A stretch of DNA of 64,000 nucleotides. It comes from Candidatus Dojkabacteria bacterium. GTDB lineage: Bacteria; Patescibacteriota; Dojkabacteria; B142; WJKM01. Within the stretch, counting starts at the first letter, position 1. Each line of letters opens with the position of its first letter. Shown here piece by piece: positions 1 to 64,000 of this stretch. The stretch spans positions 46,264 through 110,263 of the forward strand of contig WJKM01000011.1 in NCBI GenBank assembly GCA_014729085.1, written 5' to 3'. The notes under the pieces are model-generated. The model did not search any database. It had not been told where the DNA came from and saw only the letters and a list, made by a program, of their open reading frames with translations. Position numbers and translations under genes: made by a program.

Positions 1-249
1 AAAAAAATAATTACCATAGATAAAAAAAGAGTTAATTTTATCTATCAGGAAAAGTATAAAATTTCTTTAGACACTGTACAAAAACTAGGGAATTTTATAG
101 AAATCGAGGCCTTACTAGGATCAGACAACATTCAAAAAACTCGTAGCGAACTTTTTAACTTAGCAAAAGAACTAGGAGTTGAGACTTCAGAACCTGATAA
201 AAATGGTTATGTTTATCTTCTTATGAAAAAAGAAGGCCTTATTAGATAA
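1..249 (+). CDS. 3' end of a CYTH-like (class IV adenylyl cyclase / triphosphate tunnel) protein; 5' end lies outside the window
   Basis: Frame 1 is open from position 1 to the TAA at 247-249. The C-terminal peptide '...LGNFIEIEALLG...ELGVE...' resembles the CYTH C-terminal motif and the C-terminus of the next ORF. Confidence 0.4.
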   Translation, partial: KKIITIDKKRVNFIYQEKYKISLDTVQKLGNFIEIEALLGSDNIQKTRSELFNLAKELGVETSEPDKNGYVYLLMKKEGLIR

Positions 250-266
250 TATAAATAATTAAAATT

Positions 267-809
267 GTGCATACAGAATTTGAGGCAAAAATTGTAAAAA
301 TAGATAAGACTATAATTAGAAATAAATTAAAAGAACTAGGAGCGAAACTTGTATTTTCTGAAACTAAATTTAAACGGATGATTTTTTCAAATTCATCACT
401 GAAATTACAAAACAGCTGGATTAGGCTTAGACAAGGAGCTGGAAAAACTACGCTCACAATAAAAAAATTCAATGAAAGCTCAAATATTGAATCTTTAGAA
501 GAGGAAGAAATTACAGTACAGGATTTTAACCAAACTCACTCCTTTCTTAAAAAAGTAGGTTTTGTAAAAGTAAATTATATGGAAAATTTGAGAGAAGAAT
601 GGAAAATTAACAATGTTATTTTTGATATAGATACTTGGCCTAAAATTGATCCACTCCTGGAAATAGAATCTGATAGTGAAGATAGCGTAAGAATGTATGT
701 TGAAAAGCTAGGATTCGAGTATCAAAAAGCAGTATTTGGGCCGATAAGTGTAGTGTACGAAAAAATTTATAAGTATAATTTTCAAGATTTAACAAATCTT
801 ATTATATAA
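267..809 (+). CDS. CYTH-domain protein (CyaB/thiamine-triphosphatase-like)
   Basis: 180-aa ORF. The N-terminal 'EFEAKIVKID' matches the CYTH 'ExExKF' start and the C-terminal 'IDPLLEIESDSED' matches the CYTH acidic motif. It is a paralog of the truncated upstream gene. Confidence 0.55.
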   Translation: MHTEFEAKIVKIDKTIIRNKLKELGAKLVFSETKFKRMIFSNSSLKLQNSWIRLRQGAGKTTLTIKKFNESSNIESLEEEEITVQDFNQTHSFLKKVGFVKVNYMENLREEWKINNVIFDIDTWPKIDPLLEIESDSEDSVRMYVEKLGFEYQKAVFGPISVVYEKIYKYNFQDLTNLII

Positions 810-893
810 AATAAGTAATCTATTTATCTAAGGTTGCATAAGTTGTCAAAATATTACAAAATATAAAGTACCCCAATTTTTATAATTACTTGT

Positions 894-1493
894 ATGGGAG
901 AAACAAAAAAACAAATAGAAACCCTCAAAAAAAAAGTAGAAGAACTGGAGAAGGAACTCAAGGAGAACAAAAAGCTTGCTAAAAAAGCTAAAGAGGATGA
1001 AAAGAAACCTATCTATAATCTATATAGTTGGAAAGCTCCAGATAGAATTGTTGTCGAACATAGCAAAACTTGGTACACCATAGTTGTAACCATTGCTGTG
1101 ATTGGTATTTTTTATGCTTTACTAACATATAATTTTTTATTCATACTAGCTATATTAGCAATTATCTTTTTAATCTATGCTATTAATGTCGTTCCTCCGC
1201 TGGAAATGCAAAATCATATTACAAACAAAGGTGTTAGGGTTGGAGATGAATTGTATCTATGGAAAGATATTGACTACTTCTGGGTAACCGAAAGACATGA
1301 TCAACTTCTTTTAAATATTGAACTGAAAAACTACGGAGGTAGAGTAATACTTCTGGTTGGAGAAGCAGATATCAATAAAATCCTAGTCGAAATGGTTAAG
1401 CATGAAGATTATCGCGAACCTAAAGGACTTGCAAGCCTAATAAGCCGTTTAGTAGAAGGAAAACATAAAAAACTAACAGAATTCTCAAAATAG
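894..1493 (+). CDS. hypothetical membrane protein with an N-terminal coiled-coil/Lys-Glu-rich segment and two TM helices
   Basis: 199-aa ORF. The hydrophobic stretch 'TIVVTIAVIGIFYALLTYNFLFILAILAIIFLIYAI' indicates two TM helices. No recognisable catalytic motif. Confidence 0.5.
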   Translation: MGETKKQIETLKKKVEELEKELKENKKLAKKAKEDEKKPIYNLYSWKAPDRIVVEHSKTWYTIVVTIAVIGIFYALLTYNFLFILAILAIIFLIYAINVVPPLEMQNHITNKGVRVGDELYLWKDIDYFWVTERHDQLLLNIELKNYGGRVILLVGEADINKILVEMVKHEDYREPKGLASLISRLVEGKHKKLTEFSK

Positions 1494-1580
1494 TCTCATT
1501 ATTTTCCCAATAATACCTCGAATGTTATAATCTCATGGCATAAAAGGCAGTATGGTTAATATTGGCAAAACCCATGGATT

Positions 1581-1654
1581 GCATCCGTAGCTCAGCTGGA
1601 TAGAGCACAACTTTGCGGAAGTTGAGGCCACAGGTTCGAATCCTGTCGGATGCA
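1581..1654 (+). tRNA. tRNA-Arg (anticodon GCG as read)
   Basis: Cloverleaf read by hand. Acceptor GCATCCG/CGGATGC, D-stem GCTC/GAGC, anticodon stem CAACT/AGTTG with loop TTGCGGA (U33, anticodon GCG, G37), T-stem ACAGG/CCTGT with TTCGAATCC loop, discriminator A. No encoded CCA. GC-rich relative to surroundings. Confidence 0.85.
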
Positions 1655-1762
1655 TTTTCAATATTCACTTCTCTCTGAATCTTTTTATCTCATAATCATT
1701 TAACAAATATCAAAATTAAACCCAATCGTTTAAAGCTTATGTTATGATTGAAATATTTGATA

Positions 1763-1849
1763 GGAAGGTTGCCGGAGCGGTCTAACGGCCAGGTCTCGAA
1801 AACCTTGGGGTGCGCAAGCGCCACGGGGGTTCAAATCCCCCACCTTCCG
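1763..1849 (+). tRNA. tRNA-Ser (anticodon CGA), class II with long variable arm
   Basis: Acceptor GGAAGGT/ACCTTCC, discriminator G73 (typical of bacterial Ser), anticodon loop CTCGAAA (anticodon CGA), about 18-nt GC-rich variable arm, T-arm GGGGG-TTCAAAT-CCCCC. No encoded CCA. Confidence 0.85.
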
Positions 1850-2072
1850 AATTTTGACCAACCTAATACTTCCACAAAATTCCCCTTAACTTTCATACAT
1901 ATAGATTCTTCTTATTTATCCATTCGTTAAAACAAAAACAAGGGTAAGCTTAAGATAAAAATAAAGGTTAGGGTTTGAATTTAGTTCAACAGATTAAACT
2001 TAAAATTTTTATAATTAATGAAATACAAATATTTCTCTGTTAAAATTAAAATATAAATTTTTCAAAACTCTG

Positions 2073-2477
2073 ATGTCAATAAAACAAACAATTTTCACTT
2101 ACCTTGCAACAACACCCATTTTTTTTGCAATTGATCTAATCTGGCTTGGATTAATAGCTAGAAACATGTATCAAAAATACATTGGACACCTAATGGCTGA
2201 TAAGGTGAATTGGGTTTCCGCAATTTTTTTCTATTTAGCATATATCTTAGGTATTATAATCTTTGCAGTAAATCCTGCAAATAAAGAAAACTCCTGGACA
2301 AAGGCGTTATTACTTGGCTCACTTTTCGGATTTTTTACATATGCTACATACGATCTAACTAATCTTGCAACTTTAAAGAATTGGCCTTTAACTATGACCA
2401 TAATTGACATAATCTGGGGGATATTTATTACCTCATTAACTGCGGTTGCAGCATTCTATATATCAAAATTTTTCTAA
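2073..2477 (+). CDS. small integral membrane protein (DUF2177-like)
   Basis: 134-aa ORF with 4 predicted TM helices. 'IDLIWLGLIARNMYQKYIGHLM' resembles the DUF2177 predicted-membrane-protein family. This assignment is from memory, not a search. Confidence 0.45.
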   Translation: MSIKQTIFTYLATTPIFFAIDLIWLGLIARNMYQKYIGHLMADKVNWVSAIFFYLAYILGIIIFAVNPANKENSWTKALLLGSLFGFFTYATYDLTNLATLKNWPLTMTIIDIIWGIFITSLTAVAAFYISKFF

Positions 2478-2480
2478 GAT

Positions 2481-2969
2481 ATGAAAAAATCTAAAATTCA
2501 ATATTTGATAAAAATATTATTTTTTATAATACTTTGTCAAACAGCTGGAATCATTGGATCCATATTTACAACCCCTAATATACAACCCTGGTATTCAAAT
2601 TTAAACAAACCCTTTTTCAATCCTCCAAACTGGATATTTGGACCGGTTTGGATAATTCTTTATACATTAATGGGAATCTCTCTATATCTAATTTCTAAAA
2701 AGATTAAGAAAAATAAAAATGCTGAATCTGCAATAATCATTTTTGTAATCCATCTAGTATTTAATTCTGCGTGGTCTATTGTATTTTTTGGCCTACAAAA
2801 TCTATTTGGAGGACTGGTAGTTATTATAATTTTAAATATTTTTATATTCTATTTGATTTATATCTTTTACAAGATAAATAGAACTGCTTCATTTCTCCTA
2901 ATTCCATATTTATTATGGGTGATGTTTGCAACATTATTAAATATATCGATTTATATTCTGAATAAATAA
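2481..2969 (+). CDS. tspO: TspO/MBR family tryptophan-rich sensory protein
   Basis: 162-aa ORF with 5 TM helices. 'WYSNLNKPFFNPPNWIFGPVWIILYTLMGIS' matches the TspO signature (WY..L.KP.w.PP.wvFgpVWt.LY.lMG). Confidence 0.8.
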   Translation: MKKSKIQYLIKILFFIILCQTAGIIGSIFTTPNIQPWYSNLNKPFFNPPNWIFGPVWIILYTLMGISLYLISKKIKKNKNAESAIIIFVIHLVFNSAWSIVFFGLQNLFGGLVVIIILNIFIFYLIYIFYKINRTASFLLIPYLLWVMFATLLNISIYILNK

Positions 2970-2989
2970 TTTTGTGACCTTAATTAGAC

Positions 2990-3904
2990 ATGAATCAAAG
3001 TTTTAAAATTGTAATTGCTCAAGAATTAGATTTGCTTCCAGAGCAGGAAAGAAGGATTAAAGCTCTGGGCGAAACAACTATTTACCATGACTTTGCTAGA
3101 AATGAAGATGAGTGGTTTGAAAGAGTAAAAGTTGCTGATTTTATTTGTTCGGGAAAATTCGGGCTCAAGAAAAAAATTTATGATCTTAAAGATGTAGTTC
3201 TTTCTCTACCATTTGTAGGTGTAGGTTGGATAGACAAAAATAAAATTAAAGAAAGAAATATTACCGTAACATACTGCCCTGGTTGTAACAAACATGCTGT
3301 TTCGGAATGGGTTATTGGTAATATGATTAACCTTTTTAGAAATATGATGCATTTAAACAAAATAAAAGACATGACAACCAGACAAAACGTAAGGACTTTG
3401 GGACTTTATCACAAAAAAATTTGCATACTCGGTAAGGGGAATATTGGTAAGAAGGTTGGGAAAATATCCAAAAGCCTTGGAATGAATGTCGAATATTTTA
3501 CTCGGGGAGATAATCTTAAAGAAAAAACAAAAAATTCAGATGTTGTTATTAACTGTTTAAGCCTTAATCAAACAACCAAGAATTTATTGAATAAAGATTT
3601 TTTTGATTCCTTAAAAAGAAATTCATTTTTCATTACAGTTACAAGCAAAAATATATATGATACAGATGCTATGCTAGATGCTTTAGAGAAGGGTGTCCTA
3701 GCAGGCATTGCAACTGACTGCGCCCATATTAATGTAGGAAATGCTCAAGATGAATATTACAAACAAATGATAGATAATCCGAAGATTATTGCTACTCCTC
3801 ATATTGCATCAAGAACTGATGTTACCGATAAGATTGCAAATGATATGATGATAGATAACATAGAAAACTATATAAAAGGAAACCCTATTAATATACTCGA
3901 ATAA
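2990..3904 (+). CDS. D-isomer-specific 2-hydroxyacid dehydrogenase family protein (NAD-binding)
   Basis: 304-aa ORF. Rossmann motif 'ILGKGNIGKKVGKI' (GxGxxG) and catalytic-His region 'ATPHIASRT' typical of D-2-hydroxyacid dehydrogenases. Confidence 0.75.
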   Translation: MNQSFKIVIAQELDLLPEQERRIKALGETTIYHDFARNEDEWFERVKVADFICSGKFGLKKKIYDLKDVVLSLPFVGVGWIDKNKIKERNITVTYCPGCNKHAVSEWVIGNMINLFRNMMHLNKIKDMTTRQNVRTLGLYHKKICILGKGNIGKKVGKISKSLGMNVEYFTRGDNLKEKTKNSDVVINCLSLNQTTKNLLNKDFFDSLKRNSFFITVTSKNIYDTDAMLDALEKGVLAGIATDCAHINVGNAQDEYYKQMIDNPKIIATPHIASRTDVTDKIANDMMIDNIENYIKGNPINILE

Positions 3905-4008
3905 AATCCAATTTAAACATTTTCCCTATCTTAGGCTTGTTATACCGCAATTTAGTAAATTCCACTTTACTAGAATTACCCTTTTCAATTCCTCTATAAT
4001 TCCGACAT

Positions 4009-4638
4009 ATGGAAACTTTTTATATTCCTTCATATTCTTTACAAAAACAGGAAACGCAAGACATACTAAGCAAACCGAATGCTGACCAGTTAGGTATTTT
4101 AGCAAATGCAAAAGAAAAACCGCTAGATCCATGGTCGCTAAATTTTTACAATGAGCTTGGCTGGCTAACCATAAGAGAACCCGACTCTTGTTTGGAAAAT
4201 CCTTTACAGCAGTCTCTCATCAGAGAACGTAAAATTGACAAAAAAACTCAATCTTGGAGACATATCGGTAAACCTCCCAATTTTATATTTTGGGACAAGG
4301 ATTTATTTCCTGGAGATCTAGCTCTAATGACCTGGAGTGCTGGTTCTGGATCGCCCAAGATACCTTTCGCAACTGCACAAATACTTCCTAGCTTACAGGT
4401 TGAATCTTATGAAAGAGATATTCTACATGCTCCCTTATCTGAACTTATTTCCATGGGCCTTCAAGGCCATGAAATTTATGGGGATGGGGGTCTTGATTCT
4501 ATGGTAGAATTCTATAGAAGATGTTATCCAGAAAGAAATATAGAATCCGAAAGTTGGTTTGCTGTATATCCATTTCAAATAGAATCTAAACTTTTAAATT
4601 CCAGACAACTATTTTCTCTATATGAACAAAATAGATAG
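4009..4638 (+). CDS. hypothetical protein
   Basis: 209-aa ORF with no motif I recognise. Its 3' end overlaps the next gene by 17 nt, so they are likely co-transcribed. Confidence 0.45.
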   Translation: METFYIPSYSLQKQETQDILSKPNADQLGILANAKEKPLDPWSLNFYNELGWLTIREPDSCLENPLQQSLIRERKIDKKTQSWRHIGKPPNFIFWDKDLFPGDLALMTWSAGSGSPKIPFATAQILPSLQVESYERDILHAPLSELISMGLQGHEIYGDGGLDSMVEFYRRCYPERNIESESWFAVYPFQIESKLLNSRQLFSLYEQNR

Positions 4639-5332
4639 CTTTCATCCGCTACAATTAGAAATCTTAAAAAAACTTCTATTTAATGAATCTCTAAGGTTTA
4701 GCGACATAAAGCCTGATCCAGAAATAGAAAATAGTCAATTTGTTTTTCATTTACAAAGTTTAGTCCAATCGCGACTCGTACGAAAGATTAATAGGTTATA
4801 CAAACTTACTAGGAAAGGCAAAGAACTAGCAAACAGAATAAACGAAAAATCAAATAATCTAAAATTCCAAGCAAAATTGTCTGTCATTCCTGTTTGTGCA
4901 AAAACAGAAAAAAATAATCTGAAGTATTTAATATACACACGTCAAAAACATCCTTTCTTAGGCTGTCAGGGATTTTTATCAGGAAAAGTGAGATATGGCG
5001 AAGAAGTTATTTCAGCTACAAAGAGGACCTTAAGAGAAGAGACAAATCTACAAGCAGAGGCAGAATTAATAGGAATAAAACATTATAGAGTTTATAAAAA
5101 TGATACTGGAGAACTTGTGGAAGATAAAATAATGTTTGTATGTAAAATGGCAAATATCAAAGGAATATTAAAAAATCTGAAAGAAGGAGTAAATGAATGG
5201 GTCGACTTCAGGGAACTAGAAAATTATATAAAGAAACCATTTCCTCAATTTCGAGAATTCCTTGATATATTCAACAACTATGATGGAAAAATTACATTCT
5301 CTGAACATAACCAGTATGTAGATGTTTTTTAA
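4622..5332 (+). CDS. winged-HTH (MarR/PadR-like) N-terminal domain fused to a NUDIX hydrolase domain
   Basis: 236-aa ORF. N-terminal 'LQLEILKKLL...FHLQSLVQSRLVRK...YKLTRKGKEL' reads as a wHTH. A Nudix box follows: 'GKVRYGEEVISATKRTLREETNL' (Gx5Ex7REUxEExGU). Confidence 0.6.
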   Translation: MNKIDSFHPLQLEILKKLLFNESLRFSDIKPDPEIENSQFVFHLQSLVQSRLVRKINRLYKLTRKGKELANRINEKSNNLKFQAKLSVIPVCAKTEKNNLKYLIYTRQKHPFLGCQGFLSGKVRYGEEVISATKRTLREETNLQAEAELIGIKHYRVYKNDTGELVEDKIMFVCKMANIKGILKNLKEGVNEWVDFRELENYIKKPFPQFREFLDIFNNYDGKITFSEHNQYVDVF

Positions 5333-5404
5333 GTGTAATATAATCTGCAAACCAAATGATACTAAAATCAGGACTTTATATTTTACTGAACTCTAGCTTT
5401 GAAC

Positions 5405-6502
5405 TTACTCCGAATCAGAGTAGGTTAAGTTTTGTGTGCCCCAATCTTTGATATCCACGAGAAATGGAATCCAACTATAGAATTCTCCATCTCTGTAAAC
5501 TTCACTTCTTAATAGTAAGTGATACTCATCATTTTCTATCACTTTTATAGCATCAAAGATTTGAATCTCTATAGTCTGGTAGTCATCTAAGGTATTATCA
5601 ACGCTCTGTAATATGGGATGTAACTGTCGCTTATACTTAAAATAGAGAGGATTACTTTCTATTGGTTTATACAAATGTTTAGGAAATATCATCCCGTCCT
5701 TTATCCTTTTATTTAATTCTTCTTTTGAAGCTGCATTGACAGTTTCAAATACTATATCCTCTTCAATTGTATCTTTCACTTGATATAAAGGATAATAAGT
5801 TGAATAATAAATATTAGATTCTGATGATTCAGAAATTAATATTACTTTCCCTGAAGGATAAGTTAAGTTTGGTATACCTTCATATGTAGGAAAAACATAC
5901 AAATCTAACCTATAAAGTTTTGTTTCATTTTCATCTAAACTTTGATCAAAAGGTTTTTGATTATAATATGCTTTTTCAAGATCAGCTCTAGGCAATCTAA
6001 TATTTTTCGGCGTTAATAAAAAATCGTCTTTTGCTAAATACCTATCTTTAATTTCTTCAATAGACATATAATCTTCGGATCTACTTGTAAAATCCCACTT
6101 TGAAATTATATCTTTAACTTCAGACTCAATACGCACCAATTGATCTTTGGGCATACCTTGTTTAAAAATATCGTATGATTGTATGTAAAGTATCTCATCA
6201 CTTTCAGGTACACCCTCAAATTTATCCATATTTATCTGAAAATTTTTATATGTTTTGACTAAATATTCTTGATATGGCTGTGATTTACTCGGTACGAAAG
6301 GAATCTCTTTTTCCTCCTCATTTCTTAACTCTGCTAGTTTAGTCTCGATATCATTTAATATATCCCCTCTAGTTATACTCCTTTCCTGTTTGGGTATACT
6401 CTTCCTTTTCTTTTGAATATTCCCAACCATAATTATACCGCTGGATACAAACAAAATTAGAACAAAAATACTTATAAGAATATATTTAATTTTTACTTTC
6501 AC
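5405..6502 (-). CDS. hypothetical N-terminally membrane-anchored protein; operonic partner immediately downstream of the giant M23/SLH protein
   Basis: 365-aa ORF. It has a signal-anchor 'ILISIFVLILFVSSGIIMV' followed by a Tyr/Glu-rich ectodomain. It starts 17 nt after the stop of the 6520-13485 gene on the same strand. Confidence 0.5.
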   Translation of the reverse strand: MKVKIKYILISIFVLILFVSSGIIMVGNIQKKRKSIPKQERSITRGDILNDIETKLAELRNEEEKEIPFVPSKSQPYQEYLVKTYKNFQINMDKFEGVPESDEILYIQSYDIFKQGMPKDQLVRIESEVKDIISKWDFTSRSEDYMSIEEIKDRYLAKDDFLLTPKNIRLPRADLEKAYYNQKPFDQSLDENETKLYRLDLYVFPTYEGIPNLTYPSGKVILISESSESNIYYSTYYPLYQVKDTIEEDIVFETVNAASKEELNKRIKDGMIFPKHLYKPIESNPLYFKYKRQLHPILQSVDNTLDDYQTIEIQIFDAIKVIENDEYHLLLRSEVYRDGEFYSWIPFLVDIKDWGTQNLTYSDSE

Positions 6503-6519
6503 TACAATCTAAATAATAA

Positions 6520-9500
6520 TTAAATTCTACTAGAAATTTCTGCCATTGCAGATGTAAAAACCCTGTCAGACCAATCTTTGAAATAATATGCGCTAACGCC
6601 CAAATCATACCTGCTATAATATCCTCCTTTCTCGAATAATGGTTTAAACACATCATAAGCAAACTTCTGTAATCTTACATCATCTTCCCATTTCTTGTAA
6701 TCTTCACTATTTTCTTTTGAACTTAAAAATTTACTTAGTTCTTCAATATCTCCCTTATACTCTTCACAGTCTGGTGCGCCCACGTACAAACACTTTTTTG
6801 AAAATGTACTTTTATATTGTTGAATTTCAGGGATTTTAATAAAAATTTCATAATGTAGATGTGAACCCTCCGTATTCCCCGTATTGTCAGAATACGCTAT
6901 CAACTCGCCTTTCTGAACTTCTTTATATTTACTTTGCTTATATAGATTGGACGTATTAGGATCCAGATGTAAATACCTTATCTGATATTTTTCATTCATT
7001 ACATCTACATAATATGCTCCCTGAGAATCCTTTCCCCTGAAATATGCAGTGCCATTTATGGTGGATACCAGTGGTGTATTATTCTGCATACTTATATCTA
7101 TTGCCGCCTTACGTCCATGGCTTAAACACCCACCCGTTGCATTACATAACCAGTCCTGAAATAAATTAAAATTTAGCTGATATTCTTCAGGGGAATTAAT
7201 CCATTTCGTGAGCTCACTCAATTTACGTTCTTCCGTCCAATTCTTAGTTTTCTGTTCGAATTTATTTATGTAAGTTTCTTTTAGAACAGACTCGAAAACA
7301 TCAAAACTTACAGGCGACTCTGTCGATATACAGCCCTGCTCCACATCATCTTCAAATGTCCAGTCCTCAAATTCTCTTCTTGTCATATTCACATAAAATG
7401 CCATAAGATCTCTTTGTACTTGCTGGTCTGGATAAAACATAGATCCCTCCTCTTTTACTCCATAATTTCCAAGACTTTGTATATATTTATAGAACATATA
7501 ATTTCTAGGTACATCTTGAAACAATGGGCTGTTATTTTTACAGCTGTATAAATTTGTAGCTTCAATCAGTATCTTTGCAAGTTGTCCTTTTGTTATATAC
7601 TCATCCGGTTTAAAGGTGCCATCTGAATATCCTTGTATAATTTTCTTATTTCTCAATGTATAAATATGTTCGAAAAATACATGGTCTTCCGGTACATCCG
7701 GAAATCTCTTACCTTCCGTATCTATCTTTAAATTAAAAGCATTCACTATAAATTTTGCTGTCTGGCCTCTTGTTACTAATCTTTTCGGATAGAAATTCCC
7801 ATCGCTATATCCATGAATTATATTTCTTTCTATTAGTTCTTCTATATGCTCCCAATATTTATTCCCGCATACATCTAGCATGCCCTTTCTTGGTTGACAT
7901 TCTTCTGCTGATTCTGCCTCTGCCTGCTCGATTTTTCTTTCTATTTCGCGATCTTCTAGCGTCAATATCTTTTCTTTATTACTCTTTCCGGAAACCATGT
8001 ACTCATTTTCTTCAGCATACCTTATATTGTAAATAAAATTTCGGAAAAGTTCGTCTCCCTCTGCTAAATTATTAATACTATCCCATACTTTCGTCCTAGC
8101 GTAAATAGTATCCCCCACATTCAACTCATCTCCAAGTACCAACTTTTTTGCCCAATTACCGTCTTTTTCGGCCCAAGTAAAAGCATTGTTCAATTCTAAG
8201 TCCCTACCAATTCTATTTTTATAAAGCTGAATTCCAACATGATCAAGCTGCTGATAGAATCTAAACTCGCGAACTGTTTGGTCAAAATATGTCACCTTTA
8301 AATTAAACTGAGCTTGTTTATAGGTAGATACTCCATATATCCACGCTGTATCTTTTTTAGGATTTACCTGTACTTCGGTGATAATAGGGGGACTTGGTTT
8401 ACCATAGAAATACTGAAGTTTCAACTGTCCGTTTTTATCAAATTCCACACCGACTTCTACTTCAAGCGTATCAGAAACAGCTACCTCTGACCCTGTCCCA
8501 TACTCCAAATTATTCACTATTTCCTTATCATTCAAATCTTTCAAATACTTTGACTTCAGCTCGTCAATTCTCTCTTGTGCAATATTTTCCCCAAGAACAT
8601 GTAAAGGATTTCTAGCAAAATCATCCTGAGTTTCGTGTATCTCCAGATGTAAATGACAGCCTTGCTTATCAAGATTATGATCAGGGTTGCCTCTCACATA
8701 ACCAGTATTGCCAGAAAGCCCAATGAGCTGTCCTTTTGCTACTTGGTCACCTTCATTTACCCAAACCTCATTTAAATGCCAATAATGGCTTTCAAGGGTT
8801 TCGCCAGAACTATCGAACAACGAATGCGAAAGGATGACATAATTTGCAGGAGTTTGGGAAGTACTATCATTTCCCATAACAATACCCTCGGTTCCGGTCT
8901 CTTTTACAGTTCCTCCATAGACTGCCTTAACAGGAGTGTTGCAGGGAATTCCAAAATCATCTGCATAGTGAAAATCCTCTTGTCTTGGAGCGAAAGGAAA
9001 AGTCAGCTCAGAAGCATCGCCAAAAGGCATTTCAAAATCAAGCTGAGCTATTTCTTCTAAGTCCAAAGATCCTAATCTACATACATATGCTTTGTGAATA
9101 AAACCAATAGTAAGATCATCCGAAGCAATAACTTTATACCAGTCGTCAAGTTCTTTAATAATTAAAATCTTGTCGCCATTATTTATTAGTTTAGTATTAG
9201 ATACTGAAAACCCGGTATACATATCCCTACTATTCCAGTCAGAGGCCATTTTTAGAGGAATTTCATGATCTAAATTACATACTTTTGCATTTTGGTAGAG
9301 TGGCTCTTCTGGACTTTGGACAGGTATATTGTAATCCGGATTCTTGTCTACAAAAACTCCAGGGATCCATCCTCTTGTTCCATCAGAAAGTCTTATATAG
9401 TACCAAGGGTCAGTTTTCTCTGGTGTTTTCTGAAGAATCTCAAATATTTCTCCAAATCCTATCCTTGTAATTTCAGAAAATTCGAATGAAGGTCCCATCC

Positions 9501-12500
9501 TAACTGAAATTGGTAATTCAGATATTAGAGCCCCCATATTCTCCTCTACTAAATCAGATACAATTGAGTATCCGCATGCTGTATTGGCTAGATTGCGGAT
9601 AACATCAAATTGAAGACTTTCAATTTGCCCAATTAGATCTCCATTTTCTGACAAAACTCTAACTTCCCATTCTGCTGGACCTTCTGGATAATCATCTTCA
9701 TGAGTTAAAAGAAAGGAAGCAGTATTATCAATTATTTCAAAGATACCGCGCCCCAAAATTCCATCTTCCAACTCGATCCAATTGCTAAAATCTCCGCCTG
9801 CCAATCTTAATCTCCCCTGTAATCTGAATCCATTCTGCCAATTCTCGACTTCTACATGAAGCCCATCATTATCTACAGCATCTCCAACACCACAGGCAGT
9901 ACCTGGAACAATGGGTGTAAGATATGAATTATTTATGTTTATTACCACTTCTTCTGTAACCGGAGGATTCTCAGGATCGAAATTACTATCTAAAACAAAT
10001 ACTTTATGGAAACTCGGGTAAGATTTATTATGTTCTTTATCCATTACCTGATGACCAATCCGATAAACTCCATCTGTAAAATATCTCTCTACTCTATCGT
10101 GCTCCACACACCTACTAAAAGAAGTACCCCAAAAAGCAGGATTATTATACTGAAGCGCTCTTCTATTAGTTCTCTCATTAATTGTATTGTAACTTGAGCT
10201 ACTTGTAAAAATTGGAGCACAGAGAATTCTCTTACGTACTGGTTCGGGTTGTCCATCTATTGGTAAGCTATTCAATTCTTCAATATAAAACACCGCCTGT
10301 TCCGGCCCTGATGGATAGGGTTGAGGATCAACATATTTTGCGTGAAAATATAATTCCCAGATATTATTTGTATAAACAATTCCATTAATCTCCATTCCTC
10401 CAGAATAGCTTACGTTTTCCACAAGCGGATCTAAAGTATCAGAGCCTATACCATACTCACCTTCATAAGCAGGTAATTCCTCACTCGAATCTGAATCGAT
10501 ATATTCATCTGGGATATTGGGGTTTGCACTGACAGAAAAATCTAATCTAAGAGTTTCTACTCCTTTCTCTGAAAACCAAGTTATTCCTTCATGCACCAGA
10601 TCTATTTCTAAACTATATTCGCCTGGCTGTGTAGGAGGAACTACTTCTAAAGCCAAACCCTGCTCTACCGAATTAAAGTATAAAAATTTAGAAAAATTTG
10701 TTCTTTTACCATCCCACTCATAAAGGCTTTCTTCTGTACAGACTTCACTATCGAGTTCACATTTCTTATACCAATGATAAGATGCTCTCACGGGATTTTC
10801 TCCCGCGTTTTGCCATGTAAGGCTTCCAGTGTTTTCGATATCTACAGGTATTATAAAAGACTCGTAAGCTAGAATTTCATTATTAACCTGTTCTCTTAAA
10901 TTATAGTCAGCTGAATATTTCTGAGCCAAAAGTATTTCATCAAAGTAAATACCACTTGCATTTCCATTTTTATAAAACTGAATATTGACTCTCTTAATTC
11001 CTTTTGTAGAATCTAATTTCCAATATACTAGACTTTGGAAAGGTTTCCTTTCTATTTCGTCAGGATTTTCATTTGAATTCCAAATTTTCATCTCTGTTGG
11101 GCTTCCAAAAGCTGAAATGTCTAATGCAACTACTTGACTATTTGTAAAGACATCATCATTGTTTATGATAATATCCCCACCAAACAAAGCTTCATCAGGG
11201 GACGAACTTCTTTTTGTTGTATTGTCAAGAATTATTGAATCGCTCTTAACTTCAGATACATTGCCGGCTTTATCTCGATATTTAACAAAGACGAAGGAAT
11301 GACCGGTCTCTGAAGCTAGATTATAATTAATTTCGCAGCTTAAATAAGTTGGGTCATCTCCTTGGCATGTCTCCCAATCACTCCAATTGTTTTGATCAGA
11401 ACTTAGGGAGTAGGATATAAAACCTGATCCAGGTACACAGTTTACTCCCTCCTGATTACACAAATCTGGGTCTTCAGCTGTAAGCGCCAAATTAACACTA
11501 GTAGAATTTGTTTTATATGAATCGTTGTTAATTTTTATACTTCCATTAGGAGACCTGGCATCTAAAATAATATTGTCACAAGATTCATCTGAAATATTTT
11601 CAGCCGAATCCTTAATTTGAATACAAATATTTTTCTCTCCATTTACTAAAGGATCTTTGAGGGAATCTATAACTCCCTTGGAAAAAGGTATCCAAGAACT
11701 ATATTCCTCAGCTTCACAAGTATCATTACAGTACTTAAACCTCATATATTTTGCTTCCAGCTCTGAATCTACCGCTATAGAAAGTGCCACTGTACTTTCA
11801 GAAGTATATTCTTCATTATTATTTATTATAATTGAAACTTGAGGTACTAAATGCTTCAATACTATCTCATCTGAAAAAACTTCAGAAACATTACCTGCCC
11901 TATCTTGAGTTTGCATAAATACTTTCAAAACCTCTCCGTCTATTCCATTATCCCAACTTAATATATCAGAAAAAACTTCTCCTTCTTCATATACTTGCCA
12001 ACCTGAAAATGCACTATTATCAAATGAAAATCGAATCTTTTCGACTCCGGATACTTGATTTTTATTAAATTCAAAACCTGGAATCGTAACAGGAGATAAA
12101 CTATCTGTACTTATAAATGAAATATAATTTTTTAATTTCCCTGTATATTCAGGATTTGATAAATCATACTCAAAATGCCCAATCAAAATATCTCGAAAGT
12201 CAATACTTTTTGAAAACTGCGTGGAATCGGGAGGTGTTATATCATAAACAAAACTCTCAGATGCTATGGAAACATTGCCTTTTTCATCAGTTATCTCGAT
12301 ATATTTGGAATGTCTACCTTCTGCCTGTAACAATGGTTTATGTTCAAGTATTGGAATTGTAAGTTCAGATCCATCCCATTTATTGCATACTACAGAATTA
12401 TTTTGCGAATCCATTCCCATTATTCGAGGGCAATTAGTATTAGGAAGAAAATCAAATGTAAACCAATTAAACCCATCATTTGAAAATCTTGCTCCTTTTA

Positions 12501-13485
12501 TTTCGTACGTGTTCTTAGTTGCTGAATATACGGCATTCAAATTGTTCAAATTGCTAGTGAATTCAATTCCACTCTCTTGATCGCTCTTAAAAAGGATATT
12601 ACCTGACGCCGGTATTGGCAATTCATTATTAGACTCGTCCACATATTCAATTATTTCATTGCCAAGTTCTGTACCTGTCCAATCCTTTTTGGGATCTAGA
12701 AGTTCTGAGATTTGAGGTGCTTCCCCAGACGCTCCATTAAATTTGAAAATTATATCGTTGTAATCTTTGTCACTTCTATGTCCTTCATCCATTCTCTGGT
12801 CCTCGATTGCGAAACCTTTTCCTCCTCCCGTTATATCTCCTATCTGGCCGTAGTAAAAGATATCCTCAGGATTTGAAGTTGCCATTGAGAAAAGGGGTCT
12901 TTTTTTACCACCAATATCAGGATTTTCATAAACTTCTTGAACTGTTCCATCGGGTACAAGCATAACTCCAAATTCTTCATACGGCTGCATCCAAAAGCTC
13001 TTAAATCCCATATAGGGCCCTGAATTGTGATTACCATCACCATTTAGCGGTCCATCAAACCTAGCTCCCTCCTGTATATCCGAAATAATTACAAAACCTT
13101 CCGATTCAGACAGAGCTCTTTTTGCTGCCTCCTCAATGAATTCTTCGGGATTGCTTAATGATCTCATCCCATTTAAAGAAAAAATAGCAAGTTCTCCTTT
13201 ATATCCACCGCCATCAAAAACGAAATCAGTTAAGATTTTTCCTGTTTTTCCTGTTGTAAATACACCTGAAGTAAATTCTAAATTCTCAGTTAAAGTTAAA
13301 TTTTCCTCCTCAAATATCTCTCCTGAACTAACTAATAATCTACCAGAAGCAGATACTTGTTCATCTGAATTTAAATCTTCTCCCGACTGTGCATAAGATA
13401 TTGAATTTAAAATAAACAATGGTTGTAAAAAGAAATACAGGCACATTAATAAACAAAATATACGCTTAAAATTTACTTTTCTCAT
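6520..13485 (-). CDS. giant (2321 aa) secreted multidomain cell-wall hydrolase: signal peptide, DUF4114-like N-domain, Ig/FN-like repeats, two SH3b-like modules, M23 peptidase domain 1, three SLH repeats, M23 peptidase domain 2
   Basis: Uninterrupted 6.9-kb ORF with N-terminal signal 'LLMCLYFFLQPLFILNSISYAQS'. Two M23 metal-binding segments: '...NTGYVRGNPDHNLDKQGCHLHLEIHE' and 'NTGNTEGSHLHYEIF'. SLH motifs: 'HGYSDGNFYPKRLVTRGQTAKFIVNAF', 'QGYSDGTFKPDEYITKGQLAKILIEA', plus a third degenerate copy. SH3b-like: 'DPWYYIRLSDGTRGWIPGVFV' and 'GDKILIIKELDDWYKVIASDDLTIGFIHKAYV'. Confidence 0.85.
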   Translation of the reverse strand: MRKVNFKRIFCLLMCLYFFLQPLFILNSISYAQSGEDLNSDEQVSASGRLLVSSGEIFEEENLTLTENLEFTSGVFTTGKTGKILTDFVFDGGGYKGELAIFSLNGMRSLSNPEEFIEEAAKRALSESEGFVIISDIQEGARFDGPLNGDGNHNSGPYMGFKSFWMQPYEEFGVMLVPDGTVQEVYENPDIGGKKRPLFSMATSNPEDIFYYGQIGDITGGGKGFAIEDQRMDEGHRSDKDYNDIIFKFNGASGEAPQISELLDPKKDWTGTELGNEIIEYVDESNNELPIPASGNILFKSDQESGIEFTSNLNNLNAVYSATKNTYEIKGARFSNDGFNWFTFDFLPNTNCPRIMGMDSQNNSVVCNKWDGSELTIPILEHKPLLQAEGRHSKYIEITDEKGNVSIASESFVYDITPPDSTQFSKSIDFRDILIGHFEYDLSNPEYTGKLKNYISFISTDSLSPVTIPGFEFNKNQVSGVEKIRFSFDNSAFSGWQVYEEGEVFSDILSWDNGIDGEVLKVFMQTQDRAGNVSEVFSDEIVLKHLVPQVSIIINNNEEYTSESTVALSIAVDSELEAKYMRFKYCNDTCEAEEYSSWIPFSKGVIDSLKDPLVNGEKNICIQIKDSAENISDESCDNIILDARSPNGSIKINNDSYKTNSTSVNLALTAEDPDLCNQEGVNCVPGSGFISYSLSSDQNNWSDWETCQGDDPTYLSCEINYNLASETGHSFVFVKYRDKAGNVSEVKSDSIILDNTTKRSSSPDEALFGGDIIINNDDVFTNSQVVALDISAFGSPTEMKIWNSNENPDEIERKPFQSLVYWKLDSTKGIKRVNIQFYKNGNASGIYFDEILLAQKYSADYNLREQVNNEILAYESFIIPVDIENTGSLTWQNAGENPVRASYHWYKKCELDSEVCTEESLYEWDGKRTNFSKFLYFNSVEQGLALEVVPPTQPGEYSLEIDLVHEGITWFSEKGVETLRLDFSVSANPNIPDEYIDSDSSEELPAYEGEYGIGSDTLDPLVENVSYSGGMEINGIVYTNNIWELYFHAKYVDPQPYPSGPEQAVFYIEELNSLPIDGQPEPVRKRILCAPIFTSSSSYNTINERTNRRALQYNNPAFWGTSFSRCVEHDRVERYFTDGVYRIGHQVMDKEHNKSYPSFHKVFVLDSNFDPENPPVTEEVVININNSYLTPIVPGTACGVGDAVDNDGLHVEVENWQNGFRLQGRLRLAGGDFSNWIELEDGILGRGIFEIIDNTASFLLTHEDDYPEGPAEWEVRVLSENGDLIGQIESLQFDVIRNLANTACGYSIVSDLVEENMGALISELPISVRMGPSFEFSEITRIGFGEIFEILQKTPEKTDPWYYIRLSDGTRGWIPGVFVDKNPDYNIPVQSPEEPLYQNAKVCNLDHEIPLKMASDWNSRDMYTGFSVSNTKLINNGDKILIIKELDDWYKVIASDDLTIGFIHKAYVCRLGSLDLEEIAQLDFEMPFGDASELTFPFAPRQEDFHYADDFGIPCNTPVKAVYGGTVKETGTEGIVMGNDSTSQTPANYVILSHSLFDSSGETLESHYWHLNEVWVNEGDQVAKGQLIGLSGNTGYVRGNPDHNLDKQGCHLHLEIHETQDDFARNPLHVLGENIAQERIDELKSKYLKDLNDKEIVNNLEYGTGSEVAVSDTLEVEVGVEFDKNGQLKLQYFYGKPSPPIITEVQVNPKKDTAWIYGVSTYKQAQFNLKVTYFDQTVREFRFYQQLDHVGIQLYKNRIGRDLELNNAFTWAEKDGNWAKKLVLGDELNVGDTIYARTKVWDSINNLAEGDELFRNFIYNIRYAEENEYMVSGKSNKEKILTLEDREIERKIEQAEAESAEECQPRKGMLDVCGNKYWEHIEELIERNIIHGYSDGNFYPKRLVTRGQTAKFIVNAFNLKIDTEGKRFPDVPEDHVFFEHIYTLRNKKIIQGYSDGTFKPDEYITKGQLAKILIEATNLYSCKNNSPLFQDVPRNYMFYKYIQSLGNYGVKEEGSMFYPDQQVQRDLMAFYVNMTRREFEDWTFEDDVEQGCISTESPVSFDVFESVLKETYINKFEQKTKNWTEERKLSELTKWINSPEEYQLNFNLFQDWLCNATGGCLSHGRKAAIDISMQNNTPLVSTINGTAYFRGKDSQGAYYVDVMNEKYQIRYLHLDPNTSNLYKQSKYKEVQKGELIAYSDNTGNTEGSHLHYEIFIKIPEIQQYKSTFSKKCLYVGAPDCEEYKGDIEELSKFLSSKENSEDYKKWEDDVRLQKFAYDVFKPLFEKGGYYSRYDLGVSAYYFKDWSDRVFTSAMAEISSRI
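6845..7150 (-). other. M23 peptidase domain 2 (C-terminal) of the giant protein
   Basis: 'GTAYFRGKDSQGAYYVDV...IRYLHLD...ELIAYSDNTGNTEGSHLHYEIF' covers the HxxxD and HxH M23 motifs. Confidence 0.65.
7386..7820 (-). other. three tandem S-layer homology (SLH) repeats inside the giant protein
   Basis: Back-translated SLH motifs at about 7748-7816, 7565-7640 and 7386-7490. These lie between the two M23 domains. Confidence 0.7.
8620..8980 (-). other. M23 (LytM-type) peptidase domain 1 of the giant protein
   Basis: 'FGIPCNTPVKAVYGGTV' upstream part and the 'CHLHLEIHE' HxH motif (codons at about 8641-8664). Confidence 0.7.
9076..9415 (-). other. two SH3b-like modules inside the giant protein
   Basis: Located by back-translating 'DPWYYIRLSDGTRGWIPGVFV' (about 9330-9415) and 'NGDKILIIKELDDWYKVIASDDLTIGFIHKAYV' (about 9076-9180). 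Confidence 0.45.
12735..13215 (-). other. DUF4114-like N-terminal domain of the giant protein (tentative)
   Basis: 'GFAIEDQRMDEGHRSDKDYNDIIFKF' resembles the conserved FED...D-Y/F-N-D core I remember for DUF4114. Boundaries approximate. Confidence 0.35.
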
Positions 13486-13835
13486 ATCTTTTAAAAATCA
13501 GTTTAGATAATCAGGAATAATTATCCTCCTTAAAATACGCAGAATATAACCCTCGTTGCATTCGTAATTAGTTGTCCCATCCGGTAGAACAGAACGCCAG
13601 CTTGTACGGGAAAGTGCAAATTTTCAATTTCTTTTACAACGAACCTCTATTTGTACTTTATATGATTTAATAAAAACAAATTAACTATAGTTATAAATAT
13701 CCAATACGGATTTTATTCAAAATCAAAAATTCGAAGAAAATAATTATTCCTAATAATTTGTAACATTAGAAAAAAATTGATGCATTGTGATGCAATACAA
13801 AATTTGAAAGAAAATCTGTTTTTTAAAAGAATTGA

Positions 13836-14357
13836 CTATTTGTCCTGCTTAGGAGCAGGATTTGAGGCTTGTGTCTCAGAAATCGTTAGTACTTTTAGTA
13901 AACCACCAATAGCACCAAATACTGAATACAATAATACATGAACAGTTGTTCCACACACACTTCCAAAAACAAAAGCTGTAAAATCTCTAGCTCCCATTAC
14001 GGTATCTGATGTAATTTCTCCGAAGTTCATATTTTGAGTCCAGTTTATCCCGCTTGTCATCCCAAACCCAAGCACGATGAATAGCCCTGTTATTAAGATA
14101 CTAACAACTGATCCTATTAAGCCTGCAATAACACTTCCTAAAACGCCTTGTTTTGCTCCCTCAAGATAATCTTCTCTTTTAATATGTGCCAAATGTGCTG
14201 AAAAATATCCTACTCCCATTGGCAATGCAAAGAAAGCAATACATTGAACTGGCAAAGCAAGACAATTTATTATAGGAATCATACCAATAATACTTAAACT
14301 AACGGCTATCCCGCCTCCAATTAACCCAGCCTTAAGATAAGGTTTGGTTGTATCCAT
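13836..14357 (-). CDS. hypothetical polytopic membrane protein
   Basis: 173-aa ORF with 4-5 Gly/Ala-rich TM helices. No catalytic motif. Confidence 0.5.
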   Translation of the reverse strand: MDTTKPYLKAGLIGGGIAVSLSIIGMIPIINCLALPVQCIAFFALPMGVGYFSAHLAHIKREDYLEGAKQGVLGSVIAGLIGSVVSILITGLFIVLGFGMTSGINWTQNMNFGEITSDTVMGARDFTAFVFGSVCGTTVHVLLYSVFGAIGGLLKVLTISETQASNPAPKQDK

Positions 14358-14585
14358 ATTATGATTTTAAAAATTAAAGAATTTTAAATATTTTAATATA
14401 ATTACTTACTAAATAATAAACTATTTTAAAAAATCGTGTGTACAAAAAGATAAGAAGAATTTGCCTTAAAAATTGAAACCTGTGATATAATATCATGGCT
14501 ACACCAGAGCTCCAAGCATCAGGCACGCTTTCCTAATACTTGCAGTTATCGGTCGGATATTTCCATTTAAGTAGCGGTATTTAAT

Positions 14586-14891
14586 TTGTCACATTTTTAT
14601 ATTTTCATGAATGACATGAATGAAAACAACGACCAAAATAGTAAACTATTTGTCGGCGGGCTTTCTTGGGATACTACTGAAGAAGGTCTAAGAACTTTCT
14701 TCGAGCAAGTTGGAGAAGTTAAAGAGGTAAAAATCATTGTCCATAGAGACACAGGCAAATCACGAGGATTTGGATTTGTTACTATGGCAACAGAAGAAGA
14801 GGCACAAAAAGCCATTGAAGAACTAAACGAACAAGAACTTGACGGCAGAACACTTAAGGTTGCTGAAGCAAGACCTCGAGAAGAAAGATAG
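14586..14891 (+). CDS. RRM-type RNA-binding protein
   Basis: RNP-2 'LFVGGL' and RNP-1 'RGFGFVTM' in a roughly 90-aa single RRM. The start could be one of the downstream Met codons (MNDMNENN). Confidence 0.8.
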   Translation: MSHFYIFMNDMNENNDQNSKLFVGGLSWDTTEEGLRTFFEQVGEVKEVKIIVHRDTGKSRGFGFVTMATEEEAQKAIEELNEQELDGRTLKVAEARPREER

Positions 14892-14917
14892 GATATATAC
14901 TTTCTTAATATTAAACA

Positions 14918-14963
14918 GACTGTAAATTTATTGTTTACTCAATATATTTACAGTCTTTTTTTA
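14918..14963 (+). terminator. rho-independent terminator downstream of the RRM gene
   Basis: 11-bp inverted repeat AGACTGTAAAT...ATTTACAGTCT immediately followed by a 7-nt T-tract (14958-14964). Confidence 0.55.
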
Positions 14964-15031
14964 TGATTTTCTTTTCATATTATACTTTCTGCTTTAAAAT
15001 AAAATTGACGTAATTTATTAAAAAATTAACA

Positions 15032-15628
15032 ATGACACAAAAAAAATCCGGTCAATCCTTTGTAATTATTCTTTTAATCATAGTAATCCTGCTACTGCTT
15101 TGTATATGCTGTTCAATTTTTTTCTTTATATTCTTTGGCTCATCTGACAGACTACCAGACGAGTTGCAAAATGAATTTGACCGCCAAGATTGGAGCTGGG
15201 TAGAAGATTCTTATACTCGAACTCCTGTACCTCCAGAAGTTGAACCAACAATAGAACCTTTGAACCCACCACCTCCCCAGGTAGTAGAAACTCCGACTAA
15301 CCAAGCTGAGGATGCAATAATTGTAGATCCAGATGCTAGCAAAGATTTTACTGCTCTAGAAACTGTATACCAACATATAATGAATAATCTCCACGAACAA
15401 TACGGGGACAGTGTACAAATTGGATCACCAGTAAAAAGTTCTGGAAAAATTGAAATCACATTTACGGCTGATGGGACAAATTATACTTACTGGATAGTGG
15501 AAAAAGAAAATACTGGAAGTTATGCAGAAGTAGTTGTAGGACCTCCTAATGCTGGTGGGATTTTATATAAATTAGAGTCAACAGGCGCTGTGTGGGCTAT
15601 AACAGAAGAAATTGACGAAGGGATATAA
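15032..15628 (+). CDS. hypothetical N-terminally membrane-anchored protein with a Pro-rich linker
   Basis: 198-aa ORF. TM 'FVIILLIIVILLLLCICCSIFFFIFF' followed by 'PVPPEVEPTIEPLNPPPPQVVETP' and a C-terminal globular part. Confidence 0.5.
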   Translation: MTQKKSGQSFVIILLIIVILLLLCICCSIFFFIFFGSSDRLPDELQNEFDRQDWSWVEDSYTRTPVPPEVEPTIEPLNPPPPQVVETPTNQAEDAIIVDPDASKDFTALETVYQHIMNNLHEQYGDSVQIGSPVKSSGKIEITFTADGTNYTYWIVEKENTGSYAEVVVGPPNAGGILYKLESTGAVWAITEEIDEGI

Positions 15629-15692
15629 GAATAAAAACAAAATCTGAGTAATAATTTGGCATAAACACAATTTATCTATGGTTTGTTTTATA

Positions 15693-16826
15693 TCATTTCC
15701 TTTCATCTAAAGCCCATTTGGAACTCGCCCCTTCTCTCGTAATTAAAACTGAAGCAATATAAGAGGTAATAGGCACAATCAAGATTAATCCTATACTACC
15801 AACAACAGTCCTGACTATTTCTTCGGCAAATACTTCTTCATTAATGATATCTCCGAAAGAAACATTTCGAGCACGCAAAATCATGATAAGAGGCATACTT
15901 GCACCAGCATACGCTATAAACAATGTATTGACCATAGAAGCTATATGATCTCTTCCCATAAACATTGCCTTTTTGAATAAATCCTTTCTGGAAATCCCAG
16001 GGTTTGCTGTAAAAATTTGCTGCATAGCAGAAATTTGGTTCACCGTTACATCATCTATTAATCCAATACCTCCAATTATAATGCTCACAAAAAGAATACC
16101 CTTAGTATTTATATCCTCTTTTATATCAGTCATGAGAAAGAATGCCTCATCCTGTCCAAAGCCGGTAAGTTCAGTTAATTCAATGAAAAACAATGCTAAT
16201 ATTGAGGTAATAATTAAGCCTATAAAAGTCGATATTAATGCTGTTGTAGTCTTGGGATTGAACCCATGGGAGAGATAAACAGAAGAAATTAAAACTAGTC
16301 CAGCACCAATATACCCTGCCACAATTGGATTCCACCCCTTAAGAATCATTGGAATTGTAATTAAAAAAAGGACTAAGACACTTATCAATAAACCAACAAT
16401 TGATCCAAGACCTTGAAGACGAGCAATAGCTATTGTGATCAATACAAAAAGAATCAATAACATCAAAATTGCATTTTCCCTCACTACTCCTACTATCGAA
16501 TAGCTCTCACCTTCATAAGTCCGCATAACTTCAAGGAAAACCTCGTCACCCACATCATGATTTAAAGTCGACAAAACAAAAGGATCTGAAAAAGCTTCTA
16601 CCTCTGTCCCCTCTCTACCTCCCTCCGAGATTTCTAAGGTGTATTTATCACACATTTTTTCTGAATCATGTTCACAGGGGACTTGCTCAACTTTAATGAT
16701 TTTGGCCCTAGTTCTGGAAATCAAATCTTCGCCACTCTGTGCATAGACTTTATGATTAAAAAATATTAATACAAAAAGAATTAATATTAAAAAAAGAGCT
16801 GTCTTCTTAAATTCAAGTTTCATCAA
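15693..16826 (-). CDS. YibE/F-like polytopic membrane protein with an N-terminal secreted domain
   Basis: 377-aa ORF. Signal/anchor, then an ectodomain of about 100 aa, then about 8 TM helices containing 'GWNP'/'GFNP' motifs. Family assignment is from memory. The N-terminus carries 'VYAQSGEDL' after the signal peptide. Confidence 0.5.
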   Translation of the reverse strand: MMKLEFKKTALFLILILFVLIFFNHKVYAQSGEDLISRTRAKIIKVEQVPCEHDSEKMCDKYTLEISEGGREGTEVEAFSDPFVLSTLNHDVGDEVFLEVMRTYEGESYSIVGVVRENAILMLLILFVLITIAIARLQGLGSIVGLLISVLVLFLITIPMILKGWNPIVAGYIGAGLVLISSVYLSHGFNPKTTTALISTFIGLIITSILALFFIELTELTGFGQDEAFFLMTDIKEDINTKGILFVSIIIGGIGLIDDVTVNQISAMQQIFTANPGISRKDLFKKAMFMGRDHIASMVNTLFIAYAGASMPLIMILRARNVSFGDIINEEVFAEEIVRTVVGSIGLILIVPITSYIASVLITREGASSKWALDERK

Positions 16827-17054
16827 TTTAAATAAATAAATTTAATCGTTTAATTATACATTTTTTAAATTAACAGCTTAATTTGATTTTTGTGCAGAAT
16901 AAAAAAAATCAATGTTCAAAATGCATTAAAATTTCTGATTATCCTGTAAGAAAGCAATTGTATTAATCTGCTAGTATAAATATTCATTATTACTTTAATT
17001 TATCACTTGTAGTATTTTGCATTCATTATTAGAATAAGATGCAATATTTTTGTT

Positions 17055-18065
17055 TTGAATAAAATGCATCCATTAGGAAAATTATCCAAAAAAGAAAGGA
17101 AGAAACTCCAAGATGAGTTGGTTTCCAAAGTTGAAATAGAAATTCAACTAAATCTAGAGTACATGCTTCTTTTAGTTACTGCGACAATTATTGCAACTCT
17201 CGGAATTCTTAATAATAATTCCGTTGTAGTTATCGGGGCAATGATAATTTCTCCGCTTTTTTGGCCTATTCTGGGTATAGTCTTAGCAATAATTACATCA
17301 AAGAAACGTTTGATTCGAAAGGCTTTCTTTTCTTTTATTGCCAGTTTTGTAATTACTATATTTATAAGTGCAATAGTAACCTTTGTCTTTCCAATAAAAA
17401 CTTTAACCAATGAAATATTAATTAGAACCAATCCTACTTTGATAGATATAATTATTGCTCTGGCTACAAGTGTTATTGGAGTTGCTGCAATGTACTACCC
17501 TGGAATTTCCTCCTCTTCTACTGGGGTTGCTTTGTCTATCTCATTAATTCCACCCTTGTGTGTAGTAGGCATAGGTTCAGCGCTTGGAAATTTAGAGGTG
17601 TTTTCCAATTCGCTAATACTATTTGCTGGTAATGTAGGAGCAATAATCTTTGCTGGGGTTTTAACCCTTTTCCTCCTCAAGTTTCGCCCTCATAAAAAAG
17701 AAGAGGTTAAAACTTTCAGACTTGGTCTTTTTATGTCAGGAGTTTTTCTGTTCTTTTTATCTATACCTCTAGGTTTTTATCTCTACGATACTGTTCAAGA
17801 AACTAATTTGAAAACAGATATTACTAACACACTTACAACTGAAATACATCAGATCTCTTCGGATATCGAAATTGATGATATTCGGATTCAACTTCCAACC
17901 AATCTGGAACATGAGGAAATTAAAATTACTGCTACAGTTCATGTTCCAGGAGAAATAAACATTTCCTCAAATAGACAAAATAGAATAATCCAAGCTATAC
18001 AAACACAAACAAATAATAATGTTGATTTACAGATAAATATTATTGAAACTCTAGTTATAAAATAA
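17055..18065 (+). CDS. DUF389 (TIGR00341-like) hydrophobic-domain membrane protein
   Basis: 336-aa ORF. 'AMIISPLFWPILGIVLAI' and a second 'SLIPPLCVVGIGSALG' repeat match the SPLM-type repeats of DUF389. Confidence 0.5.
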   Translation: MNKMHPLGKLSKKERKKLQDELVSKVEIEIQLNLEYMLLLVTATIIATLGILNNNSVVVIGAMIISPLFWPILGIVLAIITSKKRLIRKAFFSFIASFVITIFISAIVTFVFPIKTLTNEILIRTNPTLIDIIIALATSVIGVAAMYYPGISSSSTGVALSISLIPPLCVVGIGSALGNLEVFSNSLILFAGNVGAIIFAGVLTLFLLKFRPHKKEEVKTFRLGLFMSGVFLFFLSIPLGFYLYDTVQETNLKTDITNTLTTEIHQISSDIEIDDIRIQLPTNLEHEEIKITATVHVPGEINISSNRQNRIIQAIQTQTNNNVDLQINIIETLVIK

Positions 18066-18518
18066 TAACCTACTCAGACCCTTTAAAACTACTGATTAGA
18101 CTAAACGTCAACGTTCTCGTTATAATTGAGTATTATATTTAATTAAAATCCTCCCAAAATTGGAAACTGGATGGCTATATAATACATGCAGAGACTGCCC
18201 ACATAGCAGGGAAGCTGGACCAAGCAGCGTTCAGTGTACTCTGAATCGTAGCCCCCTCAATTGCGACCTGCTCAAACCAAGAGATCCTCGAAGTCTAATA
18301 TCACTTGGTCCAAGGCAAGAGTTAACAAAAAGATTAGAAGCAGTTGAATCAATTCTTTCTCAACTTTCTGACCAACTTGGTACCAAACACTAATTCTATT
18401 AATTTCCTCCATTACCTTCAGTGACAAGACATTACGTAATAATTATTTTTAAAATTTGTGAATCAATCAAAACCTTGTATAATATATTTGAATTTCAAAT
18501 AGATATTATTTTGCAGAT

Positions 18519-18749
18519 ATGGTTAAAAAAAATAAAAAGTCTAAAAAAAATACCAAAAAAGAAAGAGAAGAGAAAAAAAAGAAAATTTTCTTCAAAGTTC
18601 TGATTGTAATTATAATTAGCTTAATAAGCTTTCCAATTGGATTCATACTCTTTCTTATAATCCGAAAAAATGTAATAGAGTACTTCAAAAAAAGAAAAGA
18701 GAAAAAGGGAGAGAAGCAAGGAGTGAAAAAAGATAATCAGAAAAGCTAA
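18519..18749 (+). CDS. small Lys-rich protein with one TM helix (speculative)
   Basis: 76-aa ORF: KKNKKSKKNTKKEREEKKKK, then 'VLIVIIISLISFPIGFILFLII', then a Lys-rich tail. Low-complexity sequence that may be non-coding. Confidence 0.3.
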   Translation: MVKKNKKSKKNTKKEREEKKKKIFFKVLIVIIISLISFPIGFILFLIIRKNVIEYFKKRKEKKGEKQGVKKDNQKS

Positions 18750-18757
18750 AGAAATTC

Positions 18758-19867
18758 CTACTTACCATATATACCTCTCCAACCTGAGATAACTTGAACT
18801 TCATTATATATATCAAACTCGTCAATTAACTCCCCTTCGACTATTTTGAAATAACCCCTACCCTTTCTTGGATCACTTACATTAAGTTCAAAAAACAAAA
18901 CTCCATTACCAACCTCTTCACCTTCTACTGTATCTTCGTAAGTATACTTGGAAGCCCAAATATCGCACGTTTCACCTAAAAAATCTAAACATCTTTTTTG
19001 TTGTCGAATCCAGGAGCCGCCAATTCCAGATATAAAAGAAAAGGTTGATCCATTAAACAAGCGGATATCGGATTGTTCATCCATATCCATATCTGAGTAC
19101 CAACTGTCTACTTCAGTTCCGGAAAAATTCACTAGTGACTTTGTCCTATGGTAAGAATGTTCATGAGCATTTGCAACAATAGCCCCAGACTCTCTACACA
19201 TTTCGTATAAATTCCACTCCATTTCATTTCCCTTACCTCCTAATTGAAGCACATGCTGCGTTTGATGCCATCCACAGAAAGTCCACAAATTGCTATTGTA
19301 CTCCAATTCGTACTCAAAAAAGGGCTCATAAACACTTTGAGAATAAGTCCGATCTTCGTCATCATTGGAATTTTTTCCTACTCCGTCTAAACCAGCAAAA
19401 ATAAATTTTACACCTTTATACTCAACCGAATATGTAGTCCCATTTGGGTCATTTTGTGATTTATTAATATATAAATCCTCATATCTTAAGTAGCGAGAAA
19501 AAAATATTTCTTTGTAACAACCTGTCTCAGTTTGACAATTCTCATCCCAAAACACATCATGATTCCCCTTTGCAACAAAAACTGGAAAGTTCTCTCCCAG
19601 TTCCTCAGAAATAATTTGCTCATATAGTTTAGGATTTGCAGGAACATTATAATCAAAATCTCCTGAAATAATTAATATGTCGGTATTCTCATCTTGAACA
19701 AGTCTCAGAATATTTCTAAATCTTTGTGTAATTGTTGTATCGCCTATAAAGGCAATCTTCAAGTCTTTAGGGGGATATGTTACAGCTCGGACTACTTTTA
19801 CTGGACTTAACAATACAAGACAGCAAATAAATGAAAAAAGTATGATTCTGCATAAAATTTTTAACAT
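18758..19867 (-). CDS. secreted calcineurin-like metallophosphoesterase
   Basis: 369-aa ORF with a signal peptide. 'IAFIGDT' (DxH/GD-type motif) and 'VAKGNHDVFW' (GNHD/E) metallophosphatase signatures. Confidence 0.7.
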   Translation of the reverse strand: MLKILCRIILFSFICCLVLLSPVKVVRAVTYPPKDLKIAFIGDTTITQRFRNILRLVQDENTDILIISGDFDYNVPANPKLYEQIISEELGENFPVFVAKGNHDVFWDENCQTETGCYKEIFFSRYLRYEDLYINKSQNDPNGTTYSVEYKGVKFIFAGLDGVGKNSNDDEDRTYSQSVYEPFFEYELEYNSNLWTFCGWHQTQHVLQLGGKGNEMEWNLYEMCRESGAIVANAHEHSYHRTKSLVNFSGTEVDSWYSDMDMDEQSDIRLFNGSTFSFISGIGGSWIRQQKRCLDFLGETCDIWASKYTYEDTVEGEEVGNGVLFFELNVSDPRKGRGYFKIVEGELIDEFDIYNEVQVISGWRGIYGK

Positions 19868-19896
19868 ATCTTTATTTTCATCAAAATTAGTTTTGA

Positions 19897-21063
19897 TTAG
19901 GCAATAATATACAGCTCTTTTTCAGCTCTAGTGACTGCTGTATAAAGCCATCTTTTCCACATCTCATCATCCATTTGTTTAAAACGCTCTTCGAAAAGTA
20001 TTACTCTTTTTGCCTGACTTCCCTGTGCTTTGTGAACTGTCAGAGCATATCCGAAATCAAAAAGATCTCCCTTATTAACTTTGGACCTTTTTTTTGTGAA
20101 ATTAATTTGTTCTTTATTATTGAATTGTTTTACAGAGATCAATCCTTTATATAACTTTTCTTCTCCATCCATTTCAATTTCTGCAAAATACCAGTCTTGA
20201 TCTACATTCTCCATACTGACAATAGTACCAAGCATCCCATTGTATATCTCCTTAGTAGGATTATTTCGAAGGCAGATCACCCTATCTCTAATTTCAGGTG
20301 TTGGACTCTGAAATTCCAAAGCTTGACGCACAAATTTATTTAGCTTGATCCGCGTATTATTATAACCTGAAAGTATCAACGTATCTTCGTTATAAGCTGC
20401 AAGTAATTCCTCTATTTCCTCCCTTGCAATTGAGCTATGTCTTTTAATCTTTTTTACTGTGGGGCTAAATTCATTAAAGGGAATTTCCCCTTTCTCTCGT
20501 GCTAATATCGAAAGCTTAATGATCGGATTATCCTGAATTTGTCTATGAATTTTTTCAAGTCTGAGCATGGGATCCTCCATCAAATTAAAGTTTCCGCTAA
20601 TTGGAGGAAGCTGGCCATGATCACCTACTGCTAGAATTGGAATCTTATATGAAAGAAGATCATTCCAAATCTTCCTGTCAACCATTGAAGCTTCGTCTAT
20701 AATTATTAAGTCTGCTTCCACATCATCCTTCTTGTCCCAGCCTACAATCTCTTCTCTGGAATTCAAAACGGGAGAATATATTAGAGAATGTATCGTACCA
20801 ATAAAATCTCCTTTATAATTCGCTTCTGCTTTCTTGATTTTGTATTTCAGTACTCTTGCAGCTTTACCGGTAAAACTTACAAATGCTACCTTTACTTTCT
20901 TCTTTTTTTTATATAGAATCTTTCGGAATACAGAAATTAAAGTTGTTTTACCAGTTCCAGCATATCCACCCAGAGTAATGTAAGCCTTCTTCGGTTTTTC
21001 AGAATCCACCCACTTAAGTAGTTTTTTAAGAATCGGTTTTTTATCCGCTGATAATTTGATCAC
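19897..21063 (-). CDS. SF1B DNA helicase, Dda/RecD/Pif1-like (compact, 388 aa)
   Basis: Walker A 'GGYAGTGKTTLI', Walker B 'IIIDEASMV', motif III-like 'AVGDHGQLPPI', motif VI-like 'YALTVHKAQGSQAKRVILF' and a terminal 'YTAVTRAEKELYII'. Confidence 0.75.
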   Translation of the reverse strand: MIKLSADKKPILKKLLKWVDSEKPKKAYITLGGYAGTGKTTLISVFRKILYKKKKKVKVAFVSFTGKAARVLKYKIKKAEANYKGDFIGTIHSLIYSPVLNSREEIVGWDKKDDVEADLIIIDEASMVDRKIWNDLLSYKIPILAVGDHGQLPPISGNFNLMEDPMLRLEKIHRQIQDNPIIKLSILAREKGEIPFNEFSPTVKKIKRHSSIAREEIEELLAAYNEDTLILSGYNNTRIKLNKFVRQALEFQSPTPEIRDRVICLRNNPTKEIYNGMLGTIVSMENVDQDWYFAEIEMDGEEKLYKGLISVKQFNNKEQINFTKKRSKVNKGDLFDFGYALTVHKAQGSQAKRVILFEERFKQMDDEMWKRWLYTAVTRAEKELYIIA

Positions 21064-21211
21064 AAAAGTTTACTATAAATAAATAATAACACGAGTTATA
21101 ATAACATGAAGAATATATTTTTGGGGTAATAACAAAGACTAACCAAACACAAACTTTAACTTAACAACATTTAATTCTGACAAACTTCTCTCCCGGATTT
21201 ACCTGTATCTG

Positions 21212-21585
21212 TTATTCGCAATCTTTTAAAAGTATAGGAAGATATAAACTTAGGGGTTCTTGATATGCAACATATATTCCAAGACTTTCATTTGCAAACA
21301 AAATATCAAAAAAAGCAAACCCATAGGGATTTAAATCCTCTATAATAGCCTCAGAAGTAAAATCTTCTGCTCGCCCCAAAAAATCTCAACACCACCAGGT
21401 TGATTCAATGTATCATATGAACTTAGTACAACATAATCCAGAAAGCCATCATTATTGAAATCCCCGACTCCTCCCGTCCAATTATCAACCCAAGTTGTAC
21501 TTCGGAAATCCTCCTCCTGTCCAACATATCCTTCAAGAAATTCACTCCATCTATAAATATCCGTCGTACTCTCATCGTTAAAACC
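21212..21585 (-). pseudogene. remnant of an FG-GAP/integrin-alpha-like repeat protein gene (C-terminal fragment, no start codon, one frameshift)
   Basis: Minus-strand translation gives 'GFNDESTTDIYRWSEFLEGYVGQEEDFRSTTWVDNWTGGVGDFNNDGFLDYVVLSSYDTLNQPGGVEIFW'. At the run 'ttttttgggg' it shifts by +1 into 'GRAEDFTSEAIIEDLNPYGFAFFDILFANESLGIYVAYQEPLSLYLPILLKDCE*'. Stops precede the fragment. No ORF of 60 aa or more is reported here. Confidence 0.5.
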
Positions 21586-21696
21586 TCATTAAAAATAAGG
21601 ACTGGAGGATGAACTTTAACCGTATGAATATTTCATTAGAATGTCACCAATTATCTACCTAAGATTTATAAAGAAAGAAATATTTCTGAATTGATT

Positions 21697-22917
21697 TCAA
21701 CCTTTAATGACGGCTAAAGGTTCTAATTCAACTAGAATTTCAACGAGATCTTTTTGTTGCTTCATAACCATACTTATGTTTTTATATGCACCGGGTGCTT
21801 CATCCAAATCCCGACTACCCCTAATACTATGCAACACGCCTTTCTCCTCAAGTTTCTTCACTTCCCGACTTAAATTTAATTTCCTTCTTGCCTCTCTTCT
21901 TCCCATCTTTCTTCCAGAACCATGAGAACAAGACCTAAAACTTTCTGGATTCCCTTTGCCTTTTACAATATAACTATTAGCTCCTTGAGATCCCGGTATA
22001 ATCCCAAGCTGATCCATTTTTGCTTGAGTTGCCCCTTTTCTATGAACCCACACACTCTTTCCAAAATGATTTTCGTTAGCTGCATAGTTGTGGGCTATAT
22101 TGATAAGTTCATCAAAATCACAACCTCCAGTTTCCTCAGAAAATATTTCTTTTATTCTTTCCATCATGAGTTTCCGATTGCCAAGAGCAAAATTCACGCA
22201 AAACTTCATTTCGTCATAATACTTCATACCTTCTTTGGAGTCGACTGGAAGATAGTCTAGTTGCCACTTAATAGGTACTTTACTTTTGTACTTACCTCTA
22301 TTTCTTTTAGCAACTTTATTATAGTGTTCAGCCACCTGAAGACCTATATTTCTGCTACCAGAGTGCACCATCAGCCAAATATAGCCATCATCTCCTTTTT
22401 GTATTTCAATAAAATGATTACCGCCTCCCAAAGTACCGATTTGTTTCAAAGCTTTTTGATACTCCCTTTTAACGATTTCTGTCCCTTCAGGTCCTCTCGG
22501 CATCCGGTGTTCAGCCTGTTTTTGCTTGTGATGTTTAAAACCAAGTGGAACTCTTGCCCTAATACCGCTCATTATCTTTTTCAGTGTATTATTATCTATC
22601 TGTTTTTTAGAGGTTTTTACAGCACACATTCCACATCCTATATCAACTCCTACTGCATTTGGGATGATCACGTCTTCAGTTGCCATTACCCCGCCGATAG
22701 GCATTCCATAACCTACATGAGCATCAGACATAATAGCAATATGATGAAAAGCAAATGGATGATTAGCTAGATTTTTAGTCTGCTGCAACGCACCTTCTTC
22801 AATCTCTGTAAGCCACATTTTAATTGGAATCTGCTCAGTATTGATTATTTTCTCCATACAAAATTTTGTTAATCTGAAATATATCTTAATAATATGAATA
22901 AACATAAAAGATGACAA
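21697..22917 (-). CDS. rtcB: RNA-splicing ligase RtcB
   Basis: RtcB-like sequence throughout, for example 'HNYAANENHFGKSVWVHRKGAT', '...CSHGSGR...'. The likely true start is the internal Met 'MEKIINTEQIPIKMWL' at about 22857, because the first 20 residues look like read-through. Confidence 0.85.
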   Translation of the reverse strand: MSSFMFIHIIKIYFRLTKFCMEKIINTEQIPIKMWLTEIEEGALQQTKNLANHPFAFHHIAIMSDAHVGYGMPIGGVMATEDVIIPNAVGVDIGCGMCAVKTSKKQIDNNTLKKIMSGIRARVPLGFKHHKQKQAEHRMPRGPEGTEIVKREYQKALKQIGTLGGGNHFIEIQKGDDGYIWLMVHSGSRNIGLQVAEHYNKVAKRNRGKYKSKVPIKWQLDYLPVDSKEGMKYYDEMKFCVNFALGNRKLMMERIKEIFSEETGGCDFDELINIAHNYAANENHFGKSVWVHRKGATQAKMDQLGIIPGSQGANSYIVKGKGNPESFRSCSHGSGRKMGRREARRKLNLSREVKKLEEKGVLHSIRGSRDLDEAPGAYKNISMVMKQQKDLVEILVELEPLAVIKG

Positions 22918-22983
22918 GTTTACATGTCATGAAAAAAATCATAATATTAAAATAGCAACAATTTAAATTTTTATAACTAGTTC

Positions 22984-23157
22984 ATGAAAGTCGAGATTTT
23001 TTACCAAGAAACTGCTGACAGGCCTACTTTCCAAGACATTATCAATAAGTGGCTTGAAGAACATAAAGATATTAAAGTGAAAGATATTAAAATTGAAATG
23101 GAAAATTCAGGTGAAATTGAAAAATTTTTAGCAATGATTATTTATGAAGAAAAATAA
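22984..23157 (+). CDS. small protein (57 aa), Cse60-like
   Basis: ORF below the 60-aa track threshold: MKVEIFYQETADRPTFQDIINKWLEEHKDIKVKDIKIEMENSGEIEKFLAMIIYEEK. Its pattern (VK-I/V-F...E...IN.WL...IKVKDIK...FLAMIIY) resembles the Cse60 small-protein family. In-frame TAG 6 nt upstream. Confidence 0.4.
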   Translation: MKVEIFYQETADRPTFQDIINKWLEEHKDIKVKDIKIEMENSGEIEKFLAMIIYEEK

Positions 23158-23226
23158 ATCTCATATAGACTTGCTATAATCTATGAATCCTCGAATATAG
23201 ATTAATTTTGTATTCTCGTAATTAGT

Positions 23227-24099
23227 ATGTGGATTTTATTTACATTTGCTGCTGCAATTTCTCGAACATTAACCAATATTTTTGGTAAATTCGGTTTAAA
23301 ATCATCTAATGAATACATTTCTGCTATTTTTCTACATATTTTCAAAGCAATTCTGATTCTGCCTCTAGTTCTAATACTGGGAATACCAGTTTTGACAACC
23401 AATTTTTGGATTAGTAATCTGGCATTCTTATTCCTCACTCCTTTATCTTCGATTTTATTTATGAAAGCACTGAAAGATTCGCCTTTATCTGTGTCTCAGC
23501 CGATGATGGCTTTTAATCCAATTTTTACTGCTCTGCTTAATCATTTCTTTAAAAGGGAACCAATAGACACCAGTGGGTGGCTAGGAATAATTCTAATTAG
23601 CTTGGGATTATATTTAATTAATTTTAAAATCTCAATGCTCAAAAAAAGCATCTTCGAGCCCTTAAAATATCTTCTTAAGGATAAGGGAGCTCAAGCGATG
23701 CTGGGAGTTGCCTTCATTTGGAGTTTAAGTGCCCATTTTGGGAAAATGAGAATTGAAGGCTCTAATTTGGTATTCTCAATCTTTATAAGTGGTTTGATTG
23801 GTGTTTTATCAACAGCGTCTATATTTATTCTTAAAAAAAGAAATAGCTCAAAAATAGAAAGAATAAAAATAAAGAACGTTAAGGGCTTGTCTCTAATTGG
23901 CTTTGCTAACTTTTTGGATTCTGTGAGTTCAAACCTAGCTTTACAATACGGACCGGTTCCTTATGCATCTGCCATAAAAAGATCTGGTATAGTATTAAGT
24001 GTGCTTGCAGGAAAATATATCTTTAAAGAGGATCTAAACTGGTTAAAATTGTTTTCGATTCTTATAATATTTGTAGGTATTGTCTTGATAATTTTATAA
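23227..24099 (+). CDS. DMT-superfamily (EamA-like) transporter
   Basis: 290-aa ORF with about 10 TM helices arranged as two 5-TM halves typical of EamA. Confidence 0.65.
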   Translation: MWILFTFAAAISRTLTNIFGKFGLKSSNEYISAIFLHIFKAILILPLVLILGIPVLTTNFWISNLAFLFLTPLSSILFMKALKDSPLSVSQPMMAFNPIFTALLNHFFKREPIDTSGWLGIILISLGLYLINFKISMLKKSIFEPLKYLLKDKGAQAMLGVAFIWSLSAHFGKMRIEGSNLVFSIFISGLIGVLSTASIFILKKRNSSKIERIKIKNVKGLSLIGFANFLDSVSSNLALQYGPVPYASAIKRSGIVLSVLAGKYIFKEDLNWLKLFSILIIFVGIVLIIL

Positions 24100-24124
24100 T
24101 TGATTTACAAGGCCACAATTACCT

Positions 24125-24370
24125 TTACCATGCACAATTTCCCCTAACTGGACAACCCATACAAGGTAAACCAATTATTTTTTCCACATCCCAAACTCCT
24201 CCATCGGGAATTATGTCTACAAGCAAAGTTCCTCTAGGTAAAAGCCCGCATCCTTTCGGCATATTAAATATTACCTCCCCTTCTTCTGTTTGAATAGTGG
24301 CATATTGATTTCCACTTCCATCAGGCCAAGTACTGACTGAATCGACTTCACCAAACACCCAGTGTTCCAT
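24125..24370 (-). CDS. small Cys-containing hypothetical protein
   Basis: 81-aa ORF with 'PKGCGLLPRG' and C-terminal 'GLPCMGCPVRGNCAW' (4 Cys). Possible metal-binding mini-domain. No family assigned. Confidence 0.4.
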   Translation of the reverse strand: MEHWVFGEVDSVSTWPDGSGNQYATIQTEEGEVIFNMPKGCGLLPRGTLLVDIIPDGGVWDVEKIIGLPCMGCPVRGNCAW

Positions 24371-24435
24371 CTTATATATTTAAAAATTAACTTCTTCTAT
24401 CTAATAAGACGTTAGTTGAAAAACATTGTTACATT

Positions 24436-25524
24436 TCAAAATTCAGATAAACTTGGCAAGCCTTCATTAGTAAGTTGAATTGGAATCAGTCGTGTTTGAT
24501 AATTTCCATTACCTTCGATACTCATTTCAAGCATATTACCCTTGCCCGAACCATCTCCTCTATGCGGCATTTGATCAAAAGCAAAGTTACCTAAAGAATA
24601 ATAAATATACTTCCCTTCATAGACCTCAAATCCTTGTATTACATGGGGATGAGCGCCAACTATTAAGTCGGCCCCTGCATCGATCATTTTCTGGGCTTTT
24701 ATTTGTTGGTCACCTGAAAACTCTCTGCTATATTCTGTTCCCCAGTGAGTAACAACGATTGTAACATCAGCAGTATCCTCGGCTTCTGTAATTGAATCGA
24801 ATAAATAATCCTCCTGATACCATGCAGTTCCAGCAGAATCTTCTCCTGCTTTAGTCACCCACGATTCCGGCTCATTAAAAGCAAGTAATGCAATGGAAAT
24901 TCCATTCCTTTGAATTATCAATGGAGCAAATGCTGCTTTCCGGTCCCTTCCGCCTCCAAAATACCTTATCTCTGAATTATCAAGTCTTTGGATCATATCC
25001 AAAAATGCGTTATTGCCATAGTCCATCGTATGATTATTAGAAAGAGAAACTATGTCTACTCCTGAAAGTTCGAGTGTACTAATCGCCCTAACTGGTGCTT
25101 GAAATGTGAATTTCTTTCCCGCAAAAGGAGCACCTCTATCTGAAACTACACACTCCAGGTTCAAGATAACAAAATCATATTTAATAAATTCATCTTTTAC
25201 ATATTTGAAAGGATTCTCTCCAGTTATAATCATATCTCCTATCGATCTTGCAAGCATGGTATCTCCGGCAAATAATATAGTTACTTCTTGCTGTACTTCT
25301 TCTGTAATTTGAGGATTGTCATAATCTAACTGCTTAGATAACTTACTTGTTATTTGCGGTATATTTTGGGGGGTTATAAAGTCTATATCGTTACTATTAA
25401 CCTCTGTCTTATTCTCAGTCAATTTTATAAAAACAAAAAATACTGAAACAATAATTGCTATGAAGAAAAAAAGAGCAATATTTATTATTGTCCTGATACT
25501 CGTATTCTTACGTTGCTCTTTCAT
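24436..25524 (-). CDS. CapA/PgsA-family metallophosphatase (poly-gamma-glutamate capsule synthesis-like), membrane-anchored
   Basis: 'ILFAGDTMLARSIG', 'LNLECVVSDRG', 'SLSNNHTMDYG', 'VVTHWGTEY', 'GAHPHVIQG' are CapA/MPP motifs. N-terminal TM anchor. Confidence 0.75.
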   Translation of the reverse strand: MKEQRKNTSIRTIINIALFFFIAIIVSVFFVFIKLTENKTEVNSNDIDFITPQNIPQITSKLSKQLDYDNPQITEEVQQEVTILFAGDTMLARSIGDMIITGENPFKYVKDEFIKYDFVILNLECVVSDRGAPFAGKKFTFQAPVRAISTLELSGVDIVSLSNNHTMDYGNNAFLDMIQRLDNSEIRYFGGGRDRKAAFAPLIIQRNGISIALLAFNEPESWVTKAGEDSAGTAWYQEDYLFDSITEAEDTADVTIVVTHWGTEYSREFSGDQQIKAQKMIDAGADLIVGAHPHVIQGFEVYEGKYIYYSLGNFAFDQMPHRGDGSGKGNMLEMSIEGNGNYQTRLIPIQLTNEGLPSLSEF

Positions 25525-25585
25525 GAAAGTAAGTTTAAGATATAATTACATTATAATACTAAGTGATAATTATTAAATTAGCTAC

Positions 25586-26263
25586 ATGAAAATTCTAGTT
25601 GTTGAGGATGAGGATACAATCAGGGAAGTGGTCGCTGCCTACTTAAACCAAGCAGGCTTTACAACTATGGAGGCAGAGGATGGTGAAAAAGCTTTAGAAT
25701 TATTAGATAAGAACAGTTTCGATTTAATTGTTCTTGATCTAAACCTACCAAAGGTTGATGGAATTGAGGTATGTAAAACTGTCAGAAAAACTTCAAAGAT
25801 TCCAATTATAATGCTAACTGCTAGGGTAGAAGAAATTGATGAACTTATTGGCTTAGAATCTGGAGCAGATGACTACGTCAAAAAACCATTTAAGCCATCT
25901 GTTTTAGTAGCCAGAATAAAAGCCCTTCTTAGAAGAACTAAAAGTTCAGAAGAAAAGATTAAGGTTGGAGAACTAATAATTGATCCTGAAAAAATGAAAA
26001 TCAAAAAAAATGAGGATTCTCTTGAATTTACAACTACCCAATTTAATATTCTTTATACTCTTGCAAAAGAACCAGGAAAAGTTTTTACTAGGGACAAACT
26101 TTTAGATAGTGCATATGATTCTTCCCTCCCCCCCGATATCTTAGATAGAACCATTGATGCACATATTAAAGCAATTAGGAAAAAAATCGAGGAAAATACC
26201 CGTAAACCAAAATACATTCTGACTGTAATAGGAAAAGGCTACAAATTTAGTGAGGAAGTTTGA
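25586..26263 (+). CDS. OmpR-family response regulator
   Basis: Receiver 'MKILVVEDEDTIRE...DLIVLDLNLPKVDG...' plus a C-terminal winged-helix 'trans_reg_C' ('TQFNILYTLAKEPGKVFTRDKLLD...ILTVIGKGYKF'). Confidence 0.85.
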   Translation: MKILVVEDEDTIREVVAAYLNQAGFTTMEAEDGEKALELLDKNSFDLIVLDLNLPKVDGIEVCKTVRKTSKIPIIMLTARVEEIDELIGLESGADDYVKKPFKPSVLVARIKALLRRTKSSEEKIKVGELIIDPEKMKIKKNEDSLEFTTTQFNILYTLAKEPGKVFTRDKLLDSAYDSSLPPDILDRTIDAHIKAIRKKIEENTRKPKYILTVIGKGYKFSEEV

Positions 26264-26378
26264 TTAACAACATGACGAATTTTGTCTTTCATTCTTCTAT
26301 ACTTCATTCCAATTTCACACCAACATTGTATAATTGTTACACTAACAAATTTATATATTTCAGACTTTTTAACTGACA

Positions 26379-27464
26379 ATGTTCAAATCAACCTCCTCAA
26401 AAATAATACTTGGTATAGTTGCTGTAACATCAGCTATTTTGATGTTTGTAAGTACAGTCACTATCTATAGAACTGAAAAAGAATTGGGAAGATTTATAGA
26501 GAACAGGCCTATTCTATTTAAAATACTACGCAAAGCCCCTGATCCAGCTGCAGTCAAGCTAGAAAGAGAGTTTAAAAGAAATCTATATACAACAATTACC
26601 TTTGCCAATATTCTAGGTTTTGGACTTGCAGTAATTGCAGGCACAATAATAGCAAAGCAAATTACAAAACCCCTTTCTGAACTGGAAAAAGGCATAAAAA
26701 AATTAAAGAAGAATAAGTATAAATTTAAACTAAAACATACAGATGTCGAAGAGTTTGATATTGTAATAGATGAATTTAATAATCTGATAAAGGAACTTGA
26801 TAGAGTTGAAAAACTAAGGCAGGATCTTGTTTCTGATGTATCCCACGAACTTAAAACTCCGTTGACTTCCATTCTCGGACAATTGGAAGGTATCCTAGAT
26901 CAGCTTTTTGATCCTGATCCCAAACGTATAAAAACTATAAAAAAACAGGTCGAAAGACTTTCCGAAATGGTGGAAAAGCTTCAGGATTATACTCGAATTA
27001 GATCTAAAACAGCTGACTTAAAACTTCAAAATATCAAAATTCATAAAATCTTTAGTGAGGTAGAAAACATGTATAGCCAACAACTCAAGAATAAAAATAT
27101 ACGATTTGTGTGTAATATCGACACAGATCTTACAATTCGAACAGATAAACTATTGTTGTTGAGAGTTATAACTAACCTTATTGACAACGCAATTAAATAC
27201 TCTGGTGGAAATGAAATTATATGCAAAGCGGATAAAGAAAAAATAGTAATAGAAGATAACGGTATTGGAATTGATGAAAAGCATCTGGATTTAATTTTTG
27301 AAAGATTTTATCGAGTTGAAAAATCAAGAAGTAGGAAAACGGGGGGTTTGGGTCTTGGCCTATCTATTGTAAAAGAAATTGTTGAAGCTCATGGATGGGA
27401 AATACATGCAGAACGGGTGAAAAATAATAATGGAGTCCGCTTTATCATCCACCTAAAAAACTAA
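26379..27464 (+). CDS. sensor histidine kinase (HisKA + HATPase_c), membrane-anchored
   Basis: 2 TM helices, H-box 'DVSHELKTPLTSI', N-box 'LIDNAIKYS', G-boxes 'EDNGIGID', 'GGLGLGLSIV'. Immediately downstream of the response regulator. Confidence 0.8.
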   Translation: MFKSTSSKIILGIVAVTSAILMFVSTVTIYRTEKELGRFIENRPILFKILRKAPDPAAVKLEREFKRNLYTTITFANILGFGLAVIAGTIIAKQITKPLSELEKGIKKLKKNKYKFKLKHTDVEEFDIVIDEFNNLIKELDRVEKLRQDLVSDVSHELKTPLTSILGQLEGILDQLFDPDPKRIKTIKKQVERLSEMVEKLQDYTRIRSKTADLKLQNIKIHKIFSEVENMYSQQLKNKNIRFVCNIDTDLTIRTDKLLLLRVITNLIDNAIKYSGGNEIICKADKEKIVIEDNGIGIDEKHLDLIFERFYRVEKSRSRKTGGLGLGLSIVKEIVEAHGWEIHAERVKNNNGVRFIIHLKN

Positions 27465-27541
27465 GTGAATAGCAGGTTAGTTTTGCTTTTACCTTATTTA
27501 TGTTATTTTAAATAACACAAACTATTACAAATTATCGGTAT

Positions 27542-28192
27542 AAAAAAAAGAAAGGATTCTCATTAGTCGAACTTCTAGTTACAATGGCAATAATAGCGGT
27601 ACTGATATCGATTGCCGCATATGGAATTCAAATTATACAAAGAAATGCACGTAATACAAAAAGAAGAAAAGTAGTTGAAGACTTAGCACTTACAGTCGCA
27701 GATATTCAAACAAACTATTTTTTATACCCAGAAAGCCTTACTGTTTCTTTTTATAAGACTAATAACAATAACCTCTTAAATTATATTGCAGATTATTATT
27801 CGGTAAACGCTAAGGAAAAACAAGACACAATTGCCAGAGTCGATATCTATACCAGGCCTCCCGAACACATTAATCCTATAGATCCAATAATTGGCACAGT
27901 ACCTCCCAAGACTAAACCTTCATCAAGTGATGTTCCTCAACCAGTAGAGACTAAGCCTCCTTCAGGACAAACAGGTACCAAACTCTCATTCAAACTTGGA
28001 GACGGAGCCAATGTCGGAGAGTATGAAATCAAGGCCTTTAATACAGCAACCGTAAGGAGTCAGAGCGGTGCATGCGATTCAATGCAGGAAGAAACAAATG
28101 AAAATGTAATAAACGTCTGTTATGATCCAAATAATTTGAAGCTAGGTGTCAATTTAGAGAGCAACACAACCGGTTATGTAACAGACATATAA
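27542..28192 (+). CDS. type IV pilin/pseudopilin-like protein (prepilin-type N-terminal cleavage/methylation domain); 5' boundary unresolved
   Basis: Translation upstream of the track ORF (27584) reads 'KKKKGFSLVELLVTMAIIAVLISIAAYG...'. This is the class III signal-peptide motif (G|FSLVE, Glu+5). The frame is open back to 27512 with no ATG/GTG/TTG. Confidence 0.6.
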   Translation, partial: KKKKGFSLVELLVTMAIIAVLISIAAYGIQIIQRNARNTKRRKVVEDLALTVADIQTNYFLYPESLTVSFYKTNNNNLLNYIADYYSVNAKEKQDTIARVDIYTRPPEHINPIDPIIGTVPPKTKPSSSDVPQPVETKPPSGQTGTKLSFKLGDGANVGEYEIKAFNTATVRSQSGACDSMQEETNENVINVCYDPNNLKLGVNLESNTTGYVTDI

Positions 28193-28359
28193 AAGTTGTA
28201 TACTAGCCCAAATTAGTAATCTGCATTTTCTCCCAATATTCTTTTGATTTTCATATTACCTTCATATTTTCTTTTTATGATTTTATCAACAAAGCTTAAA
28301 TTTATATTTTAGAGCTCAAGTTTAAGTTTTGAAAATAATTTATTTTTTACTTAATTCAA

Positions 28360-29025
28360 ATGAGAACAAAAGCCACAATATTAGCTGTAACAGCTTCAGT
28401 CATCGTTCTTGGTACAGCATTTCTAGGTTATAGTGTAGTATCTGCGCAAGAGGCTGACACATCTTCCATACTGTCAAAAGTAGCACAAATTCTCAATATC
28501 AGTGAGGAAGATCTTACAAATGCTTTCAAACAGGCAAAAATAGATGAAGTTAATTCCAAAGTTGAATCTGGAGAATTAGATGCAGACAAAGCAGCAGAAA
28601 TTATTGAACGAATAGAAAATTCTGAATTCTTTGGTTTTGGTCAACATAGAAAAAGAAAAGGACGAAGAGAATATGTAAAGCCAGGTATCAAGGATGTCAT
28701 GGATTTTCTCGGAATAGATTTTGAAGAAGCAATGCAATACAGACACGAGGGGAAAACACCTGCTGAAATTGCAGAAGAAAAAGGTGTATCTTACGAGGAA
28801 TTAAAAAGTTTTGTGATATCAGAAATCAAAGAAGCTGCAGACAAAGCTTTGGAAGACGGAACAATAGATCAAGAAAAGCATGACAAGATTTATGAAAATG
28901 CTGAAGAAAGAGCAGAAATGATGTTGAATCATGAACCTAAAAATAGAGGCTTTGGACCTATGAATGATAAAGGCAATCCCTCCCAACCTGATATGCATAA
29001 CCAGGCGTTTAACTTAGAAGTATAA
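28360..29025 (+). CDS. secreted hypothetical protein (signal peptide, acidic/helical)
   Basis: 221-aa ORF. Signal 'ILAVTASVIVLGTAFLGYSVVSAQEA'. No enzymatic motifs. Confidence 0.5.
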   Translation: MRTKATILAVTASVIVLGTAFLGYSVVSAQEADTSSILSKVAQILNISEEDLTNAFKQAKIDEVNSKVESGELDADKAAEIIERIENSEFFGFGQHRKRKGRREYVKPGIKDVMDFLGIDFEEAMQYRHEGKTPAEIAEEKGVSYEELKSFVISEIKEAADKALEDGTIDQEKHDKIYENAEERAEMMLNHEPKNRGFGPMNDKGNPSQPDMHNQAFNLEV

Positions 29026-29098
29026 TACGACTTTAAAATATTGGAGCAACTTAGTACCTTCATGGAGGCTGGTAACTAAAGTTGCTCCAAGCATTTGA

Positions 29099-30511
29099 CT
29101 ATTCGACACTTTCCAGTTCTCCACTAATCAAGGCGACTATTAAATCATCTAATTTTTCAACACTGTAGTCGTTTTCCGAAACATGATAATCTGTACCTCC
29201 CTGTGCATTTGTGATGAAAACATATTTAGCATTTGTTATTAGTGCTATCTGTCTAAACATATACTCACCCTCGGAATTATCCAGTCCGCTTGATGCTAAA
29301 GGATAAATCTTGACCCCCAACTCTAAAGCCCGAAGCATTGCAGTTCTATAGTCATAATTTTGTCCATAATCCATATGCGGTGGTGCATCAGCAACAAGAA
29401 AGCTTATTCTTACTGTATTTTTGTCCTTACCCCATGATAGCTCTTCCAAACTGTCAGCAAGGGCTGTATTAACATCTTCTTCGTAATCCCCCCCTCCTGA
29501 AGCTCGAACCTTGTTAAGATTTGCCTGGAATTCATTCAGATCCTCAGTGAAGTCATAAACCCTGGTTAGATATTCATCTTGCTGATCTCTATAAATTACC
29601 ATTCCATATCTGATCTTTGGCTGAACTGATAGGGATTTAACACGGTTTGAGATACTTTGAATCGTATCTTTCAGTTTATTGATTTGATCTGACATTGATC
29701 CTGTTGTATCTATAATAAACGCAAGGTCTAAAGTTAAATTACTTTTATTATTAACTGCATAATCCAAATCAATCACCCACTCATCTTCAAGTTCAGAAAA
29801 TTCAACATATCTATTATCTGAATAATAAATCTTGTATTCACCAGGATACTCATTATTGCCTCTTACTTGATTATTGGGAACTATATAACTGGAAGGATAG
29901 AAATAAATTTGTCCGTCTGTGTCTGTCCTAATTCTATACTCTTGTCCCATACCATCCTCCATTACAAGCTTATGTCCCAGTACCCCTTTCCCTTCCAGAT
30001 CTTCCACTTTAATCAAATATCTATGAGACAAATCTATATCATATCCGTTTCCCTTATTGGCTGTTTGTATGTATTCTAGATACTGCTGAAACAATTCGTT
30101 ATCATCTATCTCTCCTCCCTTCAAATTCGCGGCCTGTTGTGGTGAATTTGATTCCTCGTAATCAAAAGACTCTTCTATAGCAGATTCGACTTCTAATGAA
30201 TCTTTACTTGAACGGCCCAAAAATCTTGAGAAGGAGGATACAACAGAATCTTCTTCAGAACCTGGTATACCCGAGTAACCATCTTCTCCTCTTCTTTCCT
30301 TGTATTCTTCCTTATCTTTAAGTTCTAACACTTTATCCTCACCTACTTGAAATCTTTCCAATACAGGAGAATCTTCACTGAATGCAAAAACTGGGTCATC
30401 TTCAGGTTGATCTTCTTCCTGGTCCTGTATTAAGTATACAGTAGGAACTACAATACATATCACTGTTACTAGAAGTCCCGCAATTACAAAAACTGCCTTA
30501 TATTTCTTCAT
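29099..30511 (-). CDS. membrane-anchored von Willebrand factor A (vWA) domain protein
   Basis: 470-aa ORF with N-terminal TM. MIDAS motif 'LDLAFIIDTTGSMSD' and downstream 'DAPPH...LASSG' vWA elements. Confidence 0.65.
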   Translation of the reverse strand: MKKYKAVFVIAGLLVTVICIVVPTVYLIQDQEEDQPEDDPVFAFSEDSPVLERFQVGEDKVLELKDKEEYKERRGEDGYSGIPGSEEDSVVSSFSRFLGRSSKDSLEVESAIEESFDYEESNSPQQAANLKGGEIDDNELFQQYLEYIQTANKGNGYDIDLSHRYLIKVEDLEGKGVLGHKLVMEDGMGQEYRIRTDTDGQIYFYPSSYIVPNNQVRGNNEYPGEYKIYYSDNRYVEFSELEDEWVIDLDYAVNNKSNLTLDLAFIIDTTGSMSDQINKLKDTIQSISNRVKSLSVQPKIRYGMVIYRDQQDEYLTRVYDFTEDLNEFQANLNKVRASGGGDYEEDVNTALADSLEELSWGKDKNTVRISFLVADAPPHMDYGQNYDYRTAMLRALELGVKIYPLASSGLDNSEGEYMFRQIALITNAKYVFITNAQGGTDYHVSENDYSVEKLDDLIVALISGELESVE

Positions 30512-30570
30512 TTAGATAACTTAAAAATTTAACTCATTAATTTAGATAAAAAAGGTTACAAGGTTTATCT

Positions 30571-31464
30571 TCAAGATTCACTAAAAATTTTTAAAATATC
30601 CATCAAATTTCCAACTGAATATAAATTATCGCTTTCTTTTATCAACTTCGTTTGATTTTTTCTGACAAGTATTGCCATCCCGAATCCCATTTTTGTAAAG
30701 GGAGTTTCCAGATCTCCCTCGTAAGAATCCCCAACAATCACAGAGTTTTTCAAATCGAGATTTTTACTTAAACAATTTTCCGCTAGACTGATCGCCTTTT
30801 TAAAAAATTCAATAGTTGGTTTATCCTCAGGATCTCCAATTGAAAGACCTTGGTATTCTAAACCTCTTCTACGCAGTTGTTCAATACGTTTAGTTTTCAT
30901 TTTCTTTGAATATTCTGGTTTATACAAAAATTGACCATCATCTCTCATTTGTAGACGTGCGTCACTACTCGTAATTAGAAAAATTGGTCTATTATTCTTT
31001 ACAAGTCTTGTATTTAGATCTATAGCTCCTGAAAAAAAAGAAACTTTTGCAGTTAACTCCTTCCAGTAACTTTCTGCTGCACCCTCAACATAGGCTTTTC
31101 TTGGTTCCACTCCTACTTTATCCATTGCAAGTTTTATAAACACTTCCCTGCTCCATTTCTTATACTTGCCCCATTCTTTTATAACTAATTTCTGAGAATT
31201 CGCAACTTTTTCAAGTAAGGAATTTGATTCATCAAGCAACTCTTGATTATTAGCATTGGCAGAATCCTTATTGAGTCTGTATCCAGCCAAAATAGTATTA
31301 AATATCTTATTAAATTGAACTTTTATTCTTTCAGACTTTTCGTTTCCATACTTCTCTTCGAGAGCTTCTACAATTCCTTCTGATGCAATCTCATTAACTC
31401 CAGCTGTATCTATTAAAGTATCATCAATATCAAAAAACCATATTGATTTTTTTAAATTGTTCAT
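30571..31464 (-). CDS. HAD-superfamily hydrolase
   Basis: Motif I 'FFDIDDTLID', plus 'FLITSSDAR' and the 'VIVGDSYEGD' motif IV region. Confidence 0.6.
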   Translation of the reverse strand: MNNLKKSIWFFDIDDTLIDTAGVNEIASEGIVEALEEKYGNEKSERIKVQFNKIFNTILAGYRLNKDSANANNQELLDESNSLLEKVANSQKLVIKEWGKYKKWSREVFIKLAMDKVGVEPRKAYVEGAAESYWKELTAKVSFFSGAIDLNTRLVKNNRPIFLITSSDARLQMRDDGQFLYKPEYSKKMKTKRIEQLRRRGLEYQGLSIGDPEDKPTIEFFKKAISLAENCLSKNLDLKNSVIVGDSYEGDLETPFTKMGFGMAILVRKNQTKLIKESDNLYSVGNLMDILKIFSES

Positions 31465-31487
31465 TTTCGGCTGTCCTTAAATAAATC

Positions 31488-32225
31488 TTAATCCCAGCTT
31501 AACTTACTGTCGCCAGTTATTGGTATCTTGGGTCCACCATATTTTGGTGAGGAATCAACCAAAATATCAAAAAATGCCTTTACTTTGGCTAACTTCTCCC
31601 TAAATTCAATTCTTTTTGCATTCATATATACATGTTTATCCGATTCTATTCCAACTGCATCTAGATCTAAATTTCGTGCAATATATATCGATCTAGGCAA
31701 GTGAAATTTTTGAGTGACAATTATTATCGAATCAACCTCAAAAATTTCTTTTGCTCGATACATACTGTCATATGTATCGAATCCAGCATGATCCATAAAA
31801 ATATCTTCTGGCGGAATTCCCTGTTCTACAAGATAGGTTTTAATTGAATTCACTTCATCATATTCTTTTCTTCCATGATCTCCGCTTATTAGTATCTTTT
31901 CAACCTTTTTGGCTTCGTATAAATCTATTGCTGTCTCGGCTCTATCTGCAAGAATGTCGCTGAGAGATCCATCAGAATATACTAAAGCTCCAAGAATAAC
32001 AGCTGTTTGGGCTTGAGGTACTTTATCTATTGAAGAATAAACATATTCCCTGCTGAAACTATTAATATATTTATTGATAGATAAGGTGATAAATACAACT
32101 GTAGCAAATCCAATAAAGAGCACTTTGATAATTTTCTCGAAGGTTAGATTTTTAATTAATTTATTTATAATTGATTTTTGATAAATTCCGAGAAGCTTAT
32201 TATATATTGGGGAAATTTTTGCCAT
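31488..32225 (-). CDS. DUF218/SanA(YdcF)-family membrane-anchored protein
   Basis: 'AQTAVILGALVYSDGSLSDILADRAETAIDLYEAKKVEKILISGDHG' is the DUF218 core. N-terminal TM. Confidence 0.7.
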   Translation of the reverse strand: MAKISPIYNKLLGIYQKSIINKLIKNLTFEKIIKVLFIGFATVVFITLSINKYINSFSREYVYSSIDKVPQAQTAVILGALVYSDGSLSDILADRAETAIDLYEAKKVEKILISGDHGRKEYDEVNSIKTYLVEQGIPPEDIFMDHAGFDTYDSMYRAKEIFEVDSIIIVTQKFHLPRSIYIARNLDLDAVGIESDKHVYMNAKRIEFREKLAKVKAFFDILVDSSPKYGGPKIPITGDSKLSWD

Positions 32226-32296
32226 ATTGTATATTTAATAATATGAAATATTATACAAATTTAATTGATTTATATCACTTATAATAGGACGAGCTT

Positions 32297-33583
32297 ATGA
32301 ACAAAAATATTACACAAAATCAAAACTATGATTTAACAGTGATTGGCGGTGGACCGGCAGGAATGATGACAGCTATTTCTGCTGCTTCAAAAGGAAAAGA
32401 TGTTGCTCTAATTGAAAAAAATAGAAGACTAGGACAAAAACTACTCTTAACTGGAAAAGGAAGATGCAATATTACCAATGCAGAAAATGATATAAAAAAA
32501 TTTGCTAAAGAGTATGGAAAAAATGCACATTTTCTTTTACCTGCTTTATACAATTTTACGCCCCAAGATACTCTCCATTTTTTTATGCAATGTGGTATTA
32601 ATACTAAAATCGAAAGAGGAAACAGGGTTTTTCCTCAAAGCGACAAAGCTTCAGATGTTTTAAGAGGTTTAGTTAAAATGCTTAATAAGCAAAACGTAGA
32701 GATACTCCTGAATACTAAAGTTGTATCAATAATTTCAAAGAATAATACTATTAAGAAAATTAATACTGATAAAGGTGATATTATCTCAAAAAACTATGTA
32801 GTAGCAACCGGGGGGCTGTCTTATCCGGAAACAGGATCAACCGGTGATGGATATAAGTGGGCAGAAAAATTGGGACATAAACTAATATTGCCAAGGCCTG
32901 CTCTCGTAGGAGTTATTGTAAAGGAAAAATGGATTAAGCAATTACAGGGATTAAGCCTAAAAAATGTAAAGATAACCTTACATCAACCGTCAGACCCTGA
33001 TCATTTGCATCCCAGCAGTTATAAAAAACTTGACGAAAAATTTGGAGAAGCTTTATTTACAAATGTTGGAATGAGCGGTCCAATAATTTTAGACATGAGC
33101 AAAAAAATCGGGGGGCTTTTACAGTACGGTCCTTGTAAATTGGTCATTGATTTTAAACCAGCCCTCGACTTTACTCAACTTGACAAGAGGCTTCTCAACG
33201 ATTTTCAAGAATTTGATAAAAAAATGTTCAAAAATTCTCTTAACCAACTTCTGCCGAGTAAAATTATTCCCCTAATAATTGAGCTTTCAAAAATTAATCC
33301 AGAAAAAAGAGTAAACCAAATTACACGTAATGAAAGAAGCAGGCTCCTACATTTATTAAAAGAGTTTGAACTTACAGTGACCAAAACTGAAGGTTTCGAA
33401 AAAGCAATAGTAACAGCCGGCGGGATTGAACTAACAGAAATCGATTCTAAAACAATGAAATCAAAAATCATAGACAACCTGTATTTAGCTGGAGAAATTT
33501 TGGATATTGATGGACCTACAGGTGGTTATAATCTACAGATGTGCTGGAGTACTGGGAGTTTAGCAGGAAAGTTTAGAAGCTAA
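32297..33583 (+). CDS. HI0933-family (BaiN/aminoacetone-oxidase-like) FAD-dependent flavoprotein
   Basis: 'YDLTVIGGGPAGMMTAISAASKGKDVALIEKNRRLGQKLLLTGKGRCNITN' and C-terminal 'AGEILDIDGPTGGYNLQMCWSTG'. Confidence 0.75.
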   Translation: MNKNITQNQNYDLTVIGGGPAGMMTAISAASKGKDVALIEKNRRLGQKLLLTGKGRCNITNAENDIKKFAKEYGKNAHFLLPALYNFTPQDTLHFFMQCGINTKIERGNRVFPQSDKASDVLRGLVKMLNKQNVEILLNTKVVSIISKNNTIKKINTDKGDIISKNYVVATGGLSYPETGSTGDGYKWAEKLGHKLILPRPALVGVIVKEKWIKQLQGLSLKNVKITLHQPSDPDHLHPSSYKKLDEKFGEALFTNVGMSGPIILDMSKKIGGLLQYGPCKLVIDFKPALDFTQLDKRLLNDFQEFDKKMFKNSLNQLLPSKIIPLIIELSKINPEKRVNQITRNERSRLLHLLKEFELTVTKTEGFEKAIVTAGGIELTEIDSKTMKSKIIDNLYLAGEILDIDGPTGGYNLQMCWSTGSLAGKFRS

Positions 33584-33673
33584 AAGAAAAAACCACTAGA
33601 CTTTATTTTTGCCTCCTTGTAGAGATAAAGAGGAAACCGGGTTTGGACTTTCGGGTTTTAATATTAAACATAT

Positions 33674-35590
33674 CTACTCCCAAATAATAGTTACTGGTTT
33701 TGAATATTGTTGGTCTGAGTTATTAGGCTGGTATATATCAGTTAACAGTTGATCTGCTGATATATTTCTATTCAAAAGCTGTTGTCTAACTCTAAAAACA
33801 AGTTTATTATCTCCAATTACTGGATAATTTGAGCCTTTCAATATGCTCGTAGGTATTTTCACATAACCATCACTAATATAGATTGGGTAACCTTCAAGAT
33901 TGAAAATAAACCCTTCCCTATACGCCATACCTATACCAGTCCAAACTGCCACCTCAACTTGTAAAAATCCATCATATGGACCTGACTCTGTGTAAACATG
34001 TAAATCTATAAAACTTTTATCTTTGTTAACATTTTGTAATAAAATTGGCGCCCCTGAAGCATTGTTACCAAAATTGATTTCTAAAGGCTTTGATGGATCA
34101 GGAACATATTTTTTAAAGCGTTCTATTATAATTCCATCCTTTCTATTATTTGGATCCTCACAGTTATTTTTCAACATACAATTATTAATTTTCATAGGAT
34201 ATTGCCTAATTGAAATCGGTAGACCGACTGCATCAAGATCCCAATCCTCAATTAATTTACCTAAACCCAGTGTTTTGAATTTCGTATCAACAAAACCATA
34301 GAAATGTTGATCCTCAGAATATCTTATCTGATAGAGACCTCCCAAGTCTGGTCTCTGACTTTTCCTTGCAGCCATGTGCCAAGTTGTAACAAGATTATAA
34401 GTTGAAACATCTGCAGGATCTCTACCCCATCCAATCATTTTATTACCAATAATGGTAAATTCGTTACTAAGTTCAGAAGGTAGCAATTTAGCAGGGACTA
34501 AACTATAAAAATATTTTTCCATAGAATAAGAAGAGTGCTTGGCAACTCCACCTTCGTAAGTATTCGTGGGTTTCGACTTCCATCCTGTTGGGTCTACATA
34601 ATAAATTTTTTGTTTTCCAAGTCTTCCAAGCAATTTTTGATCTTCACTATCTGGATGTGTTGGGATCGTTGTATAGTCTGAAAACCGCAATGATCCAGAG
34701 TGGTCTACTAGCTTGTCATATGTATATTTGATATGAGCTGTTGCCTTCCAATTAAGCGAATCTTCTTCAACAATACAAAACCGTAATACGTCTATTCTGT
34801 TCGATTTTCCAAAAGGATGGTCATTACTCTTTGGATTCTCCCAGTACGCAGGATTCCAATATGAGGTCGGAGTTGTTTTACTGATTCTCATAATTGTTGA
34901 ATTTGTCCCCACTCCAGCTTCTCCTGGGCAAATATCGTCTTCATACTCAATCTTCGTAAAACCAGTAAAAAATCTCTGTGGCTTTCCTGATGAATCTGTA
35001 TTAGAATAATCTAAGTATTGATTTTTGTATATGGCGTAGGCTCCTGGAACAGGTTTAGGGATTGGATAGTTAATGTTATCTTGAGTATTATAAGAAGACA
35101 ATGAAGATTTATATACTTCCTTATCTTCCACAGATATTAATTTCTCTGTACTAAAAGGCTGGTTTTCTCCTACAGGTTTAATAGAAGCAATATAATGTCC
35201 AACAGGAATATTCGAATCTGTTTCAACTTCTCCCTTACCATTTCTTACATAAACATCCCATTTAGTAACCGGATATGCTGTACATTGATTTGTATCGCTG
35301 TTACAAAATACCGATTTCACATCCAAATAACCATTATAAGGACTTCCATCTTTGTAGTTAACTTCTATTGAGTATGTCTTACCCTGCGGTATTACACTTG
35401 GTGTCATTGTAAGATCCAGTGGATATTTTGCGTAATCGTTGGCACTTGCTTCTGTCTCCTTCACATCTACTTCCTTCGTATTTCGTATATAAAATCCAGT
35501 AAACACTGCCAAAACAAACAAAATGAAGAAACCTAGCAAAGTCAAAAGTAGTTTCTTTTTGGATTTGTTATGGAAAGATACGTGCTTCAT
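33674..35590 (-). CDS. large secreted/membrane-anchored hypothetical protein
   Basis: The track ORF extends to 35674. The likely start is the Met of 'MKHVSFHNKSKKKLLLTLLGFFILFVLAV' (ATG rc at 35588-35590). About 640 aa, beta-rich, no motif recognised. Confidence 0.55.
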   Translation of the reverse strand: MKHVSFHNKSKKKLLLTLLGFFILFVLAVFTGFYIRNTKEVDVKETEASANDYAKYPLDLTMTPSVIPQGKTYSIEVNYKDGSPYNGYLDVKSVFCNSDTNQCTAYPVTKWDVYVRNGKGEVETDSNIPVGHYIASIKPVGENQPFSTEKLISVEDKEVYKSSLSSYNTQDNINYPIPKPVPGAYAIYKNQYLDYSNTDSSGKPQRFFTGFTKIEYEDDICPGEAGVGTNSTIMRISKTTPTSYWNPAYWENPKSNDHPFGKSNRIDVLRFCIVEEDSLNWKATAHIKYTYDKLVDHSGSLRFSDYTTIPTHPDSEDQKLLGRLGKQKIYYVDPTGWKSKPTNTYEGGVAKHSSYSMEKYFYSLVPAKLLPSELSNEFTIIGNKMIGWGRDPADVSTYNLVTTWHMAARKSQRPDLGGLYQIRYSEDQHFYGFVDTKFKTLGLGKLIEDWDLDAVGLPISIRQYPMKINNCMLKNNCEDPNNRKDGIIIERFKKYVPDPSKPLEINFGNNASGAPILLQNVNKDKSFIDLHVYTESGPYDGFLQVEVAVWTGIGMAYREGFIFNLEGYPIYISDGYVKIPTSILKGSNYPVIGDNKLVFRVRQQLLNRNISADQLLTDIYQPNNSDQQYSKPVTIIWE

Positions 35591-35731
35591 GATATAAAAA
35601 TATATAGTTAGGTATATTTCTAAAAATATTCTACCGACAAATCCTACCAATGTAAATCTATTCTTTTTGAACATCTTGATTTTCTAGAGTTTCCCCCTTC
35701 CACTTCCTAAATAGCTAACCTGGTATGGACT

Positions 35732-36451
35732 TTAAACTTCATGACTTTTCCTAAACATATCAATCTGAGCTTGAATATAACCTGAAGGGTTTCCAATATC
35801 TGCAAAATATCCGTCGTCGATATAGGCATAGATTTCTTCACCTGAGGCTAATACCTTTGGGATAATATCATATGAAAGATTCGTGAACTCTCCTTCTGGT
35901 ATATATTCCAAAATTTTATTCTCAAAAATATAAAGTCCCGAAACCGCGATGTTCGAAAAAACCTCATCTGGTTTGGGCTTCTCCTTAAACTTGCGTATTT
36001 TATTATCATGATCAATATCAATTATCGCCCTTCTTGTTGGATCTTCCCATTCCCTCGCATACAAAGTTCCAATACCACCTTTATTATCATGAACTTCTTG
36101 AAAATCATTGAAATCCACTACAAAAAGATTGTCTCCATTTATAAGTATAAAATTTTCGTCTTCTATAAAATCCTCAAACTTTTTTAAATCTCCCCCTGTA
36201 CCTGAAAGCTCTTCCTGCTTATTATAAGTGATTCGAATCTCGTAATCAGACCCATCTCCTAAAAACTTTTCAATCTTTTCTCCCAAATGAAATAAGTTAA
36301 TACCCACTTCCTTTATATTATTCTGAGCTAACCATTCAAGTTGATATACAATAACTGGTTTACCGTTTACAGGCATAAGAGGTTTAGGTAGTTGATCTGT
36401 AAAAGGAGCAAGTCGAGTTCCAAGACCTGCTGCCATTATTATAGCTTTCAT
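35732..36451 (-). CDS. sugar-1-phosphate nucleotidyltransferase (RmlA/GCD1/mannose-1-P guanylyltransferase-like)
   Basis: 'MKAIIMAAGLGTRLAPFTDQLPKPLMPVNGKPVIVYQLEWL' is the NTP_transferase signature. Start moved to the internal Met. It overlaps the upstream small gene by 4 nt (ATGA). Confidence 0.75.
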   Translation of the reverse strand: MKAIIMAAGLGTRLAPFTDQLPKPLMPVNGKPVIVYQLEWLAQNNIKEVGINLFHLGEKIEKFLGDGSDYEIRITYNKQEELSGTGGDLKKFEDFIEDENFILINGDNLFVVDFNDFQEVHDNKGGIGTLYAREWEDPTRRAIIDIDHDNKIRKFKEKPKPDEVFSNIAVSGLYIFENKILEYIPEGEFTNLSYDIIPKVLASGEEIYAYIDDGYFADIGNPSGYIQAQIDMFRKSHEV

Positions 36452-36711
36452 TTTTCCTTTTTCTTCTTTAGAAAATAAAATACAACAAAAAATAAAGCTC
36501 CAGAAAAAATCCAAAGACATGAGCAAACCAAAGTAAACATTACAGATACTGAATAATCTGGTTCGCATGCACCTATTGGATTGCCCAATTCATCAACTCC
36601 GTCCCAACACATAATTGCCGGAGGTTTAATTAAGAAAAAATATACTGGTATTGATATTAACCCTAAAATTAATACTATAACACTGACTGTTTTTAGCATA
36701 TTCTTATTCAT
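36448..36711 (-). CDS. small 2-TM membrane protein, translationally coupled to the nucleotidyltransferase
   Basis: 87-aa ORF with two hydrophobic helices. ATGA overlap with the downstream gene. Confidence 0.4.
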   Translation of the reverse strand: MNKNMLKTVSVIVLILGLISIPVYFFLIKPPAIMCWDGVDELGNPIGACEPDYSVSVMFTLVCSCLWIFSGALFFVVFYFLKKKKEK

Positions 36712-36981
36712 GTCTATATTTGTATTAACTTAACTACTTAATTATAATCCAATTGCATAGTTAGGGAAATATTAAAAAATATTTTCCAGTGTGCTTTTCA
36801 CGATTATGATTAGTATAGGACAACCACAACAAGCCCCTGTAAAATTCCCTTCCTAAGGCATCCAACAGATAGAAATGATTTAGGAATTCCATAAGGCTTT
36901 GCATTTCAACAAAATTTATTTGTAGGATATTGACTTTTCATCTAACAAAGTCATACTAGCCATTTACAGTATTCGTAATCC

Positions 36982-37362
36982 TCAATAATGATAACTAAAA
37001 TTTCCAATATCTATGATCTCGACACCACCTGAGTCTGGATCAGGGTCTAAAAGTTTTGCCATAATATCAATACTTCCATAAACATAATCTCCTACATTTG
37101 CGATAGTCTGAACTGGTTGCATAATTCCATCAATCCTTCGATAACCTGTTACAATTTCTGGCTCCTTTTCACTTGCAACCATTCTGAAATCCCGTTCCCC
37201 CCATCTTGTAAACAAAACTGGTATTCTATTAATGTCAAAAAGCCATTCACATCCAGGATAGTTATCTTTTACCCAATCATATCCCGCGAGAGCCATATTG
37301 GTGGCTTTCAACGGTTGCTCCATACCAAAATTAAATACCGGATAGTTCAATTCAGATTCCAT
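36982..37362 (-). CDS. hypothetical protein
   Basis: 126-aa ORF with no recognisable motif. Confidence 0.45.
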   Translation of the reverse strand: MESELNYPVFNFGMEQPLKATNMALAGYDWVKDNYPGCEWLFDINRIPVLFTRWGERDFRMVASEKEPEIVTGYRRIDGIMQPVQTIANVGDYVYGSIDIMAKLLDPDPDSGGVEIIDIGNFSYHY

Positions 37363-37470
37363 GTTATAATTCTATTCGCGAATAAAAGCATAGTATAATA
37401 TATTGCTATTATATCAATTTAAATACCAGTCTTCAATATTATAGGTTATATAAATCCTTAAAATTTTTAT

Positions 37471-38358
37471 ATGCAAAAGGAAACTTTAATTGCGATTCTA
37501 GGTGGCCTTGGTTCTATGCTTGGATGGGGAAGCGGAGACTTTTTTGCCAGAAAATCAATTGATAAAGTAGGTAACACTGTTGCACTTTTTTGGATGCAAT
37601 TTTTGGGGATTATCCCTTTATTAATATATCTTCTGTTTACACAAGATTTTTCAGGGATTAATCTCAATAATACAACCGGTATAGTCTTTTTTGGGCTCCT
37701 AAATATGACACCCTACCTTCTTTACTATAAAGCAATAGAAAAAGGGAAGCTAAGCATAGTAAGTCCAATCAATGCCTCTTATGCGGCTTTTAGCGTAATA
37801 ATTTCGGCCCTCTTTCTTAATGAAAAAATTTCTACAACAGTATATTGGCTTCTAGGTTTAGTGTTTATAGGCATCCTGCTCCTTTCTTTTAGTTTTAAAC
37901 AACTAAAAATAGACCTGCAAGATAAAAATAATGTAAGTAAAGGTGTTTTATATGCCGTACTTTCAGCAGTGCTTTTTGGTTTCTGGTTCCCTTTATGGGA
38001 TGATTTTGTTGGAGAATCAAACTGGATAATTTTACTAATTGGTATGAGGCTTTCGGTTACAATACTTCTATATATCTATGCGAAATTTAAAAAAATAAAA
38101 TTATTTTTTAAATCCAAAAAGGTTTGGAAATGGGTTTTTATTATTGCGGCTCTGGATGCTATGGCCTTTTTTTCATTAACTTGGGCTTTTGAGGCAACAA
38201 CCCAAACTAGTGTTGTTTCTGTATTAGCAGCTACTTTCTCTTTACCTACATTAGTGCTTTCTAGAATATTTTTAAAAGAAAAACTTGCTTTAAATCAGTG
38301 GATCGGCATTATCTCAGTTCTAACCGGTATGGCTCTAATAGCTTGGTTCAGTGCCTAA
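37471..38358 (+). CDS. DMT-superfamily (EamA-like) transporter
   Basis: 295-aa ORF, 10 TM helices, two EamA-like halves. Confidence 0.65.
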   Translation: MQKETLIAILGGLGSMLGWGSGDFFARKSIDKVGNTVALFWMQFLGIIPLLIYLLFTQDFSGINLNNTTGIVFFGLLNMTPYLLYYKAIEKGKLSIVSPINASYAAFSVIISALFLNEKISTTVYWLLGLVFIGILLLSFSFKQLKIDLQDKNNVSKGVLYAVLSAVLFGFWFPLWDDFVGESNWIILLIGMRLSVTILLYIYAKFKKIKLFFKSKKVWKWVFIIAALDAMAFFSLTWAFEATTQTSVVSVLAATFSLPTLVLSRIFLKEKLALNQWIGIISVLTGMALIAWFSA

Positions 38359-38387
38359 ATCAAGATGTTATTTTTTACTTGAATTAA

Positions 38388-38771
38388 ATGATAAAAATTA
38401 ATAAAAAACAAAAGCAATTCATCGAAGAAAAAGTCCTTGCTCTAGCCTCTGTAGATGCAAATGGAGCACCTAACGTTGTAGCTGTGGCATGTTGTAAGTT
38501 GGTTGAAGGCAATAAAATCCTTATAACAGATAATTTTATGAACAAAACCAGAAAAAATTTATTGAATAATAAAGAAACCTCAATTGCAGTTTGGAGCGAA
38601 GATTGGGAAGAAGGATACCAATTTAAAGGCGAAGCACAGTATTTTTCGAAAGGCAAATGGAAAAAAATGGTCGATGAAATGAGTGAGAATAATGGGTTAC
38701 CTCATAAAGGAGCGGTATTGTTTACAATAAAGGAAATTTGGGACTTGGCCAACCCGAAAAAGTTGTGTTGA
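38388..38771 (+). CDS. pyridoxamine-5'-phosphate-oxidase-like FMN-binding split-barrel protein
   Basis: 127-aa ORF. 'LALASVDANGAPNVVAVACCKLVEGNKILITDNFMNKTRKNLLNN' is typical of the PNPOx-like/general-stress-protein-26 fold. Confidence 0.6.
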   Translation: MIKINKKQKQFIEEKVLALASVDANGAPNVVAVACCKLVEGNKILITDNFMNKTRKNLLNNKETSIAVWSEDWEEGYQFKGEAQYFSKGKWKKMVDEMSENNGLPHKGAVLFTIKEIWDLANPKKLC

Positions 38772-38792
38772 TTTCATAGGTTATTCGTTTAA

Positions 38793-40265
38793 TCAATATA
38801 CAACAATATCCCCCTCTTTAAGTCCCTCCAATATTTGTGCGTCTGTATCACTTTGAATACCAATTTCAATTTTACGTCTTTCTATCTTATTTTCCTCGGT
38901 CTTAACCTGTACATAATATTTCCCATCCTCAATATCAAATGCTGATATAGGAATGTATAAAGCATTTTCCTCCTCTTTAATAACAAACTCTACGTTCGCA
39001 GTCATTCCAAGATATACATTATCTGGCCTCTCAAATGTAACATCCACGATATAAATTACTACACCGTCTTTAACAAGGGGATTAAGAGAAATCTTAGTCA
39101 CTTCTCCTTCAAAACTTTCATCAGGCAACCCATCAAATTCAACAATTGCTTTTTGTCCAACATACATATCTACAATATCAAGCTCATTTACCTCTGCTTC
39201 AACCTTAAATTTATCCATATCTACAAGTCTTACAGGTCGTGCCCCCATTTCACCACCCATATATATATCTCCTTCTTTAAATGGGATATCTATAATAGTT
39301 CCAGTAAAAGGAGCAATAATTTGCGCATTATCTAGATTATATTGCGCAATCTCTAAACTCGCTTGTGCTTGGTCTAATTGCCCACCATACGTTCCTCCAT
39401 CATAATATAAACCCGATTTTAACTGTTCTAATTGTAACTCCTCCATTTTGTAAGCTTTCTCAGCTTTCTCAAGCATAGTTTGTGATAATTCAGTTGAATC
39501 CTCAGCCCTGATCTTCGCCATTTCATATTCAAGCGCTGCTTGTTCAGTTTGAATTTCCTGTAATTCAATTTGACCTTCTAGAGAATCCAGCTGACTATCT
39601 TGAGATATTTCAGTCATCTCAGTCTGCTCCTCTGCCCAATCTTCAGAGCCTGGTGGCACTGTTTCTTCATATTCCTCAGAAACCTCAATTGCCTGGTCAG
39701 TTTCTTTCTTAGTATTTGAATAAGTTGTTTCTAAGTTATCTTCAGCTATGGTTGCCGATTCATATGCAAGTCCTGCCTGATCAAGAGTCGCGTCGTTTAG
39801 TTCTTGACTACTTTCGTAATCATGTCTTGCCTGATCAAGGTCTATACCGCTTAATGCGAGCTTCTCTTCTTGCAAATCAATTAGTTTAGGATCTTGAGAT
39901 CTAGAAAGCGTTGAGGATACTGAACGAACTTGCCCCTGTGAATTTTTAATCTGAGCTTCAAGTACTGTTGTATCAAGCTGAGCGATAATTTGTCCTTCTG
40001 CAACTTCTTGTCCTTCTTCCACTTCGATTTTCTCAACAATACCTGAGGGAATAAAGAACAAATCTTTATGTTTAACAGGCTGTATCGTTCCATTTGTTTC
40101 AATAGTTTCTTGAATATTACCTCTTTGCACCTCAATTTCTTCAAAGTCTTCATTTTTTTGAGCACCAGCCACTTTAATTATAACTCCAAGAATTATAAGA
40201 ACAATTAAAGTTCCAATAATCATTTTTTTTCTTTTTTTCCAAATTCTCTTAAACTTTTTCCGCAT
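38793..40265 (-). CDS. HlyD/MacA-type periplasmic adaptor (membrane fusion protein) with an extended Gln/Glu-rich coiled coil
   Basis: N-terminal TM, long coiled-coil hairpin, and C-terminal beta-barrel ('IAPFTGTIIDIPFKEGDIY...'). Last gene of the MarR-ABC operon. Confidence 0.7.
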   Translation of the reverse strand: MRKKFKRIWKKRKKMIIGTLIVLIILGVIIKVAGAQKNEDFEEIEVQRGNIQETIETNGTIQPVKHKDLFFIPSGIVEKIEVEEGQEVAEGQIIAQLDTTVLEAQIKNSQGQVRSVSSTLSRSQDPKLIDLQEEKLALSGIDLDQARHDYESSQELNDATLDQAGLAYESATIAEDNLETTYSNTKKETDQAIEVSEEYEETVPPGSEDWAEEQTEMTEISQDSQLDSLEGQIELQEIQTEQAALEYEMAKIRAEDSTELSQTMLEKAEKAYKMEELQLEQLKSGLYYDGGTYGGQLDQAQASLEIAQYNLDNAQIIAPFTGTIIDIPFKEGDIYMGGEMGARPVRLVDMDKFKVEAEVNELDIVDMYVGQKAIVEFDGLPDESFEGEVTKISLNPLVKDGVVIYIVDVTFERPDNVYLGMTANVEFVIKEEENALYIPISAFDIEDGKYYVQVKTEENKIERRKIEIGIQSDTDAQILEGLKEGDIVVY

Positions 40266-40285
40266 TAATTACATTAAATTAAAAA

Positions 40286-41506
40286 TTATTCGTATCTTAA
40301 AGCATCAATAGGGTTTAACTTTGATGCTTTTTTTGCTGGATAAATACCAAAGACAAGTCCAATTATAATTGAAAATACCACTGCAAGTATAATAGAATCT
40401 ATATAAATACTCGAACCCAAACTCGCAAGCTTACTAAGTATTGTAGATAGTCCGACACCCAAGGCCATACCCCCTAACCCTCCTAACATTGTAACAATTA
40501 TTGATTCTGTTAAAAACTGAAATAAAATATCTCTATTTCTCGCTCCAAGTGATTTTCTTAAACCGATCTCTTTGGTTCTCTCTGTAATACTTACAAACAT
40601 TATATTCATAACCCCTATACCCCCAACCAATAAAGAGATAGCTGCAATTGCGGCTAAAAAAATAGTAAAAATCCCAGTCACCTGCTGTATAGTTTCCAGA
40701 AATTCACCCGCATCGCTTATTGAAAAAGTTTTATCATCTCCTTCTCTAATCCTCCTTATTTTACTAAAAATTTCATCTGCTTCTGTCTTAGCATACTCCA
40801 CAAGTTCAGGATCTTTTGCAGAAGCAATTATATATGCAATCTTATCTTTCTTTAATAAATATCTATAAAAAGCACTATATGGTACTATTATCACATCATC
40901 CTGATCTTGAAAAGATGAAGACCCTTTAGATTCAAATACTCCAACAACTTGAAAATTTACATTTCCAACTTTGATATCTTTTCCAATTGGATCCTCATCT
41001 TCAAATAGGGTATCTGCCACCTTCGGCCCTATTGTGGTAACTTTTTTATACTGATCCATGTCCTGCTGATTAACCATTCTTCCAATATCAGCTTTATACT
41101 CCATCAAATCTATATAACTTCCACTTGTGTATGAATTTAATTCTATAAACTTATCTTTTGTTAGATACTTAGCATTATACATCCCAAAAGCCCCAGCTGT
41201 GGCCTTATCAATATATCTTTTTGAATATCTTTCAAATTGCTCGATTTCGTTTAAAGTAAAATTATCTGTAAGGCCTGGAGGACCACTAAAGCTACCCTCT
41301 CTATTTCCAGGCAGGATATATATATTATCCGAACCAAATGATTCAAAACTGGATTCAATCCAATCTTGTGCTGCTTTACCCACTCCAAGTAATGTAAGGA
41401 TGGATGCAACACCTATAATAATACCTAAAGTAGTCAACAAAGTCCTCGTCTTGTTAGACCAAAGTGAATCTAGTGCTATTTTTACGTAACCCCAGAAATA
41501 CTGCAT
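40286..41506 (-). CDS. ABC transporter permease, FtsX/MacB-type
   Basis: N-terminal TM plus a large periplasmic domain, then the 3-TM FtsX core 'GIGVMNIMFVSITERTKEIGLRKSLGA'. Confidence 0.8.
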   Translation of the reverse strand: MQYFWGYVKIALDSLWSNKTRTLLTTLGIIIGVASILTLLGVGKAAQDWIESSFESFGSDNIYILPGNREGSFSGPPGLTDNFTLNEIEQFERYSKRYIDKATAGAFGMYNAKYLTKDKFIELNSYTSGSYIDLMEYKADIGRMVNQQDMDQYKKVTTIGPKVADTLFEDEDPIGKDIKVGNVNFQVVGVFESKGSSSFQDQDDVIIVPYSAFYRYLLKKDKIAYIIASAKDPELVEYAKTEADEIFSKIRRIREGDDKTFSISDAGEFLETIQQVTGIFTIFLAAIAAISLLVGGIGVMNIMFVSITERTKEIGLRKSLGARNRDILFQFLTESIIVTMLGGLGGMALGVGLSTILSKLASLGSSIYIDSIILAVVFSIIIGLVFGIYPAKKASKLNPIDALRYE

Positions 41507-41529
41507 AATTGTAAATTAAAGATCATAAA

Positions 41530-42240
41530 TTATTTAATTTTTTCTAAATCCATCTCCTTCTTGTTAATAAACCTGTCCTCAATTAAACCGTCCTTTAAGT
41601 ATACGGTTTCATTTGCATATTTTGCTATATGATTTTCATGTGTAATTATTACTATCGTTTTACCCTCGTCATGAATTGTCTCAAATATTTCCATAACTTG
41701 GCCTCCTGTTTTAGTATCAAGATTGCCAGTAGGTTCATCTGCCAAAATGATGGATGGATCCATAACTAAACTTCGAGCTATAGCTACTCTCTGTACTTGC
41801 CCACCTGAAAGTTGGTTTGGTTTATTTTTTAATTTATCTTCCAATCCGACTTTCTTAAGTACATCAATAGCCCTGTGCTTCCATTCTTTTTTAGATACAT
41901 GCGAATATAGAAAAGGTAGCATCACATTATCAAGAACAGAAATCTTAGGCAACAAGTTAAATGCTTGAAAAACAAATCCTATCCTCTCATTCCTAATTCC
42001 GGATAATTCATCATCATCTAATTTTCGAATATCTATTCCATCCAAAAGATATTTACCTTCGGTCGGTACATCCAAACAACCTAAAATATGGAGCATCGTA
42101 GATTTACCACTGCCTGAAGGTCCCATTATTGAAATAAAATCTCCTTTACGAACAATTAAATCAATCCCCTTCAATGCTTCATAAGATGTGTCGCCGGTGA
42201 TATATGTTTTTTTTAAGTCCTGTAATTCAATTAATTTCAT
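41530..42240 (-). CDS. ABC transporter ATP-binding protein (MacB/LolD-like)
   Basis: Walker A 'GPSGSGKST', signature '[15 protein letters not shown]', Walker B '[11 protein letters not shown]', H-loop 'IVIITHE'. Confidence 0.85.
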
Positions 42241-42692
42241 TTTTGCTTCATATTATTTAATTTTTCCTGAGCAGCATTAGCCATTTTTTCAGCTATTGTA
42301 ATCAAATTCTTTTTTTCTTTTTCCGAAAGAGAACTAATTATACTTTTGAATGTATTCATCTTATCTTTGAAAAATCTTTTTATCATTTTGTTTGCTTCTT
42401 TTGATAATCTCACCTTTACTACTCTTCTGTCATTTATATCGTTATATCTTTCAACTAATCCTTTTTTCTTAAGAACAGTAATTTGCTGAGTCATTGAAGC
42501 AGGTTTAACCATAAACTGCTTAGCTAAATCACTCATCTTTAAACCATTTGAATGGGAAATATGATACAAAATCCTTGTCTGCAAAATTGTCAAGTCCCAT
42601 TCCTCATCACAAGTCCTACCAATCATCGAAATACGACGCGATACTTTAAAAAAAGCCATCATTATTTTTTGATCAACATCATTCGGAGACAT
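42237..42692 (-). CDS. MarR-family transcriptional regulator
   Basis: 151-aa ORF with a winged HTH 'LKMSDLAKQFMVKPASMTQQITVLKKKGLVERYNDINDRR'. Stop overlaps the ABC ATPase start (ATGA). Confidence 0.7.
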   Translation of the reverse strand: MSPNDVDQKIMMAFFKVSRRISMIGRTCDEEWDLTILQTRILYHISHSNGLKMSDLAKQFMVKPASMTQQITVLKKKGLVERYNDINDRRVVKVRLSKEANKMIKRFFKDKMNTFKSIISSLSEKEKKNLITIAEKMANAAQEKLNNMKQK

Positions 42693-42838
42693 ATATATTA
42701 ACTAACCAAATTATTAATCTACCTAAATATTAGATAATCTAAGTATAAAATATTTTCAAATATTTAGTCAAAGATTATTATTTCTTGACTTAACCTGCTT
42801 CTCTTAAAAAGGTATAATCTGCTTTATCAATAATCAAG

Positions 42839-43729
42839 ATGTTTAATTGGATAACTTATGCTTTTGCAAGTGTCTCCTCCCTTGCAACAAAAGACATTTT
42901 ACAAAAAAAGATAGCTAAAAAAAATGGTGTCTATTCAATATTATCTGTACAAAATTTCTTCTCTCTTATAATCAGCTTAATAATTGCGCTATTTCTTGGA
43001 ATAAGTCTTACTCTAGACAGAGAAGGATTAATATTCTGCCTTATAGCACTCTTACAATCAATTGGATCCATTGGCAAAGCCAATGCAATAGATGTCAATA
43101 TGTCTGCCACATCCATTGTGAACTCATTCTCACCCATCTTTCCAATAATACTTGCCTTTATTTTCCTAAACGAATTTGTTTACTTCAATCCTAGGTCATT
43201 AGAAGGATTAATTAGAATATTTACATTAATCCTTCTCCCAATTGTAATATTGCTTCTAAAATCGAATAAACTGGGAAGGAAAGGAAAAACAAATGCATTC
43301 TGGATTATTAATATCCTTTTACAGCTAGTTTTTCATGGTTTGACGACTTTTTTAAATAAATACTATCTTGATTTTAATAATATTTGGAAAAATATAGTTT
43401 ATACAAGGATTGTGACTTTCATAGTATCTTCTCTATTTATGTTAATGAAGAAAGAAAAGTGGGAAAGAACGCCCAAATTTTTAGGTAAAGGTTTTTTAAA
43501 CGGATCACTTATAATTTTTTCAGCATCCACACATAGAACTGCTGTCGTTCTATCCCCACTCAGCATCTATCAAACATTTAGAAAACCTTTATTAATAATT
43601 TTCTCTACCCTTGCCGGTATGCAAATTTTCAAGGAAGGAAAAAAACTTAATAAAAAGCAGATAGCTGGATTCATTTTAGGATTGATAAGTTTATTGTTTA
43701 TTATATTTACAAGTTTACAATTAAAATAA
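42839..43729 (+). CDS. polytopic membrane protein, DMT/EamA-like (divergent)
   Basis: 296-aa ORF with about 10 TM helices. It resembles the other two EamA-like genes in topology only. Confidence 0.5.
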   Translation: MFNWITYAFASVSSLATKDILQKKIAKKNGVYSILSVQNFFSLIISLIIALFLGISLTLDREGLIFCLIALLQSIGSIGKANAIDVNMSATSIVNSFSPIFPIILAFIFLNEFVYFNPRSLEGLIRIFTLILLPIVILLLKSNKLGRKGKTNAFWIINILLQLVFHGLTTFLNKYYLDFNNIWKNIVYTRIVTFIVSSLFMLMKKEKWERTPKFLGKGFLNGSLIIFSASTHRTAVVLSPLSIYQTFRKPLLIIFSTLAGMQIFKEGKKLNKKQIAGFILGLISLLFIIFTSLQLK

Positions 43730-43737
43730 ATTCAGTA

Positions 43738-44502
43738 ATGATGAAACTAATCACACTAAACTGCCAACGGGCTTATCGGAAAAAGAGTATCTCGAAATAT
43801 CTACAGAGTGTTATAGAAAAAACAGAACATGATTTTATCTGTTTGCAGGAGGTAAATTCGGAGATGAGAGCAATATTAAAACAATTAATTCAATCTTCAA
43901 AAAAATATCAACTCCTCGATAGTAAGGATGTTCAAAATGGGAAGATTACCGAATCCGCAATAATATATTTAAATAAATATAAAATTCGCGATCAAGGAGT
44001 GCTTTCTTTTCTAAAAAAACAACATAAAGATTCAAAGGCACATGGACTGTTGTATGGGGTATTCAAATATAAAGATAAAACCTTTTGGATAGGATCAATA
44101 CACTTACCTGCCGGTATCAAAATTTTTCAAAGAATAAAGGCTCTTAAAAATACAATGGTTTTACTGAGGACACTTGAAGAAATAAAATCTACGATTAAAA
44201 TCATTGGTGGAGATTTTAATACTGGCTGGTTTGAAGATATTCTGTTCCAAGACAAAATACTAAAGCCTGAATTTAAACGTTTTTCAGATTACCAGTCTGG
44301 CTCTTTTAGTAGTAAATATCTAGAAGACACAAGCCTGATGTATAAAATCTACGGTTATCTTGGAAAGTTAAATATATATGTATCATTTAAAACCGACAAA
44401 TTCTATATAGATCTGAATTCGTACGGTCAATATAAAACTAAAGTGAAAAATATTGATGTTGTAGTCTCTGATCACCGACCAATTGAATTAATCCTGAAGT
44501 AG
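43738..44502 (+). CDS. endonuclease/exonuclease/phosphatase (EEP) family protein
   Basis: 'LITLNCQR...HDFICLQEV' at the N-terminus and 'VVVSDHRPIELIL' (SDHxP) at the C-terminus. Confidence 0.7.
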   Translation: MMKLITLNCQRAYRKKSISKYLQSVIEKTEHDFICLQEVNSEMRAILKQLIQSSKKYQLLDSKDVQNGKITESAIIYLNKYKIRDQGVLSFLKKQHKDSKAHGLLYGVFKYKDKTFWIGSIHLPAGIKIFQRIKALKNTMVLLRTLEEIKSTIKIIGGDFNTGWFEDILFQDKILKPEFKRFSDYQSGSFSSKYLEDTSLMYKIYGYLGKLNIYVSFKTDKFYIDLNSYGQYKTKVKNIDVVVSDHRPIELILK

Positions 44503-44871
44503 TTTTTGGATTTACAACTATTCTCTTTTTTCAAGGCCTTCCTCCTTTTTTGATATATCCCAATTCTGGTCCATCTCCTGTTCATCTCCTTCTGCATATA
44601 AATCCTCTCCTTTTATATCTAGATCTTCGCCTCCCCATCCTTTCTCATATGTCATAACAAAGACTCCTGACATATAAAATAAACTTCCGTGTCTCATTAT
44701 ATCTAAATTTATGGTATTGTCTACATAAAAGATACTAACTTAGCATTACCTTGATATTCATTAATGTAATGAGTATACTTAACCGTAGATAACTTATTAC
44801 CTGAAACATATGTGTGATTCATGCGGATGTGGAGAATCAAATACAGAAGACGAAGAATAGATTAACTTTAT

Positions 44872-45363
44872 CTATAAATCTTCACCCTTTAAAAAAGAAT
44901 AAAATCCTGAAGTAATTACCCCTAGAATAAGAAAGATGAGCAGAGGTAGAATAGTTGCATAAAAAATTTGGCCTAAAGTAATGGATGATAAGTATTGTAA
45001 GGTAAACATTTCTCCAAAAGGATTGACAAAAAATTTACCATATATATAGTCAATTACACTACCTGCGAATTTAACGCCATATTGGATAATCCAAAAAAAT
45101 AAGGCATATAGAAAGCCTGCGATCCAAAATTTTGGCTGGAAAACAGATCTCACGACAATAAAGGGGAGTACGAAAATTATGGTATTAAAAAAGCTAATAA
45201 TTATAGTTTTGATAACAAAAAAACTTATATCAAAATTTGTCTCTACTCCAAAATTTGATGCTATTCTCCAATTTATATACACTGTCATTAATAAATAAAT
45301 CAGGAAAACTGGAACGCACAAAATTATTATCTTTTTGATACCTATCTCCTTCAATTGCTTCAT
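44872..45363 (-). CDS. hypothetical membrane protein (4-5 TM)
   Basis: 163-aa hydrophobic ORF. Confidence 0.45.
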   Translation of the reverse strand: MKQLKEIGIKKIIILCVPVFLIYLLMTVYINWRIASNFGVETNFDISFFVIKTIIISFFNTIIFVLPFIVVRSVFQPKFWIAGFLYALFFWIIQYGVKFAGSVIDYIYGKFFVNPFGEMFTLQYLSSITLGQIFYATILPLLIFLILGVITSGFYSFLKGEDL

Positions 45364-45373
45364 AAAATGATTT

Positions 45374-45874
45374 TTAGAATTTATATCCTATTGTCCTTAA
45401 AAATTGGTTTCTTTCTTTTTTATCTTTTGTTTTCTCCACCTTATCGGTTGCTTCTCCGTCTACTACACCTAGAATAGCCCGCCCCTGCTCCGTTTCTGCT
45501 ATAACAACCTGTACAGGATTAGCTGTAGCACAAAAAATTCGACATACCTCTGGGACGTGCCTTACATCTTTCAATATGCTTATTGGAAATGTATCTTTCA
45601 GAAAAATCACAAAGCTATGTCCAGCTTTGATTTTTTTTGCATTTTCAATTGCAAGTTTCTCCATCTCTTTATCCGTGCTTGAATATCTAATTAACTTAGG
45701 GCCACTTGCCTCGCAAAAAGCCAAACCGAACTTTATCCCCGGAACCGATCCTACCAATGCTTCATGAATATCTTCAACAGATTTTATAAAATGGGTCATT
45801 CCAATAATTACATTTACACTCATATCCCCTTCCGGTCTTTGAACTTTTACAGTAGAAAGATTTAATTCCGACAT
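45374..45874 (-). CDS. hypothetical protein, possibly adenosine-specific-kinase-like (PF04008-type) fold
   Basis: 166-aa ORF. 'NVIIGMTHFIKSVEDIHEALVGSVPGIKFGLAFCEASGP' resembles what I recall of the DUF355/Adenosine_kin family. Weak, from memory. Confidence 0.35.
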   Translation of the reverse strand: MSELNLSTVKVQRPEGDMSVNVIIGMTHFIKSVEDIHEALVGSVPGIKFGLAFCEASGPKLIRYSSTDKEMEKLAIENAKKIKAGHSFVIFLKDTFPISILKDVRHVPEVCRIFCATANPVQVVIAETEQGRAILGVVDGEATDKVEKTKDKKERNQFLRTIGYKF

Positions 45875-46046
45875 ATTTATAATATAAAAACTTATACTTG
45901 AACTATTAAATTATACAGGAATTTATTTGGGGATTTTGAGAAAACTCATTCTTCTGCTTAAACAAATCAGAGAATCTACTTCATTATGTTTCCACTCAAC
46001 TCATTAAATATAAAAATATACTCAAAAACGATATGTCATTAAATTT

Positions 46047-46262
46047 TCATTGTTTTACAAAAGGACATTTCCCGGTCGCACAAGGTGGTTGCTTGGCTTT
46101 CTTTGCATTGGAATCACCGGCAATATTCGGGACGGAAAAAATTCTGTCCATTTCTTTTGACTCACATTCTGGACACTCTAATTTGGAACCATTCTCAAAG
46201 CCCATAGGAAGGTCAAACTCGCTGATAACATGACATTTTTTACATTTAAAATCATACCGCAT
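46047..46262 (-). CDS. FmdB-family zinc-ribbon protein
   Basis: 'MRYDFKCKKCHVISEF...CPECES' is the FmdB CxxC...CxxC arrangement with the typical M-x-Y-(D/E)-(F/Y)-x-C start. Confidence 0.65.
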   Translation of the reverse strand: MRYDFKCKKCHVISEFDLPMGFENGSKLECPECESKEMDRIFSVPNIAGDSNAKKAKQPPCATGKCPFVKQ

Positions 46263-46279
46263 TTTGCGTAAATATAAAT

Positions 46280-46513
46280 TTATTTCTCTTGAGAGTCCTT
46301 ATTAGACTTCATATTTTTCTTCTCCTTATATTTTTTATATGCTCCATAACCAAGTAGCAATGGGGCCCCGACAACACACAAAGGACAAGCTGTTCCTAGC
46401 AAAACAAGTTCACCAGCAGCAACGGCACCTAACGCCCCACCCGCAAGCAAAGATGCATCTGCAGAATTGTCTTTATGAGGTGATTCGGTATTGTCTTTCT
46501 GAATTTCTTCCAT
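46280..46513 (-). CDS. small Gly/Ala-rich single-TM protein (speculative)
   Basis: 77-aa ORF 'LLAGGALGAVAAGELVLLGTACPLCVVGAPLLLGYGAY'. Has coding-like context next to the FmdB gene. Confidence 0.35.
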   Translation of the reverse strand: MEEIQKDNTESPHKDNSADASLLAGGALGAVAAGELVLLGTACPLCVVGAPLLLGYGAYKKYKEKKNMKSNKDSQEK

Positions 46514-46541
46514 ATCAATAATAAATTAAAAATTGAACTAC

Positions 46542-47813
46542 CTACTTCATTGCATCAACTACCTTGCTTACCGCCAAAATATAGGCTCCCATACGCATAT
46601 CTGTATCATAACTTTCCATAGTGTCCCAAACTTTATCAAATGCAGGAACAATTTTATCTTTGAGTTTCCCTAGGACTTCTTCTTTACTCCACTCTTTTCC
46701 CTCCTTGTTTTGAACCCACTCAAAATACGAAACCGTAACACCGCCAGAATTAGCAAGTACATCCGGCACAACTAAAGTTTTCTTTCTTCTTAAAATTTCA
46801 TCTGCTTCTGGAGTAACTGGTCCATTAGCCATTTCTATTACATATTCAGCTTTTACTTTATCAGCATTATCTTCAGTAATTACATTCTCAACTGCAGCTG
46901 GAACTAAGACATTCACATCAAGCTCTATAAGTTCATTATTATTGATTTGTTTACCTCCGTTGAAACCTTCATAACTTCCTTTTTCATTTTTATAATCTAA
47001 GGCTTTTTTGACATTCAGACCATCTTTATTGTATATGGCACTTTTAGAATCACTGAGTGCTACAACTTTATAACCCTCTTGTGCTGCTAGCGTAGCAAAA
47101 TAATATCCAACATTGCCTGACCCCTGAACAGCAACAGAGGTATTTTCTGGATCTAGATTCCTTTTCTCACTTAACCTGTTCAATACATATACTCCACCTT
47201 GTCCAGTAGCTTCTGTTCTACCCTGAGAACCGCCTGCCTCAATTGGTTTTCCGGTAATGACTGCAGGTGACTCTTTACCAACTAGGTCGGAATATTCTTC
47301 CACCATCCAAGCCATAATTTCTGGAGTTGTATACATATCCGGTGCTGGTACGTCCTGATCAGGGCCTATATGTTTATGAATCTGTCTGATATAAGATCTG
47401 GATAAACGTTCAATTTCTTCTTTTGATAATTCTTTGGTGTTCACTTCTACTCCTCCTTTACCTCCTCCAAATGGGATATCAGCTACTGCACATTTCCAAG
47501 TCATCCACATAGATAAAGCTTTTACCTCAGATTCATTGACTTGAGGGCTGAAACGTATTCCCCCCTTGTATGGCCCACGAGCATCATTATGCTGAGAACG
47601 AAAGCCTTTGAAAGTCTTAACAGATCCATCATCCATCTCTACAGGCACATCAACTTTAATTAAATTATCCGGAGAAGACAACGTTTCTACAATCTCAGAT
47701 TCTAAGTTTAATATCTCTCCAACTTTCTCGAGTTGCTTTACTGCATTAGTAAATGGATCGTGTAAAGACTCTTTGTGGGATTTTTTTTCTTGATTTGGCA
47801 TTGGTACCTCCAT
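46542..47813 (-). CDS. gdhA: glutamate dehydrogenase (Glu/Leu/Phe/Val dehydrogenase family)
   Basis: 'KGGIRFSPQVNESEVKALSMWMTWKCAVADIPFGGGKGG' is the catalytic Gly-rich/Lys region. NAD(P)-binding 'VAVQGSGNVGYY'. About 420 aa. Confidence 0.9.
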   Translation of the reverse strand: MEVPMPNQEKKSHKESLHDPFTNAVKQLEKVGEILNLESEIVETLSSPDNLIKVDVPVEMDDGSVKTFKGFRSQHNDARGPYKGGIRFSPQVNESEVKALSMWMTWKCAVADIPFGGGKGGVEVNTKELSKEEIERLSRSYIRQIHKHIGPDQDVPAPDMYTTPEIMAWMVEEYSDLVGKESPAVITGKPIEAGGSQGRTEATGQGGVYVLNRLSEKRNLDPENTSVAVQGSGNVGYYFATLAAQEGYKVVALSDSKSAIYNKDGLNVKKALDYKNEKGSYEGFNGGKQINNNELIELDVNVLVPAAVENVITEDNADKVKAEYVIEMANGPVTPEADEILRRKKTLVVPDVLANSGGVTVSYFEWVQNKEGKEWSKEEVLGKLKDKIVPAFDKVWDTMESYDTDMRMGAYILAVSKVVDAMK

Positions 47814-47826
47814 AAAATTTTAATTT

Positions 47827-48090
47827 TTAAATTAACTCTACGATTTTTAAGATTTTCTCAACAAAATCTCGCTTACGTGCAGATAAAGTATACTCCTTTT
47901 TTTTACCGCATTTCACTTCATCTATAAAGCCTTCTTCTCTTAATTTTTTAACATGATAAGAAAGTAAATTTTTAGGAATTTCTAATTTCTCAATAAGTTC
48001 ACATCCACATTGCCCGTTTTCTAAGCATTTATAGAGAGCATGCAAAATCAATAATCTGTTTTTTTCAAAAAGCCACAAATTTTTTACCAT
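47827..48090 (-). CDS. ArsR/SmtB-family transcriptional regulator
   Basis: 87-aa wHTH 'CGCELIEKLEIPKNLLSYHVKKLREEGFI'. Confidence 0.65.
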   Translation of the reverse strand: MVKNLWLFEKNRLLILHALYKCLENGQCGCELIEKLEIPKNLLSYHVKKLREEGFIDEVKCGKKKEYTLSARKRDFVEKILKIVELI

Positions 48091-48198
48091 AACAAAATCA
48101 GTTCAATCTAGATTGAACTATTTTACTACTATTCTCCATATTTGTCAAAACAGCAGAAAAACTTTCTGCTGTTTACGACTTTACAATAATTTTAAAAT

Positions 48199-49089
48199 CT
48201 ACTTAATTGGAACGTAAATATCCATCTCGGATTTTTGAGGAAACTGAGGTGTGAACCTGTCATCATAGAGCTCAAAATCATCGCCTCCTGCTAATTGGTA
48301 TTCAGATTTACTGGCCCATGTACCATAAATATAGTCATAAGTTTTACTTAGGTTTGATAAAGACCCTCTATGTGTAAATACTGCATACTTTTGTTTTGGT
48401 ATTGTTCTTGTAAGCATATCTTCTGGTATATCATCAAAATTTTCCACCTCAACTGCACACATATATTCATATTCAGTATCACTTTCAAAATCCTCTACAT
48501 CAATTTCTTCATTATTCAAACAAACTCCATAAGAAACATAATGGTCAGTTCTATTTTCAATTTCTTTCATTCTGGGGATAAACTCCTGCCACATTTTAGG
48601 TATGGTTTTATTTTCTTCATTGTCCTTAAGAGTAGTCTTACACTTTATGCCTACTATCTTAAATTCATCTTTGGTGATAATTTTAGGTTTCATAGTAATC
48701 AATTTATTTAAGAAATAAGATATTTTCTCTTCATTTAATGCTTTTTTGTGCATCATAACCAGATCTTTACCTCTTACCCGATACTTTGCCGGCGTAAAAT
48801 CAAAGTAATTCCTAAATGATCTGGTAAAAGCTTCCTGTGAACTAAATTGATACTTCAACGCAATATCTATAATCCTATCGTTACTACAGACTAAATCTTT
48901 TGATGCAAGCGTTAATCTGCGTATCCGAATGTACTCACCGGGAGTTTCACCTGTAACAGCTTTAAATACGCGTAGTAAGTGATAAGGAGATAAACAAGCT
49001 ATATCTGCTATTTTATCCAGAGATAAAGGCTCGCAAAGTTTATCCTCAATGTATTTAACTGCTTTGTTTAAATTTTTCTGATAGGACAT
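48199..49089 (-). CDS. AraC-family transcriptional regulator with a GyrI-like effector-binding domain
   Basis: N-terminal AraC HTH 'LDKIADIACLSPYHLLRVFKAVTGETPGEYIRIRRL'. C-terminal half 'FKIVGIKCKT...YEYMCAVEV...YAVFTHRGS' is GyrI-like. Confidence 0.75.
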   Translation of the reverse strand: MSYQKNLNKAVKYIEDKLCEPLSLDKIADIACLSPYHLLRVFKAVTGETPGEYIRIRRLTLASKDLVCSNDRIIDIALKYQFSSQEAFTRSFRNYFDFTPAKYRVRGKDLVMMHKKALNEEKISYFLNKLITMKPKIITKDEFKIVGIKCKTTLKDNEENKTIPKMWQEFIPRMKEIENRTDHYVSYGVCLNNEEIDVEDFESDTEYEYMCAVEVENFDDIPEDMLTRTIPKQKYAVFTHRGSLSNLSKTYDYIYGTWASKSEYQLAGGDDFELYDDRFTPQFPQKSEMDIYVPIK

Positions 49090-49229
49090 AGAGATAGTAC
49101 TAAGAACTTAGTTCTTGGAACTAAAGAATTTACTTTAATGCCTAAAATTTGATCCGGAATCAAACTAACTAAGTATATTAAAATAGACAAAATTTGTTTT
49201 GATAATTCTTGCTTTTTTATTTTGAGGGT

Positions 49230-49826
49230 CTAAAAATGAATATTCAGCTTTCTAAGATCGTTTTTCAATTCTTTGATAGATTTAAAGAGAAGGGTTCCCA
49301 TTCCTAATTTTTGGGCTGTAACCAAGACTTCCTCCTGATCGTCAATAAATAAAAGCTGAGAAGCTGGCAGATTGATTTTTTCAAGAAGAATTTGATAAAT
49401 TTCTTTTTCAGGCTTTAGAAAACCTTCCTCATGGGATAAGACAATTGGATTGAAATACGAGTACCATCCTTTTTCATGATATTTTTTAGAATTTACTGGA
49501 TCAGAATTAGAAAGTACTGCAAGCTGATAATTTCTCTTAAGACTTTCAACCAAATCAATCATTTCATCTGTCGGCTTCCAGGTATTAGTCCAAAGATCGA
49601 TTAACTTACTCATTTCTTCATTATTTATCGGAACTTGAAAAAACTTACGGAAGCATTCTTCAATCTCTATTCTTCCTCTATTATAATCAGTATCAAATAC
49701 AACCTCCGAACCCTTCTTAAAACTTTTCGGAATCTGAAGTAGTGTATAAGCTTTATTTACGAAATCTATGAAACTCCCCTGCATGAATGTGCCACCAATA
49801 TCAAAAACAATTACCTCAATCATCAA
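49230..49826 (-). CDS. HAD-superfamily hydrolase
   Basis: Motif I 'VIVFDIGGT', motif II 'AVLSNS', motif IV 'LFIDDQEE'. Confidence 0.65.
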   Translation of the reverse strand: MMIEVIVFDIGGTFMQGSFIDFVNKAYTLLQIPKSFKKGSEVVFDTDYNRGRIEIEECFRKFFQVPINNEEMSKLIDLWTNTWKPTDEMIDLVESLKRNYQLAVLSNSDPVNSKKYHEKGWYSYFNPIVLSHEEGFLKPEKEIYQILLEKINLPASQLLFIDDQEEVLVTAQKLGMGTLLFKSIKELKNDLRKLNIHF

Positions 49827-49919
49827 GAAATATGAGTAACATGTAATAACATATTATAAACAAAAAAGATGGTAATTTTTATACCATCTTTATGAGAATT
49901 TTTGAATACTTGAAAACTA

Positions 49920-50516
49920 TTATTTTTCCTCGGAGTCATCATCAGTTGTCTCCTTTATTTCCGCAATATCCTCCTCGAAAACAGCCTTGATAACCTCATT
50001 TTCTTCCAAGGTCACTTTAATATCTTGCTTTTTATCTCCTACAATCATTACAAGATCAACCTCCCAACAACCAGGGCATCTAAGCTGAATAATATCTTGA
50101 TATTGGAGATCTGCTTCGGTAAAACCAATAAATTCTTCCATATTAAATACATATTCTTTGGCTTTATCTACTATTTGTTGTTTTTCAACATCCAATTCAG
50201 CAAGCGAACCTTCCTGAGCTTTCGGGCATTCTTCTTGCTTTGGGTCAAAACATTTTTCTGTAGAGGCACACCATACGAAACCTTTAGCAATAAGACACCC
50301 GTGTTCATCCTGCTCCTCACTAGGCGGTTTTTCCTCAGCTACTTCAGTTTCCTCAATTAAATTTTCTGCTGTATCCTCGGGTTCGGGTTCTTTTGGGTTA
50401 AAATATGCTAACAACAAAAAACCTCCAACAATAAATACAAATATTAAAATAATAAACAAGGGAAGATTCGTCGTTTCCGGCTCTGCAGAATTACTATCAT
50501 CTTTTTTAACGTTCAT
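49920..50516 (-). CDS. secreted/membrane-anchored acidic Cys-containing hypothetical protein
   Basis: 198-aa ORF. TM 'LFIILIFVFIVGGFLLLAYF' followed by an acidic domain with 6 Cys. Confidence 0.45.
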   Translation of the reverse strand: MNVKKDDSNSAEPETTNLPLFIILIFVFIVGGFLLLAYFNPKEPEPEDTAENLIEETEVAEEKPPSEEQDEHGCLIAKGFVWCASTEKCFDPKQEECPKAQEGSLAELDVEKQQIVDKAKEYVFNMEEFIGFTEADLQYQDIIQLRCPGCWEVDLVMIVGDKKQDIKVTLEENEVIKAVFEEDIAEIKETTDDDSEEK

Positions 50517-50611
50517 CTAAAATAAATAATAAATAAAAATTTTAAATTGCTCACTGATTATATTCCAAGAAGAGAGTTGAATCAATTAAAGAAAAGTAGT
50601 CTACTTAAATC

Positions 50612-50860
50612 CTAATTTATTATTACACTTTCTGTCATAAAACCTTGATTATAACGCCTTAAAACTTCGGCATCTTCTGGACCTCTCGCGTTTAGTAAAT
50701 CCGGCATAACAGCACATCTTCCAAGACCATAGGGTAACCAATTTAAAGCTGCTTGTCTACCAAGTTCAAATGCATGCTTACGCGGGTCTCCACTTTGAAA
50801 ATCTAAAAATTCAAGGACTTTCCTTTGGCTTGGATCGTTTACTCCAATTAATTCTTCCAT
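50612..50860 (-). CDS. hypothetical small protein
   Basis: 82-aa ORF with no motif recognised. Confidence 0.4.
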   Translation of the reverse strand: MEELIGVNDPSQRKVLEFLDFQSGDPRKHAFELGRQAALNWLPYGLGRCAVMPDLLNARGPEDAEVLRRYNQGFMTESVIIN

Positions 50861-51013
50861 AATTATGGATAAATAATATTAATCAAACCGATTATATCAC
50901 ATATATTTAACAGATTTCCCTAGAGTTTTAAAAATAATCTTTCTTATCTATCTGCAGTGGGCGTTCTAAAGCTTATTTCTCGGAAATATTCTATTTCTAT
51001 AATTAGGACTATT

Positions 51014-51047
51014 AAGCAGGAGCGGGTTTTGAAACCCGCTCCTGCTT
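51014..51047. terminator. strong GC-rich 15-bp perfect hairpin (likely terminator of the alpha-2-macroglobulin-like gene)
   Basis: AAGCAGGAGCGGGTT-TTGA-AACCCGCTCCTGCTT lies 35 nt beyond the stop of the 51082-56643 gene. The flanking U-tract is weak. Confidence 0.5.
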
Positions 51048-51081
51048 TAATTCAAACAATAGTTGAATAATTCATTTGTAT

Positions 51082-54000
51082 CTATTCAATAACAATCTCT
51101 TGTGACTTATCCAAATAATTTACCATAGTGGGATCATCCATAGATTGAATGATAGGTGTTTCTGCCTTGAAAGTTCCCTTTGAAACAACTCTTGCATAGT
51201 ACTCAATTGTCTTATATCTGGAGTTTTTATACACACAGAAACTACTTCTCTGTCCCTCTATCGAATATGGGTGCTTGTAAGAGTACATCTCTTCGTAATG
51301 ATAACCTCTTTTATAAGGACTGCTTACTGCCTTTAATCCGGCAGGTAGTATATCGCTTACTTGATAACACTTACCCTTTGGTGCATTCCCACCAATATCA
51401 AATTTTATCTCAACTCTAACCAAATCAGTATCCTTAAATGTTGTACTTTCCACCCCGCCGATTGTATACTTCCTTGTTAAGGAAAGATCTTCATCCTTTG
51501 GTAAAATTTCTGGATTGACTGCTTTGTCAAATGTTGAAATTATCCCTAAGTTTCCATCAACAGAATTAAATTTGAATTTCTTCAACTCAGAAGGAGATAA
51601 CTGAACTTTATAAACCTCACCTTTTTCCAACTCTATCTTCTCATTTTTGCTCCCAGCTTCATATTCGAATGTTACAGGGGCTTTTGGCAACAATGGTAGT
51701 ACTGCCTGCAAATATCTTGCCTCCTCCAATCCGGTAAGATTATATTTAGAATTATGAGTGTCTATGTATTCATAAAGATCCTCTCCTTCTTCTTCATTTA
51801 AGATTCCTGCAAGCATGGTGACCAGAGCTGTTATTTCTACATTCTCATTTTGATCATCGCTGACCTTAATAAGAATTGAACCTTCCGAATTTGTTCTATA
51901 CTCTTGAATGATGTCTTTATATACATCTCTTGCATACTCTTTATTACCAATTTCTGCGGATGCAAGTGCAAGATATATTTCTTCCTTGACGCTTAAATCA
52001 TTCTGTTGCTTAAGCATCTTAATATAAGTCAAAACCGGTTCTTTTAGAGCGGCCAATCCATAAACGGCTTGTATACCTCTTTCCCGTCCTTCTTCTTTAT
52101 TATCCAAAATTGAGTAAAAATAATCTGCTAGAGCCAGCTGATCAAATTTTTCACTAGCAATCGCAGCTACTTTTGCAGACAATTCTAAATCTTTGTCACT
52201 GTATGGGAATAGAGAAATCCCCCCACTCTCGGTTTGATAGTTTTCCGGTCTCCAATACTCTTCCGAAAATTCTTCTACATCAAAATGTTCTTCAAACATT
52301 TCTTTGGATAAAAGCCTTACTATCTTTTGATCAACCCTATCTCCCCAGGTAAACTGCAAATACAATACATCATCATAATATTTGCCACGATTTTCATCTA
52401 AGAAGGTAAGAGTCGTCGGAGAATCTTTACTCCCTTCCAGTTTTGTATCCGGAGAATATTCATAAAAATTAACCTCTTGAATTTTCAAGAATGATGACTT
52501 TATATTGATCTCTTTTTGTATCTTATCCTCATAATCTCCTACTTTTGCTCCTACTATTATTTTGTGAGTTCCCTGCTTCAATTCGTTTAATTCGAACTCT
52601 ATAGATTCGAAAGCTTTAGCCTTAACTTTCTTTCCTTCAATACCTAGGGTCTTTGCTTCGATAGTATACTCAACATCCCAATCCGACTTTAGTTCGTCCC
52701 CATAAGCTCTTGCCTTGATTATTGGTTTATCGCCTTCTAGGTATACATCGTTCATAACCAAGTCAACAAAAAACGGTAAGGAAACATCCACATTTGTTTC
52801 GTTATCTCCTGCATATAGGTCCGGAGATATTGCCTGCGATGTAACATGCCATGATGTGATATTGTCCGGTGCTACAAACTCGACACTTCCCTTTCCACTT
52901 TCGTCTGTTTTCACTGTTGTAAATAAAGCTGTATCCACAAACCATTGCCGGGCTTCTTTGTTATGTACAAAAATTCCGTCTGCAAAGTAGGTGTGGTATT
53001 CATCAATTTCTAAATTATAAATATCGAAATCTCCTGTCCTACTCTCAATAGTCTCTATTTCTACCCATTCATTCTTATCATTTAACATAAAATCTCCAGC
53101 TCTTATATCTCTTGCCTGCTTCCATTGACCATTTATATACATAAAATGAATTGGAGTTACTCGCAACTTTCTATTAATATAAAGATACTCTTCTCCTTTA
53201 TGATGCATTGTTTCTAACACCTTAGCTTCCACGAAATTACTCGACTCCTCACTCTCTTTAGTGAGTACAATATCCCCAATTTCTACATCTTCAATATTTT
53301 TCAACTTAAAACCTTTCATTAAAATTTTTGTCCCAGGAAGAAAACATGTATCGCCTTTACCACCAGCAGCAGGCTCTGGCATTATGTGAGATCCGTACGT
53401 TTGCAGTATCCCGGAAGTAACATTTTTGTATAAAGAATTTAATGGATAAGGCTTTTTATCCATCAGTTGAAACATTGCTTCATCAATAATGCTGAAATTC
53501 ACATCACTCTTTTTTCCCTTCCCGCTTTGATCTTTCACACTGACATCAATTTTAATCTCGTCTCTTGGTTTGTAATTTGTCTTTTCAGGGGTTAGTTTAA
53601 TATCGAGCTCCCTTTCGTTCTGATAATAATCAATATTATAATTTCCAGTTTCCTTGAATGTCTGTCCGTCAAAATAAACTCCTTTTATGAAAATATTTGG
53701 TATATGTTCCTTTTTAAACGTCATGGAGAATCTTGAATTATCTTGAACTTTATATTCATCTATACCCTGTTGAGCATATAGGTAAAGAAATGAGGTGTTC
53801 TCCCCAGAAGGAATTTGCTCAGCATTATTCATGAACGCCATATCCACTCTTTCATTTAGTTTATAACCCGAACCATTCTCTCTATCTTTTTTGGATGTAA
53901 CTTCTAAATAATAATGATCTCTTGACTCGTAATCAAATGACCTACCATAAATATAGCTCCTTTTTTCCATTCCATGTCCATCTACATCAGTTGTCCAAAA

Positions 54001-56643
54001 GTCGATATAATAATATTTATCCTCAGTAGTATCGAATTCGAATATAGCTTCTCCCTTTGCATTAGTAGTTATAACGCTTTCGCCTAAAGCCCGGCTTCTT
54101 CTTTTATAATCATATTTCTTACGATTTACTTTATCAATATAATCATAATACTCACCAACCTCTATTCTTTCATACCATTCTTCAGTTAGATTGACTTTTA
54201 TTTCTTTATTCACAATAGGATCTGCAAGATAATCCTCTGTATTCTTTGCAGTACCATTATTGAGTCTCTCTAAAGTAATTTTATTCAATTTTACTGTAGC
54301 TTTCCTTTTATTTTTTGCTGTTCTTTCTGTTTCAACTTTCATATTAGTCCGAAAATTAAATACTCTGACATGCTTTGTACCTTCTATTTCTCCTTCTTCG
54401 GAACGCTTTGGGTGCACATAAACAGAAGAATGTTGAGGATATATATGATCCTCCATTCCTCTTGGCTGCTTATAACTAATAGCGAATTTACCATCCTCAC
54501 TTGACGTAACTTCGCCATCAGGCGCATCGTAAATTGTATATTCTAAAGGAATATTCGCTACAGGAGTTCCTTCAAAGAACTCAGTTTTCCCATCAATCTT
54601 AATTTCTTCATCCCAGAAATAAGCTTCCTTGTTAGAATCAAGAGAGATTTTATATGCTGGTTTTGTGTAAGTCTCCACCCTGAAACCGTCTTCAATAATT
54701 AACTGTTCATTTTCATCATATATCGAAATAGTGTAATATCCTGTCTGGAGATTCATCAGAGGAACCTGGTCTGTAAAAGTACCATTCTCACTAACCTCAA
54801 TGCGTTTAGAATAAATACTAACAGGATTATAGTAATAATCAAAGTAACCCGATTTTGTTACTTTGACTGTTAATTCGGTATTATCCGAACCATACCTCTT
54901 TTTAGCAAGTCCCCAAAAGCTAACCGTATCCGTAGGTTTATATAAATCCCTGTCTGTATATACATATGACCAATAATCCTGAGACTCATTTCCATAATAG
55001 TAATAATCTTCATCATAATAATAATTGTACCCTCCATAGTATCCATAATATGAATCTGTCGTTGGTATAACTACCTGTCCTGCCTCCCCCTTAATTTTAA
55101 ATACATAGGATCTATAAGTGTCTTTTAATTCTTTAGGTGTATCGAACTCAGCTATTCCCTGCTCATTTGTTTTATGAACACTTGATCCAGACATTTGCAG
55201 TTGGATTGTCGCATTTGAATCAGGCTTTTTAGTTTGATGATTCATTATCCATGCAATACTCTTTTTCTCAGATGTGGTTAAAAATACGGTTGTATCAGTT
55301 ACCTGAAACCATGCCTGAATTTTCTCCCCTTCTGCATAATGAGCATCTATTAAATAAAACCCCCCTGGAAGAACATCGGGTAGTACTATGTATCCAGTAG
55401 ATCCTTCATTTGAATACTGAATCGGAACTTCAGCAGTCAAGACTTTCTCTAAACTGCTTATGTCTTGCATATAGGTCGCTTTAGTATTATATGCCCACAC
55501 AGGTACTTGTAATTTTTCATTTAATGTATTTGCATATTGCTCAATGTCTTTAAATTGGAATACATCGACTAGTATTGTATTTTGATTTCTTTCACCCCAA
55601 TATGTGAAGGTAGGTTTTCTTGTAGTTGGAAATTCAAAGCTGTCTTTTCTGAAACTTGGCCTTGATGCCCTTTCAATTTTAGTTTCAAATTGGAAAGTAT
55701 AATCTTCTTCAAGTTTTTCATCTGTTTCATTCAGCTTAAGTCCTTTTTTGATCCTCACAGTATATAATTGTCCTGCTTGAAAGCCTCCATTTGGAACAAA
55801 TACAGCTGTTCGCCTTGCTCTTTCAAATCTTCCAGAAACTGAAGGTGAAATTTCGAAATAAGGTTGTATATCTTCGAAATTCTCATGGCTGAAGGTAATT
55901 TCTACCCCCGAATTTGCCGGTGCCGAACTCGACTTGTCAGCAGGATGCGTCTGAATAATTCTAAATGGATTTTTAACTTGAAACGCCCAAGACAAATCTT
56001 TTTTAGTCTCTTCGTCTTCTGGGTCTTCTATAATTGCAATATCTAAATTGTTTACAGAGTTTACCTTCAATTCTTCTTTCATAGAAACCTTGAAAATATT
56101 ATCTTCCACTTTGGTAACAGTATAATCAGTTTCTGGAATTACCATTAAACTATCTTCAAGATCATTTTGTTCTATTTCCTTCTCGGTCTCAATAATGAAA
56201 TCTGAATCTTTTTCAATACCTGTTGGGTCCTCCTCCGTGGCTTTTACATTTATTTCCGAAGGCGATATATGTAATCTTGGCCTTTCCTCCTGTTCCTGGG
56301 ATTCCGGTTTAGGGGAAGTCCGTTCTACCTTAAAATAACTCCATCCAAGTATTATTAATATAAACCCGATCAAGCCTAAGACTAAAAAGATTCCAATCCC
56401 AAAAACAACTTTTTTTTGTTCTTTTATCTTTGTCAATAAGCTAGATTTCTTTTTAATTTTTTGTACATCCTGACTTTCCGTCGATTCATTTTTTTTATTT
56501 ACGGAACTATTTGATTCAACCTCCTGTTCCTGGCTTTGTTTTTTCATTTGAGTATTAAAAAAGGTTAGATATATCTTTATTGTATTTTGTATTAGCAATA
56601 GTATCAAGTTAATATTGCGCCTTTCTATATCTAAGACGCACAT
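51082..56643 (-). CDS. membrane-anchored alpha-2-macroglobulin-family protein lacking a thioester motif, with an inserted Hint/BIL domain
   Basis: 1853-aa ORF; the probable start is the 'MKKQSQEQ' Met at about 56547. TM anchor 'VVFGIGIFLVLGLIGFILIILGW' and long beta-rich MG-like repeats. 'IIDEAMFQL' (cf. A2M 'VDEAVLxL' preceding the bait region), 'ITSWHVTSQ' (cf. 'FPETWLW') and C-terminal 'DILPAGLK...YYARVVSKGTF' (cf. A2M receptor-binding 'DPLPAGFE...YxARAVTPG'). No C-x-E-Q. Confidence 0.8.
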   Translation of the reverse strand: MCVLDIERRNINLILLLIQNTIKIYLTFFNTQMKKQSQEQEVESNSSVNKKNESTESQDVQKIKKKSSLLTKIKEQKKVVFGIGIFLVLGLIGFILIILGWSYFKVERTSPKPESQEQEERPRLHISPSEINVKATEEDPTGIEKDSDFIIETEKEIEQNDLEDSLMVIPETDYTVTKVEDNIFKVSMKEELKVNSVNNLDIAIIEDPEDEETKKDLSWAFQVKNPFRIIQTHPADKSSSAPANSGVEITFSHENFEDIQPYFEISPSVSGRFERARRTAVFVPNGGFQAGQLYTVRIKKGLKLNETDEKLEEDYTFQFETKIERASRPSFRKDSFEFPTTRKPTFTYWGERNQNTILVDVFQFKDIEQYANTLNEKLQVPVWAYNTKATYMQDISSLEKVLTAEVPIQYSNEGSTGYIVLPDVLPGGFYLIDAHYAEGEKIQAWFQVTDTTVFLTTSEKKSIAWIMNHQTKKPDSNATIQLQMSGSSVHKTNEQGIAEFDTPKELKDTYRSYVFKIKGEAGQVVIPTTDSYYGYYGGYNYYYDEDYYYYGNESQDYWSYVYTDRDLYKPTDTVSFWGLAKKRYGSDNTELTVKVTKSGYFDYYYNPVSIYSKRIEVSENGTFTDQVPLMNLQTGYYTISIYDENEQLIIEDGFRVETYTKPAYKISLDSNKEAYFWDEEIKIDGKTEFFEGTPVANIPLEYTIYDAPDGEVTSSEDGKFAISYKQPRGMEDHIYPQHSSVYVHPKRSEEGEIEGTKHVRVFNFRTNMKVETERTAKNKRKATVKLNKITLERLNNGTAKNTEDYLADPIVNKEIKVNLTEEWYERIEVGEYYDYIDKVNRKKYDYKRRSRALGESVITTNAKGEAIFEFDTTEDKYYYIDFWTTDVDGHGMEKRSYIYGRSFDYESRDHYYLEVTSKKDRENGSGYKLNERVDMAFMNNAEQIPSGENTSFLYLYAQQGIDEYKVQDNSRFSMTFKKEHIPNIFIKGVYFDGQTFKETGNYNIDYYQNERELDIKLTPEKTNYKPRDEIKIDVSVKDQSGKGKKSDVNFSIIDEAMFQLMDKKPYPLNSLYKNVTSGILQTYGSHIMPEPAAGGKGDTCFLPGTKILMKGFKLKNIEDVEIGDIVLTKESEESSNFVEAKVLETMHHKGEEYLYINRKLRVTPIHFMYINGQWKQARDIRAGDFMLNDKNEWVEIETIESRTGDFDIYNLEIDEYHTYFADGIFVHNKEARQWFVDTALFTTVKTDESGKGSVEFVAPDNITSWHVTSQAISPDLYAGDNETNVDVSLPFFVDLVMNDVYLEGDKPIIKARAYGDELKSDWDVEYTIEAKTLGIEGKKVKAKAFESIEFELNELKQGTHKIIVGAKVGDYEDKIQKEINIKSSFLKIQEVNFYEYSPDTKLEGSKDSPTTLTFLDENRGKYYDDVLYLQFTWGDRVDQKIVRLLSKEMFEEHFDVEEFSEEYWRPENYQTESGGISLFPYSDKDLELSAKVAAIASEKFDQLALADYFYSILDNKEEGRERGIQAVYGLAALKEPVLTYIKMLKQQNDLSVKEEIYLALASAEIGNKEYARDVYKDIIQEYRTNSEGSILIKVSDDQNENVEITALVTMLAGILNEEEGEDLYEYIDTHNSKYNLTGLEEARYLQAVLPLLPKAPVTFEYEAGSKNEKIELEKGEVYKVQLSPSELKKFKFNSVDGNLGIISTFDKAVNPEILPKDEDLSLTRKYTIGGVESTTFKDTDLVRVEIKFDIGGNAPKGKCYQVSDILPAGLKAVSSPYKRGYHYEEMYSYKHPYSIEGQRSSFCVYKNSRYKTIEYYARVVSKGTFKAETPIIQSMDDPTMVNYLDKSQEIVIE
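52960..53346 (-). other. Hint (intein-like, BIL-type) domain inserted in the alpha-2-macroglobulin-like protein
   Basis: 129 aa. Block A 'CFLPGTKIL', block B 'VTPIHFMY' (TxxH), block F/G 'YHTYFADGIFVHN'. It is followed by Lys rather than C/S/T. No homing-endonuclease insert. Confidence 0.7.
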
Positions 56644-57222
56644 TAAAGTGAAAATATTACACAGTTTAATACAAAATTCATTCTAACTCCTGTTGTTTGT
56701 TTGCAGTTTTTATTATGGATGTAAGTTAAATGAACTCCCTTCCCAATAGAATAAAAACTCGACATTTCCATGGAGAATTTTTATATTCATTTTAGTGATT
56801 ATTAGTATACTTTTCCTTCTATTATTCCTCTTTTATTTGAGTTTTAAAATTCAGAAACTCTGAATCAGAAATAATACAACCCACATAAGTTTCAACTTGT
56901 GGTGACCAAATATGTAAGGAAAGTAAAACAACCTTGTATCCATAAGATTGCTAAAACTCTCTAAAGTTTGAATAATAAGCTCTACGATCTTAAACATGAA
57001 AAAGTAGACTAGGAAAACGCTGAAAAACTTCTAGAATGGATTATTTAACTACCAGCCAGACCATTAGCTGTATGTACCAATTAAATTCGGACCATTGCTT
57101 TGTTTATGAAGTACCACCAAAACCAGCTGATTTAAATGTAAGCGTTTACGAACTACTACTAAAACTAGTTTAACAGAGATCAAAGTAAGTTTTGCTAAGC
57201 GATAAATAAAGCCAAGACCCAA

Positions 57223-57729
57223 TTAGTTATCTTGGAAATAATACTCTAAGGCGGGAATTTCTAAAGTAAAAAATTTTTCTGGTGAATTATAATAAAGTTC
57301 TCTCGCTTCTTCTTTATCCATCCAAACAATATCTTTCACCTCATCCTTTTGTGGTACAAATTCCCCGTCTTCAACCTCACAAATAAAAATAAACCCTATC
57401 CACGGATATCCTTCCTTTAATTGCTGTGTGCAACAAAAGGGGCGGAATCCGAATGCCTCATCTGTACTCTGTGGCTTGAACACCTTTGTTCTAGAATCGT
57501 TTTTTACTGATTTCAGCTGAAGTCCAGTTTCTTCTTTGATTTCTCTTTCTAAAGTATCATAAACATTTTCATATACTCTATCTAAACAACCAGCAGGAAA
57601 TTCAAGAGTACCCGAGTAAAGTTCATCTCTCTCAGGTTTCCACCGGGTCTGGATAAGCAATTCGATTCTTTCATTTTTTTCGCGCTCAATTATCCCCCCT
57701 ACATAGGGAATACAAAAATTGAAATCCAT
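57223..57729 (-). CDS. NUDIX hydrolase
   Basis: Nudix box 'PAGCLDRVYENVYDTLEREIKEETGLQ'. Confidence 0.65.
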   Translation of the reverse strand: MDFNFCIPYVGGIIEREKNERIELLIQTRWKPERDELYSGTLEFPAGCLDRVYENVYDTLEREIKEETGLQLKSVKNDSRTKVFKPQSTDEAFGFRPFCCTQQLKEGYPWIGFIFICEVEDGEFVPQKDEVKDIVWMDKEEARELYYNSPEKFFTLEIPALEYYFQDN

Positions 57730-57753
57730 TTTTGTTATATTTTTATATCTTAT

Positions 57754-59346
57754 CTATACATCTGAATCCAGACAAGTTAATGGATCAGTACACCCCGTAT
57801 CTTCAGGGTCTCCTCCTGTGGTGCCGTCATCTCCACTATCTCCAGAGTTTTCTCCATCCTCCACCCCTAATTCATCTTTTAATTTTTCCATATGATCTTG
57901 GTAATCCTCACCTCCTGTATCTTCAGGGTCTTCAAAGACACTTGGGTCATAACCGTCGGGATCATGATAGACTTCGTCACCATCCCATGTACCATCCGTA
58001 GTATCAGTATTCGGGTCGTAATTTGGTGGTAAACCGTAATCTCCAGGGTCTGTAATTTCTGTATCCCAGCCACTTCCCCAAAAATCTGGATCAAAATTGG
58101 GAGGCAATCCATAATCTGCAGCATCTATAATATTTATCTCGCCTGTTTGTACCTGGAAATCATCTGCAAAAGCTGGTATATCAATCTCATCTGCTACGAC
58201 CATATCCCAGTCTCCAACAGGTATATCAAAAGTCTCTCCTCCCACTCCCTCAGAATCATGAGATACAATAACAGGGCCATTGTGGCTCTCATCAATAATT
58301 GCTTTTGTAACTTTGTTCTGTATATCTGTAGGAATTTGAGACCAGCTCCTCCCAACACTATTTGAAACAGTCGATTCAATAGTAGTTTGAACTTTATTAC
58401 TAGTTGCAATAGTAACTTTTTGAGACAAAGCTGGATTGGTTTGGTTTGAATTGGTAGTCTTAACTTTGGCTTTAGGCATTTCATCTGACACTGTATCGAG
58501 CTTGCCTTTCTCTATTATATCCTTCACTACATTTTCTGCATATCCGCTTGGAGTAAATGGATTCTCACCCCCAAGTACTGCTTGATTTGCCTCTACTACT
58601 GTCTCTACGGCAGTCTTTCCCAAATCAGTTGTTACTTTTTTCCAATCAACTGCAGCATTCAATTCTGGGTCTCGTGCTAATTTTTCTACCGTACTGTCGC
58701 TTGCATCTCTTAAATCCTCAACACTATTCAAATTATATGCATCTAAAAATGCTTGCCTATCAACTTGTTCAAGATCATTTTTCATATAATCATAGATCCC
58801 AGATCTGCTTGTCTCAATTGACTGATGCTTTGCTTTAACAAGAGAGCCAATTATTGGTACGTGATACCACCAGCTGTATCTCTCTTTTGCATAGACTTTT
58901 TGGATAAGTAGATTTTCAGTATTCATACCTACTGGTTCGCTATACAAATCAAACATCATAGACAAAGTTTCAGCCTGCATCAATGTCTCTTCAGCTACCA
59001 TATTGAACTGATCATAATTATCAAAGAAACTATCTGCATCCTCAACTGAGGCTGCATAAATCATATTCCTGTCATACTGGATCAGTGTAGCTAAATTTTC
59101 ATGATAATCAAAAAGCAATGCATTAACACCTTCAAAATCCGAAGGCTGGTAATCTCCTTCTGAGACACCGGAAGAACCGTTGCTACTATTAAAAGTATCA
59201 GTGCCATCGTTATCTGGATTTGAATCTGACAACCACAATATTGCACCACAAGATATACAAATACACAATACTAAAACTATAACTATCAAGATAATAATTA
59301 GTCCCATCTTAGACTTACTTTTGGTTTTTACTTCGCTGTTAGTCAT
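57754..59346 (-). CDS. N-terminally membrane-anchored acidic surface protein with tandem 'DYGLPPN(F/Y)DP' repeats and Cys-containing C-terminus
   Basis: 530-aa ORF. TM 'LIIILIVIVLVLCICISCGAILW'. The C-terminal 150 aa are extremely Asp/Gly/Thr-rich with the repeats 'GDYGLPPNFDPDFWGSGWDTEITDPGDYGLPPNYDP'. Confidence 0.5.
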   Translation of the reverse strand: MTNSEVKTKSKSKMGLIIILIVIVLVLCICISCGAILWLSDSNPDNDGTDTFNSSNGSSGVSEGDYQPSDFEGVNALLFDYHENLATLIQYDRNMIYAASVEDADSFFDNYDQFNMVAEETLMQAETLSMMFDLYSEPVGMNTENLLIQKVYAKERYSWWYHVPIIGSLVKAKHQSIETSRSGIYDYMKNDLEQVDRQAFLDAYNLNSVEDLRDASDSTVEKLARDPELNAAVDWKKVTTDLGKTAVETVVEANQAVLGGENPFTPSGYAENVVKDIIEKGKLDTVSDEMPKAKVKTTNSNQTNPALSQKVTIATSNKVQTTIESTVSNSVGRSWSQIPTDIQNKVTKAIIDESHNGPVIVSHDSEGVGGETFDIPVGDWDMVVADEIDIPAFADDFQVQTGEINIIDAADYGLPPNFDPDFWGSGWDTEITDPGDYGLPPNYDPNTDTTDGTWDGDEVYHDPDGYDPSVFEDPEDTGGEDYQDHMEKLKDELGVEDGENSGDSGDDGTTGGDPEDTGCTDPLTCLDSDV

Positions 59347-59523
59347 AATGTAAATAGATCTAAATTAATGTTACATTTTATACTTTAAAATATAAACTTT
59401 CAATGGGTTCCCAATTCCGGAAATCTCCGATATATAGCGACTTCATAACTTTATTAAGACTAAAAACATTTGCTACAATAAGTTACCTCATAAGTATTTT
59501 TACTTAATTTTGAATCCATTCAG

Positions 59524-61794
59524 ATGCCAAGAAATCTTTATCGTACTGAACCCACGGTCATAAATCAGATTGAGAGGACAAAAAAAAGAACTGGAAGTAA
59601 ATATCTTGAGGTTGCAACTAGTAATAAAAAGAAGCTTAAAGAGTTCAGCAGGGTTTTAACTGATTATGAAATTATAGGCAAAAATTTTGATATAGAAGAG
59701 ATACAATCCAATGATCCAATTAAAGTTATCAAACAAAAGGCTAAAGGAGCTTATGAACAAAACAAGTTCAATCCTATCCTAGTTGAGGATACCTCTCTTG
59801 AGATTAAAGGCTTGCATGGCCGACCTGGAACTTATGTAAAGGATTTTTGTGCTGAAGCTGGGATGAGGAAAATAATAGTTGAGGAATGGCTAAAGAATAA
59901 AGATCGCTCTGCTGTGGCAAGGGTTTTATTAGGACTTTTCGATGGTATGGAAGTGCATATCTGGGAAGGAAAAACTCAGGGAAGAATCGCTAAAAAACTC
60001 AGAGGAACAAATGGTTTTGGCTGGGATGATATATTTATTCCCAAAGGCCAAAAAACAAGAAAAGCAAGAACTTTTGCTGAAATGCAAGATAAAGAAAAAG
60101 ATAAATATTCCATGAGAAAGAAAGCTTTAAATAAGTTCCTTTCAAATCCAGTGGAAATGAATTATCCAGTATTTAGAATTCCAGAGCCTTATGAGCAGGA
60201 AATGAAAAGAGTTCAACCTGATAAACTGCAACAGTCCAAAGCAATAGAATTTGCTTTTCAGTTAGAATGCCTTGAACAAAAAAACAGTCCAAACAAAAGT
60301 TTTAAGGCTGATAAATATACATCATTGGTAACCACACAAAATCCATACTTTACGAGATTTCTAACAAAACCAAATACAAAAAGTATAGGCCTAATACTTA
60401 CAGATGTAGACAGAAAAAGATTAAAATTTTATAAAAATGGAGATCCTGTTTTATGGCAGATGGGACCAGAAAGACGTTTCCTAGCTTTAGCACAGCGAAC
60501 AGAATATTTTATGCATAACCAAAATGAAGAAATACATGAAATCCTTGATGACCTAGAAAATAGAAAATCAAATTTCCCTAAAAGAAACAATTTGCGATCT
60601 CCCACAATCGATAAAGCACTTGAGGTGGCCGGCGCTACATCTATCACAAAAGCTTTGTCCTTGAGAGAAATTGGATACAAGAAAATATCAGCTGATAAAT
60701 ATGTTAGCCGTACTAAAAGCGCAAAATATGGGCTCTTCAATATTGTTGGGAAGTATGCAAGGAGTATTTATGGAGTGGGTTGTCTCCCATGGGTTTCTGG
60801 ATGGAGAGATGTCATTGTAACTTCCGCCATTGGACATATTCCCGTCTTTGTCCATAGAAATAATATTAATGCTATAGATTTTCGAAATCAGATAGATTTG
60901 ATTAAAGAGAGCAAAAAGGTTATCGCCAAACTTAAACTTTCGAAGAAAGGAATTAGAAGAGCATACCAAAATATTGGCGCCGCAATTGGATGCCATCCAA
61001 TGAGAGACTTAGAAAGAGCCAAGAGACTTTATAAGGAAGCTGGTATCAAGCTTTTTAGAATTTACACTATTAACTCCGATCCCCGTGTAATTGAAACTGC
61101 TCATGCATTGAGAAAATATTTTGGCGATGAAATAGAAATCTTTGTCGGGCAACTGGTAGACAAGAAGCAGTGCAAACAATTAATACAATCAGACATTAAT
61201 GTAGATGGACTAATATTTGGGCATGGAGGCGGAAGGCAGTGTACCTCGGCAACTAACGGGATGGCCCTCTCTACTCTTGAGGAAATCTACAGTATTACAA
61301 CTGATAAAAAATTTAATAATACATCTTTATTGGTTGAAGGAGGGATAGGTTCTTATGTAGGTGGTCTACTAGTAATGGGCGTAGACTGTATCCTACGCAA
61401 TGCTCAATTTGCAAATTGTGTTATTGAACAAGGAGATACTTATTTTGAGTATCAAGACGGCAGACTTTGCCAACCCTATCATGGAAGTGCTAGTGCGCCG
61501 ACAATGATTATCGAATCTTTTAATAAAGAAAATGCAGAGAAAAAACTTTTCTATAGTGGTCGTACTAAAAATGTAGAAGGAACATCAGGATATATTTTCT
61601 ACAAGGAAAAAGCCAACTCTATGACTTTTTATATTAACCAATTTAAACACTATGCTGCTCGCACCCTAGCTGATATGGGCGTGGACAGTTTATGGGAGTT
61701 AAGAGATTTTTTGCAGAGTAATGAGGATGAGCTTTTAAGAGTAGTATCCCAGGACGCTGCATATACAGCTTCTGCTTGGAATCAGGGCCAATGA
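59524..61794 (+). CDS. fusion protein: N-terminal Ham1/RdgB-type non-canonical purine NTP pyrophosphatase (ITPase) + C-terminal IMPDH/GMP-reductase-family TIM-barrel domain
   Basis: N-terminal: 'LEVATSNKKKLKEF', 'EDTSLEIKGLHGRPGTYVKDF', 'GFGWDDIFIPKGQKTRKARTFAEMQDKEKDKYSMRKKALNKF' (Ham1 motifs). C-terminal: 'NIGAAIGCHPMRDLERAKRLYKEAGIKLFRIYTINSDPRVIETAHA...', catalytic-loop-like 'IFGHGGGRQCTSAT' (Cys codon 61240-61242) and 'LLVEGGIGSYVGGLLVMGVDCILRNA...YHGSAS' (cf. IMPDH 'IADGGIR.SGDI.KALAAGA..VM.GS..AG...YRGMGS'). No CBS pair seen. Confidence 0.75.
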   Translation: MPRNLYRTEPTVINQIERTKKRTGSKYLEVATSNKKKLKEFSRVLTDYEIIGKNFDIEEIQSNDPIKVIKQKAKGAYEQNKFNPILVEDTSLEIKGLHGRPGTYVKDFCAEAGMRKIIVEEWLKNKDRSAVARVLLGLFDGMEVHIWEGKTQGRIAKKLRGTNGFGWDDIFIPKGQKTRKARTFAEMQDKEKDKYSMRKKALNKFLSNPVEMNYPVFRIPEPYEQEMKRVQPDKLQQSKAIEFAFQLECLEQKNSPNKSFKADKYTSLVTTQNPYFTRFLTKPNTKSIGLILTDVDRKRLKFYKNGDPVLWQMGPERRFLALAQRTEYFMHNQNEEIHEILDDLENRKSNFPKRNNLRSPTIDKALEVAGATSITKALSLREIGYKKISADKYVSRTKSAKYGLFNIVGKYARSIYGVGCLPWVSGWRDVIVTSAIGHIPVFVHRNNINAIDFRNQIDLIKESKKVIAKLKLSKKGIRRAYQNIGAAIGCHPMRDLERAKRLYKEAGIKLFRIYTINSDPRVIETAHALRKYFGDEIEIFVGQLVDKKQCKQLIQSDINVDGLIFGHGGGRQCTSATNGMALSTLEEIYSITTDKKFNNTSLLVEGGIGSYVGGLLVMGVDCILRNAQFANCVIEQGDTYFEYQDGRLCQPYHGSASAPTMIIESFNKENAEKKLFYSGRTKNVEGTSGYIFYKEKANSMTFYINQFKHYAARTLADMGVDSLWELRDFLQSNEDELLRVVSQDAAYTASAWNQGQ

Positions 61795-61808
61795 AGTTAA
61801 TCCCAGTT

Positions 61809-62246
61809 TTAAATCAATTTACCTTTCTCCCATGCCTCAATACCTCCAGGGAAAATTTCAAAGAGAGGAATAACCTCAATATTTCTTGTACCTTTAATCT
61901 TTTCGAATTTTTTCTTATCTCTTTTTTTAAGTTTTTTAAGAAGATGTTGAAACTCAAAATCAACCTGACCTTTTCTTACAGGAATAGATTTTTCATATAT
62001 TTCGTCATTTACCTTTGTTTTATCAAACTTAAATTTTCGTTTTTTACTTTCCTTATAAACATAGGATAAATAAGTATTAATTGCGGCTTCCGGGTCTGAA
62101 GTATATCTGAATCTTCTAAGCTGTGGATGCTTTCTGTATCCGACTGTTCCCCCTTCAAGTACCTTTTTTGCGAGAAGAGCTTCCCGCCATAAAGCCACTA
62201 AACCCTTTGAATCCAAATATTTTAAGGATATACTCCACAGTCTCAT
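61809..62246 (-). CDS. pyrimidine-dimer DNA glycosylase (T4 endonuclease V/DenV-like, Pyr_excise family)
   Basis: 'MRLWSISLKYLDSKGLVALWREALLAKKVLEGGTVGYRKHPQLRRF' matches the conserved N-terminus of this family (MRLWSLHP.YLD..GLVALWRE.LLAQ.VL...GY.NHPQL). Confidence 0.65.
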   Translation of the reverse strand: MRLWSISLKYLDSKGLVALWREALLAKKVLEGGTVGYRKHPQLRRFRYTSDPEAAINTYLSYVYKESKKRKFKFDKTKVNDEIYEKSIPVRKGQVDFEFQHLLKKLKKRDKKKFEKIKGTRNIEVIPLFEIFPGGIEAWEKGKLI

Positions 62247-62249
62247 GTC

Positions 62250-63029
62250 CTATTCAACCTCCTTTCCTGGAAACCATGGGAAAAAAATACTTGTCCTTTT
62301 TTTATACACCTGGTACTTTTTATTATTTTCATATTTCTTTTCAAGCAATGGTATACCGGAAACAAACAAAATTAAATATGTGATAGTAATTGGACTAATT
62401 ATAATATATAAATTTGATTGTCCTACTAAACAAACTAAAAAAATACCCCACCATAGAACCACTTCGCCGAAATAATTTGGGTGTCTTGTATACCTCCATA
62501 AACCTTTATCCATTATTTTACCTTTGTTTTTGGAATTAGAGATGAACTTCGAAAGTTGATAATCGCCTACTAGCTCAAAAAAGAATCCTGTAATCCATGT
62601 AATTATCCCTAAATAATTCCAGAATTTAAAACTATATTGATTTACTCTACTTATTGACATAATAGGAAGGCTAATGATGAGCATAAGAAAACCCTGAAGC
62701 ATAAAGATCTGAAAATAAGACCTTATTAGATAATTCTTTCCCCAGTCTTCTCTCCATTGTCTGTATCTCCAATCTTCTTCTTTTCCCTTGTTTCTTCTGT
62801 AAATATGCCAGCCAAGTCTAGACCCCCAATTTACGACCAGTACCGCTGTAATAATATGCACAGTTTCAAAATTTCTGTTCACTAAAAAACTTGCGAAAGT
62901 TACCAAAATAAATCCAAAACCCCAGCCAATATCTACTATACTTGCATCTTTTCTATAAAGTGACAGGGAAAAAACACAATTCATATAAATAAATACTGCC
63001 ACTGCACACCAAATAATAGTATTTACCAT
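62250..63029 (-). CDS. DUF1295-family (steroid-5-alpha-reductase/ICMT-like) polytopic membrane protein
   Basis: 259-aa ORF with 6-7 TM helices. '[23 protein letters not shown]' is the RHPNYxGE motif of DUF1295/PEMT/ICMT-type methyltransferase/reductase folds. Confidence 0.6.
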
Positions 63030-63044
63030 TTGTTTTTTATTATA

Positions 63045-63716
63045 TTAACTAAATAAAGTTTGTTGAGTTGGTTCAGTGAGGCCTCTTGTGTCATTTTCAG
63101 GATTATTTACATCAGTAGTAACCGCATATTCTTCCATATTTCCTCTAAATGGTGTCAGTAATTTTTTTAACTTTGGTCCATCTTCTTCTTGAAGCCAGGT
63201 TTGCTCGTCTTCCTTTTCCAATACAGCAGGCATTCTATGATGCAGTTTGGCAACTATCTCATTGGGTTCTGTCGTGATGATTGTAAAAGTAGTAATCGAC
63301 TCATCGTCATGTCCTTTCCATCGGTCATAAATTCCAGCCATTGCAAAATATTTCTCTTTTTTAAGATGAACATAATGAGGAATTTTTTTACCGCCCTCTG
63401 TTTTCCATTCATAAAAACCAGTTGCCGGAACAAGACATCTTTGAGATCTAAAGGCCTTTTTAAATGAAGGTTTTTCGTCTATTGTTTCTGAGCGTGCATT
63501 AATCATTTTGCTTCCAATTGAACTATCCTTTGCCCAGAAAGGGACCAAACCCCATTGCATAATTACTAATTCATTCTTCCCATTATTATTTGTAATAACT
63601 GGAACTTCCTGAGAGGGTGCGATATTAAAACGCGGTTTTATGCCATAAACAGCCTCTTTGATTCTAAATCTTGGGTAAAACTGATTATCTATATCGAGTA
63701 CAAAGCGTCCGCACAT
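63045..63716 (-). CDS. SOS-response-associated peptidase (SRAP/YedK/HMCES-like abasic-site processing protein)
   Basis: N-terminal catalytic 'MCGRF', 'FNIAPSQEVPVI', 'MQWGLVPFWAKD', 'HHRMPAVL'. About 220 aa. Confidence 0.85.
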   Translation of the reverse strand: MCGRFVLDIDNQFYPRFRIKEAVYGIKPRFNIAPSQEVPVITNNNGKNELVIMQWGLVPFWAKDSSIGSKMINARSETIDEKPSFKKAFRSQRCLVPATGFYEWKTEGGKKIPHYVHLKKEKYFAMAGIYDRWKGHDDESITTFTIITTEPNEIVAKLHHRMPAVLEKEDEQTWLQEEDGPKLKKLLTPFRGNMEEYAVTTDVNNPENDTRGLTEPTQQTLFS

Positions 63717-63785
63717 AACCGACCGAATTTGGTATTATAATTTAATCTAATGTTTAATTATAGTAAATTTTTAATAACTGACTTA

Positions 63786-64000
63786 ATGAAAAAGAAAATA
63801 TTGCTCCGTTTACTTTTGGTATTTGCGATCTCATTAACTATTTCAGGGTGTGTCAACAAATCAAATGATACAGACTCCAAGAGCAGTGATATACAGCCCA
63901 ACCCTACTGAAACTATTACTATTACCACCGCACCTGTTCCAACAGAAATCTCAAATGAAGAATTAAACTTAGAGGAACAAATTTCAAAATCAAGCTCGAT
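63786..64000 (+). CDS. lipoprotein (5' part; continues beyond window)
   Basis: 'MKKKILLRLLLVFAISLTISGCVNK' is a signal peptide with an 'LTISGC' lipobox. Open to the window end. Confidence 0.5.
   Translation, partial: MKKKILLRLLLVFAISLTISGCVNKSNDTDSKSSDIQPNPTETITITTAPVPTEISNEELNLEEQISKSSS

Follow-up and report, generated by a model that had tools for sequence, protein, structure and literature searches.

A giant Dojkabacteria protein with a lectin-like module, SLH repeats and two M23 peptidase domains, and its previously undescribed CPR protein family

Genes and features of the locus

A single gene of 2321 codons lies on the minus strand at positions 6520-13485 of the window, by which we mean the whole 64-kb stretch of DNA analysed. 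Its product is identical to MBD3362785.1, annotated as a "peptidoglycan DD-metalloendopeptidase family protein" in a Candidatus Dojkabacteria bacterium MAG and encoded on a contig of 301,743 bp. The gene had been described from the sequence alone as one unbroken frame, and this holds: it runs from an ATG start without interruption. A relative aligns with the protein in one BLAST segment that covers aa 292-2046, which gives no hint of a frameshift. In the 350-nt 5' region (13486-13835), an Rfam search up to an E-value of 10 returned no match of value and the fold energy equals that of shuffled sequences (z = 0), so a riboswitch or leader was dropped as a candidate; promoter and terminator scans likewise gave the same result as shuffles. 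The features of the gene, from the N- to the C-terminus of its product, and the gene that follows it are:

13390..13485, minus strand: Sec-type signal peptide, aa 1-32 (in the translation, MRKVNFKR, a hydrophobic core and a putative cleavage site SYA/QS)
12616..13296, minus strand: N-terminal lectin-like module, aa ~64-290, containing Pfam DUF4114 (aa 166-251) and an acidic DKDYND loop
10426..12615, minus strand: conserved beta-rich core, aa 291-1020, 28-38% identical to P0129, P0130, P0138, P0144, P0229 and P0018
9538..10425, minus strand: second part of the stalk, aa 1021-1316, shared with P0129 alone (phmmer 9e-31), no Pfam match
9349..9507, minus strand: SH3b module 1, aa 1327-1379, Pfam SH3_3, kept across the giant family
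9082..9186, minus strand: SH3b module 2, aa ~1434-1468, Pfam SH3_3, second stretch
8623..8973, minus strand: peptidase M23 domain 1, aa 1505-1621, Pfam 5e-16
7882..8565, minus strand: linker domain, aa 1641-1868, conserved with P0129 (6e-14) and a Doudnabacteria ORF, no Pfam match
7381..7881, minus strand: SLH module, aa 1869-2035, Pfam SLH repeats 1 and 2, repeat 3 degenerate
6838..7119, minus strand: peptidase M23 domain 2, aa 2123-2216, Pfam 3e-13 (profile match aa 2127-2216)
6523..6837, minus strand: C-terminal tail, aa 2217-2321 (105 aa), no match in Pfam or relatives
5405..6502, minus strand: gene following the giant, 365 aa, membrane-anchored at its N-terminus; an ORFan whose sole match is itself (MBD3362784.1)

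Domain architecture

The individual domains of the giant protein are all of known kinds. The sequence-only reading had recognized a signal peptide, a DUF4114-like domain, two SH3b modules and two M23 domains, and all were rightly placed: Pfam confirms the domains, with 68 bits for DUF4114 (cut-off 27, 1e-18) and 48.7 bits jointly, above the cut-off, for the two copies of SH3_3 (PF08239), and the signal peptide can be read from the translation. The conserved core (aa 291-1020) consists of Ig-like units with an I-x-I-N-N-x-x-x-T motif and ends in a domain carrying D-x-VHEG-x-TWFS. The long region in front of the SH3b modules had been called beta-rich and repetitive; sub-threshold Ig-like matches (Big_13, OmpL47) agree with the former, whereas self-BLAST detects no internal repeats in the stalk at E <= 0.01. 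No sortase motif, lipobox or C-terminal transmembrane segment is present in the translation.

Both M23 domains match the Peptidase_M23 profile (PF01551, MEROPS M23B; cut-off 28.7) well above threshold, the first with 59.2 bits and the second with 50.0 bits (aa 2127-2216). The first domain has the complete canonical set of residues, namely H1506-x3-D1510, H1570 (YWH1570L) and H1611-L-H1613. In alignments its HYADD motif (H1506-YAD-D1510) falls on HNGTD in ShyA and on HVGVD in zoocin A, and an insert of about 10 residues lies ahead of the HxH motif. The second domain retains four of the five conserved positions: D2130, H2173 (YLH2173L) and H2209-L-H2211 are canonical when aligned to ShyA, TagE and LytU, and the spacing of H-x-x-x-D is not, the corresponding stretch being SHGRKAAID with His2123 and D2130. 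In an ungapped alignment with LytU the position of the zinc-binding histidine falls on Lys2126, and His2123 lies 3 residues upstream. A 3-residue insertion would be the simplest description of this displacement, and the domain may be catalytically dead. The metal-binding residues are thus all in place in one domain, and in the other all but the first zinc ligand are kept. In NCBIfam and the PDB the two domains best match MepM and ShyA, which are housekeeping DD-endopeptidases; the PDB matches further include lysostaphin, zoocin A and LytM, and NCBIfam gives a weak SpoIIQ-like match on the first domain.

Three SLH repeats had been proposed between the two M23 domains, and two of them are recovered by Pfam (PF00395, cut-off 20.8): repeat 1 (aa 1877-1910) with 44.8 bits (1e-11) and repeat 2 (aa 1927-1970) with 46.4 bits (4e-12). 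The third (aa ~1986-2035) has no Pfam match on its own and appears degenerate; its support comes from alignments of whole three-SLH modules. An NCBIfam three-SLH tail alignment (model of a Bacillus NEAT/LRR protein) spans aa 1877-2031 and thereby includes it, and SLH-module matches span positions 570-735 of the query, many of them reaching 730-735 and thus running through repeat 3. Neither a homolog of the pyruvyl transferase CsaB (PS_pyruv_trans) nor a further SLH protein was found among the 42 Pfam-scanned ORFs of the 64-kb window, a set without several of its smaller ORFs; the contig as a whole is at least 302 kb long.

A family of giant secreted proteins in CPR bacteria

The protein is one of a family of secreted proteins of 1.6-3.4 kaa, previously undescribed and present in MAGs of Saccharibacteria, Doudnabacteria and Dojkabacteria. 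We found no paper describing a giant CPR M23 family. A word-index search for homologs of the C-terminal 1021 aa found 7 weak matches only, and it was an exhaustive HMMER search that revealed the family. The common part is a beta-rich core of ~730 aa followed by SH3b-SH3b-M23, and it was matched by phmmer in P0129, P0130, P0138, P0144, P0229 and a Doudnabacteria ORF (L005), with E-values between 1e-65 and 1e-132 for the core, between 1e-12 and 1e-24 for SH3b and between 1e-15 and 1e-58 for M23. The absence of any relative above 50% identity among 15 billion proteins indicates fast evolution.

P0129 is 34% identical over aa 292-2046; it also harbors the linker and SLH module and has another M23 domain at its C-terminal end, repeating the order M23-linker-SLH-M23. 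A second M23 domain is also present in the Dojkabacteria relative L011, and SLH repeats are found in P0130 and in the Saccharibacteria relative L004. The arrangement of M23 and SLH had been thought unusual in organisation. Because it recurs in relatives, the giant is better described as a variant within its family than as a one-off. In relatives, the second M23 domain carries a canonical H-x-G-x-D (HDGID, HNGTD, HGGID or HKGYD) at the site where the giant lacks one. Their C-termini also vary, with a Peptidase_C39_2 domain in P0130, and LGFP repeats together with a weak match to a CdiA-CT RNase A-like domain, below the Pfam cut-off (25.5 vs 27 bits), in P0138. The C-terminus appears modular and exchangeable, as proteins directed against other cells typically are at one end. 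At the other end, the CPR relatives begin with DUF11/CLIPPER-type repeats, whereas the giant, otherwise 28-38% identical to them, begins with the DUF4114 lectin. This module is what sets it apart within the family.

The N-terminal lectin-like module

The module comprises ~215 aa and its AF2 model has a pLDDT of 85.8. Lectins of the LecB family represent three of the five top Foldseek matches of this model, all of which are weak and not significant, and a PDB-sequence profile search with the lectin alignment returned no LecB match. The sole PDB profile match, the propeller lectin BP39L, is summed over repeats and was regarded as spurious. The module is probably a LecB-like, Ca2+-dependent lectin, twice as long as the Ca2+-dependent fucose/mannose lectins PA-IIL/LecB. 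PMC12058595, citing Xue 2022, describes the DUF4114 domain of Myxococcus PilY1.1 as Ca2+-binding and proposes that it binds exopolysaccharide.

In filamentous cyanobacteria, hundreds of polymorphic toxins and wall hydrolases begin with a counterpart of the module that shares 50-59% identity with that of the giant. At their C-terminus these proteins have either a toxin domain (AHH, EndoU, Ntox44 or ART-PolyVal) or an M23, CHAP or amidase domain. The median identity is 53.5% between the giant and the cyanobacterial modules and 60% among the cyanobacterial ones, and the giant's module falls within the cyanobacterial diversity. This level of identity suggests that it was acquired horizontally from filamentous cyanobacteria. 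Cyanobacterial proteins that combine DUF4114 with an S8 peptidase (in Roseofilum, Microcoleus, Lyngbya, Symploca and others) share the ~215-aa module with the giant, and many of them also harbor M23, CHAP, amidase, SH3_3 or LysM domains. They differ by a conserved FILEPILTPSG start in place of the giant's type of signal peptide, by the S8 protease domain itself and by the absence of the CPR core and SLH.

The downstream gene

The gene at 5405-6502 has the same orientation as the giant gene and begins 17 nt behind its stop codon. No terminator-like site separates the two, which are probably co-transcribed. Its position and its anchor were correctly read beforehand, the first ~33 residues forming a hydrophobic helix. 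The suggestion that it codes for an immunity or chaperone partner found no support. Besides itself, it has no homologs among 5.8 billion clusters; it matches no Pfam or NCBIfam family, and its single-sequence AF2 model is unusable (pLDDT 37). A small anchored gene also directly follows the giant gene in the loci of two relatives, but these downstream genes are mutually dissimilar: BLAST and phmmer comparisons of 5405-6502 with the genes that follow P0129 and P0122 reveal no similarity. P0018 has no co-oriented downstream gene.

Proposed role and alternative explanations

The general idea that the protein is a peptidoglycan endopeptidase tethered through SLH repeats, already put forward from the sequence, is reasonable. 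Remodelling of the producer's wall and an action on neighboring cells had both been envisaged, and we lean towards the latter, because the lectin is common to cyanobacterial toxins and the C-terminal cargo varies among relatives. Our tentative proposal, for which we would claim slightly less than even confidence, is that the giant acts as a Sec-exported, SLH-tethered adhesin and peptidoglycan endopeptidase at the contact between an epibiont and its host. After export, the SLH module would bind non-covalently to the wall polymer of the producer itself, and the beta-rich, Ig-like stalk of ~1000 residues would project the lectin outward to a glycan on a neighboring (host) cell. With the two envelopes drawn together, the SH3b-M23 units would cleave peptide cross-links in the peptidoglycan of the partner, and the local opening of the wall could serve attachment, feeding, or the passage of pili or secretion machinery. 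If the lectin comes from cyanobacteria, the glycan that it binds may therefore be one on cyanobacteria or on mat neighbors. SLH proteins have been reported from epibiotic Patescibacteria in culture or enrichment, with a proposed role in host contact (PMC13059738), and the epibiotic growth of Southlakia epibionticum requires envelope proteins that bear glycan-binding domains (PMC10633639).

Some observations nevertheless speak against this proposal. The scanned ORFs of the window include neither csaB nor a further SLH protein and thus give no sign of an SLH ligand in the producer. The layout of the protein is also a difficulty: both M23 domains adjoin the SLH module, ~1600 residues away from the lectin tip. 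With SLH on the wall of the producer, the catalytic domains would lie at that wall too, and a housekeeping autolysin fits this at least equally well. Such an enzyme, fixed by SLH in its own wall, would cut its own cross-links during growth, daughter-cell separation or budding, or the insertion of envelope machines, and the stalk and lectin would merely organise the surface layer. BslO and AmiA of Bacillus anthracis are SLH-anchored hydrolases that separate daughter cells, and the top matches to MepM and ShyA as well as the NCBI annotation agree with this explanation. We nonetheless consider it somewhat unlikely. A gene of 7 kb would be costly to explain in a reduced CPR genome, as housekeeping M23 enzymes have a few hundred residues; the lectin module is elsewhere found on polymorphic toxins and lysins; and neither the exchange of C-terminal cargo among family members, unexpected in a core division enzyme, nor the fast evolution of the protein favors such a role. 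The converse possibility is that the protein is released as a bacteriolysin in the style of lysostaphin or zoocin A, the lectin, SH3b and SLH each directing it independently to the envelope of the victim, the M23 domains lysing that envelope, and the downstream membrane protein protecting the producer. The lack of a covalent anchor in the translation, the lysostaphin-like combination of M23 and SH3b with lysostaphin, zoocin A and LytM among the PDB matches, and the small anchored gene following here and in two relatives' loci are in line with it, as is the fact that the walls of cyanobacteria and of many Firmicutes bear pyruvylated polysaccharide, the ligand of SLH. Since Patescibacteria themselves commonly carry SLH proteins, however, self-anchoring is the simpler reading; a stalked protein of 260 kDa would also be odd for a diffusible lysin, and the dissimilarity of the downstream genes, with none co-oriented in P0018, does not suggest a conserved protective partner. 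We regard release as unlikely.

A surface-layer or adhesin scaffold, in which the M23 domains would be non-catalytic binding or activator modules like those of EnvC, NlpD and SpoIIQ, would account for the missing canonical first zinc-binding histidine of the second domain and the weak SpoIIQ-like match on the first. It is highly improbable, given that the first domain is complete in catalytic and metal-binding residues and the second keeps four of five, whereas degenerate LytM domains usually lose several of them.

Comparison with known systems

The giant shares the M23 fold and motifs and SH3b targeting with lysostaphin, zoocin A, LytM and LytU, but these are proteins of 250-500 aa with one catalytic domain and without the SLH module, lectin and stalk; no FemABX-type immunity gene is present among the scanned ORFs of the window. 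BslO, AmiA and other BSL proteins of B. anthracis resemble it in combining SLH repeats, three in their case, with a wall hydrolase. Their SLH module is terminal and accompanies one catalytic domain of another class, whereas in the giant, which comes from a CPR bacterium, it is internal and lies between two M23 domains. The giant genes of predatory Omnitrophota (bioRxiv 10.1101/2023.11.21.568195) are comparable in that these bacteria too are ultrasmall, and putatively predatory, and secrete proteins of very large size with an implied function in adhesion and the degradation of cell walls; the proteins come from another phylum, are far larger and have other domains, and the paper describing them makes no mention of M23 or SLH.

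A bolder version of the contact-site proposal, which we hold to be quite unlikely as a whole, would make the giant a host-recognition and wall-breaching device of a Dojkabacterium living or preying on filamentous mat cyanobacteria or their neighbors. The tip lectin would have been captured from the polymorphic-toxin arsenal of cyanobacteria and would recognize their glycan, and the SLH module may dock on the pyruvylated wall polysaccharide to which cyanobacteria attach SLH proteins of their own. Together with its relatives, the protein would then represent a CPR-wide class of "stalked lysins" with exchangeable warheads.

Significance

We know of no host for Dojkabacteria, and to our knowledge the way in which CPR bacteria recognize their hosts, attach to them and open their envelopes is largely unexplained. 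With the giant and its relatives there are concrete candidates for the CPR-host interface that can be tested, and the lectin common to cyanobacterial toxins leads to a specific hypothesis on the partner organism or its glycan. Should the protein prove to be an autolysin, an undescribed family of giant wall hydrolases and a probable domain transfer between cyanobacteria and CPR would still have been documented.

Gene integrity and domain organization

One ORF of 2321 codons, starting with ATG (window 6520-13485, minus strand), encodes the giant, a secreted protein whose residue numbers are used throughout; it lies in a region of about 33% G + C, a composition at which chance stop codons are frequent. 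Its product is identical to MBD3362785.1, which NCBI places on a 301,743-bp contig and names [quoted passage not shown], and is the sole member of its 90% cluster. A distant relative, P0129, aligns to aa 292-2046 as one BLAST segment (34% identity), so the frame is no assembly artefact and the uninterrupted ORF of the sequence-only reading stands, without a frameshift break. The N-terminus, read by eye as MRKVNFKR, a hydrophobic core and SYA/QS, is a predicted Sec-type signal peptide. The long frame has its first start codon, ATG, at 13485; about 40 nt upstream of it lies the sole strong Shine-Dalgarno-like site of the 5' region, AAGGAGG (13523-13529, minus strand), followed by a 6-codon ATT-initiated mini-frame.

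Pfam, run on the whole giant and on ten overlapping 340-residue pieces, gave the following map:

aa 166-251, DUF4114 (1e-18)
aa 1327-1379 and about 1434-1468, two copies of SH3_3
aa 1505-1621, Peptidase_M23 (M23#1; 5e-16)
aa 1877-1910 and 1927-1970, two SLH repeats
aa 2127-2216, Peptidase_M23 (M23#2; 3e-13)

The DUF4114, the two SH3b and the two M23 domains recognized by the earlier reading are each matched by Pfam, and NCBIfam concurs with MepM/ShyA-type matches on both M23 domains. Two of the three SLH repeats proposed were recovered by Pfam; the third (aa ~1986-2035) had no match when scanned alone with Pfam and is covered only by longer alignments. It falls within aa 1877-2031, which an NCBIfam model of a Bacillus NEAT/LRR protein matches with its tail of three SLH repeats, and many SLH-module alignments run on across it to query position 730-735; it is taken as a putative degenerate third repeat. 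Between aa 291 and 1316, Pfam and NCBIfam gave only below-threshold Ig-like matches (Big_13, OmpL47-type), and self-BLAST detected no internal repeats.

Catalytic residues of the M23 domains

In M23#1, H1506-YAD-D1510 aligns onto HNGTD of ShyA and HVGVD of zoocin A, the extra His lies in YWH1570L, and the HxH motif is H1611-L-H1613, with an insert of about 10 residues just before it. Nothing in these motifs argues against activity. M23#2 retains D2130, H2173 and H2209-L-H2211; its first motif is S-H2123-G-R-K-A-A-I-D2130, and an ungapped alignment to LytU puts Lys2126 at the zinc-binding His position. The second M23 domains of the relatives are canonical here (HDGID, HNGTD, HGGID or HKGYD). 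The simplest description of M23#2 is a three-residue insertion within H-x-G-x-D, and His2123 may or may not still contact the metal. The M23 assignment therefore survives inspection of the metal ligands, which are complete in M23#1 and include one displaced residue in M23#2, rather than being lost in both.

A family of giant M23 proteins in CPR bacteria

The 1021 C-terminal residues gave almost no matches in a word-index search. HMMER, run exhaustively against 1.84 billion cluster representatives, recovered several giant relatives:

P0129, 3275 aa (E-value 4e-122)
P0130, 3292 aa
P0138, 3418 aa
P0144, 2438 aa
P0229, 2050 aa

P0129 carries M23, linker, SLH and M23 in the giant's order (Pfam, each domain confirmed by phmmer). 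P0130 consists of the core (the ~730-aa beta-rich region, aa 291-1020 of the giant), SLH, SH3b, M23, SLH and Peptidase_C39_2, and P0138 of the core, SH3b, M23, LGFP and, at its C-terminus, a CdiA-CT RNase A-like match slightly under the cut-off. The latter (aa 3301-3387, preceded by the LGFP repeats) scores 25.5 bits vs the Pfam cut-off of 27; if real, it would place true toxin-delivering members within the family.

An alignment of the 730-residue core (A2), used to scan one genome per species, detected the full core in MAGs labelled Saccharibacteria, Doudnabacteria and Dojkabacteria, and only its last domain in Actinomycetota and Chloroflexota. ORFs at the CPR core loci are 1.7-3.4 kaa long and again combine core, SH3b and M23; one from Dojkabacteria (locus L011) has two M23 domains, and one from Saccharibacteria (locus L004) has the order core, SLH, M23. 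Because P0129 repeats the giant's order and the CPR loci share core, SH3b and M23, the SLH repeats bracketed by two M23 domains are one of the variants found among the giant secreted M23 proteins of CPR bacteria, which form a modular family. The organization initially singled out as unusual is thus real but not one-off. We found no published description of this family in the literature.

The last core domain (aa ~854-990; window 10516-10926) has no Pfam match and shows the motifs N-x-G-S-x-T-W, P-V-x-x-S-Y-H-W and D-x-VHEG-x-TWFS. Stand-alone copies, 33-40% identical, are present in many genomes of Actinomycetota and Chloroflexota and in some of Firmicutes.

Origin of the N-terminal module

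The strongest matches to the whole giant are not peptidases and correspond to more than 100 giant filamentous cyanobacterial proteins (Roseofilum, Microcoleus, Lyngbya, Symploca, Coleofasciculus, Nostoc and others), limited to aa ~64-290 at 50-59% identity. In an alignment of 133 modules, the Dojkabacteria copy has a median identity of 53.5% to the others, the median among cyanobacterial modules being 60%, and 15 of the 132 other modules diverge more. In a rough neighbour-joining tree it falls within this set of modules, and the giant's CPR relatives lack the module. From this nesting and this absence we infer, as the economical explanation, that it was acquired horizontally from cyanobacteria. 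In Myxococcus PilY1.1 the DUF4114 domain is reported to bind Ca2+ and proposed to bind exopolysaccharide (PMC12058595), and for this reason the module is, with moderate confidence, a probable Ca2+-dependent glycan-binding domain.

In the cyanobacterial carriers the module is followed by an S8 protease, and the proteins terminate either with a wall hydrolase (M23, CHAP, amidase, lysozyme-like) or with a classical polymorphic-toxin domain (AHH, EndoU_bacteria, Ntox44, ART-PolyVal); in its home lineage it thus rides on proteins aimed at other cells or cell walls. The carriers (P0002-P0120) represent hundreds of giant filamentous cyanobacterial proteins of one common layout: the motif '(T/A)FILEPILTPSG(L/I)VD' at the N-terminus, next an acidic linker, then DUF4114 lectin-like modules (one or two), the S8 protease and variable ends, with no obvious Sec signal. 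They look like an undescribed family of cyanobacterial polymorphic effectors that has an export signal of its own.

Downstream gene and genomic context

The gene at 5405-6502, on the same strand, starts 17 nt past the giant's stop with no terminator-like site in the gap, and the two are likely co-transcribed. It had been proposed to encode a membrane-anchored immunity or chaperone partner. Its product has an N-terminal hydrophobic helix, the sole confident part of its AF2 model. An immunity or chaperone role is neither backed nor contradicted by the observations: the product belongs to no Pfam or NCBIfam family, a homologue search returned only itself, and the small N-terminally anchored proteins encoded directly after the giant genes of the relatives P0129 and P0122 have no detectable similarity to it. 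Downstream of the gene of another relative, P0018, lies a convergent histidine kinase gene. At two relatives' loci (L003 15830-20213 and L002 6085-7650), one to four small genes lie directly after the giant M23 gene, conserved in position and not in sequence; each encodes a product that begins with a membrane anchor or signal peptide and fits no family, and one of these products carries a DKNYY domain.

The rest of the window is unremarkable for a reduced genome: it encodes two tRNAs and various transporters, along with a two-component system, RtcB, a RecD-like helicase, glutamate dehydrogenase and an ABC/MacB/HlyD exporter. Neither a csaB-type pyruvyl transferase nor a second SLH protein was present among the ORFs scanned within the 64 kb. 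Two other genes encode multidomain proteins:

51082-56643, minus strand, 1853-aa bacterial alpha-2-macroglobulin (MG2, A2M_BRD, A2M, bMG10)
59524-61794, plus strand, 756-aa fusion of a Ham1/ITPase-like domain (aa 30-206) and an IMPDH/GMP-reductase-like barrel (aa 454-728)

The former contains a Hint/intein-like insert (aa ~1100-1228; PT-HINT 2e-13, Intein_splicing 5e-5, Vint) between the bait-region and A2M domains, an unusual place for an intein or Hint domain.

Possible role in cell contact

The sequence shows a secreted polypeptide in which a lectin-like tip and a long beta-rich stalk are followed by two SH3b domains, an M23 endopeptidase domain with its full set of key residues, SLH repeats and a second M23 domain with one displaced ligand. 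Several epibiotic Patescibacteria are reported to have SLH proteins, for which host contact has been proposed (PMC13059738), and the sole Saccharibacterium amenable to genetics cannot grow epibiotically without envelope proteins that carry glycan-binding domains (PMC10633639). Our leading, still tentative, reading of the architecture is that SLH would fix the giant on the producer's own wall polymer, the stalk would hold the lectin out toward a glycan of a neighbouring cell, and the SH3b-M23 units would cleave cross-links of the partner's peptidoglycan where the envelopes meet. The main weakness of this contact model is that the catalytic domains adjoin SLH and are not at the tip, a geometry that fits about equally well a somewhat less probable alternative, an autolysin whose M23 domains act on the producer's own wall. 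Lower still we place a released lysostaphin-style lysin, with lectin, SH3b and SLH all targeting the victim, and a purely structural protein with dead M23 domains is very improbable because the M23#1 motifs are intact.

Every kind of domain in the giant was already known, and the gene is annotated as an M23 peptidase. Three features are new: giant stalked M23 proteins are recognized here as a family that extends across CPR bacteria, SLH lies internally between two M23 domains, an arrangement common to at least one relative, and the tip bears a cyanobacterial lectin module. With its predicted role, the giant may give a specific and testable entry point to CPR-host contact and a clue to the partner organism.

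Follow-up and report, generated by a model that had tools for sequence, protein, structure and literature searches.

The minus strand of the window (the whole stretch of DNA analyzed here, 64,000 nucleotides from Candidatus Dojkabacteria) carries, in its open reading frame listing, a gene for an 1853-aa protein that is 100% identical to the NCBI entry “hypothetical protein GF362_03865” of Candidatus Dojkabacteria bacterium. Judged from its sequence, this host is a large surface protein of a tiny, uncultured CPR bacterium, a membrane-anchored, thioester-less member of the alpha-2-macroglobulin (A2M) family with an embedded Hint domain (Table 1). A Lys-rich stretch precedes the transmembrane helix, and from the positive-inside rule we infer that most of the protein is extracytoplasmic; in most descriptions, this lineage has no outer membrane. 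The domain order is that of the A2M superfamily, with collinear MG domains followed by a bait-region domain, an A2M domain, a TED, and a C-terminal MG domain. The protein aligns with canonical bacterial A2Ms collinearly across aa 142–1853 (hhalign probability 100%), and the family profile matches ECAM, SaA2M, human A2M, TEP1, C5, and CD109 in the PDB. An AlphaFold model of aa 900–1853 (pLDDT 85) matches ECAM and SaA2M at E values of 1e-34 to 1e-30, the Foldseek match to ECAM having an E value of 4e-34. The helices of the TED-like domain lie at model residues 520–752, with pLDDT 85–97. The Pfam matches to bMG3 and bMG10 in a profile scan of the whole protein were weak. Residues D1054 and E1055 of the bait-region domain are invariant across the family.

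Table 1. Features of the A2M-family gene and its product, in order from the N terminus, with positions in the window
Feature	Residues	Positions	Strand	Basis
Whole A2M-family gene (end includes stop codon)	1853 aa	51082..56643	-	ORF; hhalign to canonical bacterial A2Ms
N-terminal signal anchor/transmembrane helix (predicted), VVFGIGIFLVLGLIGFILIILGW	79-101	56341..56409	-	Highest hydropathy window of the protein
Big_5 Ig-like domain	224-321	55681..55974	-	Pfam E 7e-7, above cutoff
MG2 macroglobulin domain	560-656	54676..54966	-	Pfam E 6e-10, above cutoff
A2M bait-region domain (A2M_BRD), C-end IIDEAMFQL	927-1060	53464..53865	-	Pfam E 1e-7, above cutoff
Disordered N-side bait-loop linker, ...SHIMPEPAAGGKGDT	1083-1099	53347..53397	-	pLDDT <50 at model residues 184-200
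Type-A BIL/PT-HINT-like Hint domain	1100-1228	52960..53346	-	Pfam, NCBIfam, PDB sequence match, model
Disordered C-side linker, KEARQWFVDT, begins with +1 Lys1229	1229-1238	52930..52959	-	pLDDT <50 at model residues 330-339
Pfam A2M domain, includes PDNITSWHVTSQ	1238-1311	52711..52932	-	Pfam E 2e-9; alignment to human A2M 727-813
TED-like all-helical domain without thioester	~1419-1651	51691..52389	-	AlphaFold helices; hhalign to canonical TED
Degenerate thioester site, GDRVDQ	1434-1439	52327..52344	-	hhalign to GC-xEQ of canonical A2Ms
C-terminal bMG10-like domain	1758-1835	51139..51372	-	Weak Pfam bMG10, E 0.003; hhalign reaches C terminus

The host shares its A2M architecture, bait region, membrane association, and lack of CXEQ with the Type II A2Ms MagD and YfaS (PMC5764988, PMC3735191). 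However, it belongs to a separate sequence family, has an N-terminal transmembrane anchor and a bait-loop Hint, and yielded no TED_complement match in a Pfam scan, whereas canonical relatives do match this profile. MagD is part of a six-gene mag operon (PMC5764988), and nothing of that type surrounds the host gene. Compared with the Type I A2Ms (ECAM/SaA2M), both the CXEQ thioester and the adjacent PBP1c gene are missing. Among the ten neighboring ORFs scanned are those for GDH, an AraC-type regulator, a HAD hydrolase, NUDIX, and Ham1-IMPDH. None of the ten matches a PBP family, and the genes on either side show no relation to each other or to a mag-type operon. The neighbors differ again around two further loci (L001 and L002), and neither PBP1c, mag genes, a toxin/immunity pair, nor any other conserved partner was found in these three neighborhoods.

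A sequence-only reading of the window had proposed that a BIL-type (bacterial intein-like) Hint domain sits at the bait-region position of a thioester-less A2M-like protein, and all three parts of this description hold. The translated Hint segment is exactly the 129 aa that had been noted (CFLPGTKIL...GIFVHN), with Lys1229 next. Its key residues are Cys1100 in block A, Thr1163 and His1166 of the block B TxxH, Asn1210 and Thr1218 in block F, and His1227-Asn1228 in block G. In isolation the segment matches Pfam PT-HINT with an E value of 2.6e-15 (57 bits; cutoff 27.7), exceeds the cutoffs of Intein_splicing and Vint, and scores 27 bits against NCBIfam intein_Cterm (cutoff 15.6). Profile HMMs support both the Hint and the A2M-family assignments above cutoff, and the former is well beyond chance. 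The best sequence match among solved structures, over the full length, is 2LWY, a “bacterial intein-like domain” of Clostridium thermocellum. A model of the Hint and its flanks (mean pLDDT 76; about 85–97 in the Hint region) has as its top structural match BIL2 of Tetrahymena thermophila (6y75; Foldseek E 8e-12) and superimposes on 2LWY with a TM score of 0.86 and an rmsd of 1.9 Å, and both structures (Foldseek E 1e-10 to 1e-12) rank above inteins and Hedgehog. By sequence and model comparison, then, the closest relatives of the module are BIL domains.

A C-terminal His-Asn is what sets type A BILs apart from type B and Hedgehog. The module has this pair together with Cys1, the TxxH, and a non-nucleophilic +1 residue, and its 129 aa contain no insert and hence no endonuclease; the same features, in about 130 aa, characterize C. 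thermocellum BIL4 (2LWY). A canonical class-1 intein was rejected as an identification because the +1 residue is Lys rather than a Cys/Ser/Thr nucleophile, and neither a homing endonuclease nor evidence of homing or horizontal spread was found. Conservation is strict: C1100, H1166, N1210, T1218, H1227, and N1228 are invariant in 134/134 representatives, Thr1163 is kept in 132 of the 134, the terminal His-Asn is present in all 161 relatives compared, and Cys1 and His-Asn are intact at 80/80 genome loci. No degenerate copies in an A2M context were seen at these loci or among the representatives. A non-nucleophilic residue stands at +1 in about 93% of the 161 relatives (D63, E28, Q26, A21, K5, N4, I2, G1), and only 11 have Ser, Thr, or Cys there (S8, T2, C1). 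The Hint is also better conserved than its host (about 43%–49% versus 27%–40% identity). Such residue conservation suggests that both cutting steps are under selection, and we regard the module as a catalytically intact autoprocessing domain of the type-A BIL/PT-HINT type, its activity being a prediction.

The bait-region position is supported by the placement of the Hint between the Pfam A2M_BRD and A2M domains and by an alignment in which human A2M residues 727–813 match from the last Hint residues onward. If the human bait region is taken to be residues 690–728, as annotated in UniProt, its end coincides with the start of this alignment at the end of the Hint. In the model the Hint has pLDDT 86–93 between low-confidence linkers of 17 and 10 aa, as expected if it forms a separate globule that a disordered linker on each side joins to the bait loop. 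In alignments the N-side linker corresponds to GAExGG, a motif conserved among relatives, and it ends at Thr1099-Cys1100, the predicted N-terminal scissile bond. A Gly-Gly ends the N-flank in about 90% of relatives and is equally conserved in Hint-less proteins. Only 3–11 residues separate His-Asn from the conserved RxxFxD strand, and by homology to known A2M and C3 structures the strands on either side of the Hint would belong to one split MG domain. Complement C3 has its ANA domain between the BRD/MG6 halves, just before an RxxFPExW strand, which we take to be the topological position of the Hint here. C3, C4, and C5 thus share with the host, with support from the alignment, a globular domain and a chain-breaking site at one position; however, they are processed by furin and convertases rather than by autocatalysis, and the ANA domain is unrelated to Hint.

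The arrangement is widespread in CPR bacteria, as judged from sequence searches, rather than a rarity as the sequence-only reading had implied. It occurs in about 150 clusters at 50% identity, and 80/80 species genomes retrieved, nearly all of them bearing the names of CPR lineages, have the Hint at the same site. Hint-less orthologues, which that reading had proposed to seek as empty sites, were also found. They share the C-terminal half of the Hint-bearing proteins, and bait-loop lengths overlap generally between the two groups once the Hint is removed. One pair, Hint-less P0010 and Hint-bearing P0007, are 81%–86% identical, with junctions AEGGGGGGG-REYF and AEGGGA-[Hint]-IKG-REYF of equal loop length minus the Hint. 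At the DNA level, four Gly codons of P0010 stand where P0007 has GCT-[Hint]-ATC-AAA, which rejects a simple precise deletion between the two and means that the loss or replacement did not neatly remove just the Hint codons. Three Hint-less proteins (P0009, P0010, and P0014) nest within the Hint-bearing CPR clade, and monophyly of Hint-bearing proteins, as a single gain would have it, was recovered in 0/200 bootstraps. Pairwise identities of Hint and host correlate with r = 0.80 in the first 14 Hint-bearing members, where the trees are largely congruent, and with r = 0.42 in the 134 representatives, a value reached in 0/500 Mantel permutations. Recent horizontal transfer or homing between divergent hosts was rejected, since no highly similar Hints lie in dissimilar flanks and the GC content of the Hint equals that of the gene. 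The largest Hint-versus-host residuals are about z = 4, at Hint identities of 58%–71%, with no extreme outliers. One thioester-bearing protein (P0161) has a Hint 50% identical to that of the window protein and flanks with a median identity of about 27% to other representatives, a pattern in keeping with the overall plateau in Hint conservation and not with a clear transfer. A search of a word-indexed database with the Hint alone returned three hits only. Taken together, the Hint appears to have occupied this site in CPR lineages for a long time, passed on mostly by vertical descent and occasionally lost.

The sequence-only reading had further suggested that Hint chemistry replaces the missing thioester. 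The host protein indeed has no CxEQ and four Cys in total, the only other two in the mature protein besides the Hint Cys being C1759 and C1803 of the bMG10-like domain, and the YPYGCxEQ site of canonical A2Ms aligns with FTWGDRVDQ (hhalign). However, the thioester Cys is absent from 31/31 family members examined, whether Hint-bearing or Hint-less (pattern G[DNTSE]R[VLI][DE]Q), and the same Hint is present at the same site in two canonical A2Ms whose YPYGCVEQ thioester is intact. Because of these distributions and of the 81%–86% identical Hint-less orthologue, Hint presence is uncoupled from thioester loss, and thioester substitution as an evolutionary coupling is contradicted.

A second conserved feature accompanies the Hint. 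Exactly one Lys occurs at +1 to +3 in 159/161 Hints, compared with 18% expected by chance, and Hint-less orthologues have no Lys after the site. This Lys is thus tied to the presence of the Hint and is a possible isopeptide nucleophile, for which Tetrahymena BIL2 would be the precedent; the same Lys also follows related Hints in non-A2M proteins, so it may serve catalysis rather than ligation. The window protein itself is an atypical member, with Thr rather than the usual Gly before Cys1 (Gly in about 90% of relatives) and its Lys at +1 rather than +2. In BIL2 (6Y75/6TMM), the order Gly-Gly, Hint, x-Lys seen here has a possible parallel, although BIL2 is eukaryotic, is flanked by ubiquitin-like domains, and is 23% identical; a nucleophilic role for the Lys here is purely what we infer. 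As with type-A BILs in general (Amitai 2003, Dassa 2004, and Aranko 2013, cited in PMC4031507 and PMC7664689), the module lies within a flexible stretch of a protein that is secreted or exposed at the surface. By contrast, the host here is an A2M-family protein with the bait loop as the site, the Hint is fixed at one orthologous site across the superphylum whereas BILs are scattered in hypervariable proteins, and the single Lys at +1 to +3 is strict, with activity predicted from sequence.

The reading that we consider reasonably probable is that an exported type-A BIL removes itself from the bait loop and either re-joins the two halves or leaves two chains. Conserved residues and the behavior of other BILs suggest the course that this would take. 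The precursor would be exported by its N-terminal signal anchor and the Hint would fold outside the cell, where Cys1100 would attack the carbonyl of Thr1099 (an N-S acyl shift) to give a thioester, and cyclization of Asn1228 to a succinimide would cut the Asn1228-Lys1229 bond and release the Hint. The thioester could then be resolved by an amine of the C-terminal half, re-joining the halves, or by water. For type-A BILs the attacking amine has been proposed to be the newly freed alpha-amine, and this may hold here; alternatively, as happens in Tetrahymena BIL2, the Hint-linked Lys at +1 to +3 might supply its epsilon-amine. Each of these routes would leave a bait loop as long as in Hint-less orthologues, whereas water would produce a two-chain protein with its halves still associated. 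Type-A BILs are known to form an N-terminal thioester, to cleave by Asn cyclization, and to be capable of ligation via the free amine (PMC4031507). The product of BIL2 is an isopeptide to Lys (PMC8616854), and MagD fragments stay associated after bait cleavage (PMC5764988). Self-excision of the Hint is likely and, given self-excision, re-ligation is somewhat more likely than pure cleavage to be the selected outcome. Nevertheless, published BILs yield mainly N- and C-cleavage products and not the spliced product (PMC4031507, PMC7664689), so re-ligation may be a minor outcome. Further, the fold might tolerate an inactive Hint on long flexible linkers, and the invariant catalytic residues therefore hint at some role besides self-removal.

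An outcome of cleavage only, in which the Hint cuts both of its own ends and the thioester is hydrolyzed, is possible but rather unlikely as the whole explanation. It would yield a membrane-anchored N-chain (MG domains and BRD) and a non-covalently joined C-chain (MG, CUB, TED, and MG10), as a protease-independent and possibly conditional trigger or maturation step. The predominance of cleaved products from published BILs and the continued association of the halves of bait-cleaved MagD argue for it, as do the perfectly conserved catalytic residues on flexible linkers, which suggest useful chemistry, and the bait position itself. A cut 3–11 residues upstream of RxxFxD would match in position the bait cleavage of A2M, and likewise the cuts that furin or convertases make around the ANA domain of C3/C4/C5. 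However, one cut suffices for two chains, yet Cys1 and the terminal Asn are both invariant; a pre-cleaved bait is the spent form in trap-type A2Ms; close orthologues work with one chain, their Gly-rich loop uncut; and the strict Hint-linked Lys is left without explanation. More doubtful still is covalent capture, in which a second molecule, such as a protease acting on the bait loop or a component of the envelope, would attack the Hint thioester on the membrane-anchored N-half through a lysine or some other nucleophile and become cross-linked to the A2M-like protein, in place of the lost TED thioester. BIL2, the closest structural relative, conjugates its ubiquitin-like N-flank to lysines of various substrates (PMC8616854). 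Consistent with such a transfer, Gly-Gly ends most N-flanks, the host family lacks the TED thioester, and most members have no Cys other than Cys1 of the Hint and the C-terminal pair. The ubiquitin-like N-flank of BIL2 likewise ends in Gly-Gly. Against this, Gly-Gly is just as conserved where the Hint is missing, thioester loss is common to Hint-bearing and Hint-less members, and two A2Ms with a YPYGCVEQ thioester bear the Hint anyway. An invariant C-terminal Asn would be unneeded for N-terminal transfer alone, as Hedgehog, without this Asn, illustrates, and the close Hint-less orthologue of P0007 indicates that the Hint is dispensable. It is with equal reserve that we mention the bait-loop Hint as a thioester “warhead” whose Gly/Thr~Cys bond is resolved by lysine, tethering a protease or other target in trans to the membrane-anchored half and so standing in for the lost TED thioester.

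That PT-HINT is the best Pfam match, and that NCBI automatically names several orthologues “polymorphic toxin-type HINT domain-containing protein,” might suggest a pre-toxin Hint that releases a C-terminal toxin domain. The PT-HINTs of CdiA, Rhs, and MafB do share the family match and, as predicted here, extracellular autoprocessing. What follows the Hint in the host, however, is no toxin but the collinear second A2M half (A2M domain, TED-like domain, and bMG10), the same half is present in Hint-less orthologues, and no immunity-like gene is evident next door. The domain architecture effectively refutes this reading, which we consider scarcely credible. An inactive, purely structural bait or plug insert with coincidental intein-like ends would suit the flexible-linker placement, which resembles that of the ANA domain of C3, but the invariance of the catalytic residues and the lack of degenerate copies in A2M contexts make this highly improbable.

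A literature search of open-access papers returned nothing relevant that joins Hint, intein, or BIL with macroglobulin, bait region, or CPR, in line with the earlier impression that the combination is undescribed. The macroglobulins concerned are thought to shield episymbiotic CPR cells from host proteases (PMC8080830). Two questions meet in the Hint-bearing proteins, namely the purpose of bacterial intein-like domains and the working of thioester-less bacterial macroglobulins. In effect they are a natural experiment, in which a BIL predicted to be catalytically intact is fixed at the most function-laden loop of an A2M-type protein and conserved across most of the named CPR lineages sampled, with Hint-less orthologues and thioester-bearing, Hint-bearing relatives as natural controls. 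The strict His-Asn/x-Lys signature may be a sign that lysine resolves Hint thioesters in bacteria by forming an isopeptide, and isopeptide “splicing” in cis onto the Lys at +1 to +3, if true, would be a new splicing variant in bacteria. Were capture in trans to prove true, the CPR proteins would stand as a new A2M class, self-arming and independent of proteases. Should splicing be all that the Hint does, it would cleanly exemplify an intein-like element that has persisted for very long in a surface protein without a homing endonuclease; if it cleaves or conjugates, it would represent a means of maturing, triggering, or arming a macroglobulin that needs no protease.

The minus-strand A2M-like gene encodes a protein that matches, residue for residue, an NCBI "hypothetical protein" from a Candidatus Dojkabacteria (CPR/Patescibacteria) genome. 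Translation confirmed the 129-residue module quoted in the sequence-only reading, and the isolated segment matches Pfam PT-HINT (E 2.6e-15; score 57 bits, cutoff 27.7), Pfam Intein_splicing and Vint (both above cutoff), and NCBIfam intein_Cterm, which bears out its assignment as a Hint domain. Over the whole protein, Pfam matches above cutoff are to MG2, A2M_BRD (927-1060), A2M (1238-1311), and Big_5, with weak matches to bMG3 and bMG10. There are four Cys residues, and the CxEQ thioester motif is absent from the 1853-aa sequence. The earlier observation holds, and its domains are solidly assigned. The sole strong membrane anchor is a hydrophobic segment (aa 79-101) that follows a Lys-rich stretch, which places most of the protein and its Hint, by prediction, outside the cell.

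Features in and around the A2M-like gene and elsewhere in the window
Feature	Position	Strand	Description
tRNA-Arg(GCG)	1580-1655	+	nothing unusual
tRNA-Ser(CGA)	1763-1849	+	nothing unusual
2321-aa ORF	6520-13485	-	Peptidase_M23, SLH, SH3_3, and DUF4114 domains
198-aa ORF	49920-50516	-	immediate flank of A2M-like gene; N-terminal hydrophobic segment, highly acidic tail, no Pfam match
A2M-like gene	51082-56643	-	1853 aa
Lys1229	52957-52959	-	+1 Lys, first residue after His-Asn
Hint module	52960-53346	-	aa 1100-1228, 129 residues; upstream ...GGKGDT, downstream KEARQWFVDT (translation)
Bait loop	53347-53388	-	aa 1086-1099
530-aa ORF	57754-59346	-	immediate flank of A2M-like gene; N-terminal hydrophobic segment, highly acidic tail, no Pfam match
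756-aa ORF	59524-61794	+	Ham1-type (ITPase) domain fused to IMPDH/GMP-reductase-like domain

Genes surrounding the A2M-like gene include those for GDH, an AraC-type regulator, a HAD hydrolase, a NUDIX protein, and a Ham1-IMPDH fusion; among them, neither PBP1c nor a mag-type operon, the hallmarks of the two described bacterial A2M types (PMC5764988), is encoded. Besides the A2M-like gene, the NUDIX gene lies between the two flanking acidic-tail ORFs, and at two loci of relatives (L001 and L002) the A2M gene has other neighbours. Elsewhere in the window, the product of the 2321-aa ORF is a putative surface protein of giant size that would act on the cell wall.

A profile built from 31 family members matched ECAM, SaA2M, human A2M, TEP1, C5, and CD109, and a profile-to-profile alignment against ten canonical bacterial A2Ms ran collinear from aa 142 to 1853 at a probability of 100%. 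In that alignment FTWGDRVDQ (aa 1431-1439) takes the position of the thioester motif YPYGC-xEQ, and all 31 members read G[DNTSE]R[VLI][DE]Q, without Cys, at this site. In the AlphaFold model of aa 900-1853 (mean pLDDT 85), a TED-like domain made up entirely of helices is confidently predicted, and the model matches ECAM and SaA2M with E values of 1e-34 to 1e-30. The host is a complete A2M that lacks the thioester, so that both the family membership and the lack of CxEQ read from the sequence hold.

Several alignments place the Hint at the A2M bait position, as had been proposed. The Pfam domain order is A2M_BRD, Hint, A2M; in hhalign the Hint appears purely as an insertion, following a GGG also present in canonical A2Ms just upstream of R-x-x-F-P-D-T-A-Y-W; and the alignment of human A2M residues 727-813 begins at the last Hint residues, which is where the human bait region ends in the UniProt annotation. 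The Hint itself is modelled confidently (pLDDT 86-93) between low-confidence linkers (aa 1083-1099 and 1229-1238). The family's bait loop (aa 1086-1099 here) is short, with a conserved motif rich in Gly and acidic residues, GGAE(K/Q)GG[ED]GG, an unusual trait in a protease bait, which is supposed to vary; P0018, P0020, P0024, and P0026, four relatives, have long, variable, low-complexity inserts at this site instead.

By sequence, the closest solved relative of the Hint is the C. thermocellum BIL domain 2LWY, and a model of the Hint with its flanks has as top matches Tetrahymena BUBL BIL2 (6y75, E 8e-12) and 2LWY (TM 0.86, rmsd 1.9 A), with mini-inteins and Hedgehog ranking below. C1100, H1166, N1210, T1218, H1227, and N1228 are invariant in 134/134 representatives (T1163 in 132/134), at +1, ~93% of relatives have D, E, Q, A, K, or N and 11/161 have S, T, or C, and the Hint lacks an endonuclease insert. 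The BIL-type claim thus stands, and on these defining sequence features the Hint is classed as a type-A BIL. Such domains form an N-terminal thioester and cleave C-terminally by Asn cyclisation, and their products are mostly cleaved, although the flanks can be ligated via the freed amine (PMC4031507, PMC7664689). Of 161 Hints, 159 have exactly one Lys among the three residues that follow His-Asn (+1 to +3; ~18% expected from composition), whereas Hint-less orthologues read [DE]GG at the equivalent place, with no Lys after the site; related Hints of non-A2M proteins read HN/AK, HN/KP, and HN/KW (slash, Hint boundary). Because BIL2, the closest structural relative, has its thioester resolved by a lysine epsilon-amine to give an isopeptide (PMC8616854), this Lys could by analogy be a ligating nucleophile; alternatively, it may help catalysis.

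Orthologues with an empty site, envisaged in the sequence-only reading, were found: 19 of the 33 family members from the first search lack the Hint and 14 carry it. The insertion point is the same in all 33, between conserved GAExGG and [DE]-x-G...RxxFxD, and Hint-less members read GGAE(Q/K)GG[ED]GG..R. In the host tree, Hint-less P0009, P0010, and P0014 are nested inside the Hint-bearing CPR clade, and monophyly of Hint-bearing proteins, recovered in 0/200 bootstraps, was rejected. Hint-bearing P0007 and Hint-less P0010 share 81-86% protein and 81% DNA identity, and from their aligned junctions (AEGGGA/Hint/IKG-REYF versus AEGGGGGGG-REYF) the loop is equally long once the Hint is taken out. 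The GC content of the Hint is that of its gene, and the trees of Hint and host are in broad agreement (r = 0.80 in the first set of relatives; r = 0.42 on 134 representatives, reached by 0/500 Mantel permutations and with no extreme outliers), the Hint being consistently more conserved (~43-49% identity versus 27-40%). These data point to an old element that has been passed on chiefly by vertical descent and has at times been lost.

HMMER was run exhaustively on 1.84 billion cluster representatives with flank, Hint, and flank as query; among the 150 matches listed, nearly all span the whole query in one stretch, in proteins of ~1700-1900 aa, and the Hint is present in 159 of the 188 proteins collected up to this step. 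Scanning one genome per GTDB species gave at least 386 confirmed relatives, and in all 80 loci kept the Hint is intact, Cys1 and His-Asn included. Their labelled lineages are Dojka-, Uhr-, Collier-, Peri-, Peregrini-, Magasanik-, Sacchari-, Gracili-, Doudna-, Woese-, Davies-, Ames-, Pace-, Wildermuth-, and Moranibacteria, and WOR-1, with a few MAGs labelled Gammaproteobacteria, Pseudomonadales, or Micavibrio, labels that we regard as uncertain. One relative comes from Bipolaricaulota. Nine Hint-A2M loci (L005, L008, L010, L011, L018, L019, L028, L036, and L078) lie in MAGs labelled Gammaproteobacteria, Pseudomonadales, Flavobacteriales, or Micavibrio; the six checked have 34-44% GC, and these bins may carry wrong labels, or the architecture may truly occur beyond CPR. 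Automatic NCBI names of relatives include "polymorphic toxin-type HINT domain-containing protein," "alpha-2-macroglobulin," and "Ig-like domain-containing protein." A2M-domain membrane proteins of a CPR predator were considered a likely defence against host proteases, with no mention of a Hint (PMC8080830), and searchable literature yielded nothing that joins a Hint, intein, or BIL to a macroglobulin, a bait region, or CPR. The combination, both parts of which (the BIL domain and the thioester-less bacterial A2M) are known in themselves, is common in CPR bacteria and appears undescribed in that literature. Separately, P0132 (3399 aa), P0162 (2780 aa), P0184 (410 aa), and P0203 (224 aa) are multi-Hint surface proteins with two to four tandem, closely related PT-HINT/BIL domains; the first three, scanned against Pfam, also have PKD, Big_7, or MopE-type domains.

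If Hint chemistry compensated for the lost thioester, as initially suggested, Hint presence should track thioester loss, and it does not. The thioester Cys is missing in every family member irrespective of the Hint, Hint-bearing P0007 has a Hint-less orthologue as close as P0010, and two canonical bacterial A2Ms from JGI metagenome contigs found by HMMER, P0161 (Hint aa 806-934) and P0186 (Hint aa 797-925), keep an intact thioester motif (YPYGCVEQTTS, with Pfam TED_complement and bMG10) yet have this same Hint of BIL type inserted between A2M_BRD and A2M (SGAEKGG/C...HN/EKGGG). This uncoupling also counts against trans-conjugation as a thioester substitute, in which the Hint thioester would be captured by an amine of another molecule; we keep it as a minority reading, and a rather improbable one, because amine capture of a Hint thioester is documented for BIL2 (PMC8616854).

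More likely, the precursor would be exported and the type-A BIL would then excise itself from the bait loop. We lean toward re-ligation of the flanks, by an alpha- or epsilon-amine, as the selected outcome, because both cutting residues are invariant though one cut suffices to split the chain, because the loop without its Hint matches Hint-less orthologues in length, and because the Lys is strictly tied to Hint presence. Cleavage to a two-chain or self-activating product is a serious, though less likely, rival, since published BILs mainly cleave and the chemistry is perfectly conserved although the Hint sits on long flexible linkers. Toxin release was rejected on domain architecture, and an inert insert on the conservation of catalytic residues. 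For what excision achieves, the Hint-less orthologues offer natural controls.

Follow-up and report, generated by a model that had tools for sequence, protein, structure and literature searches.

In the window (the whole 64-kb stretch of Candidatus Dojkabacteria DNA analysed here), three adjacent minus-strand genes encode an SRAP/YedK-like protein, a DUF1295 membrane protein and a member of the pyrimidine-dimer glycosylase (PDG) family, in an arrangement that is not conserved in related genomes. We lean towards the view that this string, probably transcribed as one unit, is specific to its lineage and brings together damage-response genes that act independently of one another in a compact CPR genome, and that it is not a dedicated lesion-processing pathway. 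In such a string DUF1295 and PDG would be the tightest pair, giving co-expressed membrane and DNA responses to sunlight, possibly under light regulation, and SRAP would be an idiosyncratic upstream addition.

The three genes are consecutive open reading frames separated by gaps of 15 nt and 3 nt (Table 1), precisely where the original prediction had placed them; the motifs it had quoted were all found in the three proteins, and its three family assignments were upheld by strong Pfam matches. It was also right that the string converges on an ITPase-IMPDH fusion. The stop codon of PDG lies 14 nt from that of the convergent protein, which matches Ham1p_like (2.4e-40, residues 30-206) and IMPDH (2.2e-15, residues 454-728) and belongs to a rare family with 59 representatives at E<=1e-30, about 20 of them full-length (760-810 aa). 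On its upstream side the string is bounded by a divergent lipoprotein gene on the plus strand (start at 63786), and the spacer between the two is presumed to be the promoter region of the string.

Judging from their operon-like spacing, the three genes are probably co-transcribed, but such spacing is ordinary here: across the window, gaps of <=15 nt separate 22% of neighbouring genes on one strand, and gaps of <=30 nt separate 47%. The Shine-Dalgarno-like sequence of PDG falls inside the DUF1295 gene, which suggests that PDG would be translated from the DUF1295 transcript. A promoter-like match (TCAACA-16-TATAAT, 63066-63039) has its TATAAT inside the SRAP/DUF1295 spacer; since promoter-like matches in this region were not enriched over shuffled sequences (12 found, 18 expected), they are given no weight, and separate transcription of DUF1295-PDG from SRAP is no more than a possibility. 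A terminator scan found no terminator-like sites in 59-64 kb. The base composition showed no island (GC content of 0.34 in 62-64 kb, 0.29-0.38 across the window), and neither the three string proteins nor the fusion neighbour matched any of the PADLOC defence models. The proteins are 100% identical to GF362_03885, GF362_03895 and a "DUF1295 domain-containing protein" of a Candidatus Dojkabacteria MAG.

Table 1. Features of the string, its surroundings and the distant DUF2177-TspO tandem (positions in the window)
Feature	Position	Strand	Description
SRAP	63045..63716	-	SRAP/YedK-like abasic-site processing protein, 223 aa; Pfam SRAP; first gene of the string
DUF1295	62250..63029	-	Polytopic membrane protein, 259 aa, steroid-5-alpha-reductase/delta14-sterol-reductase-like; Pfam DUF1295
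PDG	61809..62246	-	145 aa, distant "MRLWS...WRE...GYxNHPQLxRF" clade; Pfam Pyr_excise, T4-endoV fold
Divergent intergenic region	63717..63785	.	69 nt, from SRAP start to lipoprotein gene; two minus-strand TATAAT boxes
SRAP/DUF1295 spacer	63030..63044	-	15 nt, A+T-rich; holds the TATAAT of the promoter-like match
Shine-Dalgarno-like GGAGG	62258..62262	-	For PDG, whose ATG follows 11 nt further on; lies in the 3'-terminal part of the DUF1295 gene
ITPase-IMPDH fusion	59524..61794	+	Ham1/ITPase + IMPDH-like TIM-barrel fusion, 756 aa; convergent neighbour, outside the string
DUF2177	2073-2477	+	Pfam DUF2177 6.7e-49; in tandem with TspO
TspO	2481-2969	+	Pfam TspO_MBR 8.5e-51; in tandem with DUF2177

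The 145-aa protein remains in the Pyr_excise family after profile searching (PF03013, 66.2 bits with a cut-off of 23, E 3.5e-18), with residues 1-78 aligned to profile positions 1-79 of 81; the C-terminal half, beyond the end of the Pfam match, carries conserved motifs of its own. A fold comparison places it with T4 endonuclease V, and the link to that enzyme comes from this comparison alone, not from the family-profile search of PDB sequences. In that search even T4 endonuclease V was missed by a profile of 25 clade members, which matched nothing in PDB at E<=1, so the clade is distant from the characterised enzymes; an unverified T4 sequence, compared by BLAST and HMM, showed no similarity either, a result on which no reliance is placed. 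Met1, Arg2, Arg21 and Glu22 are invariant in 25 homologues, and Met1, Arg2 and Glu22 may correspond to Thr2, Arg3 and Glu23 of the T4 enzyme. T4-type PDGs are bifunctional glycosylase/beta-lyases. By family membership, PDG would attack C1' of a cyclobutane pyrimidine dimer that it has flipped out, using the alpha-amino group of its N-terminus; because Arg2 should block removal of the initiator methionine, the attacking amine would be that of Met1. Glu22 would assist, and the enzyme would cut first the glycosyl bond and then, through beta-elimination, the backbone. No biochemical study or assay of the clade was found in the literature searched. An origin of PDG as a phage moron is unsupported, as viral contigs gave only 9 clade matches, none of them with SRAP or DUF1295.

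DUF1295 matches its Pfam family over the full length (PF06966, 7.2e-72, 242 bits), with weaker matches to Steroid_dh (9e-8), PEMT (3e-6) and ICMT (4e-6), and has the polytopic membrane fold of this superfamily. Its AF2 model (pLDDT 89.5) contains 7 long helices, and the best solved structures retrieved with Foldseek were the delta14-sterol reductase 4QUV and the steroid 5-alpha-reductases 7C83 and 7BW1, followed by ICMT, with 5V7P also among the top neighbours, all at weak scores (E 0.009-0.8, TM 0.4-0.57). The DUF1295 profile gave a weak match to SRD5A2 (E 0.0024) across the cofactor-site region, and an alignment of 24 homologues shows no variation at D156, N185 or E189. At the level of sequence, reductase and methyltransferase chemistry look alike for this protein; UsgR, a fungal DUF1295-like membrane protein, is an ene-reductase (PMC8597850).

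The SRAP protein also matches its family over the full length (PF02586, 5.9e-75, 251.9 bits), its nearest solved relative being 2F20 (2.5e-41), with HMCES and YedK structures matching as well. The catalytic motifs are present, with Cys2 in MCGRF (position 1), Asn73 in NARSET, Glu103 in GFYEW (from position 100) and HHRMP at 159-163, aligned with His160 of YedK. Judged by its family, this protein would become joined through Cys2, as a thiazolidine cross-link, to abasic sites that lie in single-stranded DNA where forks have stalled. All three related SRAP loci lie beside Peptidase_S24/UmuD-like and Y-family polymerase genes; such neighbours accompany the closest homologue, at 58% identity, as well as those in Patescibacteria, and these contexts agree with published ones (PMC3765255).

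Comparison with related genomes showed the SRAP-DUF1295-PDG trio to be unique among ~175 related loci. SRAP was absent within ~6 kb of PDG in all 81 genome loci and in 12 further PDG loci, ~93 in total, and DUF1295 was near PDG in 2 of them. From the other sides, neither PDG nor SRAP was found near the closest DUF1295 homologues (0/80 loci), and neither PDG nor DUF1295 near SRAP (0/3 loci). What surrounds PDG is unrelated and varies in most loci, and no conserved partner cluster was found; two other Dojkabacteria carry PDG with neither SRAP nor DUF1295 alongside, and in one of these PDG follows only an HD-domain gene. A PDG match (P0120) and a DUF1295 match (P0195) on contigs of equal length (34,578 bp) looked like one joint locus, but this was rejected, since no PDG lies <=10 kb from that DUF1295. 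The original prediction had read the trio as a DNA-lesion module and had named loss of the linkage in related genomes as grounds for abandoning it; as the linkage is absent, that interpretation fails its own test.

The neighbours that DUF1295 does keep are of another kind. In the 80 loci of its closest homologues, DUF2177 lies beside it in 43 (42 of them with both genes on one strand; median gap 21 nt) and DegV/FakA in 19, followed by amine oxidase (10), CFA synthase (6), DUF2878 (6), TspO (6), photolyase (5) and heliorhodopsin (2). These neighbours make up a lipid gene set already described in the literature as associated with heliorhodopsins and linked to singlet oxygen: a DUF2177-DegV-DUF1295 triad adjoins heliorhodopsins, in Patescibacteria among others (Chazan et al., bioRxiv 10.1101/2021.02.16.431466); singlet oxygen induces DUF1295, DUF2177 and DUF1365 in Chlamydomonas (PMC4067076); photolyase and UvdE are known in heliorhodopsin neighbourhoods (PMC8612252); and a heliorhodopsin stimulates photolyase (PMC9769723). 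By family, the DUF1295 of the string would belong to this singlet-oxygen-induced companion set of heliorhodopsins, DUF2177-DegV-DUF1295(-TspO). In the window DUF1295 does not adjoin DUF2177 or DegV with a heliorhodopsin nearby: the DUF2177-TspO tandem (2073..2969) lies 60 kb away, and searches of the 64 kb left DegV at E 0.74 or worse and heliorhodopsin at E 2.5 or worse.

Sporadically, PDG does lie together with genes of the DUF1295/DUF2177/TspO/heliorhodopsin set. Light-related contexts were found in 5 of the 81 PDG genome loci, in at least 4 lineages. The clearest case is a Dojkabacteria locus (L068) with the order PDG-DUF2177-heliorhodopsin (heliorhodopsin Pfam 4.7e-101). The others are an archaeal TspO-PDG-DUF1295 (L026), a Bacteroidales FakA/DegV-DUF1295-AhpC-PlsY-x-PDG with PDG four genes from DUF1295 (L030), and two betaproteobacterial loci (L013 and L032) with a short LOV protein encoded 0.7-1.5 kb upstream of PDG. 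Two "NCRFL" motif matches inside DUF1295 genes (L110 and L117) were alternative-frame reading frames and were discarded. The link is rare, and from the DUF1295 side was seen in 0 of 80 loci; the enrichment of light genes around PDG is an estimate, not a demonstration.

Could three unrelated genes simply have come to lie next to each other on one strand of a small, gene-dense CPR genome, with no common regulation or function even for the DUF1295-PDG pair? The uniqueness of the trio, the frequency of gaps <=15 nt in the window, the highly variable PDG neighbourhoods and the PDG of a second Dojkabacteria, with only its HD-domain gene, are all as chance juxtaposition would have them. Against this, PDG recurs beside members of the light/lipid set in at least 3 very distant lineages, a sister Dojkabacteria included, and near LOV photoreceptor genes in betaproteobacteria, a recurrence that exceeds what may be expected for rare families (the expectation is rough and not taken from counts); in the string itself, the Shine-Dalgarno sequence of PDG inside the DUF1295 gene and the 3-nt gap also speak for a bond within the pair. 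We consider chance a possible explanation but a rather unlikely one.

A bolder version of the light-stress interpretation is that the MRLWS clade comprises light-independent UV-dimer glycosylases of photoreceptor-linked (heliorhodopsin or LOV) regulons that include the DUF2177/DUF1295/TspO membrane-lipid set, and that SRAP was recruited here to cap the aldehydic ends left by PDG, yielding a combined membrane-plus-DNA sunlight-damage operon in a host that may lack photolyase. This proposal is speculative, and we rate its probability as low.

Lower still is our estimate for the lesion module as such, in which PDG would excise UV dimers and leave abasic or 3'-unsaturated-aldehyde ends for capture and shielding by SRAP from the same operon. 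The two genes are intact, have conserved catalytic residues, putative ones in the case of PDG, and are probably co-transcribed, and the beta-lyase activity of T4-type PDGs is established knowledge. In vitro, YedK cross-links the 3'-PUA ends made by the bifunctional glycosylases Nth and Nei (PMC9436759). The functional coherence claimed for PDG and SRAP is thus plausible as chemistry, but the linkage that should accompany it is not conserved, being found in none of the ~93 PDG and 3 SRAP loci, and endonuclease V goes unmentioned in a published survey of SRAP neighbourhoods (PMC3765255). Moreover, SRAP prefers single-stranded DNA while PDG acts on duplex DNA (PMC9436759), and a cross-linked intermediate would be expected to hinder, not help, the completion of base excision repair. 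As for DUF1295, its proposed role as a new repair component, which might anchor PDG and SRAP at the membrane or supply them with a cofactor, is highly improbable: its position between the two genes and its proximity to PDG in two loci (L026 and L030) are set against the fold and motifs of lipid-acting membrane reductases and methyltransferases, a place in L030 beside lipid genes (FakA/DegV and PlsY), and conserved same-strand close partners, DUF2177 and DegV/FakA, that are lipid/light-stress and not repair genes. The alternative offered at the time, an unrelated operon passenger, comes nearer the truth, qualified by the sporadic co-localisation described above.

Since a PDG-DUF1295-SRAP repair module does not hold up as proposed, it ought not to be handed on as a new pathway or taken as a hint that DUF1295 functions in DNA repair. 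Two points are still of use. The conserved partners of DUF1295 (DUF2177, DegV/FakA and TspO) are an independent recovery of the lipid set published for heliorhodopsins, and they link this CPR genome with that set. For PDG, the sporadic links with photoreceptor genes (heliorhodopsin and LOV) support a UV-related role for a very large PDG-like clade that has neither solved structure nor assay.

Each protein of the string can be compared with better-known systems. The SRAP protein resembles E. coli YedK and human HMCES in its full-length domain and in the alignment of Cys2, NARSET, GFYEW and HHRMP, but stands outside the usual SOS/translesion context, as the 64-kb window has no UmuD-like or Y-family polymerase genes. 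The SOS operons that join SRAP to UmuD-UmuC, DinB or ImuAB-DnaE2 (Aravind et al. 2013, PMC3765255) likewise place it in an operon with a DNA-damage gene, whereas here a glycosylase takes the place of the translesion polymerase as partner, in a pairing that lacks conservation. Unlike T4 endonuclease V (DenV, T4-PDG) and the Chlorella virus PDG, the PDG clade begins with Met-Arg, the initiator methionine presumably being kept, and is cellular, spanning archaea and bacteria (>7,900 clusters) and rare in viral contigs. DUF1295 shares its polytopic helical fold with SRD5A2/PbSRD5A, MaSR1, ICMT and UsgR, its top structural matches, and its cofactor-site region aligns with that of a steroid reductase (G-D..Q/L ... 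RHPNYFGE versus SGANFLGE). Finally, it falls in a subgroup whose relatives sit in the set of Chazan et al. and in clusters with photolyase, CFA synthase, amine oxidase and DUF2878; like that set, the window encodes DUF2177 and TspO, but unlike in that set, its DUF1295 is flanked by SRAP and PDG, 60 kb from the DUF2177-TspO tandem.

Three consecutive minus-strand genes, coding for SRAP (a YedK/HMCES-like abasic-site protein), DUF1295 (a polytopic membrane protein) and PDG (a pyrimidine-dimer glycosylase-family protein), are separated by 15 nt (SRAP-DUF1295) and 3 nt (DUF1295-PDG), and both this layout and the three family assignments agree exactly with the original prediction (see table). Each of the three has a 100% identical counterpart in the Candidatus Dojkabacteria (CPR/Patescibacteria) MAG from which the window derives, two of these bearing the locus tags GF362_03885 and GF362_03895. 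Upstream, a 69-nt spacer separates the start of SRAP from a divergent lipoprotein gene; downstream, the stop codons of PDG and of a convergent Ham1/ITPase + IMPDH-like gene are 14 nt apart. Since the string is so cleanly bounded, no terminator-like hairpin was found in its region, and a GGAGG for PDG lies inside the DUF1295 gene, 11 nt ahead of the PDG start, co-transcription is likely, above all for DUF1295-PDG. The tight spacing is ordinary for this genome: the window has 32 pairs of adjacent same-strand genes, of which 22% are at most 15 nt apart and 47% at most 30 nt. There is no base-composition island at the string, and none of the proteins matched defence-system models. Reading by eye, we noted an imperfect palindrome a few nt ahead of the SRAP start.

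Features of the window and of comparison loci from other genomes (L numbers, with their own coordinates)
Feature	Position	Strand	Remarks
SRAP	63045-63716	-	223 aa; Pfam SRAP 5.9e-75
DUF1295	62250-63029	-	259 aa; Pfam DUF1295 7.2e-72; weaker Steroid_dh, PEMT, ICMT matches
PDG	61809-62246	-	145 aa; Pfam Pyr_excise 3.5e-18, residues 1-78
Palindrome ACCGAATTTGGT	63719-63730		12 bp, 10/12 positions; possible operator (candidate)
Lipoprotein	start 63786	+	
Ham1/ITPase + IMPDH-like fusion	59524-61794	+	756 aa
Secreted or membrane-anchored protein	51082-56643	-	1853 aa
NUDIX hydrolase	57223-57729	-	
NUDIX hydrolase	4622-5332	+	
DUF2177	2073-2477	+	Pfam 6.7e-49; 3-nt gap to TspO
TspO	2481-2969	+	Pfam 8.5e-51
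2-hydroxyacid dehydrogenase	2990-3904		next after TspO
L068, PDG-DUF2177-heliorhodopsin	1124-2920	one strand	Candidatus Dojkabacteria STE_192; heliorhodopsin Pfam 4.7e-101
L013, short LOV gene	4002-4454		betaproteobacterial MAG
L032, short LOV gene	1813-2286		betaproteobacterial MAG
L166, SRAP and stand-alone Ham1/ITPase	6001-10723		Patescibacteria MAG; ~3.4 kb apart

We surveyed the linkage from each gene in turn: 81 PDG loci (80 sampled at one genome for each species and one from a second Dojkabacteria; ~0.8 Mb of sequence), 80 metagenome loci carrying the nearest homologues of DUF1295, and three SRAP loci (the closest homologue and two Patescibacteria homologues). SRAP was found within ~6 kb of PDG in 0/81 loci and DUF1295 in only two, twelve further PDG loci added nothing to the linkage, and neither PDG nor SRAP occurred near DUF1295 in any of the 80. 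The window is devoid of UmuD-like Peptidase_S24 and Y-family polymerase genes. The PDG-DUF1295-SRAP linkage is therefore not conserved, the outcome set beforehand as refuting the predicted module. Each gene taken singly belongs to a known family and is ordinary within it; what is unique to this lineage is their arrangement.

The PDG clade is very large, its archaeal and bacterial members forming more than 7,900 clusters at 90% identity, and it is rare on viral contigs. Its members share an invariant N-terminus MR(L/I)WS and an equally invariant WRE at positions 20-22, and also carry a GYxxHPQLxRF motif. Since the clade profile matches no solved structure by sequence, T4 endonuclease V included, the description "T4-endoV-like" holds at the level of the fold, for a distant clade. 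Given the established specificity of methionine aminopeptidase, an initiator Met followed, as here, by Arg at position 2 should be retained, so PDG would carry its free alpha-amine one residue ahead of the conserved Arg, as in mature T4 endoV. No biochemical study of the clade was found in the searchable literature.

PDG neighbourhoods are mostly unrelated to one another, with light-associated genes in five of the 81. One strand carries a tightly packed TspO-PDG-DUF1295 in an archaeal MAG (L026) and FakA/DegV-DUF1295-AhpC/TSA-PlsY-x-PDG in a Bacteroidales MAG (L030); PDG, DUF2177 and heliorhodopsin are consecutive in L068, and a short LOV gene (GRNCRFLQ, PAS_9 2.2e-23) lies 0.7-1.5 kb upstream of PDG in L013 and L032. 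A lipocalin (Blc) gene immediately precedes PDG in L013 and L021, both from Nitrosomonas. Photolyase and UvdE genes are known in heliorhodopsin neighbourhoods (PMC8612252), and one heliorhodopsin stimulates photolyase (PMC9769723); a pyrimidine-dimer glycosylase adjoining heliorhodopsin is unmentioned in the main text of PMC8612252 and of bioRxiv 10.1101/2021.02.16.431466. Assumed family frequencies give, at a guess, fewer than one light-associated PDG locus per 0.8 Mb by chance. The association is real but weak, and suggestive only.

For the neighbours of DUF1295, we clustered all flanking ORFs of 161 loci and assigned Pfam families to those that recurred. The commonest was DUF2177 (43/80 DUF1295 loci, on the same strand in 42, median gap 21 nt), followed by DegV/FakA-like (19/80), amine oxidase (10/80), CFA synthase, DUF2878 and TspO (6/80 each), DNA photolyase (5/80) and heliorhodopsin (2/80). 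These counts reproduce published results: a DUF2177-DegV-DUF1295 triad adjoins heliorhodopsin genes, Patescibacteria included (bioRxiv 10.1101/2021.02.16.431466), singlet oxygen induces DUF1295, DUF2177 and DUF1365 in Chlamydomonas (PMC4067076), and a fungal DUF1295-like membrane protein is an ene-reductase (PMC8597850). The predicted structure (mf2eb359ccc96, pLDDT 89.5) is closest to delta14-sterol reductase and steroid 5-alpha-reductases, with ICMT next, and the family profile weakly aligns its cofactor-site region with SRD5A2; of the two activities, which these data do not separate, reductase is likelier than methyltransferase. The second-best solved match of the model, 8XKU_G (chain G of the Arabidopsis Ycf2-FtsHi motor complex, prob 0.96), suggests a possible DUF1295-like subunit in that plastid complex. 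The window's DUF2177-TspO tandem, elsewhere the usual operon partners of DUF1295, sits 60 kb away. The window DUF1295 is thus a lipid/photo-oxidative-stress gene split from its customary partners and no repair component.

On balance we favour, with moderate confidence, a lineage-specific string of damage-response genes that are independent of one another and probably transcribed together; the pairing DUF1295-PDG would reflect co-expressed responses to sunlight, one of the membrane and one of the DNA, and SRAP would be an idiosyncratic addition. That the three genes are adjacent purely by chance in a compact genome is possible, if somewhat unlikely. We consider it doubtful that photoreceptor-linked regulons include the uncharacterised MRLWS clade of PDG, with SRAP in this string capping the PDG products. 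A PDG-to-SRAP hand-off, as originally predicted, is biochemically plausible because YedK cross-links 3'-PUA ends from bifunctional glycosylases in vitro (PMC9436759), but it lacks comparative support, and the two proteins differ in substrate, SRAP preferring single-stranded DNA and PDG acting on duplexes; we think it improbable. DUF1295 as a repair component, given its usual neighbours, is very hard to credit.

Genes for nucleotide-pool "house-cleaning" abound in the window, which has two NUDIX hydrolases (one fused to a winged-helix domain) and the ITPase fusion. The fusion family is rare but real: among 1.84 billion representatives only 59 reach E<=1e-30, about 20 of them full-length (760-810 aa) with end-to-end alignment at 31-57% identity; no Pfam family matches the middle of the fusion, about residues 210-450. 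The translation of the 1853-aa protein contains a stretch ("...GDTCFLPGTKILM ... YHTYFADGIFVHN...") that looks like a candidate Hint/intein-type insertion.

The SRAP catalytic set is complete (Cys2 and the NARSET, GFYEW and HHRMP motifs), and solved homologues include 2F20 (2.5e-41), HMCES and YedK. The proximity of SRAP and Ham1/ITPase in L166 echoes that of the window SRAP and the ITPase fusion, which could be coincidence. The closest SRAP homologue (58% identity) and the two Patescibacteria homologues all have a UmuD-like Peptidase_S24 gene, a Y-family polymerase gene or both nearby; unlike them, the window SRAP stands outside a polymerase context, the surroundings given when the SRAP family was defined (PMC3765255).
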